Shown one piece after another: positions 1 through 64,000 of a DNA stretch of 64,000 nucleotides. This stretch comes from an uncultured Gemmataceae bacterium (lineage in GTDB: Bacteria > Planctomycetota > Planctomycetia > Gemmatales > Gemmataceae): the NCBI GenBank assembly GCA_963750165.1, contig CAVVPN010000004.1:96001-160000 (forward strand). The letters run 5' to 3'. The translations under genes and the position numbers were made by a program. The first letter of the stretch is position 1; every line of letters begins with the position of its first letter. The notes under the pieces are model-generated. The model had not been told where the DNA came from. It saw nothing but the letters and a program-made list of their open reading frames with translations, and made no database searches.

Positions 1-53
1 ACGCCACTCGATTTTGCAAAGAAAGATCGGACATTGCCTGACCTCATTGCGTT

Positions 54-602
54 TCAGCCCTTGCCCAGCCGCCGTTTTTTCGCGAAAAACTCCGTCAACA
101 CGCTGGCGCAGCGCTCCGCCAGCACGCCGGAGACGACCTGCGCCCGGTGGTTCAACCGTGGGTCCGCCGTGATCTGGTACAGCGTGTGACACGCCCCCGC
201 CTTGGGGTCGATGGTGCCGTAGACGACCATTGGCAGCCGCGCCAGCACGATGGCGCCGGCGCACATCGGACACGGCTCCAATGTCACATACAGGATGCAG
301 TGCTCCAGCCGCCAGGAGCCGAGCGCCTGCGCCGCCTGCGTGATGGCGATCATCTCCGCGTGCGCCGTGGGGTCCTTCAGGCGCTCACGCTGGTTGTGGC
401 CGCGGGCGATGACGCCCTGCCGCAGCGACACGATAACGGCGCCGACCGGCACCTCGTCCTCCGCTTCGGCCGCGGCCGCCTCCTCCAGCGCCATTTCCAT
501 GTGCAGCACGTGGAACGGGTGGCGCGGGTCGGTCAGGGGCAGGTCGAACGGGGACAGTTCCAAGGGTCGCTCCTGGTGGGGTTCGCGAGCCGACGGTGCC
601 AT
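54..602 (-). CDS. tadA: tRNA-specific adenosine(34) deaminase
   Basis: [24 protein letters not shown] zinc-deaminase motifs, DPKAGA and C-terminal FFxxKR; ATG at 602 overlaps the upstream stop (TGATG). Confidence 0.93.
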
Positions 603-1492
603 CACGGCGCCAGCGGTGTCAGCAGTTCTTGCCAGCTGGCCACATCGAGCAAGCGCTCCAGCAACGCTTCCAGCGTTTCCGGGCTCTGGATCGCCTCGAT
701 GGCTGCCGCCGTCTGGGCGTCGGGCTCGCCGAAACGCTTGCGGCCCTGGAGCAACAGGGCCCGTTTCTCACCGACCAGGGTGCCCTCGGCGAGACCTTTC
801 GCCTGGCCCTCCTTGAGGATCATTTGAAACGTCGAAGATTTGCTCAGATCGATCATAGCGATTACCCTTTCGTAAAGCGGCCGCGTCTGTTCCTCAGGAT
901 AACGCAGGCCCATGAGCACGAACATGGCGGCCCGCAGTTTGTCGGCCGCGGCCGGCGCCATCTCCTGCCGCAACCGTTCGTCAATCCGGTCCACCACCGC
1001 CGGCAGGTCCGCGGCCGCCGCGTCGGTCAGCGGCGCCAGCGGTAGCGTGCCCACCGGCCCGGCCAGCAGCGCCGACAGCGGCAATTCCCAGACCCGGACT
1101 ACATGATAGCGAAACACCAGGTACGGCGCCGCGTCGCCCGGGTGCTGCAGCTGGTACACGCCCGTCAGGTTGCTGGCGTTGGCCTCGCGGCGCAGCAGCA
1201 GGAAGACCGAGCGCACCGGCAGTAGGTGCCGGTGGTGCAGCAGCGTCGCGTACAGGTGGCCGCGCCCCGGTAGGCCGAGCTCGTGGTCGGTCTGCGCCTC
1301 CAGGTGCAGCAACCACGGAGCGGCGGGCCCCTCGCAGCGCAGCACCTTGTCCGCCGCCGCGGTCACCGTCGAGACATCCGCGTCCACCAGCGTCACCTTC
1401 TCGACCGGCCACGGCCCCAGCACCGCCGGCCAGGCCGTCAGGTAGTCTTCGACCAGGTCTTTCAAGGTCACGTCAAACGGTCGGCTGGACAT
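602..1492 (-). CDS. Rpn/YhgA-like recombination-promoting nuclease / putative transposase with DUF4351-like tail
   Basis: AD...LHLEAQ nuclease-like core, [14 protein letters not shown] and C-terminal RKRFG...[11 protein letters not shown], all typical of this family. Confidence 0.75.
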
Positions 1493-1544
1493 CGGCGGCC
1501 TCCGCGGTCACGGGCTGGCTCTGGCGGACGTGGTTCCAGAGCAG

Positions 1545-1550
1545 TATAAT
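1545..1550 (+). promoter_or_regulatory. putative sigma70 -10 box
   Basis: Perfect TATAAT in GC-rich divergent intergenic DNA, 45 nt upstream of the GTG at 1595. Confidence 0.35.
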
Positions 1551-1594
1551 TCCTCCCGGGGAGCATCTCACAGACCGGTTTGAGAGGATCAGCC

Positions 1595-2089
1595 GTGGCC
1601 AAGGATCGTCGCAGCCGCGACCAGAAACGCCAGGCCAAGCTCGCCGAGCGGGCCAAAAAAATTTCGTCTCAGGAAAAGCTGGCCTATTCAGGGAAAAAGT
1701 ACCAGGCCCCGCCCTGGACGCCGCACGTCTTCGCCACCGAGCGGGCCGTCTATCAGACCATCGTCCTGACCGAGCGCCGCCTGACCAACGCCCAGGTGGA
1801 GGCGGCCTTCACCCAGCTCATCGCCCGGCTGCGGCAGGGGCTGCCGGGGCCCTTGCAGGAGGGCGCGGAGGAAGTCCTCTTCAGCGAGGAGAACGCCGTC
1901 GCCTATCTCATGTGGAACATCCGCCGCAACTGGGCCTTGCTGGTCCAGGAGCAGGGCCCGGTGAGCACGGAAGACCTGATCGGCATCCTGCGGACGCTGC
2001 TGTACTCGATCATCGCCCACGCCTGGAACACCGGGCCGAGCCGTGGTTACGTGGCATTCCTGTACGACTTCCTGCGCGGGCAAGTGTGA
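1595..2089 (+). CDS. hypothetical protein
   Basis: GTG start after GAGAGG; protein-like composition with GC-rich third positions; basic N-terminus. Confidence 0.7.
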   Translation: MAKDRRSRDQKRQAKLAERAKKISSQEKLAYSGKKYQAPPWTPHVFATERAVYQTIVLTERRLTNAQVEAAFTQLIARLRQGLPGPLQEGAEEVLFSEENAVAYLMWNIRRNWALLVQEQGPVSTEDLIGILRTLLYSIIAHAWNTGPSRGYVAFLYDFLRGQV

Positions 2090-2212
2090 CCGCGGTGGGT
2101 CTGCGGCCCGGCTTTTCCTCTTGTGCCATTTTGTCCCGTTTGATAATGGATTAATATCTCCGCGATTTCGCCTGTTCCGACGCGGCCCTCCCCACGGTAC
2201 TTGGACCCAGGC

Positions 2213-2470
2213 ATGGATAGCCACTCCGTTCCGATTGCCAACGGCCCCGAGCACGTCGAGCCCGACGCCAGCGCCCCGGCGTACGTGCAGTTGGTCCAGA
2301 AGTTGCAGGAGAAAATGCGGGAGGCGCCGGATTGGACGCTGCGCCGCCAGGTGCCCCCGAAGACGGAAATTCGCAAATTCGCCGCGGCGGTGCTACAATT
2401 ACTCCAGATGGCAGCACCCCACCTTTTCGCAGACTACCAGCTTGTACCTTTGCCCAATGGCACCCTGTAA
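2213..2470 (+). CDS. small hypothetical protein
   Basis: 85-aa ORF with helical, protein-like sequence upstream of rho. Confidence 0.5.
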   Translation: MDSHSVPIANGPEHVEPDASAPAYVQLVQKLQEKMREAPDWTLRRQVPPKTEIRKFAAAVLQLLQMAAPHLFADYQLVPLPNGTL

Positions 2471-2614
2471 AGCAGTCACCAGCCAGCGCAAAGGGTAAGC
2501 TACCCCTCGTGTCGCATTTTGGAAAGGATGAAGGACGCGGGAGGAGGACGCCTTGCAGGCAAACTCGCGCCGCATCACCGGCCCGGGTGATCCTCCCCGC
2601 CGTTCCGAGTATCT

Positions 2615-3739
2615 ATGGCTCATGACAATGCGTCGGCCCAGGGCGTGCTTGAGTTGCACCCCAAGGGCTTCGGCTTTCTCCGCAGTCCCGCCCGCAGCTA
2701 TGTTGCCCAGCCGGCGGACCCCTTTGTGCCGCAGCAGCTGATTCAGAAGTATCGGCTGCGCGAGGGCGACCTCGTACGCGGCCCCACCCAGCCCAACAAG
2801 AAGGGCCAGGGCCCTCTCGTGCAGCGTGTCGAGGAGATCGAGGGCGCCAATCCCGAAACCTTCACGCGCCGCAAATTCGACGATCTCACCCCCATCGACC
2901 CCAGCGAGCGCATCGTCCTGGAAACCGGCCCCGAGCCGTTGACCACGCGCGTCATGGACCTGCTGACGCCCATCGGCAAGGGTCAACGCGGTCTGATCGT
3001 CGCGCCGCCGCGCACCGGCAAAACGGTCCTCTTGCAGCACATTGCCCAGGCGGTGGCCAAAAATCATCCCGAGATGCACCTGATGATGCTGCTGATCGAC
3101 GAGCGGCCCGAGGAGGTGACGGACATGCGCCGCACCATCCAGGGCGAGGTCATCGCCAGTAGCAGCGACCGCGACACCTCCGCTCACATCCGTCTGGCCG
3201 AGCTGGTGGTGGAGCGTTCGCGGCGGTTGGCGGAGCAGGGCCGGCAGGTGTTCGTGCTGCTCGACAGCTTGACGCGGCTGGCGCGGGCGTACAACAAGGC
3301 CGCCGGCAACAGCGGTCGCACCATGTCCGGCGGCATCGACATCCGGGCGCTGGAGGTGCCCAAGCGGCTGTTCGGCACCGCCCGCGCCTTTGAAGAGGGC
3401 GGTTCGCTGACGGTGATGGGCACCGCCCTGATCGAGACCGGCTCGCGCATGGACGACATCATCTTTCAGGAGTTCAAGGGCACCGGCAACATGGAACTGG
3501 TGCTCGACCGCAAGCTGGCCGACCGCCGCGTCTACCCGGCGCTGGATATTAGCCAGTCCGGCACGCGCAAGGAGGAGCGGTTGCTGCCGCCGGACGTGCT
3601 CAAGCAGGTGAATCTGCTGCGGCGCACGCTCGTGCAGATGAACCCCGTGCAGGCGATGGAAATGCTGGTCAAGAAGCTGGCCGAGTCCAAGTCGAATGCC
3701 GATTTTCTGGCGCGATTCAACCCGTCCGCGCGCGGCTGA
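2615..3739 (+). CDS. rho: transcription termination factor Rho (short form)
   Basis: GFGFLR RNA-binding motif, IGKGQRGLIVAPPRTGKT P-loop, LIDERPEEVTDM, DSLTRLARAYN, FKGTGNMEL, SGTRKEE. Confidence 0.97.
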   Translation: MAHDNASAQGVLELHPKGFGFLRSPARSYVAQPADPFVPQQLIQKYRLREGDLVRGPTQPNKKGQGPLVQRVEEIEGANPETFTRRKFDDLTPIDPSERIVLETGPEPLTTRVMDLLTPIGKGQRGLIVAPPRTGKTVLLQHIAQAVAKNHPEMHLMMLLIDERPEEVTDMRRTIQGEVIASSSDRDTSAHIRLAELVVERSRRLAEQGRQVFVLLDSLTRLARAYNKAAGNSGRTMSGGIDIRALEVPKRLFGTARAFEEGGSLTVMGTALIETGSRMDDIIFQEFKGTGNMELVLDRKLADRRVYPALDISQSGTRKEERLLPPDVLKQVNLLRRTLVQMNPVQAMEMLVKKLAESKSNADFLARFNPSARG

Positions 3740-3753
3740 CCTTCGGGGGCACC

Positions 3754-4422
3754 ATGATCCGGGCCGACTTCAGTTTCGACCAGCGTCTTCGGGAGATCGA
3801 CATATTCTTCCAGGGCAACAGTCCCGTTCACCACACGATGGCGCGGGTGGTCGAGAAACTCGAACAGGCCGGCATTCCGTACGCCATCGTCGGCGGCATG
3901 GCGGTCAACGCCCATCAATACGAGCGCACCACGAAAGATCTGGATCTGCTGCTGACTTCGGCAGGGTTCGCGGAGTTCGTGCGGCAATTTGTCCCGGGCG
4001 ATTTTGAGCAGTTTCCAAATCGCCCGCGCCGCTTCCGTGACCGGGCGAACGGGGTCACGTTTGACGTGCTCCTCACGGGCTATTTTCCGGGCACCGGACA
4101 ACCGGGGCCAATTTCCTATCCCGACCCCGCCTCGGTTAACGAGGTGATCGAACAAAAGCGCGTCGTCAACCTGCCCACGCTCATCGAATTGAAGCTGGCG
4201 GCCCGGCGACACAGGGATTTCGGCGACGTGGTGGAGTTGATCCGCGTTCATGACCTGGACGAATCCTTCCAGGCCAAACTGCACCCTTCAGTGCACCGCG
4301 ATTTTATCGAGTGCCTGGAAGAAAAGCGCCGCGACGACGAATACGAAGCGCGGTCCGACCAGAGGCTTGAGGATCAGAGAAAAACTGACCCTCCGCCCAG
4401 TCCGGGGCCGAGTTCATCTTGA
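3754..4422 (+). CDS. Pol-beta-superfamily nucleotidyltransferase-like protein
   Basis: YAIVGGMAV...RTTKDLDLL (GG..DxD) and LIELKL...R.RD..D motifs. Confidence 0.65.
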   Translation: MIRADFSFDQRLREIDIFFQGNSPVHHTMARVVEKLEQAGIPYAIVGGMAVNAHQYERTTKDLDLLLTSAGFAEFVRQFVPGDFEQFPNRPRRFRDRANGVTFDVLLTGYFPGTGQPGPISYPDPASVNEVIEQKRVVNLPTLIELKLAARRHRDFGDVVELIRVHDLDESFQAKLHPSVHRDFIECLEEKRRDDEYEARSDQRLEDQRKTDPPPSPGPSSS

Positions 4423-4460
4423 CCCTGTCGAAGCAGCGATTATACTTTGTCGTGTAAAGT
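4419..4460 (+). promoter_or_regulatory. sigma70-like promoter overlapped by operator-like palindrome
   Basis: TTGACC (4419-4424), 16-nt spacer, TATACT (4441-4446); ACTTT-N7-AAAGT at 4444-4460. Confidence 0.55.
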
Positions 4461-4520
4461 TGGCAACGGGATTGGCCGATTCGGAACGGTAAGGAGGCTG
4501 GCGGAGCGGGGAGTGCGGGC

Positions 4521-5144
4521 ATGGACCTCCGGGAGGCGTTGACGCAGATTTCCGAAATCCGCGAGCAGGTCGCGCGCGCGGAGGTGTTCCGCGGCTATCG
4601 CGCCGTGCCGGTCGCATTCTCGGGCCTGCTGGCGCTGACCGTCGCCACCTTCCAGTCGGCCTGGCTCGGCGACCCGACCGCCCACGTTGAGACGTACCTG
4701 GCACTATGGGTCGGCGCCGCCCTGCTCAGCATGCTCGCCACCGCCGTCGAGATGCTGCTCGACAACAAACGCCGCCGTTCGCCCCTGGCCCTGCAAACCA
4801 CCTGGCTGGCACTCGGCCAGTTCATGCCGAGCGTCGTCGCCGGCGGGTTGCTGCTGCTCGTGCTGACCCTGCACGCGCGCGAGAGCCTGTGGATGCTGCC
4901 GGGATTGTGGGCACTGCTGTTCAGCCTGGGCATCTTCGCCTCGTACCGGCTGCTGCCGCGCGCCACCTTCTGGGTGGCGGCGTTTTACATGGCCGCCGGC
5001 GCCGTCTGCCTGGCCCTTGGCCCCGCGGCACTGTCGCCCTGGACGATGGGGGTGCCGTTCGGCGTCGGCCAGCTGTTCGCCGCCGCGGTACTCTACTGGA
5101 CCCTGGAACGCAACGATGCTGAACCCGAAGCAGAAAAACCTTGA
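4521..5144 (+). CDS. integral membrane protein (about 6 TM)
   Basis: Amphipathic N-terminus then repeated hydrophobic helices; overlaps the downstream regulator gene. Confidence 0.8.
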   Translation: MDLREALTQISEIREQVARAEVFRGYRAVPVAFSGLLALTVATFQSAWLGDPTAHVETYLALWVGAALLSMLATAVEMLLDNKRRRSPLALQTTWLALGQFMPSVVAGGLLLLVLTLHARESLWMLPGLWALLFSLGIFASYRLLPRATFWVAAFYMAAGAVCLALGPAALSPWTMGVPFGVGQLFAAAVLYWTLERNDAEPEAEKP

Positions 5145-5511
5145 CGCCATCGGCCGCTTCGCCTACGACCTGGATCCCGTCATCCACGAGAAGGCGCGGC
5201 TGCGGATCATCGCGTCGCTCTCGACGCATCCGGCCGGCGTGGTCTTTGCGGACCTGAAGGAGTTGTGCGCTCTGACCGACGGCAACCTGAGCCGGCACCT
5301 GCAACTGCTGCACGAGGAGCGGCTGATCGACATCAACAAGGGGTTCCAGAACAACCGGCCGCAGACGCTGTGCCGGCTCACCGCCGAGGGTCGCCGCCGG
5401 TTCCTGGAATACATCAACGTGCTCGAAGGCATCATCACGGATGGCCTGGGCTCGGTGCAGCCGGAGACGGCTCCCGGGCAACCGTTCTCGGAGGGCTGGT
5501 CGCCCGCCTGA
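5116..5511 (+). CDS. winged-helix transcriptional regulator (ArsR/MarR-like)
   Basis: LDPVIHEKARLRI...LTDGNLSRHL...RPQT..LT.EGR signature. Confidence 0.85.
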   Translation: MLNPKQKNLDAIGRFAYDLDPVIHEKARLRIIASLSTHPAGVVFADLKELCALTDGNLSRHLQLLHEERLIDINKGFQNNRPQTLCRLTAEGRRRFLEYINVLEGIITDGLGSVQPETAPGQPFSEGWSPA

Positions 5512-5516
5512 ACGGC

Positions 5517-5541
5517 GGCCGTCACCGGACGGCCTTTTTTT
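5517..5541 (+). terminator. intrinsic terminator
   Basis: GGCCGTC-accg-GACGGCC stem followed by T7, just after the regulator stop. Confidence 0.8.
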
Positions 5542-5551
5542 CTACCCAAAA

Positions 5552-5568
5552 ACTTTACACGGCAAAGC
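5552..5568. promoter_or_regulatory. operator-like palindrome upstream of ispH
   Basis: ACTTTACACGGCAAAGC matches the reverse complement of 4444-4460 (ACTTTACACGACAAAGT) at 15/17. Confidence 0.6.
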
Positions 5569-5661
5569 ACACGGACGGGCAAAGCCGCCCAGGGCGCCGC
5601 TCTTGCCGGCACCTGGGCTCGCGACACAGGAAGAGGTCGCCCACAACGGAAGGGGAAGGCC

Positions 5662-6575
5662 ATGAAAGTGATTCGCGCGGAAGTGCTGGGCCTGTGTTTC
5701 GGCGTGCGCGACGCCCTGAGCGCCCTGGACGCCATCGCGGAGCCGGCGAAGGTCACGATCCACGGCGAACTGGTCCACAATGACATCGTGCTGACCCAGC
5801 TGGGGGCGCACGGCTTCCGCATGGTCGGGGAGGCGGCGCGGCAGCTGATGCCGGAGACGGACATGGTGCTGATTACGGCGCACGGCGTCAGCAACGTGGA
5901 GCGGGCCCGGCTGGAGGCGGCCGGCAAGACGCTGGTGGACACGACCTGTCCGCTGGTGACGCGCGCCACCAGGCTGCGCAAAAGTTGCAGGAGCGCGGCT
6001 ATCACGTCCTGGTGATCGGCCGGCGCGGCCACGTTGAGGTGCAGGGCATCGTCGAGGACCTGCGGAGTTATGACGTGTTGCAGAACCTGGAGGAAGTGCG
6101 CCGCTTCCCACACGCACGGCTGGGCGTGATGTGCCAGACGACGACGCCGGCGCGGCACGTCGCGGCGATGCGGCAGGCGATCGCGCAGCACAACCCCGAC
6201 GCGGACGTGTGCTTCATCGACACGGTCTGCCATCCGACCAAGGACCATCAGGCAGCGCTGGAGCGGTTGCTGGAACAGGTGGGCGTCGTGGTCGTGGTGG
6301 GGGGCCGGCAGTCGAACAACACGCGCGAGCTGGTGGCGCGCTGCCGTGAAGCCGGGGCGACGGCGTACCATGTGCAGGGCGCCGCGGATGTGCGGCCGGA
6401 GTGGTTCGCGGGGGTGGACGTGGTGGGTTTGACGGCGGGCACCTCGACGCTGGACACGACGATTGACGAGGTGCAGGCGGCGCTGGAGGCCATCCGGGGC
6501 GAACGGCCTTGTCCGCCAGCCCTGCTTCCCCTTTGGCCCGCTGCAGGCACTCCTCGACCCGGTGCTACGCCTTGA
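5662..6575 (+). CDS. ispH: 4-hydroxy-3-methylbut-2-enyl diphosphate reductase; frame break near 5970
   Basis: Three cluster Cys (GLCFGV, DTTCPLV, DTVCHPT), ITAHG, GHVEV, SNN and TAGTST, split over ORFs 5662..6015 and 5985..6575; the extreme C-terminus reads into IS remnant DNA. Confidence 0.88.
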
Positions 6576-6972
6576 ACACCCGCGCGTACTCCGCCAGCGG
6601 CGTCGTCAGCGAGGCATTGGAGAGCAGGTAATCGTGCTTCCACGCGCCATCGCCTTGCCGCTCCCGGAACACCCCCAGAACCTCCGCTACCGCCGACGCC
6701 CGGCCCGCGGTGCGCGCCTGCACCAGCGTCCACACGGCCTGCACCTGCACCGGGCCTTTTTCCCCCACCCGAACCGCGATCGTCTGCCACACCGCCTCCG
6801 CCACCGCGGCGCACCAGCAATCCACACGCACGAAGGGCGTGCGCGGCCGACGGCCCCGGCCCGTGGGCGGCGGGTCGGCGGCGGCCAGGTCGCGCACCGA
6901 GGTGTTCGACGGCACGGCCAGCAACTAGCACTCGCCCCGCGCGCGCAACTGCTCGCGGAACCACGAACAGCC
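6505..6972 (-). mobile_element. IS701-family transposase remnant
   Basis: Reads WFREQLRARGEC*LLAVPSNTSVRDL...DYLLSNA...VFKA*HRVEECLQRAKGEAGLAD, with in-frame TAG at 6925-6927 and 6565-6567; no terminal IRs seen. Confidence 0.75.
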
Positions 6973-6974
6973 CG

Positions 6975-7142
6975 AAGTTCGCGGGGTTCGTGCAGCGGCG
7001 GCCGCGGCTCCCGCCGGGCGCTTGGGGGCTCATGGCCGCGGTACTGGGCCGACTGGTACGGCTCGACGACGCCTGGGGCAAGCCGGACGAGGCGGCGAAG
7101 TGGCGCAAGGTGCTGGCGGACGTGCCAAAGTCGGCGAAGTAA
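6975..7142 (+). pseudogene. C-terminal remnant of a kinase/TPR-type protein
   Basis: Reads ...LGRLVRLDDAWGKPDEAAKWRKVL...*, the tail typical of planctomycete Ser/Thr kinase-TPR proteins; no start codon, abuts the IS remnant. Confidence 0.6.
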
Positions 7143-7152
7143 CGGCGCCCGG

Positions 7153-7182
7153 ACTTTTCCATACAATACTTTTCCATACAAT
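7153..7182. repeat. 15-bp perfect tandem duplication
   Basis: ACTTTTCCATACAAT x2. Confidence 0.9.
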
Positions 7183-7266
7183 GCCGGTGGCAGACCGATT
7201 CAATACGGGGAGTCCCAATCTGGCCGCGCTATGGCAGCCCGGCTGTTTCCCAACTGGAGGTGCGTG

Positions 7267-7575
7267 ATGAGTTCCGCGTGGAAAGGTGCGTTGGCGCTGG
7301 CAGTGTTGCTGGCGCTGATCGGCGGCGTCGTGATTGGCGCCAACCTGTCGCAGCCCGCGGCCGCCCAGCAGGGCGGCGGTGGCGGCGGCCCGCGCTACAC
7401 CGTGGTGGAGACGCAGGGGCACAACCTGCTCGTCACGGACAACAAATCGAACACGCTTTACTACTACACCATCGACAAGGACGAGAAGGTCGGTGCCGAC
7501 CTGAAGTTGCGGGGGTCGGTCGATCTGACCCAGGTGGGCAAGGACACCATCAAGATCACCAAGGCAACCAAGTGA
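7267..7575 (+). CDS. small secreted hypothetical protein
   Basis: GGAGG RBS, signal-peptide-like N-terminus (AAA-Q), Gly linker, beta-rich domain. Confidence 0.8.
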   Translation: MSSAWKGALALAVLLALIGGVVIGANLSQPAAAQQGGGGGGPRYTVVETQGHNLLVTDNKSNTLYYYTIDKDEKVGADLKLRGSVDLTQVGKDTIKITKATK

Positions 7576-7658
7576 GCGGGCTCCCGGCAGGCCCCCGGGC
7601 ACCAACCGGGGCCTGCCGGACTTCACCGGATTCAGTCTTCACAGACAGGAGCACCTCC

Positions 7659-8147
7659 ATGAGACGCAACACGTTCCTGACCGCCGGACTGGCGCTGCTG
7701 GGCCTGCTGGTCACCGGGCCCGCAGTCTCGGCCCAGTACTACGGGAACACCGCCGCTTACAACCCCTACACGGGCGGGGCCTACACCAGGACTGCCGCCT
7801 CCAACCCCTATACCGGGACCAGTGGTGCGGCCACGACGGGCTACAACCCGTACACCGGGACGCACGCCGGCTCGGCCACGACCAGCAACCCCTACACGGG
7901 CCGGACCACCAGCACCCAGGCGGCGTACAACCCCTACACCGGGGGTGCCGCCGCGTCCCGGACGTCCCACAACGCCTACACGGGGGGAACCACCCAGCAG
8001 ACGGCATACCACAACCCCTACACGGGCGGCAACACGCACACGCAGTCTTACACCAACCCTTACACCGGCACGTCGGCACACGCCGCGGAGTACCACAACC
8101 CCTACACGGGCAGGACGGCCGTCCGGGCAGGCGGGTTCCGCCGCTGA
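7659..8147 (+). CDS. secreted protein with nine 14-aa NPYTG repeats
   Basis: AGGAG RBS, signal peptide (VSA-Q), N(P/A)YTG every 14 residues. Confidence 0.85.
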   Translation: MRRNTFLTAGLALLGLLVTGPAVSAQYYGNTAAYNPYTGGAYTRTAASNPYTGTSGAATTGYNPYTGTHAGSATTSNPYTGRTTSTQAAYNPYTGGAAASRTSHNAYTGGTTQQTAYHNPYTGGNTHTQSYTNPYTGTSAHAAEYHNPYTGRTAVRAGGFRR

Positions 8148-8180
8148 GCGCCCGGGGTCGCACGTGCTGAGCGCACGCTC

Positions 8181-8813
8181 GACGGCTTCGTCGGCGACCC
8201 CTACGCCGCCGGCGCGGCGGTGCGCTGGCTGCACGAGAACGCGCCGGGGTTGCGCGCCAAACGGCAGCCGTTCCTGATGGTCGCCAGCTTCGTCAACCCG
8301 CACGACATCATGTTCGTCGATGCCAACGTGCCCGGGAAGCCCGCGGTGCAGAAGGCCCTCGCCCAAGGCGTGCTGGCGCCCGTGCCGCGCAGCGCCCTCT
8401 ACGAACGTCAGTGGGAACTCACGCTGCCGCGCAGCCTGCAGGAGTCGCTCAAGGCGCCGGAATGCCGGCGGCGCTGGCGGAGTACGACCGCGGTTGGTCG
8501 GGCTTCTTCGGCGTCATCCCGACCGACCGCAAGGATATGTGGTACCGCTACAACAACCACTACCTCAACTGCCTGCGCGACAGCGACCGCAGCATCCAGC
8601 CTCTGCAAGCACAACGACGTGCAGGTCTTCGACCTGAAGGAGGACCCGGACGAGATGCGCAACCTGGCCCTGGAGCCGGAAAAACACCAGGCCCTCATCC
8701 TGCGCCTCAACGGCCTGCTGAACGAGTACGTGGCCCGGGAAATCGGCGTCAACGACGGCGGTTTCCTGCCGAAAATCGTGCGCCCCAGGAAGGCGCCGCT
8801 GACGTTCGAGTAG
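8181..8813 (+). pseudogene. sulfatase-like hydrolase remnant
   Basis: QPFLMVASFVNPHD and FDLKEDPDEMRNLA motifs; no N-terminus or CxPxR motif; frame break near 8460 and apparent internal deletion near 8600. Confidence 0.7.
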
Positions 8814-8855
8814 TGGTTTCTTGCAGCTGAGTTGTTGCGTAGGAAGGCGCTCCCC

Positions 8856-9317
8856 ATGAAAACCCGGTGGCTATTCCTCGTGACGGCGTTGGCGGAAGGG
8901 GGAACCGGGCTCGCCCTGCTTGTCACCCCCTCCGGCGTCGCGGAGTTGTTGCTGGGGGTCGGGCTCGATTCCCCGGCGGCCCTGGTCGTCGGTAGGATCA
9001 CCGGGGCCGCCCTGGTGAGTCTGAGTGTGGCCTGCTGGCCGCGGGACGGCGAACCCAGGGGACAGGTCGGGCTGCTCGTCGGCCTGCTCATTTACAACGC
9101 GGCCGTCCCGCTGCTGCTCATCTCGGCCGCCCTCTCCGCGGCGCTGCACGGGGTTGCCCTCTGGCCGGCGAGCCTGTTGCACACGGCCCTGGCCGTGTGG
9201 TGTGTCCTGTGCCTGGCCCTTCCCCGCCGCCGGGGGGCGCCGGAGGTCTACAGGCCCATTAGAGTCGTCATGAACTGGGGTTCACCCAGAGTTCATGAAA
9301 ATGGCCGCTACCACTGA
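8856..9317 (+). CDS. small membrane protein (about 4 TM)
   Basis: AGGAAGG RBS; hydrophobic helices with E.GTGLALL..P and YN motifs. Confidence 0.65.
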   Translation: MKTRWLFLVTALAEGGTGLALLVTPSGVAELLLGVGLDSPAALVVGRITGAALVSLSVACWPRDGEPRGQVGLLVGLLIYNAAVPLLLISAALSAALHGVALWPASLLHTALAVWCVLCLALPRRRGAPEVYRPIRVVMNWGSPRVHENGRYH

Positions 9318-9589
9318 ACGTACTATCAGGAATGCGGCCTATTTACAGAGCAGTGGTTCGCAGACGACTGTAGCGGTCGTGTCTTTCGCCCCGAAGGGGC
9401 GGGACAACTTAGCGTACACCCGAAACCTTGCATTCTCATCAGGTCTGCGAGGCGCAGCGCGTCCCGCCTGCCGGCGTTCCCCAGAGTGGTTGGTCAGTTC
9501 GGGAGCGGATCGGGGTGTGGGAAGCCGGCAGCCCTCAGAAGCACAACACCCGTCTACGTCCCAGAGTTTCTGTTGAGGGGATGTTGGCC

Positions 9590-9690
9590 GGGCGGCGAGT
9601 CGGCCGATCCGGAACACCGCCCATAGTCCCAGGGGCCCACTGTAGAGTGCGGTGACGGGCCAGACGACGTTCATGATCCACATGCGCTCT
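9590..9690 (-). pseudogene. fragment of DUF4396-like membrane protein
   Basis: MWIMNVVWPVTALYSGPLGLWAVFRIGR resembles the N-terminal part of that family; similarity stops abruptly. Confidence 0.5.
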
Positions 9691-10578
9691 ACATCACCGC
9701 CGGCCTCACTGACCTGACCGAGGAGGCGATCGTTTACCTGTTCTGGTGGGGTCGGGGGAGACCGCCGGGTTCGGCGTCGGACCCTGGTCGCCTACCGTCC
9801 CTGGCTCGCATTGGCGTGCTGCTTGCAATCTGAGTCGGCTACCTTCTGAGCACGGTTCTCGGAGCACTGGCCGAGCGGCAGTGGCATTTTTCTGTCTGTT
9901 CGTCCTCATCGGCTGCCTGGCGCTGTTCGCCGTGATGGCCCTCGTCGCCCCGCTCGAGCGGCGCCCTACGACGGAGCCGAGTGAGCATCCTGTGGGGACC
10001 GGTCAGAAGGCCGCACTGTCCCAAGGTGATGCGATCCGTTCAACTCAGATCGTGGTGGACACTGCGAAGGCCCCGACAGGTGGACTGCAATTCAAAAATG
10101 CGGTGGCGACCAACTCGGGGGAGCGGATAACCAGAAAACCCCCTTGAACGATGAAACGGTGAGGATGAGCCAGTTCCTGCCCGCCGCAGTGCAATCCGTT
10201 GCTCAGGTGAGCCTGATTCGGGTCGAAAGAGCCCGTGGGGTGGGCTAATCCTGTCCGGCATCTCGCCAAAACCAGGTCAATAGAGTCAATTCCTTGCGCA
10301 ACAAAGCCAGCGACGCCAGGGGATAACAACAGCACGGCTACAGTCTCAAGGAGCAGGCTGTCTGAGGCCATACTTCAACAGCGGCTTCGGCAATGATCGC
10401 GGCACCGCTTTTGCTTTAACTACACAACAAATCGCAAGACCACGCCCCTCCTGAAACGCCGTCGATAACCGCCTTCGTCGTCACCCGGAAGCCAAGATGG
10501 ACCAATCCGCCCTCTCCTGGATCGCTTGATAGTCGTAGTTGCAGTGCGTGAAACTTCCAATGACGGAAAGGGGATAGC

Positions 10579-11238
10579 GTGGCCGCGCTCTTTCGCCCCC
10601 GCACCAACACCCTGGCCCGGGTCACCCTCTTTGGCGGCCCCCTGGCTCTCGCCTTCGTGCTCTGGGCCTGCCTGGTCTTTACGCGCTCCTCCTACGGGAC
10701 GGGCGCCCAGACGATTCGGGTGCAGCCCGTCCCGTTCAGTCACGCCCACCATGTGGGGGATCTCGGCATCGACTGTCGCTACTGCCACACCTCGGTCGAG
10801 CACGCCCCCAACGCGGGCATGCCGCCGACCGAGACCTGCATGCACTGCCACTCGCAAATCTGGGTCGGCAGTGACGAACTCAAGCCCGTGCGCGACAGCT
10901 ACCGCACCGGCAAGTCGATCGCGTGGCAGCGCGTCTACAACCTCCCGGGGTTCGTTTACTTCGACCACAGCATCCATGTCCACAAGGGCGTCGGCTGTAC
11001 CAGTTGCCACGGCCGCATCGACGAGATGCCGTTCACCTACCAGGTGCCGTCCCTGCTCATGGAGTGGTGTCTGGACTGCCACCGCCACCCTGAGCGGCAC
11101 CTGCGGCCGCAGAAGGACATCTTCAACATGAAGTGGCAGGCCCCCGAGGACCAGGCCGAGCGCGGTCGCGACCTGGTCCGGTCGTACCGCATCCGCGACA
11201 CTCACAGCCTAACCTCCTGCTCGGTGTGCCATCGATGA
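10579..11238 (+). CDS. actA: alternative complex III pentaheme cytochrome c subunit
   Basis: N-terminal TM, QPVPFSHAHH, five CxxCH motifs (CRYCH, CMHCH, CTSCH, CLDCH, CSVCH). Confidence 0.95.
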   Translation: MAALFRPRTNTLARVTLFGGPLALAFVLWACLVFTRSSYGTGAQTIRVQPVPFSHAHHVGDLGIDCRYCHTSVEHAPNAGMPPTETCMHCHSQIWVGSDELKPVRDSYRTGKSIAWQRVYNLPGFVYFDHSIHVHKGVGCTSCHGRIDEMPFTYQVPSLLMEWCLDCHRHPERHLRPQKDIFNMKWQAPEDQAERGRDLVRSYRIRDTHSLTSCSVCHR

Positions 11239-14200
11239 ACCCACGCAAGGATCTCCCCCCCAAGCTCGCCGTCCTGCAGCAGCGGTTGGGCGACGCGCGG
11301 GGCAAACAGTTCTGGCGCACGCTAGAGGAGGCGGCCGACACGGAAGCCTTTCAGGAGTTGTTGCGTCAGGAATTCCCCGAGCAACCGCTGCCGCCCCCCG
11401 GGCTGAGCCGGCGCCGCTTCCTGACGCTCATGGGGGCGTCACTGGCGCTGGCGGGGTTGGGCGGCTGCTCGGTGCGACCGGCCCCCAGCGGGACGATGGT
11501 CCCCCAGGCCCGCGCCCCGGAGACCTACGTCCCGGGCCGGCCGCTGTTCTTTGCCACCGCGATGTCCCTGAACGGCTCGGGCGTCGGCTTGCTGGTCGAG
11601 TCCCACATGGGCCGGCCCACGAAGATCGAGGGCAACCCCAACCACCCCGCCAGTCTGGGAGCCACCGACCCGTTCCACCAGGCATCCATCCTGACGCTCT
11701 ACGACCCCGACCGTTCGCAGACCGTCACCCACCTGGGCCGAACCGACACCTGGCAGGACGCCGTGGCAGCCCTGCGCGGCGTCACCCAGCGCCACCGCTC
11801 GCGGGACGGGGCCGGGTTGCGTCTGCTGACCGAGCCGGTCGCCTCGCCGACTCTCGGCGAACAGGCTCGAGCGTTTTTGCGGGCCTTTCCCCAGGCTAAG
11901 TGGCACCAGTACGAGCCACTGGCCCGGGACAATGCCCATCGCGCGGCGACCCTGGCGTTCAGCGAACCCGTCAACACCTACTACCGCTTCCACAATCTGG
12001 AACGCGGCGATCGGCTGGCCGACGTGGTCCTGGCACTGGACGCCGACTTTCTGACCTACGGCCCCGGCCACCTCCGCTACACTGCCGAGTTCATGGCCGG
12101 CCGTCGTGTACGGACGACGGGCGCCGGCGCCGGCCAGACCCAGATGAACCGGCTATACATGGTCGAACCATCGGTCAGCTGCACCGGGGCAAAGGCCGAC
12201 CACCGGCTCGCCGTGACCGCCTCAGAGGTGGAGATGATCGCCCGGGCAATCGCGGCTCGTCTGGACGTCCCGGGGTTAAGCCGGGACGCGGGTCCGCATG
12301 GTCACTGGGTCGATGCGGTGGCCCGCGACCTGCGACGGCACGGCGGTCACTCCGTCGTGCTCGCCGGGGACCGCCAGCCGCCGGCCGTCCATCTGCTGGC
12401 GCACGCCATGAACCACCGACTCGGGAATGTCGGGGCGACCGTCTTCCACACCGACCCGGTCCTTACCGACCCCGTCGATACCTCCGCGTCCCTGGCCGAA
12501 CTGGTTGAGGACATGCACCGCGGCCTGGTCGAGTCGCTCGTCATCCTGGGCGGCAACCCGGTGTACACCGCCCCCGTCGATCTAGGGTTCCGTGAGGCCC
12601 TGGAGCGGGTGCCGCTGCGCTTCCACCTGAGTCTGTACCAGGACGAGACCTCGCGGCAGTGTCATTGGCACCTGCCCGAGGCCCATTACCTGGAGGCGTG
12701 GGGCGATGCCCGCGCCTTCGACGGCACCGAGGCCATCGCCCAACCGCTCATCGCCCCGCTCTACGAGGGGATGTCCGCCCTGGAAGTGCTGGCGCTGTTG
12801 CGCGACGGCCGGCGCACGCCCGGCTACGAACTCGTCCGAACCCACCGGCGACAACGCCACGGCGGCACCGGCAATTTCGAGGAATTCTGGCAGTCGGCGG
12901 TGCATGACGGCGTGGTGCCGGACACGCTCCTCTCAGCAAGAAATGTCTCGCTGGCCACGGGGTGGGAGGGCCGGATTCCAGCGGCCCCGGCGGGCGGAAA
13001 TGTCGGGCAGGGGAACTACGAGTTGGTGTTCGAGCCGGACCCGACGATCCTGGACGGCAGTTTTGCCAACAACGGCTGGCTGCAGGAACTGCCCAAGCCT
13101 GTAACCAAGCTCACCTGGGACAACGCCGCTCTCATGAGTCCGGCAACGGCCCGGGCACTCGGCGTCGGCCTGGGCAGCTATGCCCACGGCGGCGAGCACG
13201 GGGGCTATCACCCCGACATCGTCGATCTGCGGCTCGGCGACCGCACCGTCCGCGCTCCCATCTGGATCGTGCCCGGCCATGCCGACGGCTGCATCATGGT
13301 ATCGCTCGGCTACGGCCGGGAGAGTGCCGGGCGGGTGGGTGGCAACGCGGAGGAGTCGGTTGGCTTCAACGCCTACCTGCTGCGGACTCGGACACGCCCA
13401 TGGTTTGCCCCGGGGCTGAGGGTCACCCCGACCGGAATCCACACGCGCATCGCCTGCACGCAGCAGCACCACCTGATGGAGAACCGCCACCTGGTCCGAA
13501 GTGCCACACTCGGTCACTACCAGCGCACGCCGGGCTTCGCCGCCGAACCCGAGGAGGAGGAGTTGCGTGAGCAGACGCGGCGCGGCGTGCGGCGGCCGCT
13601 CACCCTGTACGAGCCCTACGAGTACACCGGCCACAAGTGGGGCATGGCCATCGACCTGACCACATGCACCGGCTGCAGCGCCTGCGTCGTCGCCTGCATG
13701 GCGGAGAACAACATCCCTGTCGTTGGCAAGGACCAGGTGGCCCGCGGCCGTGAAATGCACTGGCTGCGCATCGACCGCTACCTCTCGGGCCCCGTTGAGG
13801 CCCCGCGCGAGTTCCACTTCCAGCCGCTGCCGTGCATGCACTGCGAACACGCCCCGTGCGAGTACGTCTGTCCCACCGAGGCCACGGTCCACAGCGCCGA
13901 GGGCCTGAACGACATGGTGTACCAGCGCTGCGTCGGCACACGGTTCTGCTCGAACAACTGCCCCTACAAGGTCCGCCGCTTCAACTTTTACTTCTACGCC
14001 GACTACACGACCGAGTCGCGGCGGTTGCAGTACAACCCCGACGTGACCGTCCGCAGTCGCGGCGTCATGGAAAAGTGCTCCTACTGCGTGCAGCGCATCC
14101 GCCGTGCCGAGATTGACGCCCAGGTCCAGAACCGGCCGATCGCCGATGGCGAGATTCTCACGGCCTGCCAGGCCGTCTGCCCGGCCGGCGCCATCGTCTT

Positions 14201-14348
14201 CGGGGACATCAACGACCGCACCAGTGACGTGCGGCGCTGGAAGGACACGCCCCTCAACTACGGCCTGTTGACCGAACTGAATACCCAACCGCGCACAACG
14301 TACCTGGCCGCGCTGCGGAACCCGAACCCTGATCTGGAGGCGGACTAG
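11235..14348 (+). CDS. actB: alternative complex III ActB (molybdopterin-oxidoreductase-like plus Fe-S domain, Tat substrate)
   Basis: SRRRFL Tat motif, GRPTKIEGNP.HP, NNGWLQELP, CTGCSACVVAC, CMHCEHAPC, CVGTRFCSNNCPY, EKCSYC; ATGA overlap with actA. Confidence 0.95.
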   Translation: MNPRKDLPPKLAVLQQRLGDARGKQFWRTLEEAADTEAFQELLRQEFPEQPLPPPGLSRRRFLTLMGASLALAGLGGCSVRPAPSGTMVPQARAPETYVPGRPLFFATAMSLNGSGVGLLVESHMGRPTKIEGNPNHPASLGATDPFHQASILTLYDPDRSQTVTHLGRTDTWQDAVAALRGVTQRHRSRDGAGLRLLTEPVASPTLGEQARAFLRAFPQAKWHQYEPLARDNAHRAATLAFSEPVNTYYRFHNLERGDRLADVVLALDADFLTYGPGHLRYTAEFMAGRRVRTTGAGAGQTQMNRLYMVEPSVSCTGAKADHRLAVTASEVEMIARAIAARLDVPGLSRDAGPHGHWVDAVARDLRRHGGHSVVLAGDRQPPAVHLLAHAMNHRLGNVGATVFHTDPVLTDPVDTSASLAELVEDMHRGLVESLVILGGNPVYTAPVDLGFREALERVPLRFHLSLYQDETSRQCHWHLPEAHYLEAWGDARAFDGTEAIAQPLIAPLYEGMSALEVLALLRDGRRTPGYELVRTHRRQRHGGTGNFEEFWQSAVHDGVVPDTLLSARNVSLATGWEGRIPAAPAGGNVGQGNYELVFEPDPTILDGSFANNGWLQELPKPVTKLTWDNAALMSPATARALGVGLGSYAHGGEHGGYHPDIVDLRLGDRTVRAPIWIVPGHADGCIMVSLGYGRESAGRVGGNAEESVGFNAYLLRTRTRPWFAPGLRVTPTGIHTRIACTQQHHLMENRHLVRSATLGHYQRTPGFAAEPEEEELREQTRRGVRRPLTLYEPYEYTGHKWGMAIDLTTCTGCSACVVACMAENNIPVVGKDQVARGREMHWLRIDRYLSGPVEAPREFHFQPLPCMHCEHAPCEYVCPTEATVHSAEGLNDMVYQRCVGTRFCSNNCPYKVRRFNFYFYADYTTESRRLQYNPDVTVRSRGVMEKCSYCVQRIRRAEIDAQVQNRPIADGEILTACQAVCPAGAIVFGDINDRTSDVRRWKDTPLNYGLLTELNTQPRTTYLAALRNPNPDLEAD

Positions 14349-14349
14349 C

Positions 14350-15762
14350 ATGGCGACGGACACCTCTTCGCCCCCGGGCGTCCCCGGAGAGCCTCCCGTA
14401 CAGGGAGAGGCGTCCCCGTTCGCCCCGCACGGCCACACTTTCCGTTCCGTCACGGACAAGATCAGCGCGATTGTCCTGGGTCGCGCTGCGGACCAGGGCT
14501 GGAAGCTGTCCTTCGGTGCCAGCACCCTGCTGTTCCTGGTCTTCGTTGGCGTCATCATTTACCTGATCTCCGTCGGCGTCGGCATCTGGGGCATCGACAT
14601 CCCCGTCGCCTGGGGCTTCGCCATCACGAGCTTCGTCTGGTGGATCGGCATCGGCCACGCCGGCACCCTGATCTCGGCCATCCTGCTGCTCATGCACCAG
14701 AAGTGGCGGACGTCGATCAACCGCGTTGCGGAGGCCATGACCATCTTCGCCGTCATGTGTGCCGGCGTTTTCCCACTACTCCACCTGGGTCGGCCGTGGT
14801 TCTTCTACTGGCTGTTGCCTTACCCCAACACGATGGGCCTGTGGCCGCAGTTCCGCAGTGCCCTCATCTGGGACGTGTTCGCCGTCAGCACCTACTTCAC
14901 CATCTCGTTGCTGTTCTGGTACATGGGTATGATCCCCGACCTGGGCACGCTGCGTGATCGTGCGAAGTCCCTGCGGGCGCGGCGCATCTACGGCGTGCTG
15001 GCGATGGGCTGGCGCAACTCCGCCCGACACTGGCAGCGCTACGAGTCGGCCTATCTGATTCTCGCCGGCCTGGCGACGCCGCTGGTCGTGTCCGTACACT
15101 CGGTCGTCAGTTCCGACTTCGCCATCTCGCAGGTCCCCGGCTGGCACGAGACCGTCTTCCCGCCCTACTTCGTCGCCGGGGCCATCTTCTCGGGCTTCGC
15201 GATGGTTTTGGTCCTGGCCATCATCCTGCGCCGCGCCTACGCCCTGCAGGACTTCATCACCACCAACCACCTGGAGGTGATGGGTAAAATCCTGATCGCG
15301 ACCAGTCTCCTGACCTCCTACGGCTACATGAGCGAGCAGTTCATGGCCTGGTACGGGGGAGACCTCCCGGAGTCGTACCAGTACCTGTTCCGACTCATCG
15401 GCTTCGGCCAGTACGCGGTGCTTGCCTGGCTCATCCTGCTGTGCAACACCATCATCCCGCAAGTGCTGTGGATCCCGTCGGTCCGGCGCAGTCCGACGGC
15501 CCTGTTCCTGGTGTCCCTGGCCGTGCTGCTGGGCATGTGGCTGGAGCGTTATTTCATCATCTGCTCCAGCCTGAGCCGAGACTTTTTGCCGTCGTCGTGG
15601 GGCATGTTCTATCCGACCATCTGGGACTTCCTGACGTTCTTCGGCTCAGTCGGGATGTTCCTGGTCCTGTTCCTGCTGTTCCTGCGCCTGGCCCCGGTGA
15701 TCTCCATCGCCGAGATGCGCGGCCTGGTGCCGGGGTCGCAGGCCCACGAGGAGGGGCGATGA
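14350..15762 (+). CDS. actC: alternative complex III ActC (NrfD/PsrC family)
   Basis: WIGIGHAGTLISAIL, HLGRPW, WDVFAVSTY, SVHSVVS.DFA, PPYFVAGA. Confidence 0.95.
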   Translation: MATDTSSPPGVPGEPPVQGEASPFAPHGHTFRSVTDKISAIVLGRAADQGWKLSFGASTLLFLVFVGVIIYLISVGVGIWGIDIPVAWGFAITSFVWWIGIGHAGTLISAILLLMHQKWRTSINRVAEAMTIFAVMCAGVFPLLHLGRPWFFYWLLPYPNTMGLWPQFRSALIWDVFAVSTYFTISLLFWYMGMIPDLGTLRDRAKSLRARRIYGVLAMGWRNSARHWQRYESAYLILAGLATPLVVSVHSVVSSDFAISQVPGWHETVFPPYFVAGAIFSGFAMVLVLAIILRRAYALQDFITTNHLEVMGKILIATSLLTSYGYMSEQFMAWYGGDLPESYQYLFRLIGFGQYAVLAWLILLCNTIIPQVLWIPSVRRSPTALFLVSLAVLLGMWLERYFIICSSLSRDFLPSSWGMFYPTIWDFLTFFGSVGMFLVLFLLFLRLAPVISIAEMRGLVPGSQAHEEGR

Positions 15763-16369
15763 AACCGCGCACCCCGATCCACGGCGTGATGGCTGAGTTC
15801 GAGACGCCGAAGGCCGTCCTGGAGGCGACGCGCCGCGCCGCGCGGCGGGCTACTGTGACATGGACGCCTACACTCCCTACCCGGTCGAAGGCCTGGCGGC
15901 CGAACTCGGACTGCGGCGCACCCGGGTCCCCTTCGTCGTGTTGGTGGCGGGCCTGGTCGGGGCGGCCTCGGGCTACTTCATGCAGTGGTATTCGATGGCG
16001 GTCGATTACCGCTTTAACTCCGGCGGTAAGCCGCCGAACAGCTGGCCCGCCTTCCTCCCGATCACGTTCGAGGTCATGGTGCTGGTGGCGGGCTTCGCAA
16101 CCCTGTTCGCCATGCTGTTGCTCAACGGCTTGCCGCAGCCGTATCACCCTGTATTCAACGTGCCGTACTTCGTCGAGGCCAGCCAGTACCGCTTTTTCCT
16201 GTGCATCGAGGCGACCGACCCGAAGTTCGACCGCGAGGCGACCCGCCAGTTCCTCGCGGGCCTGGGTCCCATGCAGGTGCTGGAGGTGCCTCACTACGAA
16301 GACACGGTGCGGGCCGAGGCCGAGGCGGCGCTGGCCGCCGCGAGCGGCGACGGGAGGGCCATCCCATGA
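15759..16369 (+). CDS. actD: alternative complex III ActD (DUF3341); frame break near 15840
   Basis: MAEF..P..LEA, then DAYTPYPVEG, GGKP.NSWPAF.PITFE and LPQPYHP, in two frames. Confidence 0.88.
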
Positions 16370-17085
16370 CCACCCCCCGCCGACTCGAACTGCTGCTGCC
16401 GGCGCTGGCGTGCGTCCTGCTGCCCGCGTGTCAGCAACGCATGGCGAGCCAGCCGAGTTCTCGGCCGTATGAGCCGAGTACCTTCTTCGAGGACGGCCGC
16501 GCCGAACGGCCGCGGGTGCTGGGCACGGTGGCGCGCGGCCATCTGCATACCGACTCCTACCTGTTCAAGGGCCGTCGCCCCGACCCGGTCCGTCGCCCCG
16601 ACTTTGCCGCGACCGTTGTCGGAGCGTTCGGCGGCAACCCCCTGGGTATCGTCACCCTCGCGGTCGCCGAGCGGGACACCGAGGACGAGTTGACCCTTGT
16701 CACTGAGTTCCCATTCCCGGTCAACAAATCGACACTGGAGCACGGCCGTAACCGCTTCATGATTTACTGCTACGTCTGTCATGACGCCCTTGGCACCGGC
16801 CACGGCATGATCGTGCAGCGCGGCTACACACCGCCGCCGTCCTACCACAGTGAGCGGCTGCGCAAGGCCCCCGTCGGCCACTTCTTCAAGGTCATCACGC
16901 ACGGCTACGGCTCGATGCCGTCGTACCGCAATCAGGTGCCGCCGCGCGACCGCTGGGCCATCATCGCCTACATTCGCGCCCTGCAGCTCAGCCAGCGCTA
17001 TCCGGCCGACCAGCTGACGGAGACGATGCGCGCCGAGTGGTCTGAGCAGCGCCGGGCCGACGCGGCAGGAGGGCAGGCGCCATGA
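16366..17085 (+). CDS. actE: alternative complex III ActE monoheme cytochrome c lipoprotein
   Basis: Lipobox LPAC, GTVARG, CYVCH, G.MPSY, DRWAIIAYIRALQ. Confidence 0.92.
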   Translation: MTTPRRLELLLPALACVLLPACQQRMASQPSSRPYEPSTFFEDGRAERPRVLGTVARGHLHTDSYLFKGRRPDPVRRPDFAATVVGAFGGNPLGIVTLAVAERDTEDELTLVTEFPFPVNKSTLEHGRNRFMIYCYVCHDALGTGHGMIVQRGYTPPPSYHSERLRKAPVGHFFKVITHGYGSMPSYRNQVPPRDRWAIIAYIRALQLSQRYPADQLTETMRAEWSEQRRADAAGGQAP

Positions 17086-18305
17086 CCACGCTGCCCCAGG
17101 AACGCCGGCGCGACCTCACCCGGGTGCTGTGGGCGGCCCTGGCCGTCGGCGTCATCGCCTCCGGCGTCTGTGTGGTTGGCCTGTTCGCCAACCCGATGCA
17201 GTTCTGCCGCGCCTACCTGGTCGCCTACCTGTTCTGGCTGGGGATTGCCCACGGCTGCTTCGTCGTGCTCATGATCTATCACCTCACCGGCGGGGCGTGG
17301 GGCTACCTCATCCGCCGCATCCTCGAGGCGGCAATGGGGACAATGCCGCTGCTGGCCCTGCTCTTCCTGCCGATCGGCTTCGGCGCCGCCGAGTTGTATG
17401 ACTGGGCCCGGCCGGAGGAAGTGGCGGCCAGTCAGAGCCTGCAGCACAAGGAGATTTACCTCAACGTGGTCTTCTTCTGGGTCCGGGCCGGCATCTACTT
17501 CACCCTCTGGGTGGGGACTGCCTACTTGCTCGGCTCGTGGTCGCGGCGGCAGGATCTCACGGGCGACCCGCTGTTGACGAAGCGGATGTGGCAGCTGAGC
17601 GGGCCGGGGCTGGTGATGTTCGGCATCACCATCACATTCGCGTCGGTGGACTGGGTGATGTCGCTGCAGCCGGGCTTCCGCTCGTCCATCTTCGGGCCGC
17701 TGTTCGCCAGCGGCGAAATCCTCTCGGCCTTCGCCGGCGTTCTGATCGTGTTCGCCTGGCTGGCCCTGCGCACCCCCCTCGGGGAAGCCCTCTCGGTCGA
17801 GGCCCTCAACGATCTCGGCAACCTGCTGTTCACCTTCCTGATCATCTGGGCGTACCTGACTTTCTTCCAGTTCATGCTCATCTGGATGGCCAACCTGCGC
17901 TATGACGTGATCTGGTATCTGCCGCGCGTCCAGGGCGGCTGGCGCTGGGTGGCGTGGGCCCTCCTCTTTTTCCACCTGATTTTGCCGTTCTTCCTGCTGC
18001 TGTCGCGCGACGTGAAACGCAACCCGCAGGCGCTGGGGTGGCTGGGTGGGCTCCTGTTCGTTATGCACCTGGTCTACGTGTACTTCCAGATCCTGCCGGT
18101 CTTCCCCGGCACGACACTGGCCGACTACTGGATGGACTTCGTCGCCCCGTTCGGCGTGGGCGGGTTGTGGCTGACGTACTTCCTGTGGAACCTGATGGCC
18201 GCGCCGGTGCTGGCGCCGCACGACCCGAACCGGGAGACGGCCCTGCATTACGAACGCCACGACCTGGAGGAGGCGGCCCGGGAGCGGGAGGTGCAGCATG
18301 GTTGA
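17082..18305 (+). CDS. actF: alternative complex III ActF membrane subunit
   Basis: About 10 TM; HLTGGAWG, DWVMSL.P, DLGNLL, FFQFMLIW.ANL. Confidence 0.9.
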   Translation: MTTLPQERRRDLTRVLWAALAVGVIASGVCVVGLFANPMQFCRAYLVAYLFWLGIAHGCFVVLMIYHLTGGAWGYLIRRILEAAMGTMPLLALLFLPIGFGAAELYDWARPEEVAASQSLQHKEIYLNVVFFWVRAGIYFTLWVGTAYLLGSWSRRQDLTGDPLLTKRMWQLSGPGLVMFGITITFASVDWVMSLQPGFRSSIFGPLFASGEILSAFAGVLIVFAWLALRTPLGEALSVEALNDLGNLLFTFLIIWAYLTFFQFMLIWMANLRYDVIWYLPRVQGGWRWVAWALLFFHLILPFFLLLSRDVKRNPQALGWLGGLLFVMHLVYVYFQILPVFPGTTLADYWMDFVAPFGVGGLWLTYFLWNLMAAPVLAPHDPNRETALHYERHDLEEAAREREVQHG

Positions 18306-18819
18306 CATCGTTCAACAAGATGGGCCGCCCCGACACCCCTCGGTTCGCTACGAGCCGAAGGACGCCAACTTCCGCTGGATCATCGGCCTGATCCTCGCGG
18401 CGATCACGTTCGGGGTCTTCCTGCAGTTTACCGTCTGGGACTTCTTCCGCGGTGAGCGCGACCGACTGGCCGACACGCGGCGGTCGAAGTACCCACTGGC
18501 CCCCCGGCCGTCCACCGCCCTGCCGCCCGAACCGCGCCTGGAGCAACTCGACCGCCTCCGGGGTGATGAGGTGGTGAACGTCTACGTCCGGCAAGAACTG
18601 AAGCTGGACCGACTCAGCCGCTACGGACAGGCCGACGAGAAGTGGTACGTGCATATCCCCATCGACCGGGCGATGGAGGTGTTGGGGACCGGGAAACAGT
18701 TGCCGGCGCGGAGCGAACAGGCGGGGGGCAAGCCGCGCGACCTCGGACTCGTGGACGGGGGTGAGCCGAACTCAGGCCGCATGTTCAACCGGAGGAAACC
18801 GCGATGGTCCGTCCCTTGA
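18298..18819 (+). CDS. actG: ActG-like single-TM subunit
   Basis: YE.KDA, one TM, PPEPRL, HIPIDRAM; canonical position after actF. Confidence 0.78.
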   Translation: MVDIVQQDGPPRHPSVRYEPKDANFRWIIGLILAAITFGVFLQFTVWDFFRGERDRLADTRRSKYPLAPRPSTALPPEPRLEQLDRLRGDEVVNVYVRQELKLDRLSRYGQADEKWYVHIPIDRAMEVLGTGKQLPARSEQAGGKPRDLGLVDGGEPNSGRMFNRRKPRWSVP

Positions 18820-19619
18820 TCGCCGCCCTCATCCTGACACTCGGAGCCGGCGCCGTGTGGGGTCAGTCCGCGCTGCCGCCCGCCCTCCGCGGCGTGGACT
18901 TCGAGCAAAAGCTCGACGCCCAGCTGCCCCTGGACCTGGCCTTCCGCGACGAGGCTGGGCGCGACATCACCCTGCGCGAGTACTTCGACGGCAAGCCGGT
19001 GATCCTGGTGCTGGCCTACTTCCGCTGCCCGATGCTTTGTGACCAGGTGCTCAACGGAATGGCACGGGCGATGCTCGATCTGCCCTTCGACGCCGGCAAG
19101 GAGTACCGCGTCCTGACCGTCAGCTTCGACCCGGAGGAGACGCCGGAGATGGCGCGGGCCAAGAAAAAAACTTACCTCGATCGCTACGGCCGGCCCGGGG
19201 CCGCTGACGGCTGGCACTTCCTGACAGGCTCGGCCGAGTCGATCCGACGCCTGACCGACGCCGTCGGCTTTCGCTACCGCTGGGACGAACGCCACCAGCA
19301 GTATGCGCACGCCGCCGGCATCGTCGTGCTCACTCCGTCCGGCAAGGTGTCGAAGTACTTTCGCGATGTCCGCTATTCGCCGCGCGACCTCCGACTCGGA
19401 CTGGTGGAGGCGTCGGAGAACCGCATCGGCACGCCCGCCGACCAGGTACTGCTGTTCTGCTTCCACTATGACCCGGAGGAAGGCCGCTACGGGCCGGCGG
19501 TCATGAACTTCGTGCGGCTTGGGGGCGTGCTGACGGTGCTCGGCGTCGGCGTGTTTGCGCTCGTGCTCTGGCGCCGTGAGTGGCGGCGGGCCCGGCGGCC
19601 GGCGGTGGAGGTGAAGTGA
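18804..19619 (+). CDS. SCO1/SenC copper chaperone
   Basis: Signal peptide, YFRCPMLC (CxxxC), SFDP, conserved His in YAHAA, C-terminal TM. Confidence 0.92.
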   Translation: MVRPLIAALILTLGAGAVWGQSALPPALRGVDFEQKLDAQLPLDLAFRDEAGRDITLREYFDGKPVILVLAYFRCPMLCDQVLNGMARAMLDLPFDAGKEYRVLTVSFDPEETPEMARAKKKTYLDRYGRPGAADGWHFLTGSAESIRRLTDAVGFRYRWDERHQQYAHAAGIVVLTPSGKVSKYFRDVRYSPRDLRLGLVEASENRIGTPADQVLLFCFHYDPEEGRYGPAVMNFVRLGGVLTVLGVGVFALVLWRREWRRARRPAVEVK

Positions 19620-20623
19620 TGTTCGCCGAGATCATCTGGTTCCCGCGGCAGGGCTCGACCACCGCCCACGATGTGGACGCGCTGCTGATCGGCTTGCTGA
19701 CCGTCACCGGCGCGGTGTCGCTGCTGGTGGCCTGTCTGCTCATCGGTTTCGCCGTCCGCTACCGCCGCCGGCCCGACACCCCGACCCCCGACCCGCACCA
19801 ACCGAACGTCTTGCTCGAGATGTTCTGGACCCTGACCCCCCTGGCCATCTTCCTGTTCTTCTTCGCCTGGGGCGTGAAGGTCTACTTCGGCGCCTACCGT
19901 GCCCCGGACGACGCCCAGGTGGTCTACGGCGTCGGCAAACAGTGGATGTGGAAGTTCCAGCACCCCGGTGGCCAGCGCGAGATCAACGAACTGCATGTCC
20001 CAGTCGGCCGGCCGGTCAAGGTCGTGCTCACCTCCGAGGACGTGATCCACAGTTTCTACGTGCCCGAGTTCCGCGTCCACATGGACGTGCTGCCGGGCCG
20101 CTACACGACCGTCTGGTTCGAGGCGACCGAGCCCGGCACCTACAAGCTGTTCTGCTCGCAGTACTGCGGCACCAACCATGCCGGCATGATCGGCACCGTC
20201 GTCGCCATGAAGCCGGCCGACTACGAGGCGTGGCTGCATGGCCGGGCCGAGGGGTCACAGGCTCTGGAGGGCCGCAAGATTTTTCTCAAGTACCGCTGCC
20301 TCAGTTGCCACAGCGCCGACGAGTACGCCCGCGCCCCGGTGCTGGAGGAACTGTACGGCAAGCGCATCCCGCTCACCAACGGCGCGACGGTCCTCGCCGA
20401 CGAGGACTACCTCCGCGAGTCCGTCTACGAACCGGGCAAGCAGATCGTGGCGGGCTGGCGCAACATCATGCCGAGCTTCAAGGGCCAGGTGACCGAGTCC
20501 GAGATGGTCGAGTTGATCGCCTACCTCCGTTCGCTGCGCCGCGGCCAGACGCCCCGCCGCGTCGAGGACTATCCGCCGCCCGTGACCACGCCCCCCATTA
20601 ACCCGAAGGGAACCCGGCCATGA
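19619..20623 (+). CDS. ctaC: cytochrome c oxidase subunit II with fused cytochrome c (caa3 type)
   Basis: [24 protein letters not shown]uA site, C-terminal CLSCH and MP. Confidence 0.95.
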
Positions 20624-22275
20624 GCACGGCGCAGGCAGAAGCCCGGCACTTCACCCCGCCGCCCCGACCCGAGCCGCCGCGCGAGACATACCTCAACGTC
20701 GCGCACGGCGTGCTCTCCTGGCTGCTCACCAAGGACCACAAGCGCATCGCCATCCTCTACCTGGTCACGTTGACGGTCACGTTCTTCATCGGCGGCGCCT
20801 TCATCACCGTGGTGCGGCTGAACCTGATGACGCCGGACGGCAGCCTGGTCACGGCGGACACATATAACCGACTGTTCACGATGCACGGCGTCATCATGGT
20901 GTGGTTCTTCCTGGTGCCGGTGGTGCCCACCGTCCTGGGCAACTTCATCCTGCCGCTGATGATCGGGGCCAAGGATCTGGCCTTCCCGCGGATCAACCTG
21001 CTTAGCTGGTATCTGTTCACGGCCGGGGCGGCCTACTCCATGATCGCCATGCTCGCCGGCGGCCTGGACACTGGCTGGACGTTCTACACGCCCTACTCGA
21101 CACAGTTCTCCAACTACAACGTCGTCCATGTGCTGATCGGCATCGTCATCTCCGGGTTCTCGTCGATCGTGACGGGGCTGAACTTCATCATCACGATCCA
21201 CCGCATGCGCGCCCCGGGACTGACCTGGTGGCGGCTGCCGATCTTCGTCTGGACGCTGTACGCGACCAGCTTCATCCTCATCTTCGCCACCCCAGTGCTG
21301 GCCATGGCTCTCACTCTGCAAATCGTCGAGCGGCTGTGGGGCATCGGCATCTTCGACCCGGCGCTGGGCGGCGACCCGCTGCTGTTCCAGCATTTGTTCT
21401 GGTTCTACTCGCACCCGGCCGTCTACATCATGATCCTGCCCGGCATGGGGATCATCAGCGAGGTGATCACGTGCTTCTCGCGCAAGAACATCTACGGCTA
21501 CACGATGGTGGCGCTGTCGAGCTTCGGGATCGCCATGGTAGGGTTCCTGGTGTGGTCGCACCACATGTTCGTCGCCGGCATTTCCGTCTACGCGGCCATG
21601 ATCTTCTCGCTGCTCAGCTACTTCGTAGCGGTGCCGTCCGCCATCAAGGTGTTCAACTGGACGGCGACGCTCTACAAGGGTTCGGTGTCGTTCGAGGCGC
21701 CGATGCTGTACGCGCTGGGCTTCATCTGCCTGTTCACGGCGGGCGGGGTGACGGGGCTGTTCCTGGCGTGCCTGGGTATGGACATGCACGTGCATGACAC
21801 CTATTTCGTGGTGGCCCACTTCCACTTCATTATGGTCGGCGGCATGGTCCTGGCCTACATGGCGGGACTGCACTACTGGTGGCCCAAGATCACGGGCCGG
21901 ATGTACAACGATTGGTGGTCGAAACTCGCGGCCATCATCATCTTCGTCGGTTTTTTCCTGACGTTCCTGCCGCAGTACCTGCTCGGCTACGCCGGCATGC
22001 CGCGCCGCTACCACCATTACCCGGCGGAGTACCAGGTGTGGAACGTCATGTCCTCGGCCGGGGCGTCCATCCTGGGCGTCGGCTATGTACTACCACTGTT
22101 CTACCTGCTCGGTTCGCTGGTTTGGGGCAAGAAGGCGGGGCCGAACCCGTGGCACGCGACCGGCCTGGAGTGGCAGACGCCATCGCCGCCGCCGCGCGAC
22201 AACTTCGCCGAAACCCCGACCGTCGTCCGCGGGCCGTACCAATACCATCTGGAGAAGGCGCAAAATGAGCCGTGA
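20620..22275 (+). CDS. ctaD: cytochrome c oxidase subunit I (A2 type)
   Basis: [23 protein letters not shown] (YS motif), WSHHM, AHFH, GMPRR. Confidence 0.97.
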
Positions 22276-22993
22276 TCTGAGCGTCCTGACGCCCGAGGAA
22301 CGTGACGAACTGAATCTGACCGTCCTGGTGCGCGACCAACTGGAGGAGCAGTATGCGGACCTTGGCCAGCAGCACGAGACGGCGTCGCTGGGCATGTGGG
22401 TGTTCCTGGCCAGCGAGGTGCTGTTCTTTGGCACGCTGTTCCTGGGCCTGTTGACGTACCGCTACCTGTACGCCGAGGCGTTCGAGGCGGGCAGCGAGAA
22501 GCTCTGCTGGCAGATCGGTGGCGGCAACACCATCGTCCTGCTGGTCAGCAGCCTGACGATGGTGCTCGCCATGCACTACGCCAGGCTCGGCAAGCGCACG
22601 CCGTTGCTCTGGTTCCTGGCGCTGACGGCCCTGCTCGGCCTGACCTTCCTCTGCCTGAAGGGCCTGGAGTATTACATCGACTTTCAGGAGAACCTGGTTC
22701 CGGGCTTCCAGTTCGACGAGTCGGAGTGGACGCGGCAGGGGCTGGAGCCGCACCAGGTACAGCACGTCAAGCTGTTCCTGATCTTTTACTGGGTGATGAC
22801 CGGGCTGCACGCCCTGCACATCACCGGCGGCATCCTCACTCTGGTGGTGCTGTTCGTGCTGGCCCGCAAGAACTACTTCTCGAAGGAGTACTACTCGCCC
22901 GTGGACGTGGCCGCCCTGTACTGGCACTTTGTGGACATGGTGTGGATCTTTTTACTGCCGTCACTGTACCTGCTGGGCACGCACCACCTTTGA
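22265..22993 (+). CDS. ctaE: cytochrome c oxidase subunit III
   Basis: [25 protein letters not shown]. Confidence 0.94.
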
Positions 22994-23007
22994 GCGGGAG
23001 GGTTCCC

Positions 23008-23313
23008 GTGGCCGAGAAAATCATCAGCGTCCGGACGTACTCCCTCGTCTGCGGAGCGCTCATTGTGTTGACGGTGGCGACGGTGGCGATCTCGTTCGCG
23101 CCCCTGCTGGGCATCTGGCACCTGCTCATCGGCCTGCTGATCGGTCTGACCAAGGCGGTCCTGGTGGCGGCGTTCTTCATGCACCTGGTGTACGGCAACC
23201 GCCTGACGTGGATCGTCGTCAGCGTGACGGTTTTCTGGCTGGCGATCCTGGTGTCGCTGACGCTGACGGACTATTTCAGCCGCGGCCTGGTGCCATACAT
23301 GCCGGGACACTGA
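23008..23313 (+). CDS. ctaF: cytochrome c oxidase subunit IV
   Basis: GTG start after GGGAGG; three TM; KAVLVAAFFMHL. Confidence 0.9.
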   Translation: MAEKIISVRTYSLVCGALIVLTVATVAISFAPLLGIWHLLIGLLIGLTKAVLVAAFFMHLVYGNRLTWIVVSVTVFWLAILVSLTLTDYFSRGLVPYMPGH

Positions 23314-23329
23314 TTCGGAGGGGTGGCCC

Positions 23330-23737
23330 ATGGCCCGACTCGTTGGCGACCAGGTGAAATCCAGGTGGGTCATCCTGAGGTGGCTGGCTCACGCCGACAC
23401 GCCACTCCCTGGCCTGGGCATGGCGTCGGTGTGCCTTGGTCTGATCGGGCTGCTGCTCTTCTTCCTGCCCATCCTCGGCATGCCAGTCAGCCTGTGTGGC
23501 TTCGTGGCGGGGGTCGTTGGGCTGGTCGTGGCCCTGTTTACCGGCGGTCCGTCGCTGCGCTGGAGCCTGGGCGGCATCGTCGTCTCGGCCGCGGCCTTCG
23601 GCGTCGGCCTCGTCATGTACGCCACACCGGAGGGCTACGTGCCCGCCTCGTCGAAGTCCCAGCCCTGGCGGACGCCGAACGACCGGCCGTTCGTGGCGCC
23701 GCCGGCGGTCAACTCCCACGCCGCCGCGCAATGGTGA
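23330..23737 (+). CDS. small membrane protein ending the ACIII-oxidase operon
   Basis: GGAGG RBS; three hydrophobic segments; 16 nt after ctaF. Confidence 0.6.
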   Translation: MARLVGDQVKSRWVILRWLAHADTPLPGLGMASVCLGLIGLLLFFLPILGMPVSLCGFVAGVVGLVVALFTGGPSLRWSLGGIVVSAAAFGVGLVMYATPEGYVPASSKSQPWRTPNDRPFVAPPAVNSHAAAQW

Positions 23738-23952
23738 GTCTGTTTCGGTCACATCGATGAATGGCACGTAGATCTCCGCACGGATCGATATGAAAATGAG
23801 ATAGGCAAAAGGGGACTCCGCTGCGAGGATGGAGTTTGCCAACAGACGCATTCCCGGCAAGGAGGCTCCGAGGATGCCATGTGATCGAAAAAGTTCTTGT
23901 CGTCTCAAGCAGGTGCCAACCGCTCGGATACGCTTTTATTGCAGATTGCGAA

Positions 23953-24022
23953 TGGGTGTAGCGGAAGTCGCCAGACTTCCGAGCAGCACCGGACGGAAGT
24001 CTGGCGACTTCCGCTACACCCA
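23953..24022. repeat. REP-like perfect 29-bp inverted repeat
   Basis: TGGGTGTAGCGGAAGTCGCCAGACTTCCG - 12 nt - exact reverse complement; each arm is GTAG plus a small hairpin. Confidence 0.9.
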
Positions 24023-24167
24023 ACTGCGAACCGCTTTAGTTGTGTGGCGGTGAAACGCTTGATTGAGAGAGAAACTCCTTGTTCTGCTAATGGTCTATCC
24101 CGAACGGACTCTTCGTGGTACACTCCTGTAAGGAAGGGAGCACCCCGTTCAACAAGGATGTGCGATC

Positions 24168-25682
24168 ATGAAGCGTCATGTGCTCCTCACCGGCTCCACC
24201 GGGTTTCTCGGCCGCTATCTTCTGGGAGAACTGCTCCGCTGCGACACCCCGGTTGCGGTTCTGGTACGTGACGGCTCCGGCCAACCCGCCCGGGATCGGT
24301 TAGCCGCCATCCTCGAAGACTGCCATCGGAGATACGGCCGACGCTTCCCCCCTCCCGTCCTCCTGTGCGGCAAACTCGTCCCCGAAGCAGTCGGCCTGGA
24401 CGCCACGGATCGGCAGTGGTTGGGCCGGCACATCAGGGCCGTCCTGCACGCGGCCGCCAGCGTTGCCTTTCGGTCCAACTCCGAAGGCGAACCACGGCGG
24501 ACCAACGTCGAGGCGACACAAGCCCTGCTCTGCCTGGCGGAATCCCTGGGCATTCGCGAATGGCACCAGGTCTCCACCGCCTTTGTTTGTGGGTGCCGCG
24601 GCGGCGTGATCCGTGAGGATGACCTGGGGTGCGGTCAGCAATTCCACAACGCTTATGAGCAGAGCAAACACGACGCCGAGGTGCTGCTCCGCCGTGCGCC
24701 CGGCGTATGCGTCACGGTGTATCGCCCGTCCGTGATCGTCGGCGACCACCACAGCGGGGCCACCAGCAGTTACGAGGGTTTTTACCGCTTCCTCGCCCTG
24801 GCCGCGCGACTGGCCGGGCCGCAGGCTGCTCAGGGAACCCGCCGGCCGTTGTCGTTGCGCCTGCCCGTCACGGGGGACGAACCGTGCGACCTGGTGCCAG
24901 TGGACTGGGTGGCCCGCGCTATCGCGGAACTGCTGAGGGACTGCCGCCACCACGGCCGCACCTTCCACCTGGTGGCGCGGCCCCCCACGCCGGGTCGCCT
25001 TGTGCAGGAAACCGCCGTCGAGGAACTGGGTCTGGAAGGGGTGAGCCTGGTCGGGCCCGGGGGGGTAACCGGCCCGAGCCGACTGGAAGAGATGTTCCTG
25101 GACGGAATGGGCGAGTATTGGCCCTACCTGACCGGCTCCGCCCGGTTCTGCGACCGCAACACCGCCGCGGCCCTGCCGCACCTGCCGCCGCCGCCGGTGG
25201 ACCGCCCCGCCCTCCAGCGCCTGATCCGCTTCGCCGTGGCCGACCACTGGGGCCGCCGGGGGCCGACTGCCGAACCTTGCTCCACGTCGTTTTGCACACG
25301 TTACCTCGAACAGACCTTCCCCGAGCTGGCCCGTCATTCACCGCTGGCCCGGGCGGTTGGCCTGGAGGTGGCGGTCGGCTTCGACGTGCGTGGCCCGGGC
25401 GGCGGCCGGTGGTCCTGTCGCTGGGAGGGCGGCGAGTTCCGCGGGGTGAGCCGTGGCCTGGGCCCCAATGCGGCAGCGGTCTACCACACGGACCCGGCGA
25501 CCTTCGAGGCCGTGGCCAGCGGCCGCTGTGCCGCCCAGCAGGCGTTCTTCGAGCGGCGTATCGAGGTCACCGGGGACCTGGAAACCGCCCTCAAGCTGGT
25601 AGTACTCTTCGAGCAATTTCTCCGTGAAACCGGAAACCCCGTCGCCCCCCCTGAGGAGGCGGTGCGTGCCACCTACGCTTGA
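24168..25682 (+). CDS. extended SDR (thioester / fatty acyl-CoA reductase-like) fused to C-terminal SCP2-like lipid-binding domain
   Basis: LLTGSTGFLG, HAAA, VSTAFVCG, YEQSK (YxxxK), YRPSVIVG, VPVDWVA; C-terminal AFFERRIEVTGDLETALKL. Confidence 0.82.
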   Translation: MKRHVLLTGSTGFLGRYLLGELLRCDTPVAVLVRDGSGQPARDRLAAILEDCHRRYGRRFPPPVLLCGKLVPEAVGLDATDRQWLGRHIRAVLHAAASVAFRSNSEGEPRRTNVEATQALLCLAESLGIREWHQVSTAFVCGCRGGVIREDDLGCGQQFHNAYEQSKHDAEVLLRRAPGVCVTVYRPSVIVGDHHSGATSSYEGFYRFLALAARLAGPQAAQGTRRPLSLRLPVTGDEPCDLVPVDWVARAIAELLRDCRHHGRTFHLVARPPTPGRLVQETAVEELGLEGVSLVGPGGVTGPSRLEEMFLDGMGEYWPYLTGSARFCDRNTAAALPHLPPPPVDRPALQRLIRFAVADHWGRRGPTAEPCSTSFCTRYLEQTFPELARHSPLARAVGLEVAVGFDVRGPGGGRWSCRWEGGEFRGVSRGLGPNAAAVYHTDPATFEAVASGRCAAQQAFFERRIEVTGDLETALKLVVLFEQFLRETGNPVAPPEEAVRATYA

Positions 25683-26376
25683 CCTGATCCCGGTCGTGGA
25701 AGACCTCTTGTTCTCGTCCGGGCCGAATCGACTGCACGGCCGGCTGGCCTACCCCGAGGACGGACCTGTCTGCGGCGCCGCGGTGCTGGCCGGTCCCCAC
25801 CCGTTGCTGGGCGGCCACATGGACAACAACGTGGTGCGTGCCCTGGCGGAAGGGCTGGCTTGCCGTGGCCTGGCCACCCTCCGGTTCGACTACCACGGGG
25901 TCGGACGCAGCGAAGGGCCACCGGCGGACCTGACGCGGCACCTGGCCGCGTTCTGGCGGACCGGGCACGCGCCCGACGAACTGGGTATGGCCCGGGAGGT
26001 GGAGGCCGCCGCGGCGCAACTGCGGCAGGCCACCGGACCCAGGCCGCCACTCGCCTTGATCGGCTACAGTTTCGGCTGCGCCCTGCTGCCCCACACCCAC
26101 CTGCCCGGCACCGAGTCTCGGCCCCCGCTGATCCTCATCGCCCCAACCACGGCCCGCCACGACTACTCCCCGTACCAGTCCCTGGAGAACCCCATGCTGG
26201 TGATCGCTTCCGCCGGCGACTTCGCCTCGGACGCCGGCCGACTCCGACACTGGTTCGGTGGCCGTCCGGCCCCGAGCCGACTCATCGAGCAGCCCCTGGA
26301 CAACCATTTCTTCCGCGGCCACGAGGCGTGGCTGGTCGAGACGGTGTCCGAGTATCTCAACGGCCTGTGGGGGTGA
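25666..26376 (+). CDS. alpha/beta hydrolase
   Basis: PHPLLGGHMDN, LRFDYHGVGRSEG, GYSFG nucleophile elbow, downstream Asp (GDF) and His (NHFF); GTG after GAGGAGG. Confidence 0.85.
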   Translation: MPPTLDLIPVVEDLLFSSGPNRLHGRLAYPEDGPVCGAAVLAGPHPLLGGHMDNNVVRALAEGLACRGLATLRFDYHGVGRSEGPPADLTRHLAAFWRTGHAPDELGMAREVEAAAAQLRQATGPRPPLALIGYSFGCALLPHTHLPGTESRPPLILIAPTTARHDYSPYQSLENPMLVIASAGDFASDAGRLRHWFGGRPAPSRLIEQPLDNHFFRGHEAWLVETVSEYLNGLWG

Positions 26377-26380
26377 TTCC

Positions 26381-27484
26381 ATGCCAACACAGATTGAGCC
26401 GCCCGGAACGCTCCCCGACACCCGTCTGCGGGAGCTGCTGGGCCTGCACTTCCACCCGGAACTGGGCAGCAGTTACTGGCTGGACCGTCAGGATCGTCTC
26501 GGCTGGGACATCCGCGACCGCGTGCGCACGCTGGAGGACCTGTGGCTGCTCGGACCGACGCCGCCCGGGGACCTGCGCCGATACCCGGTCAGCGCCTTCA
26601 TCCCGCGCGGCCTCCACGCTCAGCGTTTCCGCTTCATCGTCGGCGAGACCGCCGGCACCAGCGGCGGGCCATGTGGGACGGCGTACCGGGACGACGAGTT
26701 CCAGGCCGCCTTCATCGACCCGTTCCTGCGTGTGGCCGCCGCCACCGGCTTCCCGCGCGGCGAACCGTGGCTGTGGGTCGGCCCGTCCGGCCCGCACATC
26801 ATCGGCAAGGTGGTGCGCAAGTTGGCCCGACAGACGGGCAGCATGGACCCGTTCAGCGTGGACTTCGACCCGCGCTGGGCCAGGCGGCTGGCCGAGGGCA
26901 GCGTGGCCCGGCAGCGCTACCTCGACCACGTCACCGACCAGGCATTGGACGTTTTCCGCCGTGAGGAGGTCGGCGTGCTGTTCATCACGCCGCCGGCACT
27001 GAGTGCCCTGGCCGCGCGGCTCACGGACCGGGAGCGCGAGGCGATTCACGGTGTCCACTACGGCGGCATGAGTCTGGCCCCCGAGGCGGTCAATCGCTTC
27101 CGCGCGCAGTTTCCGAACGCCGTCCATCTGGCCGGTTACGGCAACACCCTGTTCGGGGTGGTCATGGAGGTGGCGGACGTGACCCGCACCGCCCTCGACT
27201 ACTTCCCCCTGAGCGACCGCCTGAGCTTTCACGTCGTCGAGTGGTCCGAGTCCGCGACCAGGACCCCGTGGCCGCCGCGGCCGTGTCGGCGCGGGGAGAC
27301 GGGCCGCGTGGTGTTCCATCGCCTGGATGAGAGTTGCCTGCTGGCGGGCGTGCCGGAGCGCGACCAGGCCGAGCGGATCAGTCCGAGTGCCGCGGCCCGT
27401 GCCCTCGGCGGCGCGGCCGAGGGCCTGCGCAACCCTCAGCCCCCCGCCCACCTGGCCGGTCGCTTGCAGACCGGGATTTACTGA
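26381..27484 (+). CDS. EhpF/PaaK-like adenylate-forming enzyme (short ANL-superfamily member)
   Basis: HFHPELGSSYW, ETAGTSGGP P-loop-like motif, GPSGPH, DFDPRW, GYGNTLFG, ERD. Confidence 0.65.
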   Translation: MPTQIEPPGTLPDTRLRELLGLHFHPELGSSYWLDRQDRLGWDIRDRVRTLEDLWLLGPTPPGDLRRYPVSAFIPRGLHAQRFRFIVGETAGTSGGPCGTAYRDDEFQAAFIDPFLRVAAATGFPRGEPWLWVGPSGPHIIGKVVRKLARQTGSMDPFSVDFDPRWARRLAEGSVARQRYLDHVTDQALDVFRREEVGVLFITPPALSALAARLTDREREAIHGVHYGGMSLAPEAVNRFRAQFPNAVHLAGYGNTLFGVVMEVADVTRTALDYFPLSDRLSFHVVEWSESATRTPWPPRPCRRGETGRVVFHRLDESCLLAGVPERDQAERISPSAAARALGGAAEGLRNPQPPAHLAGRLQTGIY

Positions 27485-27511
27485 GCGCCCGCCACGGTCA
27501 AGGAGGATGGC

Positions 27512-28408
27512 ATGCCGCACACGAGGCCGCTGAACGTCGCCTACACCCCGGACAGTGACGACGCCTTCTACTACGACGCTCTGGAGTCGGGACGGGTGAC
27601 CCTGCCCGGTTATCGACTGTGCTTCCACCGCGCGCCCATGTCGGTGCTCAACCGCGCCGCCCTCCGCGGCCGGTACGAGGTGACGGCCATCTCCTCGGTT
27701 GTCTACCCGCAGATCGCCGAGCGCTACAGCATCCTGAGTGTCGGAACCAGTGTCGGCCGCGGCTACGGCCCTGTCCTGGTGGCCCGGGAGGCTGTGCCCC
27801 TGCCGGACCTGGCCGGCCGCCGAGTCGGGGTGGGCGGCATCCCGACCACGGGCTGGTTCCTGCTGCGCGTGCTGTGCCCGGACGCGGTCGCCGTGGAACT
27901 GCCCTTCGACGAGATCGCCGACGCCGTCGCGGCCGGCGAACTGGACGCCGGCGTGATGATCCACGAGGAGTTGCTGTATTACCCGAAGCTCGGTCTGCAG
28001 CGCGTCGCGTGCCTGGGGGCGGAGTGGTGCCGGCAACACGGACTGCCGCTGCCGGTCGGTCTGAACGTCATCCGCCGCGACCTCGGCGCGGGCCCGATGC
28101 AGCGCGTCGCCGCCGCCCTTCGCCGCAGCCTGCGGCACGGCCTGGATCACGCCCGGGACACCCTCGGCCGCGTCAACCGCTTCGGCCGCGGCCCGGTGGG
28201 CGGTGTCACGGAGCAGTTCGTGTCGATGTTCGCCAACGAGGACTCGGTGTGCATGCCGGCCGACGTGCGCAACGCCCTGCGGGTGCTGTTCAACCAGGTC
28301 GTGGACCAGGGCCTCGCCGCGACCGTGCCGCCCATCGACATCATTGAGGGCATCACCCCGGCCGTTCCCTGCGACGCGACCGTAGTCAGCCACGGGAGGG
28401 CTTCGTGA
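27512..28408 (+). CDS. MqnD-like (MqnA/MqnD substrate-binding-fold) protein
   Basis: TPDSDDAF, LN..A, AIS, SVGRGYGP, FDEI..AV..G..DAG..IHE, W...GLPLP.G. Confidence 0.78.
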   Translation: MPHTRPLNVAYTPDSDDAFYYDALESGRVTLPGYRLCFHRAPMSVLNRAALRGRYEVTAISSVVYPQIAERYSILSVGTSVGRGYGPVLVAREAVPLPDLAGRRVGVGGIPTTGWFLLRVLCPDAVAVELPFDEIADAVAAGELDAGVMIHEELLYYPKLGLQRVACLGAEWCRQHGLPLPVGLNVIRRDLGAGPMQRVAAALRRSLRHGLDHARDTLGRVNRFGRGPVGGVTEQFVSMFANEDSVCMPADVRNALRVLFNQVVDQGLAATVPPIDIIEGITPAVPCDATVVSHGRAS

Positions 28409-29640
28409 TGAACCTGGCGCAACAGTTGGTGGCCCGCAAGCGGGAGTACCTCGTCCCCTGTGTGTATCACTTCTACCAGCGGCCGCCGGTGCTCGTGCGC
28501 GGCGAGGGAGCCTATCTCTTCGACGCCGCGGGCCGGCGCTACCTGGATTGTTACAGTGGCGTCAGTGTCGTGAACGCCGGCCACTCGAACCCGGACATCA
28601 TTGAGCCGGCCATCGAGCAGCTGCGACGGCTGCAGCACACGACCACCATTTACCTGACCGAGCCGATGCTGGAGTTGGCCGAGGCCATCGCCGGCCTGGC
28701 CCCTTCCCCCCTCCGCCGGACGTTCTTTTGTGCCAGCGGCAGCGAGGCCAACGAGGGGGCGCTGCTGCTGGCGTCCCTGGCCACGGGCCGCAAGGAGTGT
28801 GTCTACCTCCGGGAGGGGCTGCACGGCCGGACCAAGTGGGCCATGAGCGTCACCGGCCTCGACCTGTGGCGGACGGACCTGAACCCGCTGGTGACGGCCC
28901 ACGGCGTCCCCGGCCCGCGGCACCCCGAGAGTCTGCCGGCGGTGGAGCGACTGCTGAGCCGCGGCACCGTGGCGGCGGTGATCGCCGAGCCGATCCAGGG
29001 CAACGGTGGCATCGTCGTGCCGCCCGAGCACTACTGGCCGGAACTGCGCCGCCTGTGCAGCCGGCATGGCACGCTGCTGATCGCCGACGAGGTGCAGACC
29101 GCCTGGAACCGCACGGGCCGGTGGTTCGCCACCGAACACTGGGGTGTCGTGCCGGACGTGGTGACGGTGGCCAAGGCCCTGGGTAACGGCTTCCCCATCG
29201 CGGCCTACCTGACCAGTGACGCCGTCGCCGCTCACTATACCCGTCCCGGGGCCGCCACCTTCGGCGGCAATCTGGTGTCCTGCCGTGCCGCCCTGGCGAC
29301 TCTGGACTATCACCGGCGTCATGGCCTGGGAGAGCGGAGCCGTGCCCTGGGTGCTCGGCTGTGCGAGTGCCTGCGAACGCTGCAGAACCGCGTACCTGAG
29401 ATTCATGAGATCCGGGGCCTGGGTTTGATGGTCGGCGTGGAACTGCGGGACAGCTCCGGCGCCCCCGCGGCTGACCTGCTCGACCGCGTGCTTGAGGCCC
29501 TGAAGGATGCCGGGTTCCTGGCGGGCAAGACGGGGCCTGGCCGCAACGTGCTCACCCTCATGCCGCCCCTGGTGGTGGAGGAGGTGGCCGTGGACGAGTT
29601 GGCTGATGAGGTGGGTCGCGTCCTGGCGGCACTCCGATAA
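28405..29640 (+). CDS. class III PLP aminotransferase
   Basis: YLDCYSG...GH, SGSEANE, HGRT, AEPIQG.GG, ADEVQT, AKALGNG (PLP Lys), TFGGN. Confidence 0.93.
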   Translation: MMNLAQQLVARKREYLVPCVYHFYQRPPVLVRGEGAYLFDAAGRRYLDCYSGVSVVNAGHSNPDIIEPAIEQLRRLQHTTTIYLTEPMLELAEAIAGLAPSPLRRTFFCASGSEANEGALLLASLATGRKECVYLREGLHGRTKWAMSVTGLDLWRTDLNPLVTAHGVPGPRHPESLPAVERLLSRGTVAAVIAEPIQGNGGIVVPPEHYWPELRRLCSRHGTLLIADEVQTAWNRTGRWFATEHWGVVPDVVTVAKALGNGFPIAAYLTSDAVAAHYTRPGAATFGGNLVSCRAALATLDYHRRHGLGERSRALGARLCECLRTLQNRVPEIHEIRGLGLMVGVELRDSSGAPAADLLDRVLEALKDAGFLAGKTGPGRNVLTLMPPLVVEEVAVDELADEVGRVLAALR

Positions 29641-29799
29641 CTGCCAGTCTTGACTGAATCCCCGACTCCGCCACGGCGACCCGCCCCGCCGTGGCGGAAT
29701 TCGGGGTTGACGCCATCCCGGATCCAGGCTATTCCCCCTTCACCAAAGTCAATAGCCCGGTTCGCTCCTCGCCACACTCCTCGCCGGGAGGCGATGATC

Positions 29800-30924
29800 A
29801 TGAATAGTCAGGGGGCGCGCCGCTGTCGGCGTCTCGTCACCGGGATGGTGCTGGGGTTGGGACTGCTGGTCTGTGGCTGCAAGGCCATCACGGAGCACTT
29901 CTCGCAACGGCTGACGCACTGGAAAATGCTGGGGGACGACGCTCTGGAAGACCCCGTCAAGGCGGTCGGCGGCGACGCCCTGGTGTTCGTGCCCCGGGAA
30001 TTGGACCGGCCCCTGAGTCGCCAGCAACTCCGGACGGCACCCCCGGAAACACTGGTCAGCTACTACTCCCCCGTCTTCGTGCAACAGCGCATCGACACCC
30101 GCGCCCAGCGCTTCCCGTACCCCCCGGAGTACGACACCATCGGCGAGGCCCGGTTGAAGCGCGAGCCCGACGGCAAGCTCAAGTCCTACGTGACCGGGCA
30201 GCCGAAGGTCTACGCCATCTGCAAGCAGACGCTCATTGAGGGGCGGCCGCACTTCCAGCTGACCTACACGGCCTGGTATCCCGCCCACCCGCGCATGAAG
30301 ACGCTTGACGTGGAGGAGGCGGACATCGACAGCTGCGTCCTGCGCGTCACCCTGGACACCGACAACGCGCCGCTGTTCTACGAGACCATCGCGGCCTGCG
30401 GCTGCTTCCACAAGGTCTTCCTCCCGCGCCGCCTTGAGATGGGCGCCCGGGAGGCGTACGGCACCCCGCAGCAGGGCAAGAAATACTGTGCCGAGCGCGT
30501 CGTCGAGAACGCGGTGGACTGGGAGGTGGCGGGCCTGGTGGACGAACCGCCGGACCAGCCGCGCCGGCCCGTGGTCTTCCTGAAGGCGGGCGACCACAAG
30601 GTTATCGGCATGGGCAGCACCGCCCGACTGCGCATGCCAGCCGAGAAGTACAGCACCCCTTATGAAATGACCTCCTACGCCGACCTGTACGCCGTGGCCA
30701 TCGACGGCACTCAGGAGACGGCCGCGTTCTTCGACATGGACGCGGGCGGCAAGGTGCGCGGCGGCGAGCGCAAGCGGGAACGGTTCCTGATGTCGTTCAT
30801 CGGCGTGGAAGACGCCGGCCGGCCGCGCGCCGACGACCAGATCAAATTGCACTTCGACCAGAGTACCTGGAACGACCCGACCGCCTACGGCAAATTCCTT
30901 CGTCTCGCGCCCGGGGCCCTGTGA
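29800..30924 (+). CDS. putative lipoprotein of unknown function
   Basis: GGGAGG RBS, basic N-terminus plus hydrophobic stretch ending LVCGC; internal CGCFH motif. Confidence 0.72.
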   Translation: MNSQGARRCRRLVTGMVLGLGLLVCGCKAITEHFSQRLTHWKMLGDDALEDPVKAVGGDALVFVPRELDRPLSRQQLRTAPPETLVSYYSPVFVQQRIDTRAQRFPYPPEYDTIGEARLKREPDGKLKSYVTGQPKVYAICKQTLIEGRPHFQLTYTAWYPAHPRMKTLDVEEADIDSCVLRVTLDTDNAPLFYETIAACGCFHKVFLPRRLEMGAREAYGTPQQGKKYCAERVVENAVDWEVAGLVDEPPDQPRRPVVFLKAGDHKVIGMGSTARLRMPAEKYSTPYEMTSYADLYAVAIDGTQETAAFFDMDAGGKVRGGERKRERFLMSFIGVEDAGRPRADDQIKLHFDQSTWNDPTAYGKFLRLAPGAL

Positions 30925-30961
30925 CCTCGAAAAGAAACTCCCCGCCGTCAGGAGGTCGCCA

Positions 30962-31705
30962 ATGTCGCAGGCATTTCGGACCGAGGATTTCACCCAGGCG
31001 CTTTTGGTCGTCCGTGGACTGAGCCGTGAACACGGTTCAGCGGCGACCCGGGTCAGCGCGCTCCGCGGGGTGGACCTGGACGTGTACCCGGGCGAGTTCG
31101 TGGCGGTCACCGGCGCCTCGGGCTCAGGCAAGAGCACACTGCTGCACCTCGTCGCTGGGTTGGACCGGCCGACCGCAGGCAGCATCCGACTGCGGGGCGT
31201 GGACGTGGCGGCCCTCGGCGAGGACGACCGGGCACGTCTGCGGCGCCGGCACATCGGGATGGTGTTCCAGTCCTTCCACCTGCTGGAGACGCTTACCGCC
31301 GAGGAGAACGTGGCCCTGGCCCTGGCCATCGCGGGCCGCCCGCCCGTGGAGGCGCGGCGGCAGGCAGCGCGGTGGCTGGGTTACGTCGGGCTTGCTTCCC
31401 GGCGCACGCACCGGCCGCACGAACTCTCCGGGGGCGAACAGCAGCGCGTCGCCGTCGCCCGTGCCCTGGTGATCGAACCGACCTTGTTGCTCGCCGATGA
31501 ACCCACGGGCAATTTGGACAGTCACCAGGGCGAGCGCGTCCTGGACCTGCTCCGCCAGGTGACCGACGAACGCCGGCAAACTCTGATCCTGGTGACCCAC
31601 GACCCGAGGCACGCCGCCCGGGCGGACCGTGTCATTTTCTTGCACGACGGCCGTATCTCCGCCCCGGCAGGGCACAGCCTGGGTTTGCCCGCCACCGCGG
31701 CCTGA
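30962..31705 (+). CDS. ABC transporter ATP-binding protein (LolD/MacB-like)
   Basis: [33 protein letters not shown]. Confidence 0.95.
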
Positions 31706-31732
31706 GCGTCTCGGGGACGGAGGCCCTCCCTC

Positions 31733-34225
31733 ATGAGACTGTGGACATTCTCCGCGCGCGAATTCGGGCGGCGGCGCGGCCGCATGCTGCTGACCCTTGC
31801 CGGCATCGCCCTGGGCATCGCGGCCGTGGTGGCCACGCGCCTGACCATTCACTCCGTCCGCGCTGCCTACGCGGACCTGTACGGGACCACCGGGCGGGCG
31901 CAACTTGAGGTGAGTGCCCTGGGCGGGGGAGGCTTCGACGAGGCCCTCGCCGACACGTGCTCCTCGGTTCCGGGAGTCGGAGCGGTCGTGCCCCGTGTTG
32001 TAGGCGTGGTCGCCCTGCTTGGGCCGAAGGGTCGAATGCCCGTGCTCATCCAGGGAAAAAGCGTTGAGGGCACGGCGGCCGGCGACACCTGGATTTGTTG
32101 CCAGGGTCATTGGCCCAGCGGGGGCGGGGAAGCTTTGCTGGACTCCGGGATGGCTGACCGTCTCGGCCTGCACCCAGGAAACCGAGTCTTGCTCTGGGCG
32201 CCTTCCGGGGCGGCGGAACTTTCCCTGGTGGGGCTGCTGCGGCCGGCGCGGCCACGCGCCATGGGTGGCAACCTGATCGTTACGTTCGAGACGGCACGCA
32301 ACCTACTGGGGTTGGGCGCGCAAATCAACAACCTTGAGATTTCCCTCGACCGCGGGGCCGACCCGGATGCCGTCCGAAGAGCCCTCGAACGCCGTCTTCC
32401 ACCAGGGTTGGTGGTAGCCGAGGTGGGCCACGGGGACCAGCTCGCCCGGGGGACACTGGCACCGACCGAGCAGGGACTTTCGGCACTGGGAACAGTGGCC
32501 CTGGTGGCGGCTGCCTTTGTGTTGCTGAACACCGCGTTGTTGAGCCTTCATGAGCGCCGTCGAGACCTGGCCCTTTTGCGGGCACTCGGCACCGGCCGCT
32601 GGCAACTCTGGTGGTTGCTCACCCGCGAGGCAGTGGTGCTGGCCGTCCCGGGCACCCTGGCCGGCCTGGGCCTCGGTCTGATGATGGCGTGGGGCCTTGT
32701 CGCCGCCATGCGAGAGTTCCTGGATGCCCCGCTGGGGGGGCTGATCCTCACTCCTGAGCCCTTCCTGCTCGGTTCAGTGCTCGGGCCAGGACTGACCCTC
32801 GGAACCGCCGCCGTCCCCGTCTGGTGGACCGGCCGCCACAGTCCCCTTGGCGACCTCCTCATGAAGAGGCCAGTCGCGAACCGCACCAGTGGCCTGCCGA
32901 CCTGGTTGGACTGCGCCTTGCTGGGCGTGGGCCTCTGCCTGGCATTCGGCATTTGCCGAGGCTGGTTCCCGCCTACCGCGGCGGCCGGCATGTTCCCGTC
33001 AGTGTTGGTGATCCTCCTGGCCGGGAGCGCCTTGAGTGTTCCCCTGGTGACGACCCCTTTGCTCTGGCTCGCGGGCAAAGCGCCCCTGGGACTGGAGTTC
33101 CGACTCGCTGCTGGGCAACTCCTGCAGCGCCCGGGCGCACCCACCTCATTCTGGGAGTGCTCTTCCTGTCCGTGGTGGTGGCCGTGGGCTTTGGCCACGA
33201 GGTTGGAACCACGCTGCGCGACCTGAGGCAATGGTACCGGCACACTATCGTCGCAGATTTCCTGGTCCGCAGTAGCATGCCGGATACCACGTTCTCCCTG
33301 ACCACAGCCATGCCGGAAAGCCTTGGCGACGACCTCGCGCACTCGGTGCCGGGTGCCATCGTTGACCGGATTGCCTTTATCCCGGGCAAGGTAGGAGAAG
33401 AGCCTGCCCTGGTGATTGCCCGAACCTTCTTGCCCGGGGGACCGTTGCCATTGGACCTGCAGGGGGAGGACCCAGGGGCCGTCCTGGCCGGGTTGGAACG
33501 CGGCGAGGTGGTGCTGGGGACGGCGCTACGCGCGGCGGCTTGGCGTGTCTCGCGGCGGGGTGGTCCAGGTAGCCACACGGTACGGTCCGCACGCCTGTCG
33601 GGTGGCGGGCCTGACCAGGGAGTTCGCTGCCGGAGGCTCTGCCCTGTACCTCAACTGGGACCACGGCCGGGATCTGCTGGGGGTTAACGGGCCTCACGTC
33701 TTCCTGGTCCGTTTGCCACACGGGGAACCGGCGGTGGGCGCGCTATGGGATTTCTGTGAGAGCCGCCATTTGATGCTGGAGTCCAACGCCCAACTGGCCC
33801 ACCAGATCGATCAACTGGTGGCGCGCGCCGCCGCGGCTCTGTGGTCACTCCTCGCAGTGGCGTTCCTCGTCACCGGCCTGGGGATCCTTAACACCTTGAC
33901 CGTGAACGTCGCTGAGCAGGCCAGGGATTTCGGATTGCTACGCGCCCTGGGGTTGACTCGACTGCAGACGTGTTGGGTGGTCCTGGGCCAGGCCCTCCTG
34001 CTTGGCATGGCCGGATTGCTGCCGGGTCTTCCTGTGGGTCTGGTGCTGGCCTGGTTCATGCGCCACGGCGCGGTGGGCGGCGGAGGGAACACCTGCGTCA
34101 ATCCCGATCCTACGGTCCTGATTGGAACGGCCGTGGGGACACTCGTGGTCACCGTGGTGGCGACGCTTGGGCCGGTCCTCCGTGTCAGCCGGCGGTTGAG
34201 CATGGAGATGTTGGCAGATTCCTGA
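31733..34225 (+). CDS. FtsX/MacB-like ABC permease (two-module); frame breaks near 33140 and 33530
   Basis: R.LLTL.GIALG, ERRRDLALLRALG, second module with FGLLRALG; spread over three overlapping ORFs. Confidence 0.82.
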
Positions 34226-34518
34226 ATCGTCCCCGCGCTGTCAACATTTGAGGTGACAACGCCCCGAGAGTCGTCAGTGGTTGGAGTAATGGCAACCAGG
34301 CCACACTGGGACAGTTCGCATCAAATCCCTGTCGAGTAGCTGAGGCGGACGAGCGGCTGCGTCCAGGAGCCTTGAGCACCCCCGTTTGGCTGGGCTGAGC
34401 GTGTTCGGAATGCTGGATCGACCGCGGGTTCGGCGCGACGCCGAGTTACCCATCACCACCTGCACCCGGCCATTGACCCAGGCGGTCGATCAGCCGCGAC
34501 CGTGTTCTACGGGACTGA

Positions 34519-34594
34519 ACCGCTACGCCGCAAGCGGCGGAACGATGGGGCCGGCGCTTCAACCCGTCTGTTCCGCCGCTTGCGGCGTAGCGGT
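34519..34594. repeat. REP-like 25-bp inverted repeat (GCCGCAAGCGGC family)
   Basis: ACCGCTACGCCGCAAGCGGCGGAAC ... exact reverse complement; related sequences at about 47558-47580 and 55847-55926. Confidence 0.85.
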
Positions 34595-34596
34595 CC

Positions 34597-36708
34597 TTAC
34601 TTGCCCTTCGGCGGCGTGCGCGACAGCAGCAGCAGCGTGCCGGCCGTGGCCACGAACGTCCGCGGCCGCGCCTTCTCGGCGTCGGCGACCACCATGCCGT
34701 TCTGGGCCACCTTGAGCCGGGCCCCCAGGCACAGTTGCAGGTCCTGCCCCTGGAAGCGATAAATGCCCGGCTCCTGGAACCCCGGTTTGGGCGGAAACAC
34801 GTCGAACTTCTTCGGCTCCACGAGCGGATCGATCTTGAGGAAGCACGTCTCGGCCCCGCCGTCGCCGCCGTGGTGCAGCGTCACGGTCTGGCCGACCACG
34901 ACCACCTTCAGCCCCACCGGATAGGCCGCGCCCTTGCCGGCCGCCGAAGTCGTTTTGACATACCAGGTGCCCTGCAACAATTCCTGCTCTTTCTTGAGAA
35001 TGGCCACCACGTCCACCACCGGCTTCGGCGCCGCCGGCTTCTCCAGGATGCGCACGTCCTGCACGACGCTCGGGCCGGCACTGGACTTGACCTTGAACTG
35101 GGCCACGCCCTTACGCTCCGCACGCACTTTCCAGGTCACCGCCGTGAGCGGATTGGCCACCGTATCCTTATCGGGGGGCAGCATGACGACGGCCCGGGTG
35201 GCGTCACCCTCAATGACCAGGCCCTTCGGCACCGCCAGCGTCAACTTCTGCCCCGGCTTCGCCGCCGCCACCAGCGCCACCACCTCCGCCTGGCCGCCCT
35301 CGTAGAGCTGGCCGCCGACCACCAGGCCCAGCGCGCCAGTCTTGTCGCCGGCGTAGTTGCCCAGGCCGTAGCTGAAGCCGACCTCGCGCTTCGCCCCGGG
35401 TGCCAGCGGCTTCGCGTCCCAGTACAGCACGGCGGCCGAGTCCGGCGGCGTCAACGCCTTCATGGACACCAGCGGCACGTTCCACTGCGTCTTCTCGCCG
35501 CCAGCCTCCTTCAGCCCCAGCATCGGGCTCGGCCACGCCCCCAGCGTCACCCGCGTCGGCGCCTCCACCGTCCCGCCCAGCTTCAGCTTGACGCTCGCCA
35601 CCGTGCCCGGATCCTGCAGCCGTTTCGGGTTCTCCAGCGCTTGCAGAAACGGCGGTATCTGCTCGCCCTTCAGGTCGAGCAGCGTTTCGCACAGCGCCGT
35701 GTGGCCGGGCACCACGAACGGCGCCCCGTCGTTGGTGCCGATGTAGGTGTCCAGCAGAAACCGCAGCCCCACCTTGTAATCCCGTTTCTTGCTGGTGTTC
35801 TCGATGGTGTACAGCACCTGGCAGGTGTCGAGCTTGCGCGTCTGTTCGCCGCGCACCAGCTCGACCGTTTGCGTCACGCGGATGGGCAGGTCGTCGGTCG
35901 TCCACACCGAGCGGGCGCCGATGCGGTCGCGACCCAGCGGCAGTTTCTGCACCTCCCAGCGGCCGCCGCTCACGCCCAGCACCAGTTCCACACCATCGAC
36001 CTTCAGACAGGTGTTGCAGGAGCGGCCCAGCGGGTCCGCCAGCAGACGCTTGAATTGACCCGGCTGCATCGGATCGGGTTGCGGCGGCAGCAGCTGCAGG
36101 CCGAAGCGCATCGTTGGCTCTTTCAGCATCGGGTCGCCTTCGTGGAACTGCAACTTGAGATACTGTTTGGTGTCGAAGACTTCCGGCACGTCGCGGATGG
36201 GCGGCATCGGATCCCGCTTGGCCGTGAGCGCGGCGAGGCGCTGCTTGACGGCCGCGGCGGACTCGCCCTGCAAGCCGGGCAGCGCCTTTTTGTACCAGTA
36301 CACGGCCCGCTCCTGTAGTCGCTGTTTCGCGTCGCCGGCCTCCGCCTGGGCCAGCTCCCACCAGTCGTCGGCCAGTTCGCGGCGGTGTTCGGGGTGGGTC
36401 GGGCCGCGCACGTCGGCGCGGGCCAGCAGCTTGTAGCGCTGATCGCTGCTCTTCATCAGGTAAGGCAGGCCACGGTCCCAGTCGCCCAGCACCAGGCACA
36501 GGTACTTGCCGGCGGTCAGGTTCGCGGGGCCGTCCGCGGGCGCCTTGGCCAGCACGGCGAGCGCCTTCTGGTACGCCGCCTCCGCCTGCTGTTTCTGCTT
36601 GTCGCCGACGGGCTGCGCGACGGCGCCGAGCCAGGCACCGCCCAGGAACAGGGCGGCCAGAATGAACACACGGCTGCAGCGGAGCGCGGCGGCCTCCAGT
36701 GACTTCAT
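34597..36708 (-). CDS. secreted multidomain protein (helical N-domain, uncharacterised beta domain, Ig-like domain, TIGR03067-like C-domain)
   Basis: GAGG RBS, signal peptide; GDWDRGLPYL helical region; LLDTYIGTNDGAPF core; LQGTW...KIDP...GIYR..G..L.LC C-terminus. Confidence 0.8.
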   Translation of the reverse strand: MKSLEAAALRCSRVFILAALFLGGAWLGAVAQPVGDKQKQQAEAAYQKALAVLAKAPADGPANLTAGKYLCLVLGDWDRGLPYLMKSSDQRYKLLARADVRGPTHPEHRRELADDWWELAQAEAGDAKQRLQERAVYWYKKALPGLQGESAAAVKQRLAALTAKRDPMPPIRDVPEVFDTKQYLKLQFHEGDPMLKEPTMRFGLQLLPPQPDPMQPGQFKRLLADPLGRSCNTCLKVDGVELVLGVSGGRWEVQKLPLGRDRIGARSVWTTDDLPIRVTQTVELVRGEQTRKLDTCQVLYTIENTSKKRDYKVGLRFLLDTYIGTNDGAPFVVPGHTALCETLLDLKGEQIPPFLQALENPKRLQDPGTVASVKLKLGGTVEAPTRVTLGAWPSPMLGLKEAGGEKTQWNVPLVSMKALTPPDSAAVLYWDAKPLAPGAKREVGFSYGLGNYAGDKTGALGLVVGGQLYEGGQAEVVALVAAAKPGQKLTLAVPKGLVIEGDATRAVVMLPPDKDTVANPLTAVTWKVRAERKGVAQFKVKSSAGPSVVQDVRILEKPAAPKPVVDVVAILKKEQELLQGTWYVKTTSAAGKGAAYPVGLKVVVVGQTVTLHHGGDGGAETCFLKIDPLVEPKKFDVFPPKPGFQEPGIYRFQGQDLQLCLGARLKVAQNGMVVADAEKARPRTFVATAGTLLLLSRTPPKGK

Positions 36709-37088
36709 GATGATTTCCTCGAAAACGGATCGCGTCGGGGCGGGGTTCGGGTGCTGGCTGTTCTCTGTCACTGTAGCGGCCCTGGCGGTCGCATTCAAGA
36801 AACTGTTGTGGCGCCGGGAGGGGCGTCTGCGCGAGTAGGGAGGGCATACCGGGCGGTGTCAAGCCGTGCCAGGGCGTCTGGTCTCGATGTACAAAAGTTT
36901 GGCACCCTTGGCACCCTTGCGCGGCCTGGCAATCGCCGGCACGCCGGGAAGCGTGCGTCCCGTCCCGAAACGGATTTCCAGAATTTTGTCCGGCAGGCCC
37001 TTGCTTGCCAGGGTGCGGACGCGGTAACATTGAATTTCACAATCACTCACTTCCCCCCGAGCTGTCCGATAATGCGAGGAGTTGAGGC

Positions 37089-38739
37089 ATGCAGGCGACT
37101 ACCAACGGCGCTGCGAAAACCTCGATGAACGAGGCCAACGAGCGCGACCCTTTCAACAACAACTCATACGGCACCATCGTCGATGGCGGCTACAAGCTGA
37201 TCAGCCTGCCGGTGCTGGATGTGCATGACTTCAACGAGCGCATCATCCGCGGCTACGAGGAGGGCTGGGGCGAGCACGACCTGCCGGCGGACCTGTCCAC
37301 GGCCCGCTCGCTGGTGCCCGCCGGCACCGCCACGCTGCGCGACTTCAGCAACATCGCTCCGGAAATCCCCGAATACATCCCCGAGAACTGCACCGGCTGC
37401 ATGGACTGCGTGACCGAGTGCCCCGACACCGCCATTCTCGGCAAGGTGCTCTCCGAGTCCGAGTGGCAGGAGAAGCTCCAGGCCATTCCCGAGGCGGATC
37501 GCGAGGCGTTCGCCAAGCTGTGGTCGAAGACCAAGAAGTACTATGACGCCGGCAAGAAGAAGGTCGGCGAAGGCGGCATGTTCCAGATCATCATCGACCC
37601 GTCCAAATGCAAGGGTTGCGCGGAGTGCGTCACCGTCTGCGACGACCTGGCGCTGAAGATGATCGAGAAGACCGACGACATCATGCTGTGGTCGCGCAAG
37701 GCGCACCGCTACTTCAAGAACCTTGGCCCGTCCAACGACAAGTACATCAGCGACAGCCTGCTGATCGACATGATGCTCAAGGAGAAGACGCACATTTACG
37801 TCGGCGGCGCCGGCTCGTGCGCCGGCTGCGGCGAGGGCACCGCGCTGCGGATGATGTGCTCCGCCACCGGCTCGAAGTACGGCGACCAGTGGGGCATCGT
37901 CGCCGCCACCGGCTGCAACACCGTGTACACCTCCACTTACCCCTACAACCCCTACCTGGTGCCGTGGACGAACTCGCTGTTCGAGAACGCGCCGGCGGAC
38001 GCCATCGGCGTGCGCATGCGCTGGGACCAGATGGGCTGGCAGGACAGGCCCATCTGGTGCATCGGCGGCGACGGCGCCATGTTCGACATCGGTTTCCAGG
38101 CGCTGTCGCGCATGCTGGCGAGCGGCCACAACATCAAGGTGCTCGTGCTGGACACGCAGGTGTATTCCAACACCGGCGGTCAGGCGTCCACGTCGAGCTA
38201 CACCGGCCAGAACACGAAGATGTCGGTGCATGGCAAGGCGGTGGCCGGCAAGCAGGAGCGGCGCAAGGAGATCGCGCAGATCGCCATGATGCACCCGCGC
38301 ACCTTCGTGGCCCAGACGACCTGTGCCCACGTCAACCACTTCTACAAGTCGGTGCTGGGGGCGCTGGAGTTCGACGGCCCGGCGCTGGTGGTGTGCTACA
38401 CGACCTGTCAGCCGGAGCACGGCGTCGGCGACAACATGGCCGGCGAGCAGGCCCGGTTGGCGGTGGACACGCGGGCCTTCCCGCTGCTGATCTTCGACCC
38501 CCGCAAGGGCGACAAGCTCAAGGAGCGGCTGTCGCTGCAGGGCAACCCCGGCGTGAAGGACGACTGGTACGTCAACCCCAAGACCAAGGAAGAGGTGACG
38601 TTCATCGACTTCGCGCAGCGAGGGCCGTTTCGCCAAGCACTTCGACAAGGACGGCAACCCGTCACCGACGCTGCTGCACGCGAAGCAGGATCGGCTGGAG
38701 AACTGGCATCTGTTGCAGGAGCTGGCGGGGCTCCGTTGA
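37089..38739 (+). CDS. 2-oxoacid (pyruvate):ferredoxin oxidoreductase ferredoxin + TPP-binding subunit; frame break near 38615
   Basis: CTGCMDCVTECP and CKGCAECVTVC, SCAGCGE, ATGC, NSLFEN, GGDGAMFDIG, YSNTGGQ; the C-terminus SEGRFAKHF...LQELAGLR* is in another frame. Confidence 0.9.
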
Positions 38740-38746
38740 ACCAGCG

Positions 38747-38835
38747 GTCAGAAGTCAGAGGTCCGAAAGACAGAAAAGCCAGCCTGACCTCTGACCTCTG
38801 ACCTCTGACCTCTGTCCTCTGACCTCTGATTTCTG
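38747..38835. repeat. heptamer tandem repeat with inverted partner
   Basis: About 7 x CTGACCT at 38784-38832, preceded by degenerate GTCAGAG units. Confidence 0.85.
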
Positions 38836-38838
38836 GTC

Positions 38839-39156
38839 ATGAACGCACCGAAGGCCACTCACGACTACGCCCCACAAGGGCTCGCCGCGGCGCTGGAGTT
38901 TTTGAAGCGCATCCGCTCCGAGTTGCGCGCCCTGCGCTGGGTGCGCGTCGGGAAAGATTTTTTGCGTGTCATTGATGTCAACCACGATTACTTCGAGGTG
39001 CGCGGCATCAGCTACCGCGACGCCGATGTGATCGCGTTGTTGCAGAACCTCAACGCGGCCTTCAACCCGGAAACGGTTCACCACGACACCGACGCGGAAT
39101 TCAAGGAGTTCGGCGTCGGCAAGTGCGTCCCCTGGGCGTATGACCGCGTGATGTGA
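38839..39156 (+). CDS. hypothetical protein
   Basis: 105-aa ORF with host-like codon usage. Confidence 0.7.
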   Translation: MNAPKATHDYAPQGLAAALEFLKRIRSELRALRWVRVGKDFLRVIDVNHDYFEVRGISYRDADVIALLQNLNAAFNPETVHHDTDAEFKEFGVGKCVPWAYDRVM

Positions 39157-39199
39157 AATCGCTCGCCCCATCCCTCTCCCTGGAGATCGAGTCCTCGCC

Positions 39200-39628
39200 A
39201 TGACGACATCCACGTTAACCGAACAGGCCGCGACCAACACGGTGCTGGTGGACCTGGAAATGCTGCAAGGCACCTGGGTCACCATTTCCGGACGGCGCGA
39301 GGCGGAGCTGCTCTTCGCCGGCCATCACTTCACCGTCCGCTTCCTGGACGGCGACCTCTACATGGGCACCATCGCCCTGAGCCTGGACGGCCACCCGAAG
39401 GTCATGGAAATGACCATCGACGAGGGGCCGTCGCACCACCAGGGGAAGGTCGCCTGTTGCCTGTACGACCTGGCACCCGACGCCCTGCGCTGGTGCGCCC
39501 CCGACCCTGGCTCAGGCGACCGGCCGCGCTGCTTCCCGCCGTTGCAGGACCGGCGCTTCCTGACACTGCTCTTCCGCCGCGAACAGCCGCTGCCGCGCAA
39601 GGACTGGGTGCCGGACAAGCCGCGCTAG
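39200..39628 (+). CDS. TIGR03067-like domain protein
   Basis: DLEMLQGTW, PK..., G..Y.L..D.LRWC, RP..F; no signal peptide. Confidence 0.72.
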   Translation: MTTSTLTEQAATNTVLVDLEMLQGTWVTISGRREAELLFAGHHFTVRFLDGDLYMGTIALSLDGHPKVMEMTIDEGPSHHQGKVACCLYDLAPDALRWCAPDPGSGDRPRCFPPLQDRRFLTLLFRREQPLPRKDWVPDKPR

Positions 39629-39799
39629 GCCTCGGAGATGGGGCGCTGGGTGGCGCTTCCAGGGCGGGGAAGCGGCAGACCTGGGTATTGCCCGGTCACG
39701 GCCAGCGCGTGCAACTGCCGCAGGATGAGATGCGGCGGCAACTGGCAGCGCTGGTGGCGCGGATGCAGGGTTGAACGATTGCCAGGTCCGAACGCCTGG

Positions 39800-39858
39800 T
39801 CCGAGCCCGAGCGCCAGCGCGGGGCCTGCTTGGCCCCGCGCTGGCGCTCGGGCTCGGA
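39800..39858. repeat. 27-bp perfect hairpin between convergent genes
   Basis: TCCGAGCCCGAGCGCCAGCGCGGGGCC-tgctt-reverse complement. Confidence 0.85.
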
Positions 39859-39863
39859 GCGTA

Positions 39864-42721
39864 TCAACCCGTGACCGGCACCGGTACGTCGGCCAGCACT
39901 TCGCGGAGCACCGCGAGGTCCACCGGCTTGACGAGGTGGCGGTCGAAGCCGGCGTCGCGGCTGCGGCGCCGGTCCTCTTCCTGTCCGTAGCCGGTCATCG
40001 CCACCAACCGCACACCGCGGCCGAACTCGTCGCGCAGTTGCCGCGCCACCTCATAGCCGTCCACGCCGGGCAGGCCGATGTCCAGCAGCACCAGCTGGGG
40101 TCGGATGCTCAGTGCCGCCTTCAGCCCCGACTGGCCATCGTGGGCGGTGCGCACCTCATGGCCCCAGCTCCGCAGCAGCAGGGCCAGGCTGTCCGCGGAG
40201 TCGCGGTTGTCGTCCACCACCAGCACGCTGAGGGAAGAGACGGCGTTGGGGCGCGGCGTGCCGGCGTCGGCTGCCAGGGGGGCCGGCCGCAGCGGCGCCT
40301 TGCCGACCGGCAGGCGCACGACGAACTCGCTGCCCTGGCCCGGCCCCGCACTGTGCGCCGCGACCGAACCGCCGTGCAACTCCACCAGCGTCTTGACCAG
40401 CGTCAGACCGATGCCCAGGCCGCCCTGCGCCGGTCCAGCGTGCGGTCGGCCTGGGTGAACAGCTCGAAGACGTGCGGCAGCACATGCGCCGGGATGCCGA
40501 AGCCCGTGTCGCGCACCCGCACCACCACCTCACCGCCGTGCCGCTCCGCCTCCAGCCAGACGGCGCCGCCGCGCTCCGTGTACTTGGCCGCGTTGTTCAG
40601 CAGGTTGGCGAAGACCTGCTCCAGCCGGGTCGGGTCTCCCTCGACGGGCACCGATTCATCCGGCAGCGCCAGCGTCAAGCGATGGCGGTTGGCCTCCATC
40701 AGCGGCCGCGTCGATTCCATCGCCCGCTGCAGCAGTGTAGCCAGGTCCAGCGGTTCGGTGCGCAGCTGGATCTTGCCGCGGGTGATGCGGCTCACGTCGA
40801 GCAGGTCATCGACCAGCCGCACCATCGTCTGCACCTGCCGTTCCACCATGGCGCCGGCCTGCTCGGCCACCTCGGCCTCGGTGTCGGGGTGCCGCAGCAG
40901 GTGCAGGGCGGTGCGAATGGGCGCCAGCGGGTTACGCAGCTCGTGGGCCAGCATCGCCAGGAACTCGTCCTTGCGGCGGTCGGCCAGGCGCAGTTCCCGG
41001 TACAGCCGGGCGTTCTCGATGGCGATGGTGGCGCGGTGGGCCAGGTCCTCCGCCAGAACCAGGTCGGCCTGGCCAAAGTGCCGGCCCGACTCCGCCGCCG
41101 CGAAGGTCAGCGCCCCCAGCGGCCGGCCGCGCGCCCGCAGCGGCACACACAGATACGAGCGCACGCCGACCGCTTGCAGCGGCAACAAAGGCTCGACGGC
41201 CCCCGACCCGGCCGCCGCCAGCGCCTCGATGATGTCCGGCACGACCTCCGACTGGCCAGCCCGCACCACGCGCAGCGGGCCGCTGGGCCGCGCGGCGTCG
41301 GCTGGGTAGCGGGTGAGCAGCTCGCGGACCAGTTCGGCCCGGCCCGGGTCCACGTCGGCGACCGCCAGCCGTCGCAGGGCGCCGTCCTCCTCGAGCATGT
41401 CCACGGCGCACAGGTCCGCGAAGGCGGGCACTGCCAGGTTGGCCACCTGTTGCAGCGTGCTCTGGTAATCGACCAGCGCCGCCAACCGGGCGCTGGCGTC
41501 CGCCAGGAAGCGCGTGGTCTGTTCGGCGCGCTTGCGCTCGTCGATGTCGGTGCTGGTGCCGTACCACTCCACGACCCGGCCGGTGCGGTCGCGCAGCGGC
41601 AGGGCGCGCGTCAGGAACCAGCGGTAGTTGCCGTCCCGGCCGCGCAGCCGTTGCTCGACCTGATACTCCTCGCCCGCGGCCGCCGCCCACTCCCAGGCCG
41701 ACAGCGTCGCGTGGATGTCCGCCGGGTGCAGCACGGTCGCCCAGCCGTCGGCCTGCGCCTCCGCCGGCGTCATGCCCGTGTAGTGCAGCCAGCGCGGATT
41801 GCAGTAGTCCAGAGTGCCGTCCGGCCGACTTGACCAGACCAGCTGCGGCACCACTTCGGTCAGCAGGCGAAAGCGTTCCTCGCTCTCGCGCAGGGCCTCG
41901 GTGGCCTGGCGGCGCTCGGTGATGTCGCGGAAGTTGACGACCAGGGCCGCGACCGCCGGCTCGCCGAGCAGGTTGGTGCCGACACACTCGACCCAGCGCC
42001 ACGAGCCGTCCTTGTGCCGCACGCGCATCTCCGAGGTGACCGTCGCCCCCGGCCGGCGCGCCAGGTCGGCCAGGCGGCCGACGACACCGGCCACGTCGTC
42101 GAGATGGACGACCTCGAAGCCGCTGCGGCCGACGAACTCGTCCGGTTCGTAGCCGAGCACGCGGCGGCTGGAGGGACTGTTGTACAGCACGGTGCCGTCG
42201 GCCGCGAGGAGCGTGACCGCGTCGGTGCTGTACTCGGTGAGGGCGCGAAAGCGGGCGTTCTCCTCGGCCAGCTTGCGCTCGAACTCGTGGCGCTCCAGCT
42301 GGCGAATCTGCTCGGCCTTCTGAAAGAGGTCGATGAAGACGGCCACCTTGCGCGCAGGATCACCGGCACCAGCGGCTTGACGAGGTAGTCCACGGCGCCG
42401 AGGGCGTAGGCCTCCTCCAGGAAGCTTTGCGGCGCCTCGTGGGCGGTGAGGAAAATGATGGGGGTATGCCGGGAGCGCTCGTCGAGCGCGGAGCCGGCGA
42501 GCCGTCTCGAAGCCGTCCAGGCCGTGCATATGCACGTCGAGCAGGACGACGGCGAAGTCCTGCTCCGCCAGCAGACGCAGGGCTTCTTCGCCGCTGCCGG
42601 TCTTGACCAGGGAGTGGCCCAGGTCGCCCAGGACCGCCTCCAGGGCCAGCAGGTTAAACGGCTGGTCGTCCACCAGCAGGATGCTCGCCCTCGGGCTCAA
42701 GCGGGCCTGATCGTTTGCCAT
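39864..42721 (-). CDS. hybrid sensor histidine kinase (REC-PAS-PAS-GAF-HisKA-HATPase-REC); frame breaks near 42485, 42350 and 40430
   Basis: LLVDD/LLDV REC, two PAS/PAC (DITER, DIDER), LAHELRNPL, NLLNNAAKYT, DTGFG, GLGIGL, C-terminal REC. Confidence 0.9.
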
Positions 42722-42876
42722 GTACGGTCCACATGTGCGAATGCCGTTCCAGGCTGGTGCGAGGGGGGTTGGAGCCTGGGATGTCGCTGCGTTCCTCGGG
42801 ACGGTACTATTTTACACGAAAGTGGGTGGCGGACAAAGGGAACCCGGCGGTCTGGGCCTCGGAGGTGAGGTAGGGC

Positions 42877-43644
42877 ATGTACGAATTCATCAACAGTTTG
42901 CTGGAGCCGTTCGTCCTGTTCTACCTGCTGACGCTGGCGGCGCTGCTCAACCTGTGGCGCAAGCCGCGCGCGCCGCGCGGCCGGTTGCTCCTGTTGACAG
43001 CCGCCTTCGCGGGGCTGACGGTGATCTGCAATCCGACGGTGGCGTACCTGGCGCTCGGTTCGCTGGAGTGGCGTTACCCACCCGCGGACGAGCGGCCGCC
43101 CGACGTGCAAGCCATCGTGGTGCTCGCCGCGGGCATATTGCCGCCGGACGGCCCGCGCGTCCGGGCGGAGCTGGACGCGGACAGCATGCAGCGCTGCCTG
43201 CACGCGGCGCGGCTCTACCACCAGGGGCCCGCCTGTCCGGTGCTTGTCAGCGGCGGCAAGGTCGATCCGGACACGCCCGGCCCGCCCGTGGCTCGCGTCA
43301 TGGCCGACTTCCTGATCCAGCTGGGCGTCAAGGAAGCGGACCTGATCCTGGAAGACGCCTCGCGCAACACCTATGAGAACGCGGTCGAGAGCGCGAAGCT
43401 GCTCCGGGAGCAGCGGCTTGACAGGGCGGTCCTGGTGACCGACGCGGTGGACATGTACCGGGCGGTGCGCTGCTTTCGCAAGCAGGGCGTTGAACTGATG
43501 CCGTCGCCGTGCCACTACCGGGTGACCACTTACGAGTTCACGTTCTTCGACCTGGTGCCGAACCCCGGGGCGGCCAGGAACTGTCACCGCGCCTGGCACG
43601 AGTGGCTCGGTGTTGTGTGGTACTGGGGGCGCGGGCGAATTTAG
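42877..43644 (+). CDS. YdcF/ElyC-like (DUF218) membrane protein
   Basis: IVVLA.G, VSGG, EDASRNTYENA, LVT...MYRA, HEWLG. Confidence 0.88.
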   Translation: MYEFINSLLEPFVLFYLLTLAALLNLWRKPRAPRGRLLLLTAAFAGLTVICNPTVAYLALGSLEWRYPPADERPPDVQAIVVLAAGILPPDGPRVRAELDADSMQRCLHAARLYHQGPACPVLVSGGKVDPDTPGPPVARVMADFLIQLGVKEADLILEDASRNTYENAVESAKLLREQRLDRAVLVTDAVDMYRAVRCFRKQGVELMPSPCHYRVTTYEFTFFDLVPNPGAARNCHRAWHEWLGVVWYWGRGRI

Positions 43645-43674
43645 AGCGGTTCAGGAACGGCAGGCGCACACGAC

Positions 43675-43827
43675 GTGGCACGGCTCTGGAGAGCCGTGCC
43701 CCGGTTTGTGGTCCACACGCTCGCGAACCGCGCTAATTCTACGGCGTGAGGTGCGGAGAAGGCGAGGTGTAGGACGGCTCTCCAGAGCCGTCTCTGCCGA
43801 AGCGACGGCTCTCCAGAGCCGTCCCAC
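43675..43827. repeat. three REP-like hairpins
   Basis: ACGGCTCT-(GG/CC)-AGAGCCGT at about 43680, 43774 and 43805, with GTGG/GTAG feet. Confidence 0.8.
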
Positions 43828-43853
43828 GGTTGCACAGCAGAAAGGCAACGTCC

Positions 43854-44462
43854 ATGACCGATCTTTTTGGAGACGCGCCCGCGCCAGCAGCGGGACAACT
43901 GGTGCGCGATTTTCTCGGAGTCCCGGGCCTGCTCTACCAGCCGGCCCTGCTGTCCCCGCCGGAGCAGCAGCGCATTCTGGCGGCCATCGACGCGCTGCCC
44001 TGGCTCGATGACCTCCGCCGTCGCGTCCAGCACTACGGCTATCGCTACGACTACAAGGCCCGCGCCGTCGATCCGTCCATGTACGTCGGCCCGCTGCCGG
44101 CGTTCGCCGTCGCCGTGGCGGAGCAGCTGCGGAAGCTCGGCCTGGTGGAGGACGCACCGGACCAGCTCATCGTCAACGAATACCAGCCCGGCCAGGGCAT
44201 CAGCGCTCATGTCGATTGCGAACCGTGTTTCAAAAACGTCATCGTCACCGTGAGCCTGGGCTCCGCGTACGAGATGGATTTCATCGAGGTGGCGAGTGGT
44301 GAAGTGCGCTCGGCGCTGCTGGCGACCGGCAGTGCGCTGGTGATGCGCGACGCGGGCCGTTATGACTGGATGCACCGCATCAAGGGCGCAAGAACGACCA
44401 CGGCGTGCCGCGTGGCCGCCGTGTGTCGCTGACGTTTCGCAACATCATCCTGGAGCCGGTGA
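43854..44462 (+). CDS. AlkB-like 2OG-Fe(II) dioxygenase; frame break near 44390
   Basis: RRVQHYGYRY, VNEYQPGQGISAHVD (HxD), SLG, WMHRI, then RVSLTFR in the shifted frame. Confidence 0.85.
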
Positions 44463-44501
44463 AGCCTGCTTGAAGGGGATGTTCTGGCTCTTTTCCTTTG
44501 G

Positions 44502-46364
44502 TCAAACCTCACCGTGCTGCGCCGTTCGCTTTCGGCGTGCCGGGCGCGGGCGAAGGACGCGCACCGTGAGCGTAAACGGCCCGATCCGATGGCCGTCCTG
44601 ACTGGTCGCGATGAGGCGATAGGTTCCGGTGCTGGTCGCACGGTAGACGATGCGCGCCTTCTTATCTCTGCCGCCGCTGTTATGCTTGGCCAGGATACTG
44701 CCCTCGGCATCTTCCAGATAGAGGTAGGCGAAGAACACCTTGCTGGTGTGCTCGAATTGATAGGTTTTGCCCCTTTCCAGCTTGACCGCGAAGATCTTGA
44801 AGGATTTCTTTTTCTGGTATCTCGCGCCGGTCGGTTCGTCGATGGTGTCCTCGAAAACCGTGAGGCCGGCGGGATTGAGTTCGAGCGGCTTTTTCAAATA
44901 AAAAAAGACTTCTTCCGGCGTGAGGAAGCCATCGTCGTTGCGATCCATCTTGAGGAATGCCGCAAGGTCCCGGCCGCTCTTCTGCCACTCGAACAGAGAG
45001 ATCTGGCCATCCTCGTCCTTGTCGATTTCCTTGAACCACACCGGTAAACCCTTCGGCAAGACGACGTTGACCTGGGCAATGACGCGCAGCGAGAGCGAAA
45101 ACGCGCCGGTATCTCTGCCGCCGACACTGGTCGCGATGATGCGGTAGGTTCCGGTCCTGACCACACTGTAAATGATGCGTGAATTCAACTCGCCGCCGAA
45201 GTCATCGTTCTCGGCCAGGATTTTGCCGTCGGCGTCTTCCAGATAGAGGAAGGCGTCGAACGCCTTGCTCACGAGGTCGATTTGATAGGTTTTGCCTTTT
45301 TCCAGCTGGACGGGGTACATCTTCGCGAGTTTTCTGCCCTGGTACTTTGTGTCGCTCGCCTGGATGGTGTCCTGGAACTTGGTGTCCTGGGACTTCTTGT
45401 TTGTGCGCTTCAGTTCGACCGACTGTTGCAAGGACTGAACGACTTCTTCCGCGGTGAGGAAGCCGTCGTCATTGCGGTCCATCTTGAGGAACTCCGCGAC
45501 ATCCTTCTTGCCCAGGCGCCACTCGTAGAGCGACACCTGGCCGTCGTCGTCCGTGTCGAGTTCCTCGAACCAGGCTGGCAGGCCCGCCGGTAGCTTGCCG
45601 CCGATGCGGTAGGTGCTCGGCACGATTTCCTCGTCCTCCTCGATGACGATGACCCGGGGAGGGACTTTCGGGTCCGGTTTGGCGTTCTCGCGCTGAAAGC
45701 GGCGTTTGGCGTAGTCGCGGTAGTATGCCTTGAACTCGGCCAGGTCGATAAGGCCGTCGAAGTTGGTGTCCCACTTCTTCCAGTCGTCCCTGAGCGCGGC
45801 GAGATCCCCGCCGTTCTTGATTATCTGAATCTCGTCGGCGTTCCAGTAGCCGTCCCCGTTGAGGTCGTAGCGGGGGAAGATGGCTGCCGCCCGTTCCTCG
45901 GCGGCCTGCTCGATGAGGGCGATTTTCTTCGGGTCCTTGGCGGTCTTCTTGCGCAATGCGTCGCGCTGCGCCCAGTAGCGCAGGAACTGGTCCTGGTCGA
46001 GCTGGCCATTGGTGATGCCGTTCTCAAAGGCGAAGAGTTCCATTTCCTCCTTGCCCTTCAACGGCTTTTGTTCGGCGATGTCGATGTAGTCATTCTCCCC
46101 GGCCAGCCGCTTGAACAGCTCGACCAGTTGCTGCGTCTTGTCGTCCAGCTTCTTCTTGTCGGCCGCGTCGTTGCCCTGCAACGGCCTTTGCTCGGCGCGG
46201 TCGATTTGGTCCCTGGCAAATCGCCTGAGCAGGTCGCCAAGTTGTTTCTGCCTGTCGGGCGCGTCCTGGCCCGGCGGCTGCGAGTGGCCGGGTTGCTTAT
46301 CAACGATGAAGAAGACGCACACCAGTGTCGCAATGACCAGCGCGAGCGCAATGTTCCAACGCAT
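44502..46364 (-). CDS. exported EF-hand and PPC-like domain protein
   Basis: N-terminal signal/TM; EF loops DLNGDG, DTNFDG, DTDDDG, DRNDDG x2, DKDEDG; two LE.GKTY...YLED..G.ILA...GTYR.IATS domains. Confidence 0.82.
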   Translation of the reverse strand: MRWNIALALVIATLVCVFFIVDKQPGHSQPPGQDAPDRQKQLGDLLRRFARDQIDRAEQRPLQGNDAADKKKLDDKTQQLVELFKRLAGENDYIDIAEQKPLKGKEEMELFAFENGITNGQLDQDQFLRYWAQRDALRKKTAKDPKKIALIEQAAEERAAAIFPRYDLNGDGYWNADEIQIIKNGGDLAALRDDWKKWDTNFDGLIDLAEFKAYYRDYAKRRFQRENAKPDPKVPPRVIVIEEDEEIVPSTYRIGGKLPAGLPAWFEELDTDDDGQVSLYEWRLGKKDVAEFLKMDRNDDGFLTAEEVVQSLQQSVELKRTNKKSQDTKFQDTIQASDTKYQGRKLAKMYPVQLEKGKTYQIDLVSKAFDAFLYLEDADGKILAENDDFGGELNSRIIYSVVRTGTYRIIATSVGGRDTGAFSLSLRVIAQVNVVLPKGLPVWFKEIDKDEDGQISLFEWQKSGRDLAAFLKMDRNDDGFLTPEEVFFYLKKPLELNPAGLTVFEDTIDEPTGARYQKKKSFKIFAVKLERGKTYQFEHTSKVFFAYLYLEDAEGSILAKHNSGGRDKKARIVYRATSTGTYRLIATSQDGHRIGPFTLTVRVLRPRPARRKRTAQHGEV

Positions 46365-46646
46365 GTTCAGGGCTCCCGGGCGAACCAGAGGGAACCGGGT
46401 GGTTGAAGTTGTGAGAATTCGGCTATTTGTCCATGAAGAGATGACGACCCACCCGGCTCCTGTTAACCGAGCTTGCCAGGAATGAACGCCTTCCGGGAGC
46501 ACGAATTCGACTTTGAGGATTGACTATACGCTCGCCAAGGGTCGCAGTCCACGAATTTCTTGCCGATCTGACGCGGCCTTTCATCCCGGGCATGATCCGC
46601 AGTTGCCGAGCCGTGCGCTGCTTGCCCTTCACCTCCGGCGCCGTTG

Positions 46647-46823
46647 TCACCTCGTTGTGGCCTCACCTCGTTGTGGCCTGGTCTCCGGACCAGGCCACGG
46701 CCCCCGACCGAAGGTCTCCAATGGGTGCGGGAGACCTTCGGTCCGGCCCCGTGGCCTGGTCCGGAGACCAGGCCACAACCAGGCGCTGGAACCCTGCTGG
46801 CAACGGACCACGGACCACGGACC
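46647..46823. repeat. composite repeat: 16-bp tandem duplication, long imperfect palindrome, heptamer triplet
   Basis: TCACCTCGTTGTGGCC x2 (46647-46678); GTTGTGGCCTGGTCTCCGGACCAGGCCACGG...inverse (46670-46779); ACGGACC x3 (46803-46823). Confidence 0.85.
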
Positions 46824-46826
46824 AAC

Positions 46827-47492
46827 TTACTTCTTGACTACCTTGCCGCGCAGCCGCACGTCGGTCCAATCGCCGGTGTCGTCGAACGTGCCGACGCCGA
46901 CCTGGCCCCAGGTGAAGGTCGTGTCCGTCGCGGTCATCGCTGGCGTCTTCAGGTCGTCGAAGTACACGTCGATCTTGCCGGACTTCGTGTCGCGCACCAC
47001 GCGGATGTGGTGCCAGGTGCCGTCCTTCCACGGCGTGCCCGGTGTCGTCTTCGTTGAGATTTTCACACGGTCGGCGCCATTGACGATGAAAATCTGGTTG
47101 GCGTGGTCGTCGGTCTTCTTGCCCAGGTGGACGTAGTAAAAGTGGGCCTTGTCCTGGTAGCCGAAGAAGACGCACATGTCACGGTGGTTGTAGTCCTTGA
47201 CGGTGCTGCGCGCCTTCGCATCGAGGACAAAATCGCTGACGATCACATCCTTGCGCAGCGCGAAGTTGAAGGGACTGCGGTGCGGCGTCTTGTACTTGCT
47301 CTGCTGGAACTGGCTGAACGCTTTGCGGCCGTCCTTGAGATCAATGACCTTCCACGCGGCGGGGTCGGTCGGCTGCCAGGCGGCGGCGCCCTTGTCGAAT
47401 TTCTCGTCGAACAGCAGCGGCAGTTCGGGGCCGCCAGCGCGGGCCAGCGCTGCCAGCAGCGCCACGCCGCAACACAACAGGGATCGGATCAT
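46827..47492 (-). CDS. secreted concanavalin/DUF1080-like beta-sandwich protein
   Basis: Signal peptide, DFVLD, WHHIRV.R, G.VGVGTFDD. Confidence 0.7.
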   Translation of the reverse strand: MIRSLLCCGVALLAALARAGGPELPLLFDEKFDKGAAAWQPTDPAAWKVIDLKDGRKAFSQFQQSKYKTPHRSPFNFALRKDVIVSDFVLDAKARSTVKDYNHRDMCVFFGYQDKAHFYYVHLGKKTDDHANQIFIVNGADRVKISTKTTPGTPWKDGTWHHIRVVRDTKSGKIDVYFDDLKTPAMTATDTTFTWGQVGVGTFDDTGDWTDVRLRGKVVKK

Positions 47493-47577
47493 GGGAGACT
47501 CCTGCGCGGGATACCAGGTGCGACAGGCGCTGTTGTAAGCGGCGCGTGGCGCTTTGTCTGCCGCTTGCGGCCTGGCG

Positions 47578-48351
47578 CTACGCCTTGTGCAGACAGGCGG
47601 CGATCCACTGCTGGCGCTCGTCGCCGACGGGCACGGGCGGCGGTTGGCCGTAGTCGATTTCCCGGGCGAACCGGCCGCGTTCGTAGGCCGTGGCGAACAC
47701 GGCGCCGACATCGATCAGGACATCCGGGTCAGGCTGTAGTAGTGGAACGGGCAACGGGGGCAGTGGCTCAGGCATGTTCCAATGATAAACGTCGCAATCC
47801 GGCCGGCGGTCGGCGCGTGCGCAGAAGGCGTAATAGTCCGCTGGCGGCAACGGCACCCGTAGCGGCATGCGGTGGCCGCCGAGTAGCAGGTCCAGTTCCA
47901 CCAGGTGAATTTTCTGCCGGAGCAGCGCATTGCGCCTGGACAGGTGGACGCTGTAACCCGGCTCCTCCTTGTTGGCTGGCGACAGCAGTTCCAGCACAGC
48001 CACGAGCGAGCGGTCGGGCCGGTGCAGGATCTGAATGTAGGTCTCGATGGGCTCATCCATCACAACCAGGGGCAACGTTACGGGCTGCCGCACCGTCGTC
48101 GTTGCGGGCGGCGGGGAAGCCGGCCCAACCGGACCGGGTTGTCGTTCCACGCCGACATCTGGGATAACCCGGCGCCGTTCCGGCGGCATCCCTTCGATGA
48201 GGTAAACCCGTTCCCAGATGCGCGCGGTGTAGTGATCGGGCAGCGCGTCGGACACCGCTTCGCACCAGTAGTTGATGAACCGCGAATGGAAATCCGGCCA
48301 GTGAGCGGGGGATTCCAGGTAGGGATCCATTCCGGGAAACGGGCTCGGCAT
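47578..48351 (-). CDS. DUF4058-family protein
   Basis: MPSPFPGMDPYLE...WPDFH, PDV, ELLSPANK, HLVELDLL.GG, PVPL..PD.D. Confidence 0.9.
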   Translation of the reverse strand: MPSPFPGMDPYLESPAHWPDFHSRFINYWCEAVSDALPDHYTARIWERVYLIEGMPPERRRVIPDVGVERQPGPVGPASPPPATTTVRQPVTLPLVVMDEPIETYIQILHRPDRSLVAVLELLSPANKEEPGYSVHLSRRNALLRQKIHLVELDLLLGGHRMPLRVPLPPADYYAFCARADRRPDCDVYHWNMPEPLPPLPVPLLQPDPDVLIDVGAVFATAYERGRFAREIDYGQPPPVPVGDERQQWIAACLHKA

Positions 48352-48369
48352 GACGAGTTCTCCTTCAAC

Positions 48370-50850
48370 TCAGGGAGTCTGGACCGCGGCGGCTTTTTTC
48401 TGCCGCTCCAGCGCCGCTTGCGCCTGGCGCGTCAGCAGGCCGGCGGCGTTGCCCTGCGCCAGACGCGCCAGCAGCTGGACCGCCGCGGGCGTGCCCATGC
48501 CTTCCAGGATTTCGATGGCCCGATACTCGCGGAACCGGGCCGGCGGCACCGGGCCATCCAGCCGAGCCAGAAGGCTCTCGATGCGCCGCCGCGTTTCCAG
48601 CGGCCGTGTCCCCGACAGCGCTTTGCGCAACGGCTCCTCGACCAGTTCAGCCAACTGCTCCAACTCGCGGCGGGCCTGGTCGCGGCGCTTGAACTGCGGA
48701 TGGCCGAGGTCGTCGATCAGTTGGGCGACGTGTTTGCCGTCCAAGGCGGGCGTCGGCGACAGGTGTTTCGCAAGGAAGGGGACGGCGCTCGCGGGGGCGT
48801 GCAGCAGATCGACCCTGGCCTCGTAAGCGTCCTTCGCGTCGGGCTGCGCCAGGGCCTGCCAGCAGGCCGCCAGCTCTTTGGGCGACAGACTGGCGCGGCG
48901 CTGCTTGCCCGACAGGTTTTTCAGGTCCCAGATGAGGGCGGTGGTGTCGTCACTGCCGGCGATCAGGCGGGTGCCGTCGGGAGAGAAATCCATCGAATAA
49001 ATCACGGGGCCTTTGTTGAAATGATAAATCTCGGTGCCGGTGAGCAATTCAAAAATCTGGGTCCGCTTGTGCGGATTGGCACGCCCGTAACCGTCGCCGC
49101 CCGAGGCCAAATACCGAGCGTCCGGGGAGAAGGCAACACAGCCGCGCCAGTTATGGTGTCCGGGTAGCGTTCTCCGGGTCTTGCCGCTGGCCACATCCAC
49201 GACAAACACTTTCTCCTCGCAGCCGACGGCCAGGGTGGTTCCGTCCGCGGAAATGGCCAGCGAAGTGATGTACTTCTCAAAGGAAAGTTTGCGCTTTGTT
49301 TTTTTGGCGACATCCAGCAACAAGACGACCCCTCCCCGGGCATGCGGGGCAGTGGCAGCGGCCAGCACTTTGGCGTCCGGGGTGAAGACCAGACTGCCGC
49401 CCTGAAAATCGCCTTCATAGAGTTTTTTCCCACCAACCGGATCCCACAAAATACACGGCCCGGCGCCCCCGGTGGCTAACAGTTTACCGTCCGGGGAAAA
49501 CACCGCCGCCAGCACCTCATTGCCGTGTTTCTCCAAGATGGCCTGTTTTTTACCGTCGGCCAACCCCCACACGATGGCGGTATGGTCCCCGCTGGCGGAG
49601 GCGAGCCATTTGCCATCGGGAGAAAGCGCCACGGCGTTGACGCTCGCGGGGTGGCCGTGGAAGGCGCGGAGTTGTCTTCCCGTGGCGGCGTCCCACAGCC
49701 GCGCGGTGCCGTCCTCGCTCCCCGAAGCGACCGTCTTGCCGTCCCGCGAAAAGACCACAGAGCGAATGGCCCCGCGGTGCGTGGCGAAGGATTTCAACTC
49801 CGCTCCCGTCGAACGGTCCAGGAATCGGACGGACTGGCCGCAGCACTGCCAGGCAATGGTTTTGCCATCGGGCGCGAACTGGACCGAGTTGACCCCCGTT
49901 GCCGGAAAGCTGCGGGCCGGCTTGTCTGGGGCGGCCAGTTCCCGGAACTGGACGGTTCGTTGATTGGAGCGGTAATCGCGGTGTGCGGAAGCAAGCGTTT
50001 TTCCGTCCGGCGAGAAGGCCAGGAACTCTACCGATCCGGCCACGGGGATCGAGTGCCGCCGCTTGCCGGTCGCCACTTCCCACAAATCCAGATGAGGCTC
50101 CCAGGAGTTGACGCCGCCGCCACTGGCCAGCATGGTCCCGTCCGGGGAGAACCGGAACGGGGAGTAAGTCTTGAATCCCTGGATTGGGTACTTGAAGGCC
50201 CCGGTCTGCACGTCCCAGAGGAACAACTTTCCCTTGTCATAGTAGGTGTCCGTGGCCACGATCTTGCCGTCTGGTGCAAAGACGACGATGGCGGCGCGGC
50301 AGGGCCGATTGTCCCGCCGAAAGGCCAACTCCTTCACCTTCTTTCCCGAAGTCGTGTCCCAGTGAAAGATGGCGTCCGCGGTGGCCGCGTACAGTGTTTT
50401 GCCGTCCGGGGAGAAGACCGCGGCGGCGGTCCAATCCGAGCCGCCGCCGAAGCCCCCCTGACGGAGCGTTTTTCGTTGCAGTGTTTTCAGGTCCCACAGG
50501 TCGATGACTGTGCCACTGAAGTCGAGCACCGCCAACTTCTGCCCGTCGGGGGAAAAAACCAGCCCGTGAACCGACCGATCCGGGAACGGCAGGCGCCGCA
50601 GTTCCTTGCCCGTGTCGGCGTCCCAAAGATAAACGACTTCGTGATCTCCGGTGGCGACGACCTTGCCGTCCGGGGAAATGGCCGCGCAGTAACAATGGCC
50701 GAAGCGCTCCGTCCCCAGGCGTACCAGCACCCCCGGCGGCAGCGCGTCACCGAAGCAATCGCGGCGCGGCCCGTCACCCGCCCAGGCCTGGCCGCCAGCC
50801 GCCAGGGCGATGCATACAACGACCGCCAGCCGTGTTCGCAGTTCGGGCAT
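48370..50850 (-). CDS. secreted WD40-repeat protein
   Basis: Signal peptide, D..GDALPPG..RLG lead-in, many FSPDGK...WD repeats, helical C-terminus (RAIEILE). Confidence 0.92.
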   Translation of the reverse strand: MPELRTRLAVVVCIALAAGGQAWAGDGPRRDCFGDALPPGVLVRLGTERFGHCYCAAISPDGKVVATGDHEVVYLWDADTGKELRRLPFPDRSVHGLVFSPDGQKLAVLDFSGTVIDLWDLKTLQRKTLRQGGFGGGSDWTAAAVFSPDGKTLYAATADAIFHWDTTSGKKVKELAFRRDNRPCRAAIVVFAPDGKIVATDTYYDKGKLFLWDVQTGAFKYPIQGFKTYSPFRFSPDGTMLASGGGVNSWEPHLDLWEVATGKRRHSIPVAGSVEFLAFSPDGKTLASAHRDYRSNQRTVQFRELAAPDKPARSFPATGVNSVQFAPDGKTIAWQCCGQSVRFLDRSTGAELKSFATHRGAIRSVVFSRDGKTVASGSEDGTARLWDAATGRQLRAFHGHPASVNAVALSPDGKWLASASGDHTAIVWGLADGKKQAILEKHGNEVLAAVFSPDGKLLATGGAGPCILWDPVGGKKLYEGDFQGGSLVFTPDAKVLAAATAPHARGGVVLLLDVAKKTKRKLSFEKYITSLAISADGTTLAVGCEEKVFVVDVASGKTRRTLPGHHNWRGCVAFSPDARYLASGGDGYGRANPHKRTQIFELLTGTEIYHFNKGPVIYSMDFSPDGTRLIAGSDDTTALIWDLKNLSGKQRRASLSPKELAACWQALAQPDAKDAYEARVDLLHAPASAVPFLAKHLSPTPALDGKHVAQLIDDLGHPQFKRRDQARRELEQLAELVEEPLRKALSGTRPLETRRRIESLLARLDGPVPPARFREYRAIEILEGMGTPAAVQLLARLAQGNAAGLLTRQAQAALERQKKAAAVQTP

Positions 50851-51036
50851 GGTCCCATCTCTCCGGCGCTGGGGATTGGGGTCGGCGTCCGCGGTTTTGG
50901 CTTACGCGGCAGCCCGACGACGGGCAAGGAGCCGCATTTCGCGCTGGTCCCCGTTGCAATCGGCCGCTGCGAGCATTAAAACAGCAATTGCCAGTTCCGC
51001 AACCGTTTGGCGCGATTCCGCGCGGAGGCCAGAACC

Positions 51037-52041
51037 GTGGCGCTGCTCGTTCGCATTTACTACAACGCCGTCTTCGGCGCCCTGGGCGGGCTGCTCGGCT
51101 GGATGCTGTTCGGCGTCTTCGGCGACAAGAACCCCACCGCCGAGACGCAACCGCTCCAGATGCTCATCGGCGGCACCATCATCGGCGGCATCATCGGCTA
51201 CTTCGTCGTCAGCGTTGATGCCGTGCGCGACCAGGCCCTGGCGCGCTTCGCGCGTCTGGCGTCCTACGGCTTCGTGCTCGGTGCCATCGGTGGCGCCGTC
51301 GGCATGTTCCTGGGCGACCTGGTGAACACCTGGATGATCGCGCAGTTCGGCGGCGGCGTGGTGATGGCCATGCTGGCGCGCGGCCTGGGCTGGACGCTGC
51401 TGGGCGTGGCCATCGGCATGAGCGAGGGCATCGCCGCCCGGTCGCTCGGCAAGTTCAGCTACGGCACCATCGGCGGGGCGCTGGGCGGCTTCATCGGTGG
51501 CTGTCTGTTCGGCCTGTTCTACAAGCTGGCCACCGATCCGACGGAAACCGGTGAGGCCGTCGCCGCCTCGACCTACTTCTGGAACGCCGCCGGCCTGGTG
51601 ATCCTCGGCGCGTGCATCGGTTCGCTGTCGGCGCTGGTGCAGGGCGTCTTCCAGCCGGCGTCGGTCAAGGTGATGCGCGGCTGGCAGGAGGGCCGCGAGT
51701 ACGCGCTGGACAAGCCGGCCGTCCTGCTCGGCCGCCACGAGCACGCCGACATCCCGCTGTTCCGCGACATGAAGGTCGAGAAGCAGCACGCTTACATCAA
51801 GCGCGTCGGCAAGGGCTTCGTGCTCGTCAACAATCGGGCGCCCGCGGAGTTTACCCGGGTGAACGACCAGCCGGTGCCGCATTCCGTCGAGCTGAACGAT
51901 GGCGACCGTATCCAGCTGGGCAACGTCATCCTGCGCTTCCAGGCCCGCGCCGCCGTCAACCGCCAGCGGCCGCGCCGCGCCGCGCCCGGCGCCGCCGCGG
52001 CGGCGCCCAATGCCATTATCGCCGTGCCGCGGCGCCGGTAA
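51037..52041 (+). CDS. multi-pass Gly-rich membrane protein with C-terminal FHA domain
   Basis: About 6 Gly-zipper TM helices, then LGR...DI....HA...T.VN...L.DGD.IQLG; GTG after GGAGG. Confidence 0.85.
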   Translation: MALLVRIYYNAVFGALGGLLGWMLFGVFGDKNPTAETQPLQMLIGGTIIGGIIGYFVVSVDAVRDQALARFARLASYGFVLGAIGGAVGMFLGDLVNTWMIAQFGGGVVMAMLARGLGWTLLGVAIGMSEGIAARSLGKFSYGTIGGALGGFIGGCLFGLFYKLATDPTETGEAVAASTYFWNAAGLVILGACIGSLSALVQGVFQPASVKVMRGWQEGREYALDKPAVLLGRHEHADIPLFRDMKVEKQHAYIKRVGKGFVLVNNRAPAEFTRVNDQPVPHSVELNDGDRIQLGNVILRFQARAAVNRQRPRRAAPGAAAAAPNAIIAVPRRR

Positions 52042-52049
52042 GGGGTTGC

Positions 52050-52098
52050 TCCCCTCGCCCGCCCCCTGCAGGGGGAGAGGGGTCGGGGGCGAGGGGGC
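52050..52098. repeat. C/G-run REP-like palindrome
   Basis: CCCCTCGCCCGCCCCCTGCAGGGGGAGAGGGGTCGGGGGCGAGGGG. Confidence 0.55.
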
Positions 52099-52136
52099 AA
52101 CAATGTTGATACGACTTTCGTGAATGGACCTTTGAC

Positions 52137-54079
52137 ATGCCGCCGATTGTCTGCCCGAGTTGCAAAAGCACCAACCCCGAGGACGCGCAGTTCTGCTTCT
52201 TCGATGGCTCCAACCTCCGCGCCCATGGGTTCGCCGACGGCAGCGTCGCGGCCGTCAACAAGCTGCCGCGCGACTTCACCTTCCCCAGCGGCCGCCACTG
52301 CCGCACCTTTGACGACCTGGTGAAGGGCTGTCAGGAAGATTGGGAGAACGCCCGCGAACTGCTCCGCGGCGGCGTCCTCGGCCAGTTCTTCCTTGGGGCC
52401 GGCCGCGCCGACCTGGCCCGCGTCGCCCAGCAAGCGCTGGCACAGCCGGACCTGGACATCGCGCTGACCACGTTCCTCGACGCCCTGCCGGCGCTGAACC
52501 GGCAAGGCCCCAAGCTCGATCTCAACCCGCGGCGCGTGCTGCTCGGCAACGTCGTGGCCGGCGAGAGCCGGCAGGTTACGCTAACCGTCAGCAACCAGGG
52601 CGTCGGCATGCTCGCCGGCTCGGTCAGCGTCGTCGAGGGCGACAAATGGCTGCGGCTGGGCGGCGGTAACAACGGCCAGTGTTCGCTCAAGACCACGCAG
52701 GACCAGAAGGTGCTCGTGCAGGTCGATACACGCGGCCTGCCCGCCGGCCAGAGTTACGGCGGCAAGCTCAACGTCATCACCAACGGCGGCGTCTCCGAGG
52801 TGCCGGTGCGCGTCGATCTGATTGCGACGCCGTTCACCGCCGGCCCGTTCAAGGGCGTCCGCAGCCAGCGCGAGCTGGCCGAGCGCATGAAGGTCAAGCC
52901 GAAAGAGGCGGCTCCGCTGCTGGAGAACGGCGACATCGCCAAATGGTTCGCGGCCAATGGCTGGACCTTCCCCATCCAGGGCGTGCCGGTTCGCGGCGTC
53001 GCCGGCGTGCAGCAGTTCTTCGAGATGATGGGCCTGTCCAAGCCGCCGCCCGTGCAGGTCACGCCCGCGGAGGTGCGCGCCAGCGGCGCTTACCCGAAGC
53101 CCCTCCGCGGTCAGGTGACGCTGCAAACCCCCGGCAAACGCTGGGTCTACGCCAGCGTCGAGAGCAGCGCCCCATGGCTGCGCGTGCTGACGCCGTCCGT
53201 CAGTGGCCCGCAGCAGGCGCCGATCAACTTCGAGATCGACACGCGCCAGGTGCCGCGCGGCCGCGCCCAGAAGCGCAGCTAAAGGTCATCGCCAACGGTG
53301 GCCAGAAACTGACGGTCACGGTGCAGGCCGCGGTGACCGGCCTGAAGGGGCCGTCGCAGCTGGCGGGACTGCTGCGGCCGCTGCTGACCTGCGTGCTGGC
53401 GTTCTTCCTGCTGCGGCTGGTGCTGGCGCCGCTGATCGACGGCTACGCGCGCGGCGCGGCGGTGTCGGTGGCGGCGACGCGCGTGGCCGGGCCAACCGAC
53501 CCGGACGGGCCGCTGCACGCCTTCGCCGGCTGGTTGCAGCTACCGTGGACGCACATCCTGCTGGCCGACGATCCGCAGGCGCTGGACAGTTATCTACCGC
53601 CGCCGCCGCTGGGCACTGCCCCGACGGAGGAGCGCGTGCGGGAGTTCCGCGACTACTATTCGGGTTACTTCGTGCGCGGCGTGACGCTGTGGACGTGGTG
53701 GATCGGGGCACTGCTCGGGGCGGGCTGGGTGCTGCGCCGCGGCGGTAACTGGTTCGATGCCCTGTTTGGCCTGATCGCCGGGGCGGTTGCGGGCGTCGCC
53801 ATCGCTGCGACGCTCGGCTGTCTGATCCTGGTGGGCGATCTGGTGCCGGAGTTCCTCTGGGGCGTGACGCTGCGCGACCAGGGCGGCGGAGCGGGGCTGC
53901 TGGTCGTGTGGGTGCTGCTGGCGGTGTTCTGCTGGACGCTGCTGGGGGCGGTGCTGGGGCTGGTACTGACGGTGCTGGGGCCGCTGGGCAAGCCGCTGCT
54001 GGTGCCGATGCAGGCGCCGCTGGTGGGACTGTGCCGTCTGGTGGGGCTGCGTGGTGTGGCGGCGTACTTCGCGGGTTAG
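52137..54079 (+). CDS. zinc-ribbon / Ig(BACON)-like / multi-TM protein (paralogue A); frame break near 53268
   Basis: CPSC...CFFDG, FTFPSG, two Ig-like units with WL motif and TNGG/ANGG, hydrophobic C-terminus in the next frame. Confidence 0.78.
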
Positions 54080-54086
54080 CGTTTTT

Positions 54087-54184
54087 GGCGAGCGGCGTGG
54101 CGTCAGCCCGCCGTGCAGTCTCCGACATGGCGGGTTGACGCCGCGCAGTCCCCGACACGGCGGGCTGACGCCACGCCGCTCGCC
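54087..54184. repeat. REP-like 29-bp inverted repeat with internal 30-nt duplication
   Basis: GGCGAGCGGCGTGGCGTCAGCCCGCCGTG and its exact inverse; same family as 59894-59961. Confidence 0.85.
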
Positions 54185-54564
54185 GTTGCCACCCGTAGCG
54201 ATTATGCGTGCGGCCCGCGGGAGTTTTTCCTGGCCCGGTGCGGAACTTACTGGTAAATCAGGAAGCGTGTGCGGAAAATGCTGCTTGCGGCCCACGCTGG
54301 GCGTGACCCGCCGGGCCGAAATTCCGGTGCCTGGGCTATTGCTGCAACCTCAGGCGTGTGTTAAAAATCGAGTTATGGCGGGCGTGTGCGTAGGCTCAGG
54401 ACGACGACCGAAGAAGCCCAACCATCCCCTTCCCCGTTCAGGACGACGGTACTCCCCGCACACCGACAATCGGGAGAATCACACAGCGTCACTCGGCGCT
54501 TGGATTTGCCGCAGCGGCGCAGCGGGCGGCCTGTAACTATCACCTTTGCAGAGGTCTTACTGTA

Positions 54565-55839
54565 ATGGCCAAGATCCACATCGAACGCATGATGCACCGC
54601 AACAGCATCGCGGTCGCCGGCGAGACGGCGGCCACGTATGCGTTGATTAAACTCATCCCCGCCGGCGGCGGGGCGAGCAAACCCATGGGCCTCAACCTGG
54701 CGCTGGTGCTCGACGTCAGCGGCTCGATGTACGAGGAGGACGGCACCAGCATCTCGCGACTGCAGCGCGTCCAGGACGCCTCCGTCAACGCCATCAAGAC
54801 GCTCAAGCCCGAGGACACCCTGGCGGTGGTCGGCTTCGCCCACAACGCGATGGTCGTGCTGCCGCCCACCCCTGTCGCCGAAATGAGCAAGATCGAGGAA
54901 GCCATCCGCCGCATCGACATGTTCGACATCGACCAGGGCGGCACCTCGATGGACCAGGGCATGCAGCTGGCCCTCGGCGAACTCGAGAAGGCGGCGCGGC
55001 CCGGCAGCATCGCCCAGATGGTGGTGCTGACCGACGGCGAAACGTCCGGCGAACAGAACTGCCGCAAGCTCGCCCAGGAGGCCGCCACCAAGAAGTGCTC
55101 GCTGACGCTGATGGGCATCGGCACCGACTGGAAGGCCAACCTCATCAAGGATCTGGCCAAGCTCGGTGAGGGCAAGTGGTACTACATCGATACCAACCAG
55201 AAGGCCGAGGCGGAACGCATCTTCGTCGAGGAGTTCCAGCAGCTGGCCACCGCCGCCTTCCCAGACGCCGAGATGCACCTGCGGCTCATGAAGGACATCC
55301 GTCTGAAGCGCATCCGCCAGGTGGTGCCGACCATCAGCGAGCTGAAGCTGGACGAGCCCGAGGAGCGGCACCTGGTCGCCAAGCTCGGCACGTTGACCCA
55401 CGACCAGACTACCAAGTACATCATCGACCTGAGCCTGCCGAAGCGCGCCGACGGCAAGTACGTCATCGCCCAGATGGAGGTGACCTACGACGCCGGCGCC
55501 GGCAAGCGCGAGAGCAGCGGCATGGTGCCCATCGAGATGACCTACACCTCGGCGGGCCACGGCTACGTCAACGCCGAGGTCATGAAGCACATCGACGAGG
55601 TGCAGCTGTCGGAGATGAACAACATCCTGCAGGAGAAGATCGCCCAGGGCAACCAGGAAGAAGTCAAGAAGGTGGCGGAGCAGATCGAGAAGAAGGGCGA
55701 GGTGATGGGGCCGCGAGCCGCCAAGAAGACCATGCTCGCCCGCCAGGCCCTCGATGAACTGAACACCGGCGGCCGCGTTTCCAAGAAGACCATGCTGGCC
55801 ATGGACGACGCCATGCGCGGCGCCGATGAGGCGTCGTGA
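54565..55839 (+). CDS. vWA-domain protein
   Basis: MIDAS motif LVLDVSGSM, GGT, VLTDGE, GIG, G.WYYI. Confidence 0.92.
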   Translation: MAKIHIERMMHRNSIAVAGETAATYALIKLIPAGGGASKPMGLNLALVLDVSGSMYEEDGTSISRLQRVQDASVNAIKTLKPEDTLAVVGFAHNAMVVLPPTPVAEMSKIEEAIRRIDMFDIDQGGTSMDQGMQLALGELEKAARPGSIAQMVVLTDGETSGEQNCRKLAQEAATKKCSLTLMGIGTDWKANLIKDLAKLGEGKWYYIDTNQKAEAERIFVEEFQQLATAAFPDAEMHLRLMKDIRLKRIRQVVPTISELKLDEPEERHLVAKLGTLTHDQTTKYIIDLSLPKRADGKYVIAQMEVTYDAGAGKRESSGMVPIEMTYTSAGHGYVNAEVMKHIDEVQLSEMNNILQEKIAQGNQEEVKKVAEQIEKKGEVMGPRAAKKTMLARQALDELNTGGRVSKKTMLAMDDAMRGADEAS

Positions 55840-55846
55840 GGCGTCC

Positions 55847-55926
55847 TTCTGCCGCTTGCGGCTTAGCGCGCTGATACCCATCTGACGTTAAAAGGGATGC
55901 AGCGCGCTAAGCCGCAAGCGGCAGAA
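55847..55926. repeat. REP-like 27-bp inverted repeat (GCCGCTTGCGGC family)
   Basis: TTCTGCCGCTTGCGGCTTAGCGCGCTG ... exact inverse. Confidence 0.85.
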
Positions 55927-56068
55927 AACAGAGACAACCACTCTCCGCACGGACGCGGCTGACCCAGCGCGTCGCCCGCAGTTCGCCCCCAACCCGATTG
56001 CCACGTGCCCCGCGGCCGCCTCTCTCGGTTGACTGCGGCGCGGGCACCTGTCCGGAGGTTATGCCACA

Positions 56069-56962
56069 ATGTTGAAGTGTCCCTTCTGTGGATTTGACAA
56101 CGAGGACGGTGCGCTGTTCTGCGAGCAGTGCAAGTCCGACCTGAGCATGGTCCCCGCGCCCGTCGCCGCCGCGGCTGCACCTGTGCCCATGGCCGCGCCA
56201 ATGGCGGAGATCATGGGCGGCGCCGTCGAAGCCGTGCCAATGGCCGCCATCCTCGAAGACACCATCCCGCTGGCGCCGATGGGCGAGCCAGTGCCGATGG
56301 CCGCCCCGATGGATCAAAACATCCCGATGGCGCCGATCGTGGAAGAGCCGCCGATGGCCGCTCCCATCGTCGAAGCGGCGGTGGCCGCCGTCGCCGAAGT
56401 TGTCGCGCCGCCTGCGCCGCCGCCAGCCCCGGTCCCGGCCGCGCTCATCCCGGAGCCGGTGCCGCCGCCACCGATGCCGGTTGAAGCACCGCCGCCGGCC
56501 CCAGTTGCGGCCCCGCCGCCGGCTCCGGTCCCGGTTGCCGCTGCCCCGCCCCCGCCCCCGCCGGCTCCGGCCCCAGTCGCGCCGCCGCCCGCGCCGGCCG
56601 CCGTCGCGCCGCCCGCCGCGGGGCCGGGCATGCCGCCCGGTGCTCAGCCCCGGCTGGTGGTTGTCCGCGGCCAGAAGCTCAACTTCGAGTTCCCGATTTA
56701 CGAGGGCCACAACTACATCGGTCGCGCGGACGAGAAGCCGGTGGACATCGACCTGGAAGACCAGGAACCGCCGGATCGCGTCTGGTGCTCGCGGCAGCAC
56801 GCCCTCATCACGTTCGAGGAGAACCAGCTGCTGCTCGAGGATCTCAACAGCGCCAACGGCACCTACGTCAATCGCGCCCGCGTCTACCCGGGTCGCAAAC
56901 AGTCGCTGAACCCCAACGACGTGATTCAGATTGGCACGGTCCATCTGAAGGTCAAGGTCTGA
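56069..56962 (+). CDS. zinc-ribbon, Pro/Ala linker, FHA-domain protein
   Basis: CPFC...CEQC; IGR, SRQHA, DLNSANGTYVN canonical FHA residues. Confidence 0.92.
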   Translation: MLKCPFCGFDNEDGALFCEQCKSDLSMVPAPVAAAAAPVPMAAPMAEIMGGAVEAVPMAAILEDTIPLAPMGEPVPMAAPMDQNIPMAPIVEEPPMAAPIVEAAVAAVAEVVAPPAPPPAPVPAALIPEPVPPPPMPVEAPPPAPVAAPPPAPVPVAAAPPPPPPAPAPVAPPPAPAAVAPPAAGPGMPPGAQPRLVVVRGQKLNFEFPIYEGHNYIGRADEKPVDIDLEDQEPPDRVWCSRQHALITFEENQLLLEDLNSANGTYVNRARVYPGRKQSLNPNDVIQIGTVHLKVKV

Positions 56963-56966
56963 CGGA

Positions 56967-57122
56967 AATTGCAAATTGCAGATTGCAGATTGCAAATTGA
57001 AAGACATGGTTCGTAGTACCGCCTTTAGGCGGAATCTGACACGCTGATTCCGCCTAAAGGCGGTACTACGAACGCAGACAACCGGCTTTCAATTTGCAAT
57101 CTGCAATCTGCAATTTGCAATT
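56967..57122. repeat. nested inverted repeats (37-bp heptamer arms around a 28-bp GTAG-REP doublet)
   Basis: Outer arms 56967-57003 / 57086-57122 and inner arms 57009-57036 / 57046-57073, both perfect. Confidence 0.92.
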
Positions 57123-57138
57123 CACTAAGGAATGGGTT

Positions 57139-59867
57139 ATGTCGCAAACCTGCCAGAAATGTTCGCACGTCAACCCTGACGACGCCTCGTACTGCTACTA
57201 CGACGGGGCGGCGCTCGCCGGCCACTCCGCCAACGGCGGCCCGGTCAACGCCGGCTCGCAGCCCTTTCCCAGTCAGTTCGTCTTCCCAACCGGCCAGACC
57301 TGCCGCAACTTCGATCAGCTGGCCACCGCCTGTCAGCAGAACTGGGCCGCGGCTGTCGGTCTGCTGCGCCAGGGCTTTCTGGCCAGCTTCCTGGGCGGAC
57401 TCGGTCGCGCTGACCTGGCGATGGCGGCCCAGGAGTCAGCGCGCTTCCCCGACGCCGACCGTGGCCTCGACCAGCTGCTCGCCAAGCTGCCCTCGCAGGT
57501 GCTGGAAGCGCCCAGGCTGCTCGTCGAACCCACCGAGGTCAACCTCGGCGTCGTGCCGCTGGGCACCGACCGCCACTTTGAATTGCACCTGGCCAACCAG
57601 GGCATGCGGCTGCTGTACGGCTCGGTCGTCTCGGACTGCAAATGGTTGACGCTCGGCGAGGCGCCCGGCTCGTCGCAGAAATTGTTCCAGTTCGGCAGCG
57701 ACACGATCATCCTGGTGCAGGTTCGCGGCCAGCACCTGCGCGCCGGCAGCAAGGCACTGGAAGGCCATCTGGTCATCGAATCCAACGCCGGCGCGGTGAC
57801 CCTGACCGTCAAGGCGGACGTGCCGGTCAAGCCGTTCAAGGACGGCGTGCTGGCCGGCGCGACCAGTCCGCGGCAGGTGGCGGAGAAGGCCAAGGCGCAC
57901 CCCAAGGAATCCGCCGCCCTGTTCGAGAAGGGCGCGGTCGCGGCCTGGTTCAAGGAGAACGGCTGGACCTATCCGGTGCAGGGCCCCAGCGCCAGCGGCC
58001 TCGGTGCCGTGCAGCAGTTCTTCGAGGCCCTCGGGTTGGCGAAAGCGCCCGTCGTGGAGGTGACGCAGAAGTCGCTTGCGTTGCGCGGCGATCCGGGCCA
58101 GCCGCTCAAGGCGGAGATCGAGGTCAAGACGCAGGAAAAGCGACCGGTCTACGCGCACGCCACCAGCGATCAGCCGTGGCTGGACGTGAGCAAGACGCAG
58201 CTGAACGGTCGTCAGGCGCTGGTGCAGGTCGCGGTGACGGTGCCGAACCGCCCCGGTGAAACGTTGCAGGGCAAGGTGAAGGTGCAGGCCAACGGCAACC
58301 AGCGCTTCGTGGTGCCGGTGACGGTGCAGGTCGGCCGCGGCACTGGTTTCGTGGGCAATCTCCAGCACCAGCCGGTCGCCGCGGAACCTGTCCTGGCGCT
58401 GGCCGTCGAGGCGGTGCCGATGACGGCCCGGGTCGTCCACGCGCAGGCGGTCGCGGCCGAGCCGGTGGTGGCGGCGGTGGCCGCGGGCGGCAACTCCTTC
58501 GACTTCGACAACGCGCCGGTGGTGCAGGCCATCGTGGCGCCGGGTGGGCCGGTGATGGCGGCGCCGGTCATCGCGCCGACGGTTGGCGGTCGCCATCGCA
58601 GGGGGCAGCAGGACGAGACACCGTTCTGGCTGCATTTGCTGCCGTTGGTGGTTCTCTTCGTCGCGCTGCTCGGCGTCGTCGGCTGGGACATCTTTTTCGC
58701 GCCCGGGCCGACCAGCCCGATCCCGAGCCCATCGACCCGACGCCGCGCGTGCAGATCGGCTACGACGACGGCGGCGTGGACGAATTCGGGCGGCGCTGCG
58801 GCCAGTCGATGCGCATCGGCGAGACCGTGATCAACGCCAAGAACCCGAAGGACAACGGCAAGAAGTTGACGTTCCACGGCCACGGCGGCACCAACAGCAC
58901 GGTTGTGCTGGTGGACGGCCGGCCGATGTTCTTCGGCCCCCCCAGTCCCGGCCGCTGGTCGCCGATGAAAGAGGATTATGGCAGGTGGGGCGGCAAAAAA
59001 TCCGTCTGGAAGTATGACGACGGCATCACCGTCACTCAGTACGTGGAATTGTACCCCGGCGAGCCCGTGGAAGTGGACGGCCACTTCAAGCGCCAGCTCG
59101 ACACCGTCCGGGTGCGCTATGTCATCGAGAACCATGACAAACAGCCGCACCAGGTGGGCATTCGCGTCCTGATCGACACGCTCATCGGCAAGGACATTTC
59201 CAACGATGGCGTGCCGTTTACCGTGCCGGGGCTCAAGAAATTGGTGAAGGACTTCTACGACGTGGAATCCCCGCAGCCGATCCCGGACTTCGTGCAGGTA
59301 CTGGAGAACCCCGATCTGAAGAATCCGGGTATCGTCGGTTACATCAACCTCAAACTCGGCGGCAAGGTGGAGCCGCCGAGCCGCCTGAGCCTGACGCGCT
59401 GGCAGCAGGCACGGCTGCAAGACTGGGAAATCCCCATCGTGCCCATCCAGGATCCCAAGGGGGGGGCGGACTCCTCCGTGGTCATCTACTGGAAGGCGAA
59501 GGAGCTAAGGCCGGGCGGGGAGCGCGAGGTCGGCTACAGTTACGGCCTGGGCGACGTGTCCAGCAAGAGCGGCATGCTGGCCATCACGGTCGGCGGCGTC
59601 AAGACGCCGGGCCAGGAATTGACCGTCACCGCCCTGGTGCAGTCGCCGAAGGCCGGCGAAAAACTGACGCTCAAGTTGCCGGACGGCATGAGGTTCAAGG
59701 AGGGCGTCAGTGCCGAGCAAGTGGTGCCGCCTGAACAGGGCGGGCAAGCGCCCGTGACCTGGCACATCGAGGCGACCCGGCAGGGCAATTTTGACCTGGA
59801 GGTAACCTCTACCTCGGGTGTCAAGCAGAAGAAGCGCGTCGTCATCAAGGAGTCGTCCATCTTCTGA
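57139..59867 (+). CDS. zinc-ribbon / Ig-like / single TM / extracytoplasmic-domain protein (paralogue B); frame break near 58725
   Basis: N-terminal ~400 aa align by eye with paralogue A; TM at FWLHLLPLVVLF; ORF 58749..59867 has no good start and continues the protein. Confidence 0.75.
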
Positions 59868-59893
59868 CGCCGACATGCTCAGTGGAAAACCGA

Positions 59894-59961
59894 GGCGAGC
59901 GGCGCGGCGTCAGGCCGCCGGTACTTCAGCGCACCGGCGGGCTGACGCCGCGCCGCTCGCC
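59894..59961. repeat. REP-like inverted repeat
   Basis: GGCGAGCGGCGCGGCGTCAG...CTGACGCCGCGCCGCTCGCC. Confidence 0.85.
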
Positions 59962-60077
59962 GCAGGCTGCTGCCGACTGTTTTCATCTCCTGCGCGGCAT
60001 TTCCCGCGGCGTCCCTGGTGTTTGTGACCTACACTTCGAGTGGGACACCCTTTCCACCATGCTTGTGGATACAGCGT

Positions 60078-61487
60078 ATGGTCGGGCGCATGTTTCTGGG
60101 TCGCTATGAGACGCTCCGCCTGCTGGGCGAGGGCGGCATGGGACGCGTCTACCTCGCCAAACAGACCGACCTCGGCCGTCAGGTGGTCGTGAAAGTGATG
60201 CACGACCACATCGCCCTGGACCCGAAGTTCCGCGAACGCTTCCAGCGCGAAACGCTGCTGATGGCACGGTTCCAGCACCCCTATGTGGTCACCCTCTACG
60301 ACGCCTCGCTGACCGATCCGCAGGGCCCGTGCATCGTCATGGAGTACATCCGCGGCGTGACGCTCGACACGCTGCTGCACCGCAATGGCCGGCTCAACCC
60401 GGCCCGCATCGCCCGGCTGCTGGGCCAGCTCTGCGAGGCGCTGCAGGCCGCCCACACCGAAGGCATCGTCCACCGCGATCTGAAGCCGGCCAACCTGATG
60501 GTGGTGGACCCGGACACGCCCTACGAGAAGATCAAGGTGATGGACTTCGGCCTCGCCAAGCTGATCGACGCGCCGGCGCGGCCGTTGAACAAGGTCAGCG
60601 ACACCGGCGCGGACTTCGCGGTCGGCACACCTGGCTACATCTCACCGGAGCAGGTGCGCGGCGACGAGACCGACCACCGCAGCGACCTGTACAGCGTTGG
60701 CATCATCCTCTTCGAACTGCTGACGGGCCGGCTGCCATTCACCGGCAGCGAGACGATGGACGTGCTGCTGGCGCACGCGACGACGCCGCCGCCAACGTTC
60801 GCGGAGATCGGCGCCGCCGACTTTTTGTCGCCGGCTGTCGAGCAGGTGGTGCAGGCGTGCCTGGCCAAGCACCCCTCCGAGCGGCCCTCCACCGCCCGCG
60901 AGCTGGCCGAGCGCTACGAGGGCGCCCTGGCGGTCGATGAGAACCGCACGTTGACGCCGGCCGCCATCCGGCAGCTGCGCCGCGACGAACGGCGGACGCC
61001 GCCGCAGCGGACGCCGCCGGAGGACACGCCCCGCGACATCGCGGCCGATCCGGACAACATGCCGCCGCTGCCGCCGCCGGAGTACGACGATCCGAGCGTG
61101 GTCGTCCACCACCTGGAGGCGTGGATGCCGGAGATGATCGCGGCGTACAAGCTGCGCGGCTTCGTGGAGGATGTGGGCGGCGAGGTGATCGAGTGCGTGC
61201 CGGGGCTGATCCGCGTGCGTCTGGGCGGCCGTGGCAGTCCGTACTGGTCGGGCAACAGCAGTCCGCTGTCGTGGCTGGGCCTCGGCCGTCGGGCGGGCAT
61301 GGTGGACGTGGAACTGCGCCTGCAGCGTGCCAACCCGAGCCAGCAGAGTCTGTTGACCATCACCGTGCTGATGCGCTCGCCGACCGCCGGCACACCGAAC
61401 AGCGCCTGGCGCAATCGCTGCAATCAAATCTTCTGCGACCTGCGCGCGTACTTGATGGGCCAGGGAACCGTCACCGAAGCAAGGTGA
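60078..61487 (+). CDS. Hanks-type Ser/Thr protein kinase, soluble, with uncharacterised C-terminal domain
   Basis: LGEGGMGRV, VVVK, HRDLKPAN, DFGLAK, GTPGYISPE, SDLYSVG; no TM seen. Confidence 0.96.
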   Translation: MVGRMFLGRYETLRLLGEGGMGRVYLAKQTDLGRQVVVKVMHDHIALDPKFRERFQRETLLMARFQHPYVVTLYDASLTDPQGPCIVMEYIRGVTLDTLLHRNGRLNPARIARLLGQLCEALQAAHTEGIVHRDLKPANLMVVDPDTPYEKIKVMDFGLAKLIDAPARPLNKVSDTGADFAVGTPGYISPEQVRGDETDHRSDLYSVGIILFELLTGRLPFTGSETMDVLLAHATTPPPTFAEIGAADFLSPAVEQVVQACLAKHPSERPSTARELAERYEGALAVDENRTLTPAAIRQLRRDERRTPPQRTPPEDTPRDIAADPDNMPPLPPPEYDDPSVVVHHLEAWMPEMIAAYKLRGFVEDVGGEVIECVPGLIRVRLGGRGSPYWSGNSSPLSWLGLGRRAGMVDVELRLQRANPSQQSLLTITVLMRSPTAGTPNSAWRNRCNQIFCDLRAYLMGQGTVTEAR

Positions 61488-61547
61488 GGGGGTGAAGGGG
61501 TGAGGGGGTGAAAGAGCAGTTGTCTTTCACCCCCTCACCCCCTCATC
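61483..61547. repeat. octamer tandem repeat hairpin between convergent genes
   Basis: GGTGAGGG-type x4, then CCCTCACC-type x3. Confidence 0.8.
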
Positions 61548-61548
61548 T

Positions 61549-63015
61549 TCAACGCACTCGAACCTGAAAGCTCACGGTGCCGCTCTGTCCCGGCGGCAGC
61601 GGTTCGTTGATCTCCCAGCGCAACACCGCCGAGCCGGCTTCGTTCAACTGCGTGGTGAAAACGCCATCGCGATCCGAGCGGGCACTGCCCGCCACGTATT
61701 CCAGCCGGCCCGTCAGGCTGTCCGACACGACCACGTTGGTCACCGGCCGGCCGCCCTCGTTGGTGTACTTCAGGTAGAACGTGATGATCTCGCCGATGGC
61801 GGCGCCGCACTTGTCCGGCCACTTGATGATCCGCAGCGGCCGCTCCGGCACCACCGCCTCCGGCTTCGCGCAGGTGCCGCTCACGTCCTGCGTGCCGCGC
61901 ACCCTCGCCACCACGTCCAGGCCAGAGTAGCGGCCGCTGACGCTCGTCACCTGTACCGCCCCCGTCGTGCTCGACTTTTGCCCCGCCGCCAGGCTGCTCA
62001 GGTGCGCCTGCTGTGTCTCCACGAACGCCTGCCGCTGGCTCAGCAGTGTCCCCTGATTCTGCACCAGCGTCGCCCGGCCCGGCCCCGTCAGCGCCACGTG
62101 CGCCAGCGCCGCCGCCTCACCGCGCATCACCAGGAACCGCGGGATACACAGACAGACGCGGTTGGACACGGCGATGCGCCGCTGGTTCTGGCTGTCGGTG
62201 TACTCGGCGACGGTGTCGGAGGCGTCCAGGCCGAGCAGCCGGCCGTCGGGGCCGTAGCCGACCGGCGCCCCGCGATCCCCGCCGTCCCAGAAACAGATCT
62301 CGTCAGCCCGTGACGCGGGACCGAGCTTCGGATCGTACAGCTGATAGCAGCTCCACGCCAGCCACGGCTGGTCGCGCGGCAGCGGTAGCACGGTTTCGCC
62401 TGGCAGCAGCATCGTGCCAGGGATGCTCAGCGCGGCCAGCTCCTCCGGCGAAAACTTGCGGTCGCCGAACTTGACCACCAGCAGCGGCCGGCCGCGCTCG
62501 GCGATGGCCTTGAGCGGATCGGTGCCCACAGGCACGTCGATCTCGATGGGGCGGTTGGCTTCCGTGGGCAGCGGCAGGGCGTTGTCGGGGCGTTCGAGCG
62601 CCACGGCCTTGGTCACGAGGGCGTCGGACAGGACGCTGCGGAAGTCCTCGTCGCGGAAGAGGAGCGCGGCGGGGTGGTCCGACAGCTTGAGCGACGGCGG
62701 CAGCACGAAGGAGCCGCGCACCTCCAGGGCAGGGTAGAGCTTGACGCCGGGGAAGCGCGGCATGCCGCTGACCTCGACGCGGTAGGCGAAGCCGGGCCGC
62801 AGGCCGACGGTGCAGGGCGCCTCGAAGGTGCGGCCGGCCGGACCGTCGCGGTAGAAGGTGACCTTGACGCCCGGCGGTCCACTGAAGCGCACGAACAGCA
62901 GCGGCGGCGTGACCGGAGCGGCCGGCACCAGCGGCTGCGGTTGCGGCACCTGCCCGAGCGCCGCGGCGCCGCCGACGAGCAGCAGACCCAGCGCGAATAA
63001 GGATCGGCGGCACAT
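61549..63015 (-). CDS. secreted protein with C-terminal DUF11-like domain
   Basis: Signal peptide; K...A.IGE.ITF.L.YTN.G....NVVVSDSL..RLEYV.GSA...L.PGQSG.VSFQVRV. Confidence 0.85.
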   Translation of the reverse strand: MCRRSLFALGLLLVGGAAALGQVPQPQPLVPAAPVTPPLLFVRFSGPPGVKVTFYRDGPAGRTFEAPCTVGLRPGFAYRVEVSGMPRFPGVKLYPALEVRGSFVLPPSLKLSDHPAALLFRDEDFRSVLSDALVTKAVALERPDNALPLPTEANRPIEIDVPVGTDPLKAIAERGRPLLVVKFGDRKFSPEELAALSIPGTMLLPGETVLPLPRDQPWLAWSCYQLYDPKLGPASRADEICFWDGGDRGAPVGYGPDGRLLGLDASDTVAEYTDSQNQRRIAVSNRVCLCIPRFLVMRGEAAALAHVALTGPGRATLVQNQGTLLSQRQAFVETQQAHLSSLAAGQKSSTTGAVQVTSVSGRYSGLDVVARVRGTQDVSGTCAKPEAVVPERPLRIIKWPDKCGAAIGEIITFYLKYTNEGGRPVTNVVVSDSLTGRLEYVAGSARSDRDGVFTTQLNEAGSAVLRWEINEPLPPGQSGTVSFQVRVR

Positions 63016-63044
63016 GGCATGATCCTGACGTGAGAGGGGTCATT

Positions 63045-63107
63045 GCTTTCAGCCGCTTGCCGTGGGGGCAGGCTGGAAAGCCTGCTCCACGGCAAGCGGC
63101 TGAAAGC
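63045..63107. repeat. REP-like inverted repeat
   Basis: GCTTTCAGCCGCTTGCCGTGG...CCACGGCAAGCGGCTGAAAGC. Confidence 0.8.
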
Positions 63108-63146
63108 TGGGTCGAAGCGCTTGCACAAAGCGCCCGGGGCTCAGTG

Positions 63147-64000
63147 TCACTTCTGGCACCCGCCGGCGCCGCAACTGCTGCCGGGCTGCGCCGCCAGGCT
63201 CGCCGACGTCGGCATCGTGGTGAAGCCGGCTTGCTGCACCGAACCGCTGCCATCCATCCGCGACATCGGCACGCCAGGCAGGCCCGGCACGTTCGGCACC
63301 GTCGGGCCGCCACCGTTCGGTGCCAGGTTGGGCGGCAGCATCGGGCCGTTGGGACCGAACGGCACCATGCGGCCGGGCGGCACCATGTTGGGCGGCATCA
63401 TGCCGGGCGGCATCATGCCGGGCGGCATCATGCCAGGCATCGGCGGCAGACCGGGGTTGGGCACTGGTCCGGGTTGACCCTGCGGAGCGCCGGGGCCGGG
63501 CGCGTCGATCGCCGGCGTGTTCGGCGCCTCCTGATCCAGGTTGCCCATGCGGATCACCAGCAAGATGCTGCCGCGCCGCAGCGCTTCCTTGATCGGGTCG
63601 GCGCCCGGCTCCAGCGTCGTAGAGATGACCTCGCCGATGCCGGCCGCGGCCGCTTCCTGGTAGGTCGGGTCGGGCAGGTAAATCACCTTGACCAGATAGT
63701 TGCCCATCGCAACCTGCTTGAAGTCCTCCGGCGTGAAATCGATCGGCACCGCGTTGTGCGACAGGAACGCCTCGGTCTTGGGGTTGGCCGGCACCACCTC
63801 CAGCGTCGGGTACAGCTCCAGACCGGGCAGCCCCTCAATGTTGCTCAACTTCAGGCGGTAGATGGCGGCCTGCAGGAAGTTGTAGCGGCCGGGCGCCTCA
63901 ATGGGCGTCGGCGAGTAACTGGGCTTGCCGTCCGGGCCAACGCTGAACCAGGCAACGCGCATACCGGAGGGCCGCACGAAGCGCACCTGCGTGCGCGTGT
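63147..64000 (-). CDS. hypothetical protein (5' end outside window) with Pro/Gly/Met-rich tail
   Basis: Frame is open to the window edge; GRYNF...YRLKL...LYPTLEV domain; MMPPG repeats. Confidence 0.8.
   Translation of the reverse strand, partial: TRTQVRFVRPSGMRVAWFSVGPDGKPSYSPTPIEAPGRYNFLQAAIYRLKLSNIEGLPGLELYPTLEVVPANPKTEAFLSHNAVPIDFTPEDFKQVAMGNYLVKVIYLPDPTYQEAAAAGIGEVISTTLEPGADPIKEALRRGSILLVIRMGNLDQEAPNTPAIDAPGPGAPQGQPGPVPNPGLPPMPGMMPPGMMPPGMMPPNMVPPGRMVPFGPNGPMLPPNLAPNGGGPTVPNVPGLPGVPMSRMDGSGSVQQAGFTTMPTSASLAAQPGSSCGAGGCQK

Follow-up and report, generated by a model that had tools for sequence, protein, structure and literature searches.

What might a bacterium make with acid-activating, reducing and aminating enzymes that are encoded together with an MqnD-like protein and an exporter, and without any carrier protein? 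The locus that raises this question lies in a 64-kb window (the whole stretch of DNA analysed), with all of its genes on the + strand. It opens with an extended-SDR reductase (NAD_binding_4, R-domain/FAR-like) ending in a lipid-binding SCP2 domain at its C-terminus (24168..25682, 504 aa). This gene overlaps by 17 nt that of an alpha/beta hydrolase with a predicted Ser-Asp-His triad (25666..26376, 236 aa), whose start is most likely the GTG at 25666, preceded by GAGGAGG. Four nucleotides further on comes a truncated ANL protein of the EhpF/GriC/ThnN family, predicted to adenylate aryl acids (26381..27484, 367 aa), followed after 27 nt by an MqnD paralogue (27512..28408, 298 aa; PF02621, 186 bits) that overlaps by 4 nt a class III PLP aminotransferase (28405..29640, 411 aa; PF00202, 311 bits). 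Gaps of 159, 37 and 27 nt then lead in turn to a predicted lipoprotein (29800..30924), a LolD/MacB-type ABC ATPase (30962..31705) and a duplicated MacB/FtsX permease (31733..34225). This planctomycete operon is genuine and tightly packed, and its arrangement is far beyond chance because the same order recurs in other genomes. Coordinates and family matches bear out the gene set, order and single strand given in a preliminary description. Its statement that the operon has no NRPS, PKS or ACP also holds: none of these families was among the Pfam and NCBIfam matches of the operon, and a motif scan of 118 loci for small ACP-like open reading frames gave one match, non-acidic and attributable to chance.

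The preliminary description had proposed a search for co-localised homologues of the core genes, and these were found. The module is carried by 16 of 200 non-anammox genomes of the host's family, by 12 further Planctomycetota genomes and, in a variant form, by 60 of 91 genomes of the ammonium-oxidising anammox family. Because the carriers are related to one another, these counts overstate independence: the 118 loci reduce to 98 groups at 95% identity, 28 at 70% and 8 at 55%. Among the 45 well-covered loci, flanked on each side by 5 kb or more, the aminotransferase was present in 44, the reductase in 42 and the hydrolase in 35. In locus L068, 7.6 kb separate the reductase from the ehpF-hydrolase pair. 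A pathway with this gene set, which the preliminary description had considered undescribed, did not appear in the literature searched.

Both domains of the first protein exceeded their Pfam cut-offs (PF07993, 137 bits; SCP2, 28.8 bits), and the MxaA R domain was the closest solved structure to the reductase (E 5e-21). Its TGxxGxxG motif, S136/T137 and Y163xxxK167 are conserved in 60 homologues. R-domain-type reductases normally require a thioester substrate; the TIGR01746 thioester-reductase model gave 114 bits for the window protein and 183 bits for the anammox form against a cut-off of 213, with catalytic residues kept. The hydrolase matched Hydrolase_4 (32 bits), and its G-Y-S135-F-G motif, D185 and H214 are conserved in 57 homologues. 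In the aminotransferase, D228, E229, Q231, K257 and T285 are conserved in 49 homologues and the PLP site is intact; among the 25 best NCBIfam families listed for it, none reached its cut-off.

The adenylating candidate aligned with EhpF (3L2K) over residues 16-334 (phmmer E 2.7e-27), shares GPH and DPRW segments with it and lacks the usual C-terminal ANL domain. Its AMP-binding score was only 21.7 bits, below the cut-off, and JGI labels its homologues ThnN. The operon proteins form a clade of their own (49 rows, support 0.93), outside which an ALDH-paired paralogue falls. The A3 motif reads GTSGGPC in the window protein versus GTTGAPK in EhpF, so that the P-loop lysine is absent; it is missing from all 22 of the 26 non-anammox rows in which this motif is readable, and is retained in the anammox proteins. 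The available text of PMC10179220 describes GriC as making an aryl-AMP that is then reduced by GriD. When the host genome's own GriD/EhpG-type ALDH-like partner protein (L018) was used for comparison, it matched none of the 118 module loci.

The futalosine pathway is a route to menaquinone. The host genome has three PF02621 genes, the operon copy being additional to MqnA and an ordinary MqnD. The encoded protein matched 1ZBM (E 2e-49) and TTHA1568 (E 2e-42), and in a quick tree the operon proteins stood apart from the host's ordinary MqnD as a clade of 44 rows (SH-aLRT 98). D17, N47, S61, T112, T113 and I150-H151-E152, core residues that we take to be catalytic, are retained, and the His-Glu core is invariant; fixed changes are V63, G114, E153 (Gly to Glu), V182 and F240 (Tyr to Phe). 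Immediately after ehpF stands an MqnD-like gene in 46 of 118 loci and a UbiU/UbiV-like U32 gene in 45; in all, the slot is assigned to the former in 49 loci and to the latter in 49, never to both (0 of 118), and neither was present in 3 of the 45 well-covered loci. One half of the anammox U32 protein is TrhP/UbiU-like and the other UbiV-like, with a C-x6-C-x15-C-x3-C motif seen in the first half only. Its scores are under the cut-offs (UbiU, 168 versus 440; UbiV, 91 versus 275), and the window's version has no U32 gene.

Genome context ties the module to this route further. Outside the host family and anammox, mqn genes adjoin the module in 3 of 11 inspected genomes, from three other families, in the orders ehpF-hydrolase-mqnE-mqnC-mqnA with overlapping genes (L187), ehpF-hydrolase-mqnE-mqnA/C (L059) and aminotransferase-mqnB-mqnD (L067). 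Another locus (L016) has, 3.8 kb upstream, a menaquinone decarboxylase that scores above the TIGR03701 cut-off. All 41 carriers tested (28 + 13) have mqnC/E, compared with 68 of 121 genomes across the phylum. The link is not fixed, and in one genome (G073, a congener of G140) mqnE-C-A lies on a different contig. The anammox variant, which the preliminary description did not foresee, adds U32, MMPL and cytochromes. An MMPL gene was found in 26 of the 45 well-covered loci, and TAtT/TPR and LolA-like genes are among the neighbours. Cytochrome b and penta-/deca-heme genes follow the module in anammox loci; in the f25 and f58 families, penta-/22-heme genes come next.

Downstream in the window, the lipoprotein has a lipobox-like LVCG-C and a conserved CGC-H motif, and most likely starts at ATG 29791 or 29800. 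It had no Pfam family at E 0.05. Its structure model (pLDDT 89.9) gave VIA Z scores of 9.2 (3ST1) and 8.8 (9WSC), with 3.2 as next-best, and a best Foldseek E of 4.4e-3, suggesting a fold that resembles the Nep1-like (NLP) beta-sandwich. The Z 9.2 alignment covered 172 residues at an rmsd of 3.8 and 11% identity. The sequence has no NPP1 Pfam match, and the heptapeptide of the NLP family is absent from both sequence and alignment. The ABC ATPase is LolD-like (TIGR02211, 228 bits, below the cut-off). In tblastn with an intact 834-aa homologue, the permease ran through frames 2, 1 and 2 in succession, with shifts near 33135 and 33529. Nearby ActD-like and pyruvate:ferredoxin oxidoreductase-like genes of the window also shift frame, so that the permease is one gene whose two frame changes are probably due to assembly indels.

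Cumulatively, we consider it likely that an acid of the futalosine (vitamin K2) route is diverted into a nitrogen-containing, greasy quinone-type molecule that is exported. How this happens is more tentative. Our leading reading, held with less than even confidence, is a side branch that would keep and rework the naphthoate carboxyl rather than remove it, with the naphthoate adenylated, then reduced, aminated and lipidated before its export. What we observe is which genes are present, their order and conservation, their motifs and their linkage; from these we infer each chemical step as follows: 1) the MqnD paralogue would convert what MqnC makes to 5,8-dihydroxy-2-naphthoate or a closely related compound, and in anammox the UbiU/UbiV-like U32 protein in its slot may carry out an oxygen-independent hydroxylation of the ring; 2) the aryl acid would be adenylated by the EhpF-like protein; 3) the SDR, in the usual place of GriD or EhpG, would reduce the activated acid to an aldehyde; 4) transamination by the aminotransferase would give an aminomethyl compound; 5) the hydrolase would transfer a lipid chain (acyl transfer is a guess at its role), with SCP2 as a possible non-covalent carrier; and 6) the ABC or MMPL transporter would deliver the product, with the envelope, the lipoprotein or the cytochrome b and multiheme c proteins as its destination. 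The predicted end product is an amine-bearing, lipid-tailed naphthoquinone. Where the preliminary description left an aromatic or a lipid acid open, the mqn links, the dedicated MqnD clade and mqnC/E in all carriers tested favour the naphthoate branch. Its proposed conversion of acid through aldehyde to amine stays conditional, and a reductase under the thioester cut-off, no thioester source and no P-loop lysine stand against it.

A close rival, possible but unlikely in our estimate, divides the enzymes into two converging arms. The reductase-SCP2 protein and the aminotransferase would convert fatty acyl-CoA or acyl-ACP to a fatty amine by TamH logic, and the EhpF-like protein and hydrolase would activate naphthoate and join it to the amine, giving an N-alkyl naphthamide lipoquinone with a non-isoprenoid tail. 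Such a division supplies the thioester normal for the reductase family and a role for all five enzymes, and it is consistent with the absence of a prenyltransferase family among recurrent neighbours and with SCP2 being fused to the reductase or, in P0279, P0280 and P0288, to the EhpF-like protein. The hydrolase adjoins ehpF, in either gene order, in 56 of the 58 non-anammox loci having both genes, and in L059 and L187 the pair leads directly into mqnE, whereas the reductase is able to stand apart; in anammox loci, however, hydrolase and ehpF are separated in 12 of 12. Moreover, characterised members of the family are acid-reducing pairs (GriC/GriD and EhpF/EhpG), we know of no amide-forming member, and no dedicated fatty-acyl supply genes recur beside the module. 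A purely lipid pathway, in which a fatty acid released by the hydrolase is activated by the EhpF-like protein and then turned by the reductase and aminotransferase into an aldehyde and finally a long-chain amine, would draw on the SCP2, MMPL, TAtT/TPR and LolA-like features, on PRK07201 as the top NCBIfam match of the reductase, and on the LuxE name given automatically to the best ESM Atlas cluster, which is a lead only. We find it doubtful: the MqnD-like protein would be a binding protein or passenger, leaving its His-Glu core, the three mqn-cluster placements and the co-occurrence with mqnC/E unexplained, and the EhpF-like protein shares its GPH and DPRW segments with EhpF.

Somewhat more doubtful is a membrane menaquinone that would serve the neighbouring cytochromes and bear a formyl, hydroxymethyl or aminomethyl group instead of being acylated. 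Its precursor would be a futalosine intermediate, either prenylated by an ordinary prenyltransferase or from an earlier stage, for example cyclic dehypoxanthine futalosine. UbiT, UbiU and UbiV act on prenylated rings, and SCP2 with tandem U32 parallels them; the heme-protein genes after the module and the decarboxylase beside L016 would also fit. Yet this reading has no part for the hydrolase, the operon in the window encodes a lipoprotein and an ABC exporter instead of cytochromes, and the respiratory cluster upstream of it was not seen beside other module copies. Tailoring of hopanoid side chains or ladderanes is very improbable. MMPL (a weak HpnN match), SCP2 and the aminotransferase are reminiscent of hpn genes, and the window's genome has hpnH, but a squalene-hopene cyclase was detected in 31 of 41 carriers and not in the other 10, which include a complete one-contig genome and all seven of families f25 and f58; a hopanoid role is largely refuted by these. 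For ladderanes, one anammox locus (L196) has a B12 radical SAM gene (TIGR04072, 351.7 bits versus a cut-off of 360), an exception among neighbours in which FAS-II, ACP and B12 radical SAM genes do not recur. The module is common outside anammox, and a term search of the available text of the ladderane candidate paper (PMC2649909) gave no mention of aminotransferase, sterol or menaquinone.

If the carboxyl-retaining, nitrogen-adding futalosine branch is real, it would be new quinone chemistry. By extension, anammox bacteria and many other planctomycetes may make a second kind of redox lipid, so far undescribed, which we regard as rather unlikely: a futalosine-derived naphthoquinone with nitrogen and an amide-linked non-isoprenoid tail, made without carrier proteins, finished by the MqnD paralogue or an oxygen-independent UbiUV-like enzyme, and exported by MMPL or ABC transporters to the lipoprotein or the cytochrome b/multiheme c chain encoded with the module, where it would carry electrons outside the cytoplasmic membrane. 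In anammox, which are nitrogen-cycle bacteria, the module adjoins genes for cytochrome b and multiheme c proteins that are uncharacterised; how electrons pass across anammox membranes is stated to be unknown in the available text of bioRxiv 10.1101/855817. The operon pairs an EhpF-family protein with a reductase of a new type and has a slot in which MqnD and U32 are interchangeable, and its five soluble enzymes, with a substrate class named, are directly assayable.

Several known systems share parts of this design. The LuxC/LuxD/LuxE fatty-acid reductase likewise combines a hydrolase, a truncated adenylating protein and a reductase in one operon, but the reductase here has another fold, there is no luciferase, and the aminotransferase and MqnD/U32 are extra. 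UbiT/UbiU/UbiV, of oxygen-independent ubiquinone hydroxylation, resemble the anammox variant in SCP2 and a tandem U32 matching the UbiU/UbiV models; scores are below both cut-offs, however, the window has an MqnD paralogue instead, and the hosts use the futalosine route. As in the reduction-transamination systems MxcG/MxcL (myxochelin) and TamA/TamH (tambjamine), an R-type reductase is paired with a class III aminotransferase, whereas here NRPS and ACP are absent, the reductase stands alone with SCP2, and it scores far under the MxcG and carboxylic-acid-reductase cut-offs. With futalosine MqnD the paralogue shares the PF02621 fold (above the cut-off) and the His-Glu core, yet it is an extra copy in its own clade, encoded with predicted acid-reducing and aminating enzymes. 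GriC/GriD (grixazone), EhpF/EhpG (D-alanylgriseoluteic acid) and ThnN/ThnO have the same carrier-free, truncated ANL family. In contrast to the ALDH-like GriD and EhpG, the partner here is an SDR/R-domain reductase with SCP2, and the operon adds a hydrolase, an aminotransferase, MqnD or U32, and lipid export to an adenylating protein of a separate clade.

The operon consists of eight genes, all on the plus strand (24168-34225). Its first five genes, encoding a reductase-SCP2 fusion, a hydrolase, an EhpF-like protein, an MqnD-like protein and a class III aminotransferase, overlap or lie no more than 27 nt apart, and the lipoprotein, ABC ATPase and FtsX/MacB permease genes are preceded by gaps of 159, 37 and 27 nt, respectively. 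Pfam and NCBIfam searches upheld the gene labels of the preliminary description. The EhpF-like protein (26381-27484) gave a weak AMP-binding match and matched EhpF with an E value of 2.7e-27, and the MqnD-like protein (27512-28408) matched AF1704 (E 2e-49) and TTHA1568 (E 2e-42). The operon had also been called carrier-free; consistent with this, family searches (Pfam/NCBIfam) and a motif scan found no carrier protein in it or in 118 related loci. Neither a sigma-70-like promoter nor a sigma-54-like motif was found upstream. As had been supposed, the gene set matched no described pathway in full-text searches, which covered few subscription papers. Nor was the module described in the relevant passages of PMC13386864, PMC13524794, PMC13459092, PMC2649909, PMC10179220, PMC11278526, PMC3175449, PMC4746308, PMC3914697, PMC3655542, PMC12053348, PMC12078418, PMC9387917 or bioRxiv 10.1101/855817. 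The pathway is real and conserved, is assembled from known enzyme families and is apparently undescribed so far; the chemistry and product proposed for it are predictions.

Comparison with an intact homologue revealed that the permease is a single gene whose reading frame changes twice, probably through assembly errors, because the nearby ActD-like gene (near position 15840) and pyruvate:ferredoxin oxidoreductase-like gene (37089-38801) shift frame too, the change near 38615 in the latter being a further sign of assembly indels. Upstream of the operon lie alternative complex III-like (Act-type) genes, followed by genes for SCO1 and for subunits II, I, III and IV of cytochrome c oxidase (10579-23313). 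This cluster was dropped as an operon partner, as it was not observed beside other copies of the module. Other features of the window are a minus-strand gene convergent on the operon end (34597-36798), encoding a predicted secreted protein of 733 aa with a C-terminal planctomycete TIGR03067 domain, a plus-strand gene for a small protein rich in YNPYTG repeats (about 7660-8147), and short tandem DNA repeats downstream of the oxidoreductase gene (38750-39200).

The host genome (9.6 Mb), most closely related among named genomes to MAGs of Gemmataceae and other Planctomycetota, carries mqnA, mqnC and mqnE, plus an ordinary mqnD and a single UbiD-family gene, all away from the operon. The operon MqnD-like gene is thus an extra copy. 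A second EhpF-like gene of the host is arranged as is usual for GriC/GriD, beside an aldehyde-dehydrogenase-like gene, with an iron alcohol dehydrogenase gene also adjacent (contig C3 of the host, 1097761; L018:9726-14114), indicating that the operon protein is a distinct paralogue. Consistently, operon-type proteins formed one clade in an EhpF tree (49 rows, support 0.93) that excluded this second copy. With EhpF-like matches in 184 of 200 own-family genomes and 20/20 genomes of family f2, the EhpF-like/aldehyde-dehydrogenase-like pair, whose gene context was read in the host genome alone, looks like a core planctomycete function rather than an antibiotic step.

Co-localised homologues of the operon, the search for which had been proposed as a check, were found: the operon-type module recurs across other Planctomycetota genomes. 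All 14 non-anammox loci of the first homologue set had hydrolase or MqnD-like neighbours in the same order as in the window, within contig limits. An operon-type EhpF-like gene was present in 16 of 200 own-family genomes (15 with E below 1e-100 and one fragmented). Ladderane tailoring was rejected, as these 16 module-bearing genomes are not anammox. A class-wide search around genome G326 located orthologues in 33/47 genomes of f35, 20/28 of f106, 2/2 of f105 and 5/14 of f89, and in none of 41 genomes of the remaining families. Hydrazine synthase was found in all five genomes examined from f35 and f89; genomes of f105 bear the name Ca. Anammoxibacter, and f106 was taken as anammox by inference. 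Twelve more carriers from six families appeared within a phylum sample of 401. Ten representative proteins yielded no informative names on the taxonomic range beyond Planctomycetota. Atlas clusters, which provide only leads on this range, were commonest in Thermodesulfobacteriota, and plasmid matches were all distant (<60% identity).

Gene maps of the 118 loci, which are related to one another (clustering at 95, 70 and 55% identity into 98, 28 and 8 groups), showed that the module combines a fixed core with three slots of variable content. Of the core genes, the aminotransferase was present in 44 of the 45 loci covered for 5 kb on either side, the reductase in 42 of them and the hydrolase in 35. 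The first slot, immediately after ehpF in 91 of the 118, held an MqnD-family gene in 49 loci and a UbiU/UbiV-like (U32) gene in another 49, never both; three well-covered loci had neither. In the second, MMPL (26/45) and ABC permease (5/45) genes never shared a locus. The third held a lipoprotein gene in 20 loci and genes for cytochrome b and multiheme c in 20, with no locus counted for both. The loci draw on two subfamilies of aminotransferase and two of U32, which suggests that function rather than lineage is conserved. SCP2 is fused to the reductase in the window, free in anammox loci and fused to the EhpF-like protein in three proteins above the Pfam cut-off. In anammox loci (L050:14778-19256, L061:11289-14985 and similar), the module is followed by split cytochrome b6-like genes and 5-, 10- and 5-heme cytochromes, and 5- and 22-heme cytochromes lie downstream in f25 and f58. 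An electrode-upregulated pentaheme cluster, reported in bioRxiv 10.1101/855817, could not be mapped to a module locus. In one genome, the aminotransferase and cytochrome b genes are separated by a gene for a B12-binding radical SAM protein (L196:16417-17832), which scores 351.7 against a cut-off of 360 for the ladderane-associated TIGR04072. Accessory genes recurring in other copies encode a 200-aa protein without a family assignment (15 loci), a DUF1571/LolA-like protein (11) and a DUF547 protein (4), as at L103:285-917, L006:3221-3994 and L138:6151-7092.

Several observations bear on the substrate, for which the preliminary description allowed a naphthoate-like or a lipid acid. In a quick tree, the MqnD paralogues formed a clade of 44 rows, some of them duplicates (SH-aLRT 98), distinct from the ordinary MqnD proteins that these genomes also encode; the sister of this clade was an extra MqnD within the mqn cluster of genome G098. 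Their His-Glu core is invariant and five positions are changed in a fixed way. At least three PF02621 matches, some of them fragments, occurred in 16/16 own-family carriers. The module lies inside mqn clusters in 3 of 11 inspected carriers beyond the own family and anammox, representing three families (L059, L067/L186 and L187), and a divergent MqnD-family gene lies 4 kb from it at L066. A menaquinone decarboxylase (above cut-off) is found near L016 and a UbiD gene (below cut-off) near L001. mqnC/E matches were present in 41/41 carriers versus 68/121 genomes across the phylum, and also in five locus-derived genomes that partly overlap the 41. As the carriers represent about eight lineages, this co-occurrence supports a futalosine link modestly. 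Against a fixed link, the mqn genes of genome G073 are located away from the module, and the three well-covered loci noted above contain neither an MqnD-like nor a U32 gene. The genomic evidence for a futalosine-derived substrate is good; the naphthoate side of the earlier proposal gains from the mqn-cluster placement, the separate MqnD clade and the mqnC/E counts, with the chemistry still inferred.

In the 91 anammox-family genomes, mqnC/E occurred in 90 and MqnD in 38, as an mqnB-mqnD pair in all five contexts inspected; MqnD was not found in genus g133 (0/4, one complete genome), f89 (0/14) or f105 (0/2). Module and MqnD occurred together in 34 genomes, the module only in 26, MqnD only in 4 and neither in 27, including near-complete G062 and G296. 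This split led us to reject the module as a general stand-in for missing MqnD in anammox. A different candidate substitute for MqnD, MqnZ, has been put forward (PMC4746308).

A reductase working with a class III aminotransferase is an established logic. From this and the GriC/GriD precedent (PMC10179220), we tentatively favour, at somewhat short of an even chance, a route in which naphthoate would be converted to an aryl-AMP, an aldehyde and an aminomethyl compound, then lipidated and exported. Its weak points are the missing thioester for the reductase and the hydrolase. Both would be accounted for if a naphthoate arm were joined to a separately made fatty amine arm, and this alternative gains from the hydrolase adjoining ehpF in 56 of 58 non-anammox loci; we rate it as doubtful. 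A plain fatty amine is an improbable product, and a modified prenylated menaquinone a quite improbable one. All futalosine-linked readings, taken jointly, are probable. Hopanoid tailoring is unlikely, because 10 of 41 carriers had no detected squalene-hopene cyclase.

Catalytic residues are kept among homologues of the reductase (n=60), hydrolase (n=57) and aminotransferase (n=49). Among solved structures, R domains are the closest match of the reductase, although its score falls below the thioester-reductase cut-off. The EhpF-like protein retains the EhpF segments GPH, DPRW, TPP, YG and ERD; however, the P-loop lysine is missing from it and from non-anammox relatives (22/26 with a readable motif), which makes its adenylating role putative. 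Anammox U32 proteins comprise one TrhP/UbiU-like and one UbiV-like half, both below cut-offs. As single-sequence folding of the lipoprotein gave a pLDDT of 36, an alignment-based model was used instead, and this was confident. Lipid binding by the lipoprotein is a guess, and a common fold is no proof of function. Whereas Pfam and alignment disclosed no Nep1-like family marks in its sequence, its predicted fold resembles the Nep1-like beta-sandwich, with a Z score of 9.2 versus 3.2 for the next unrelated row.
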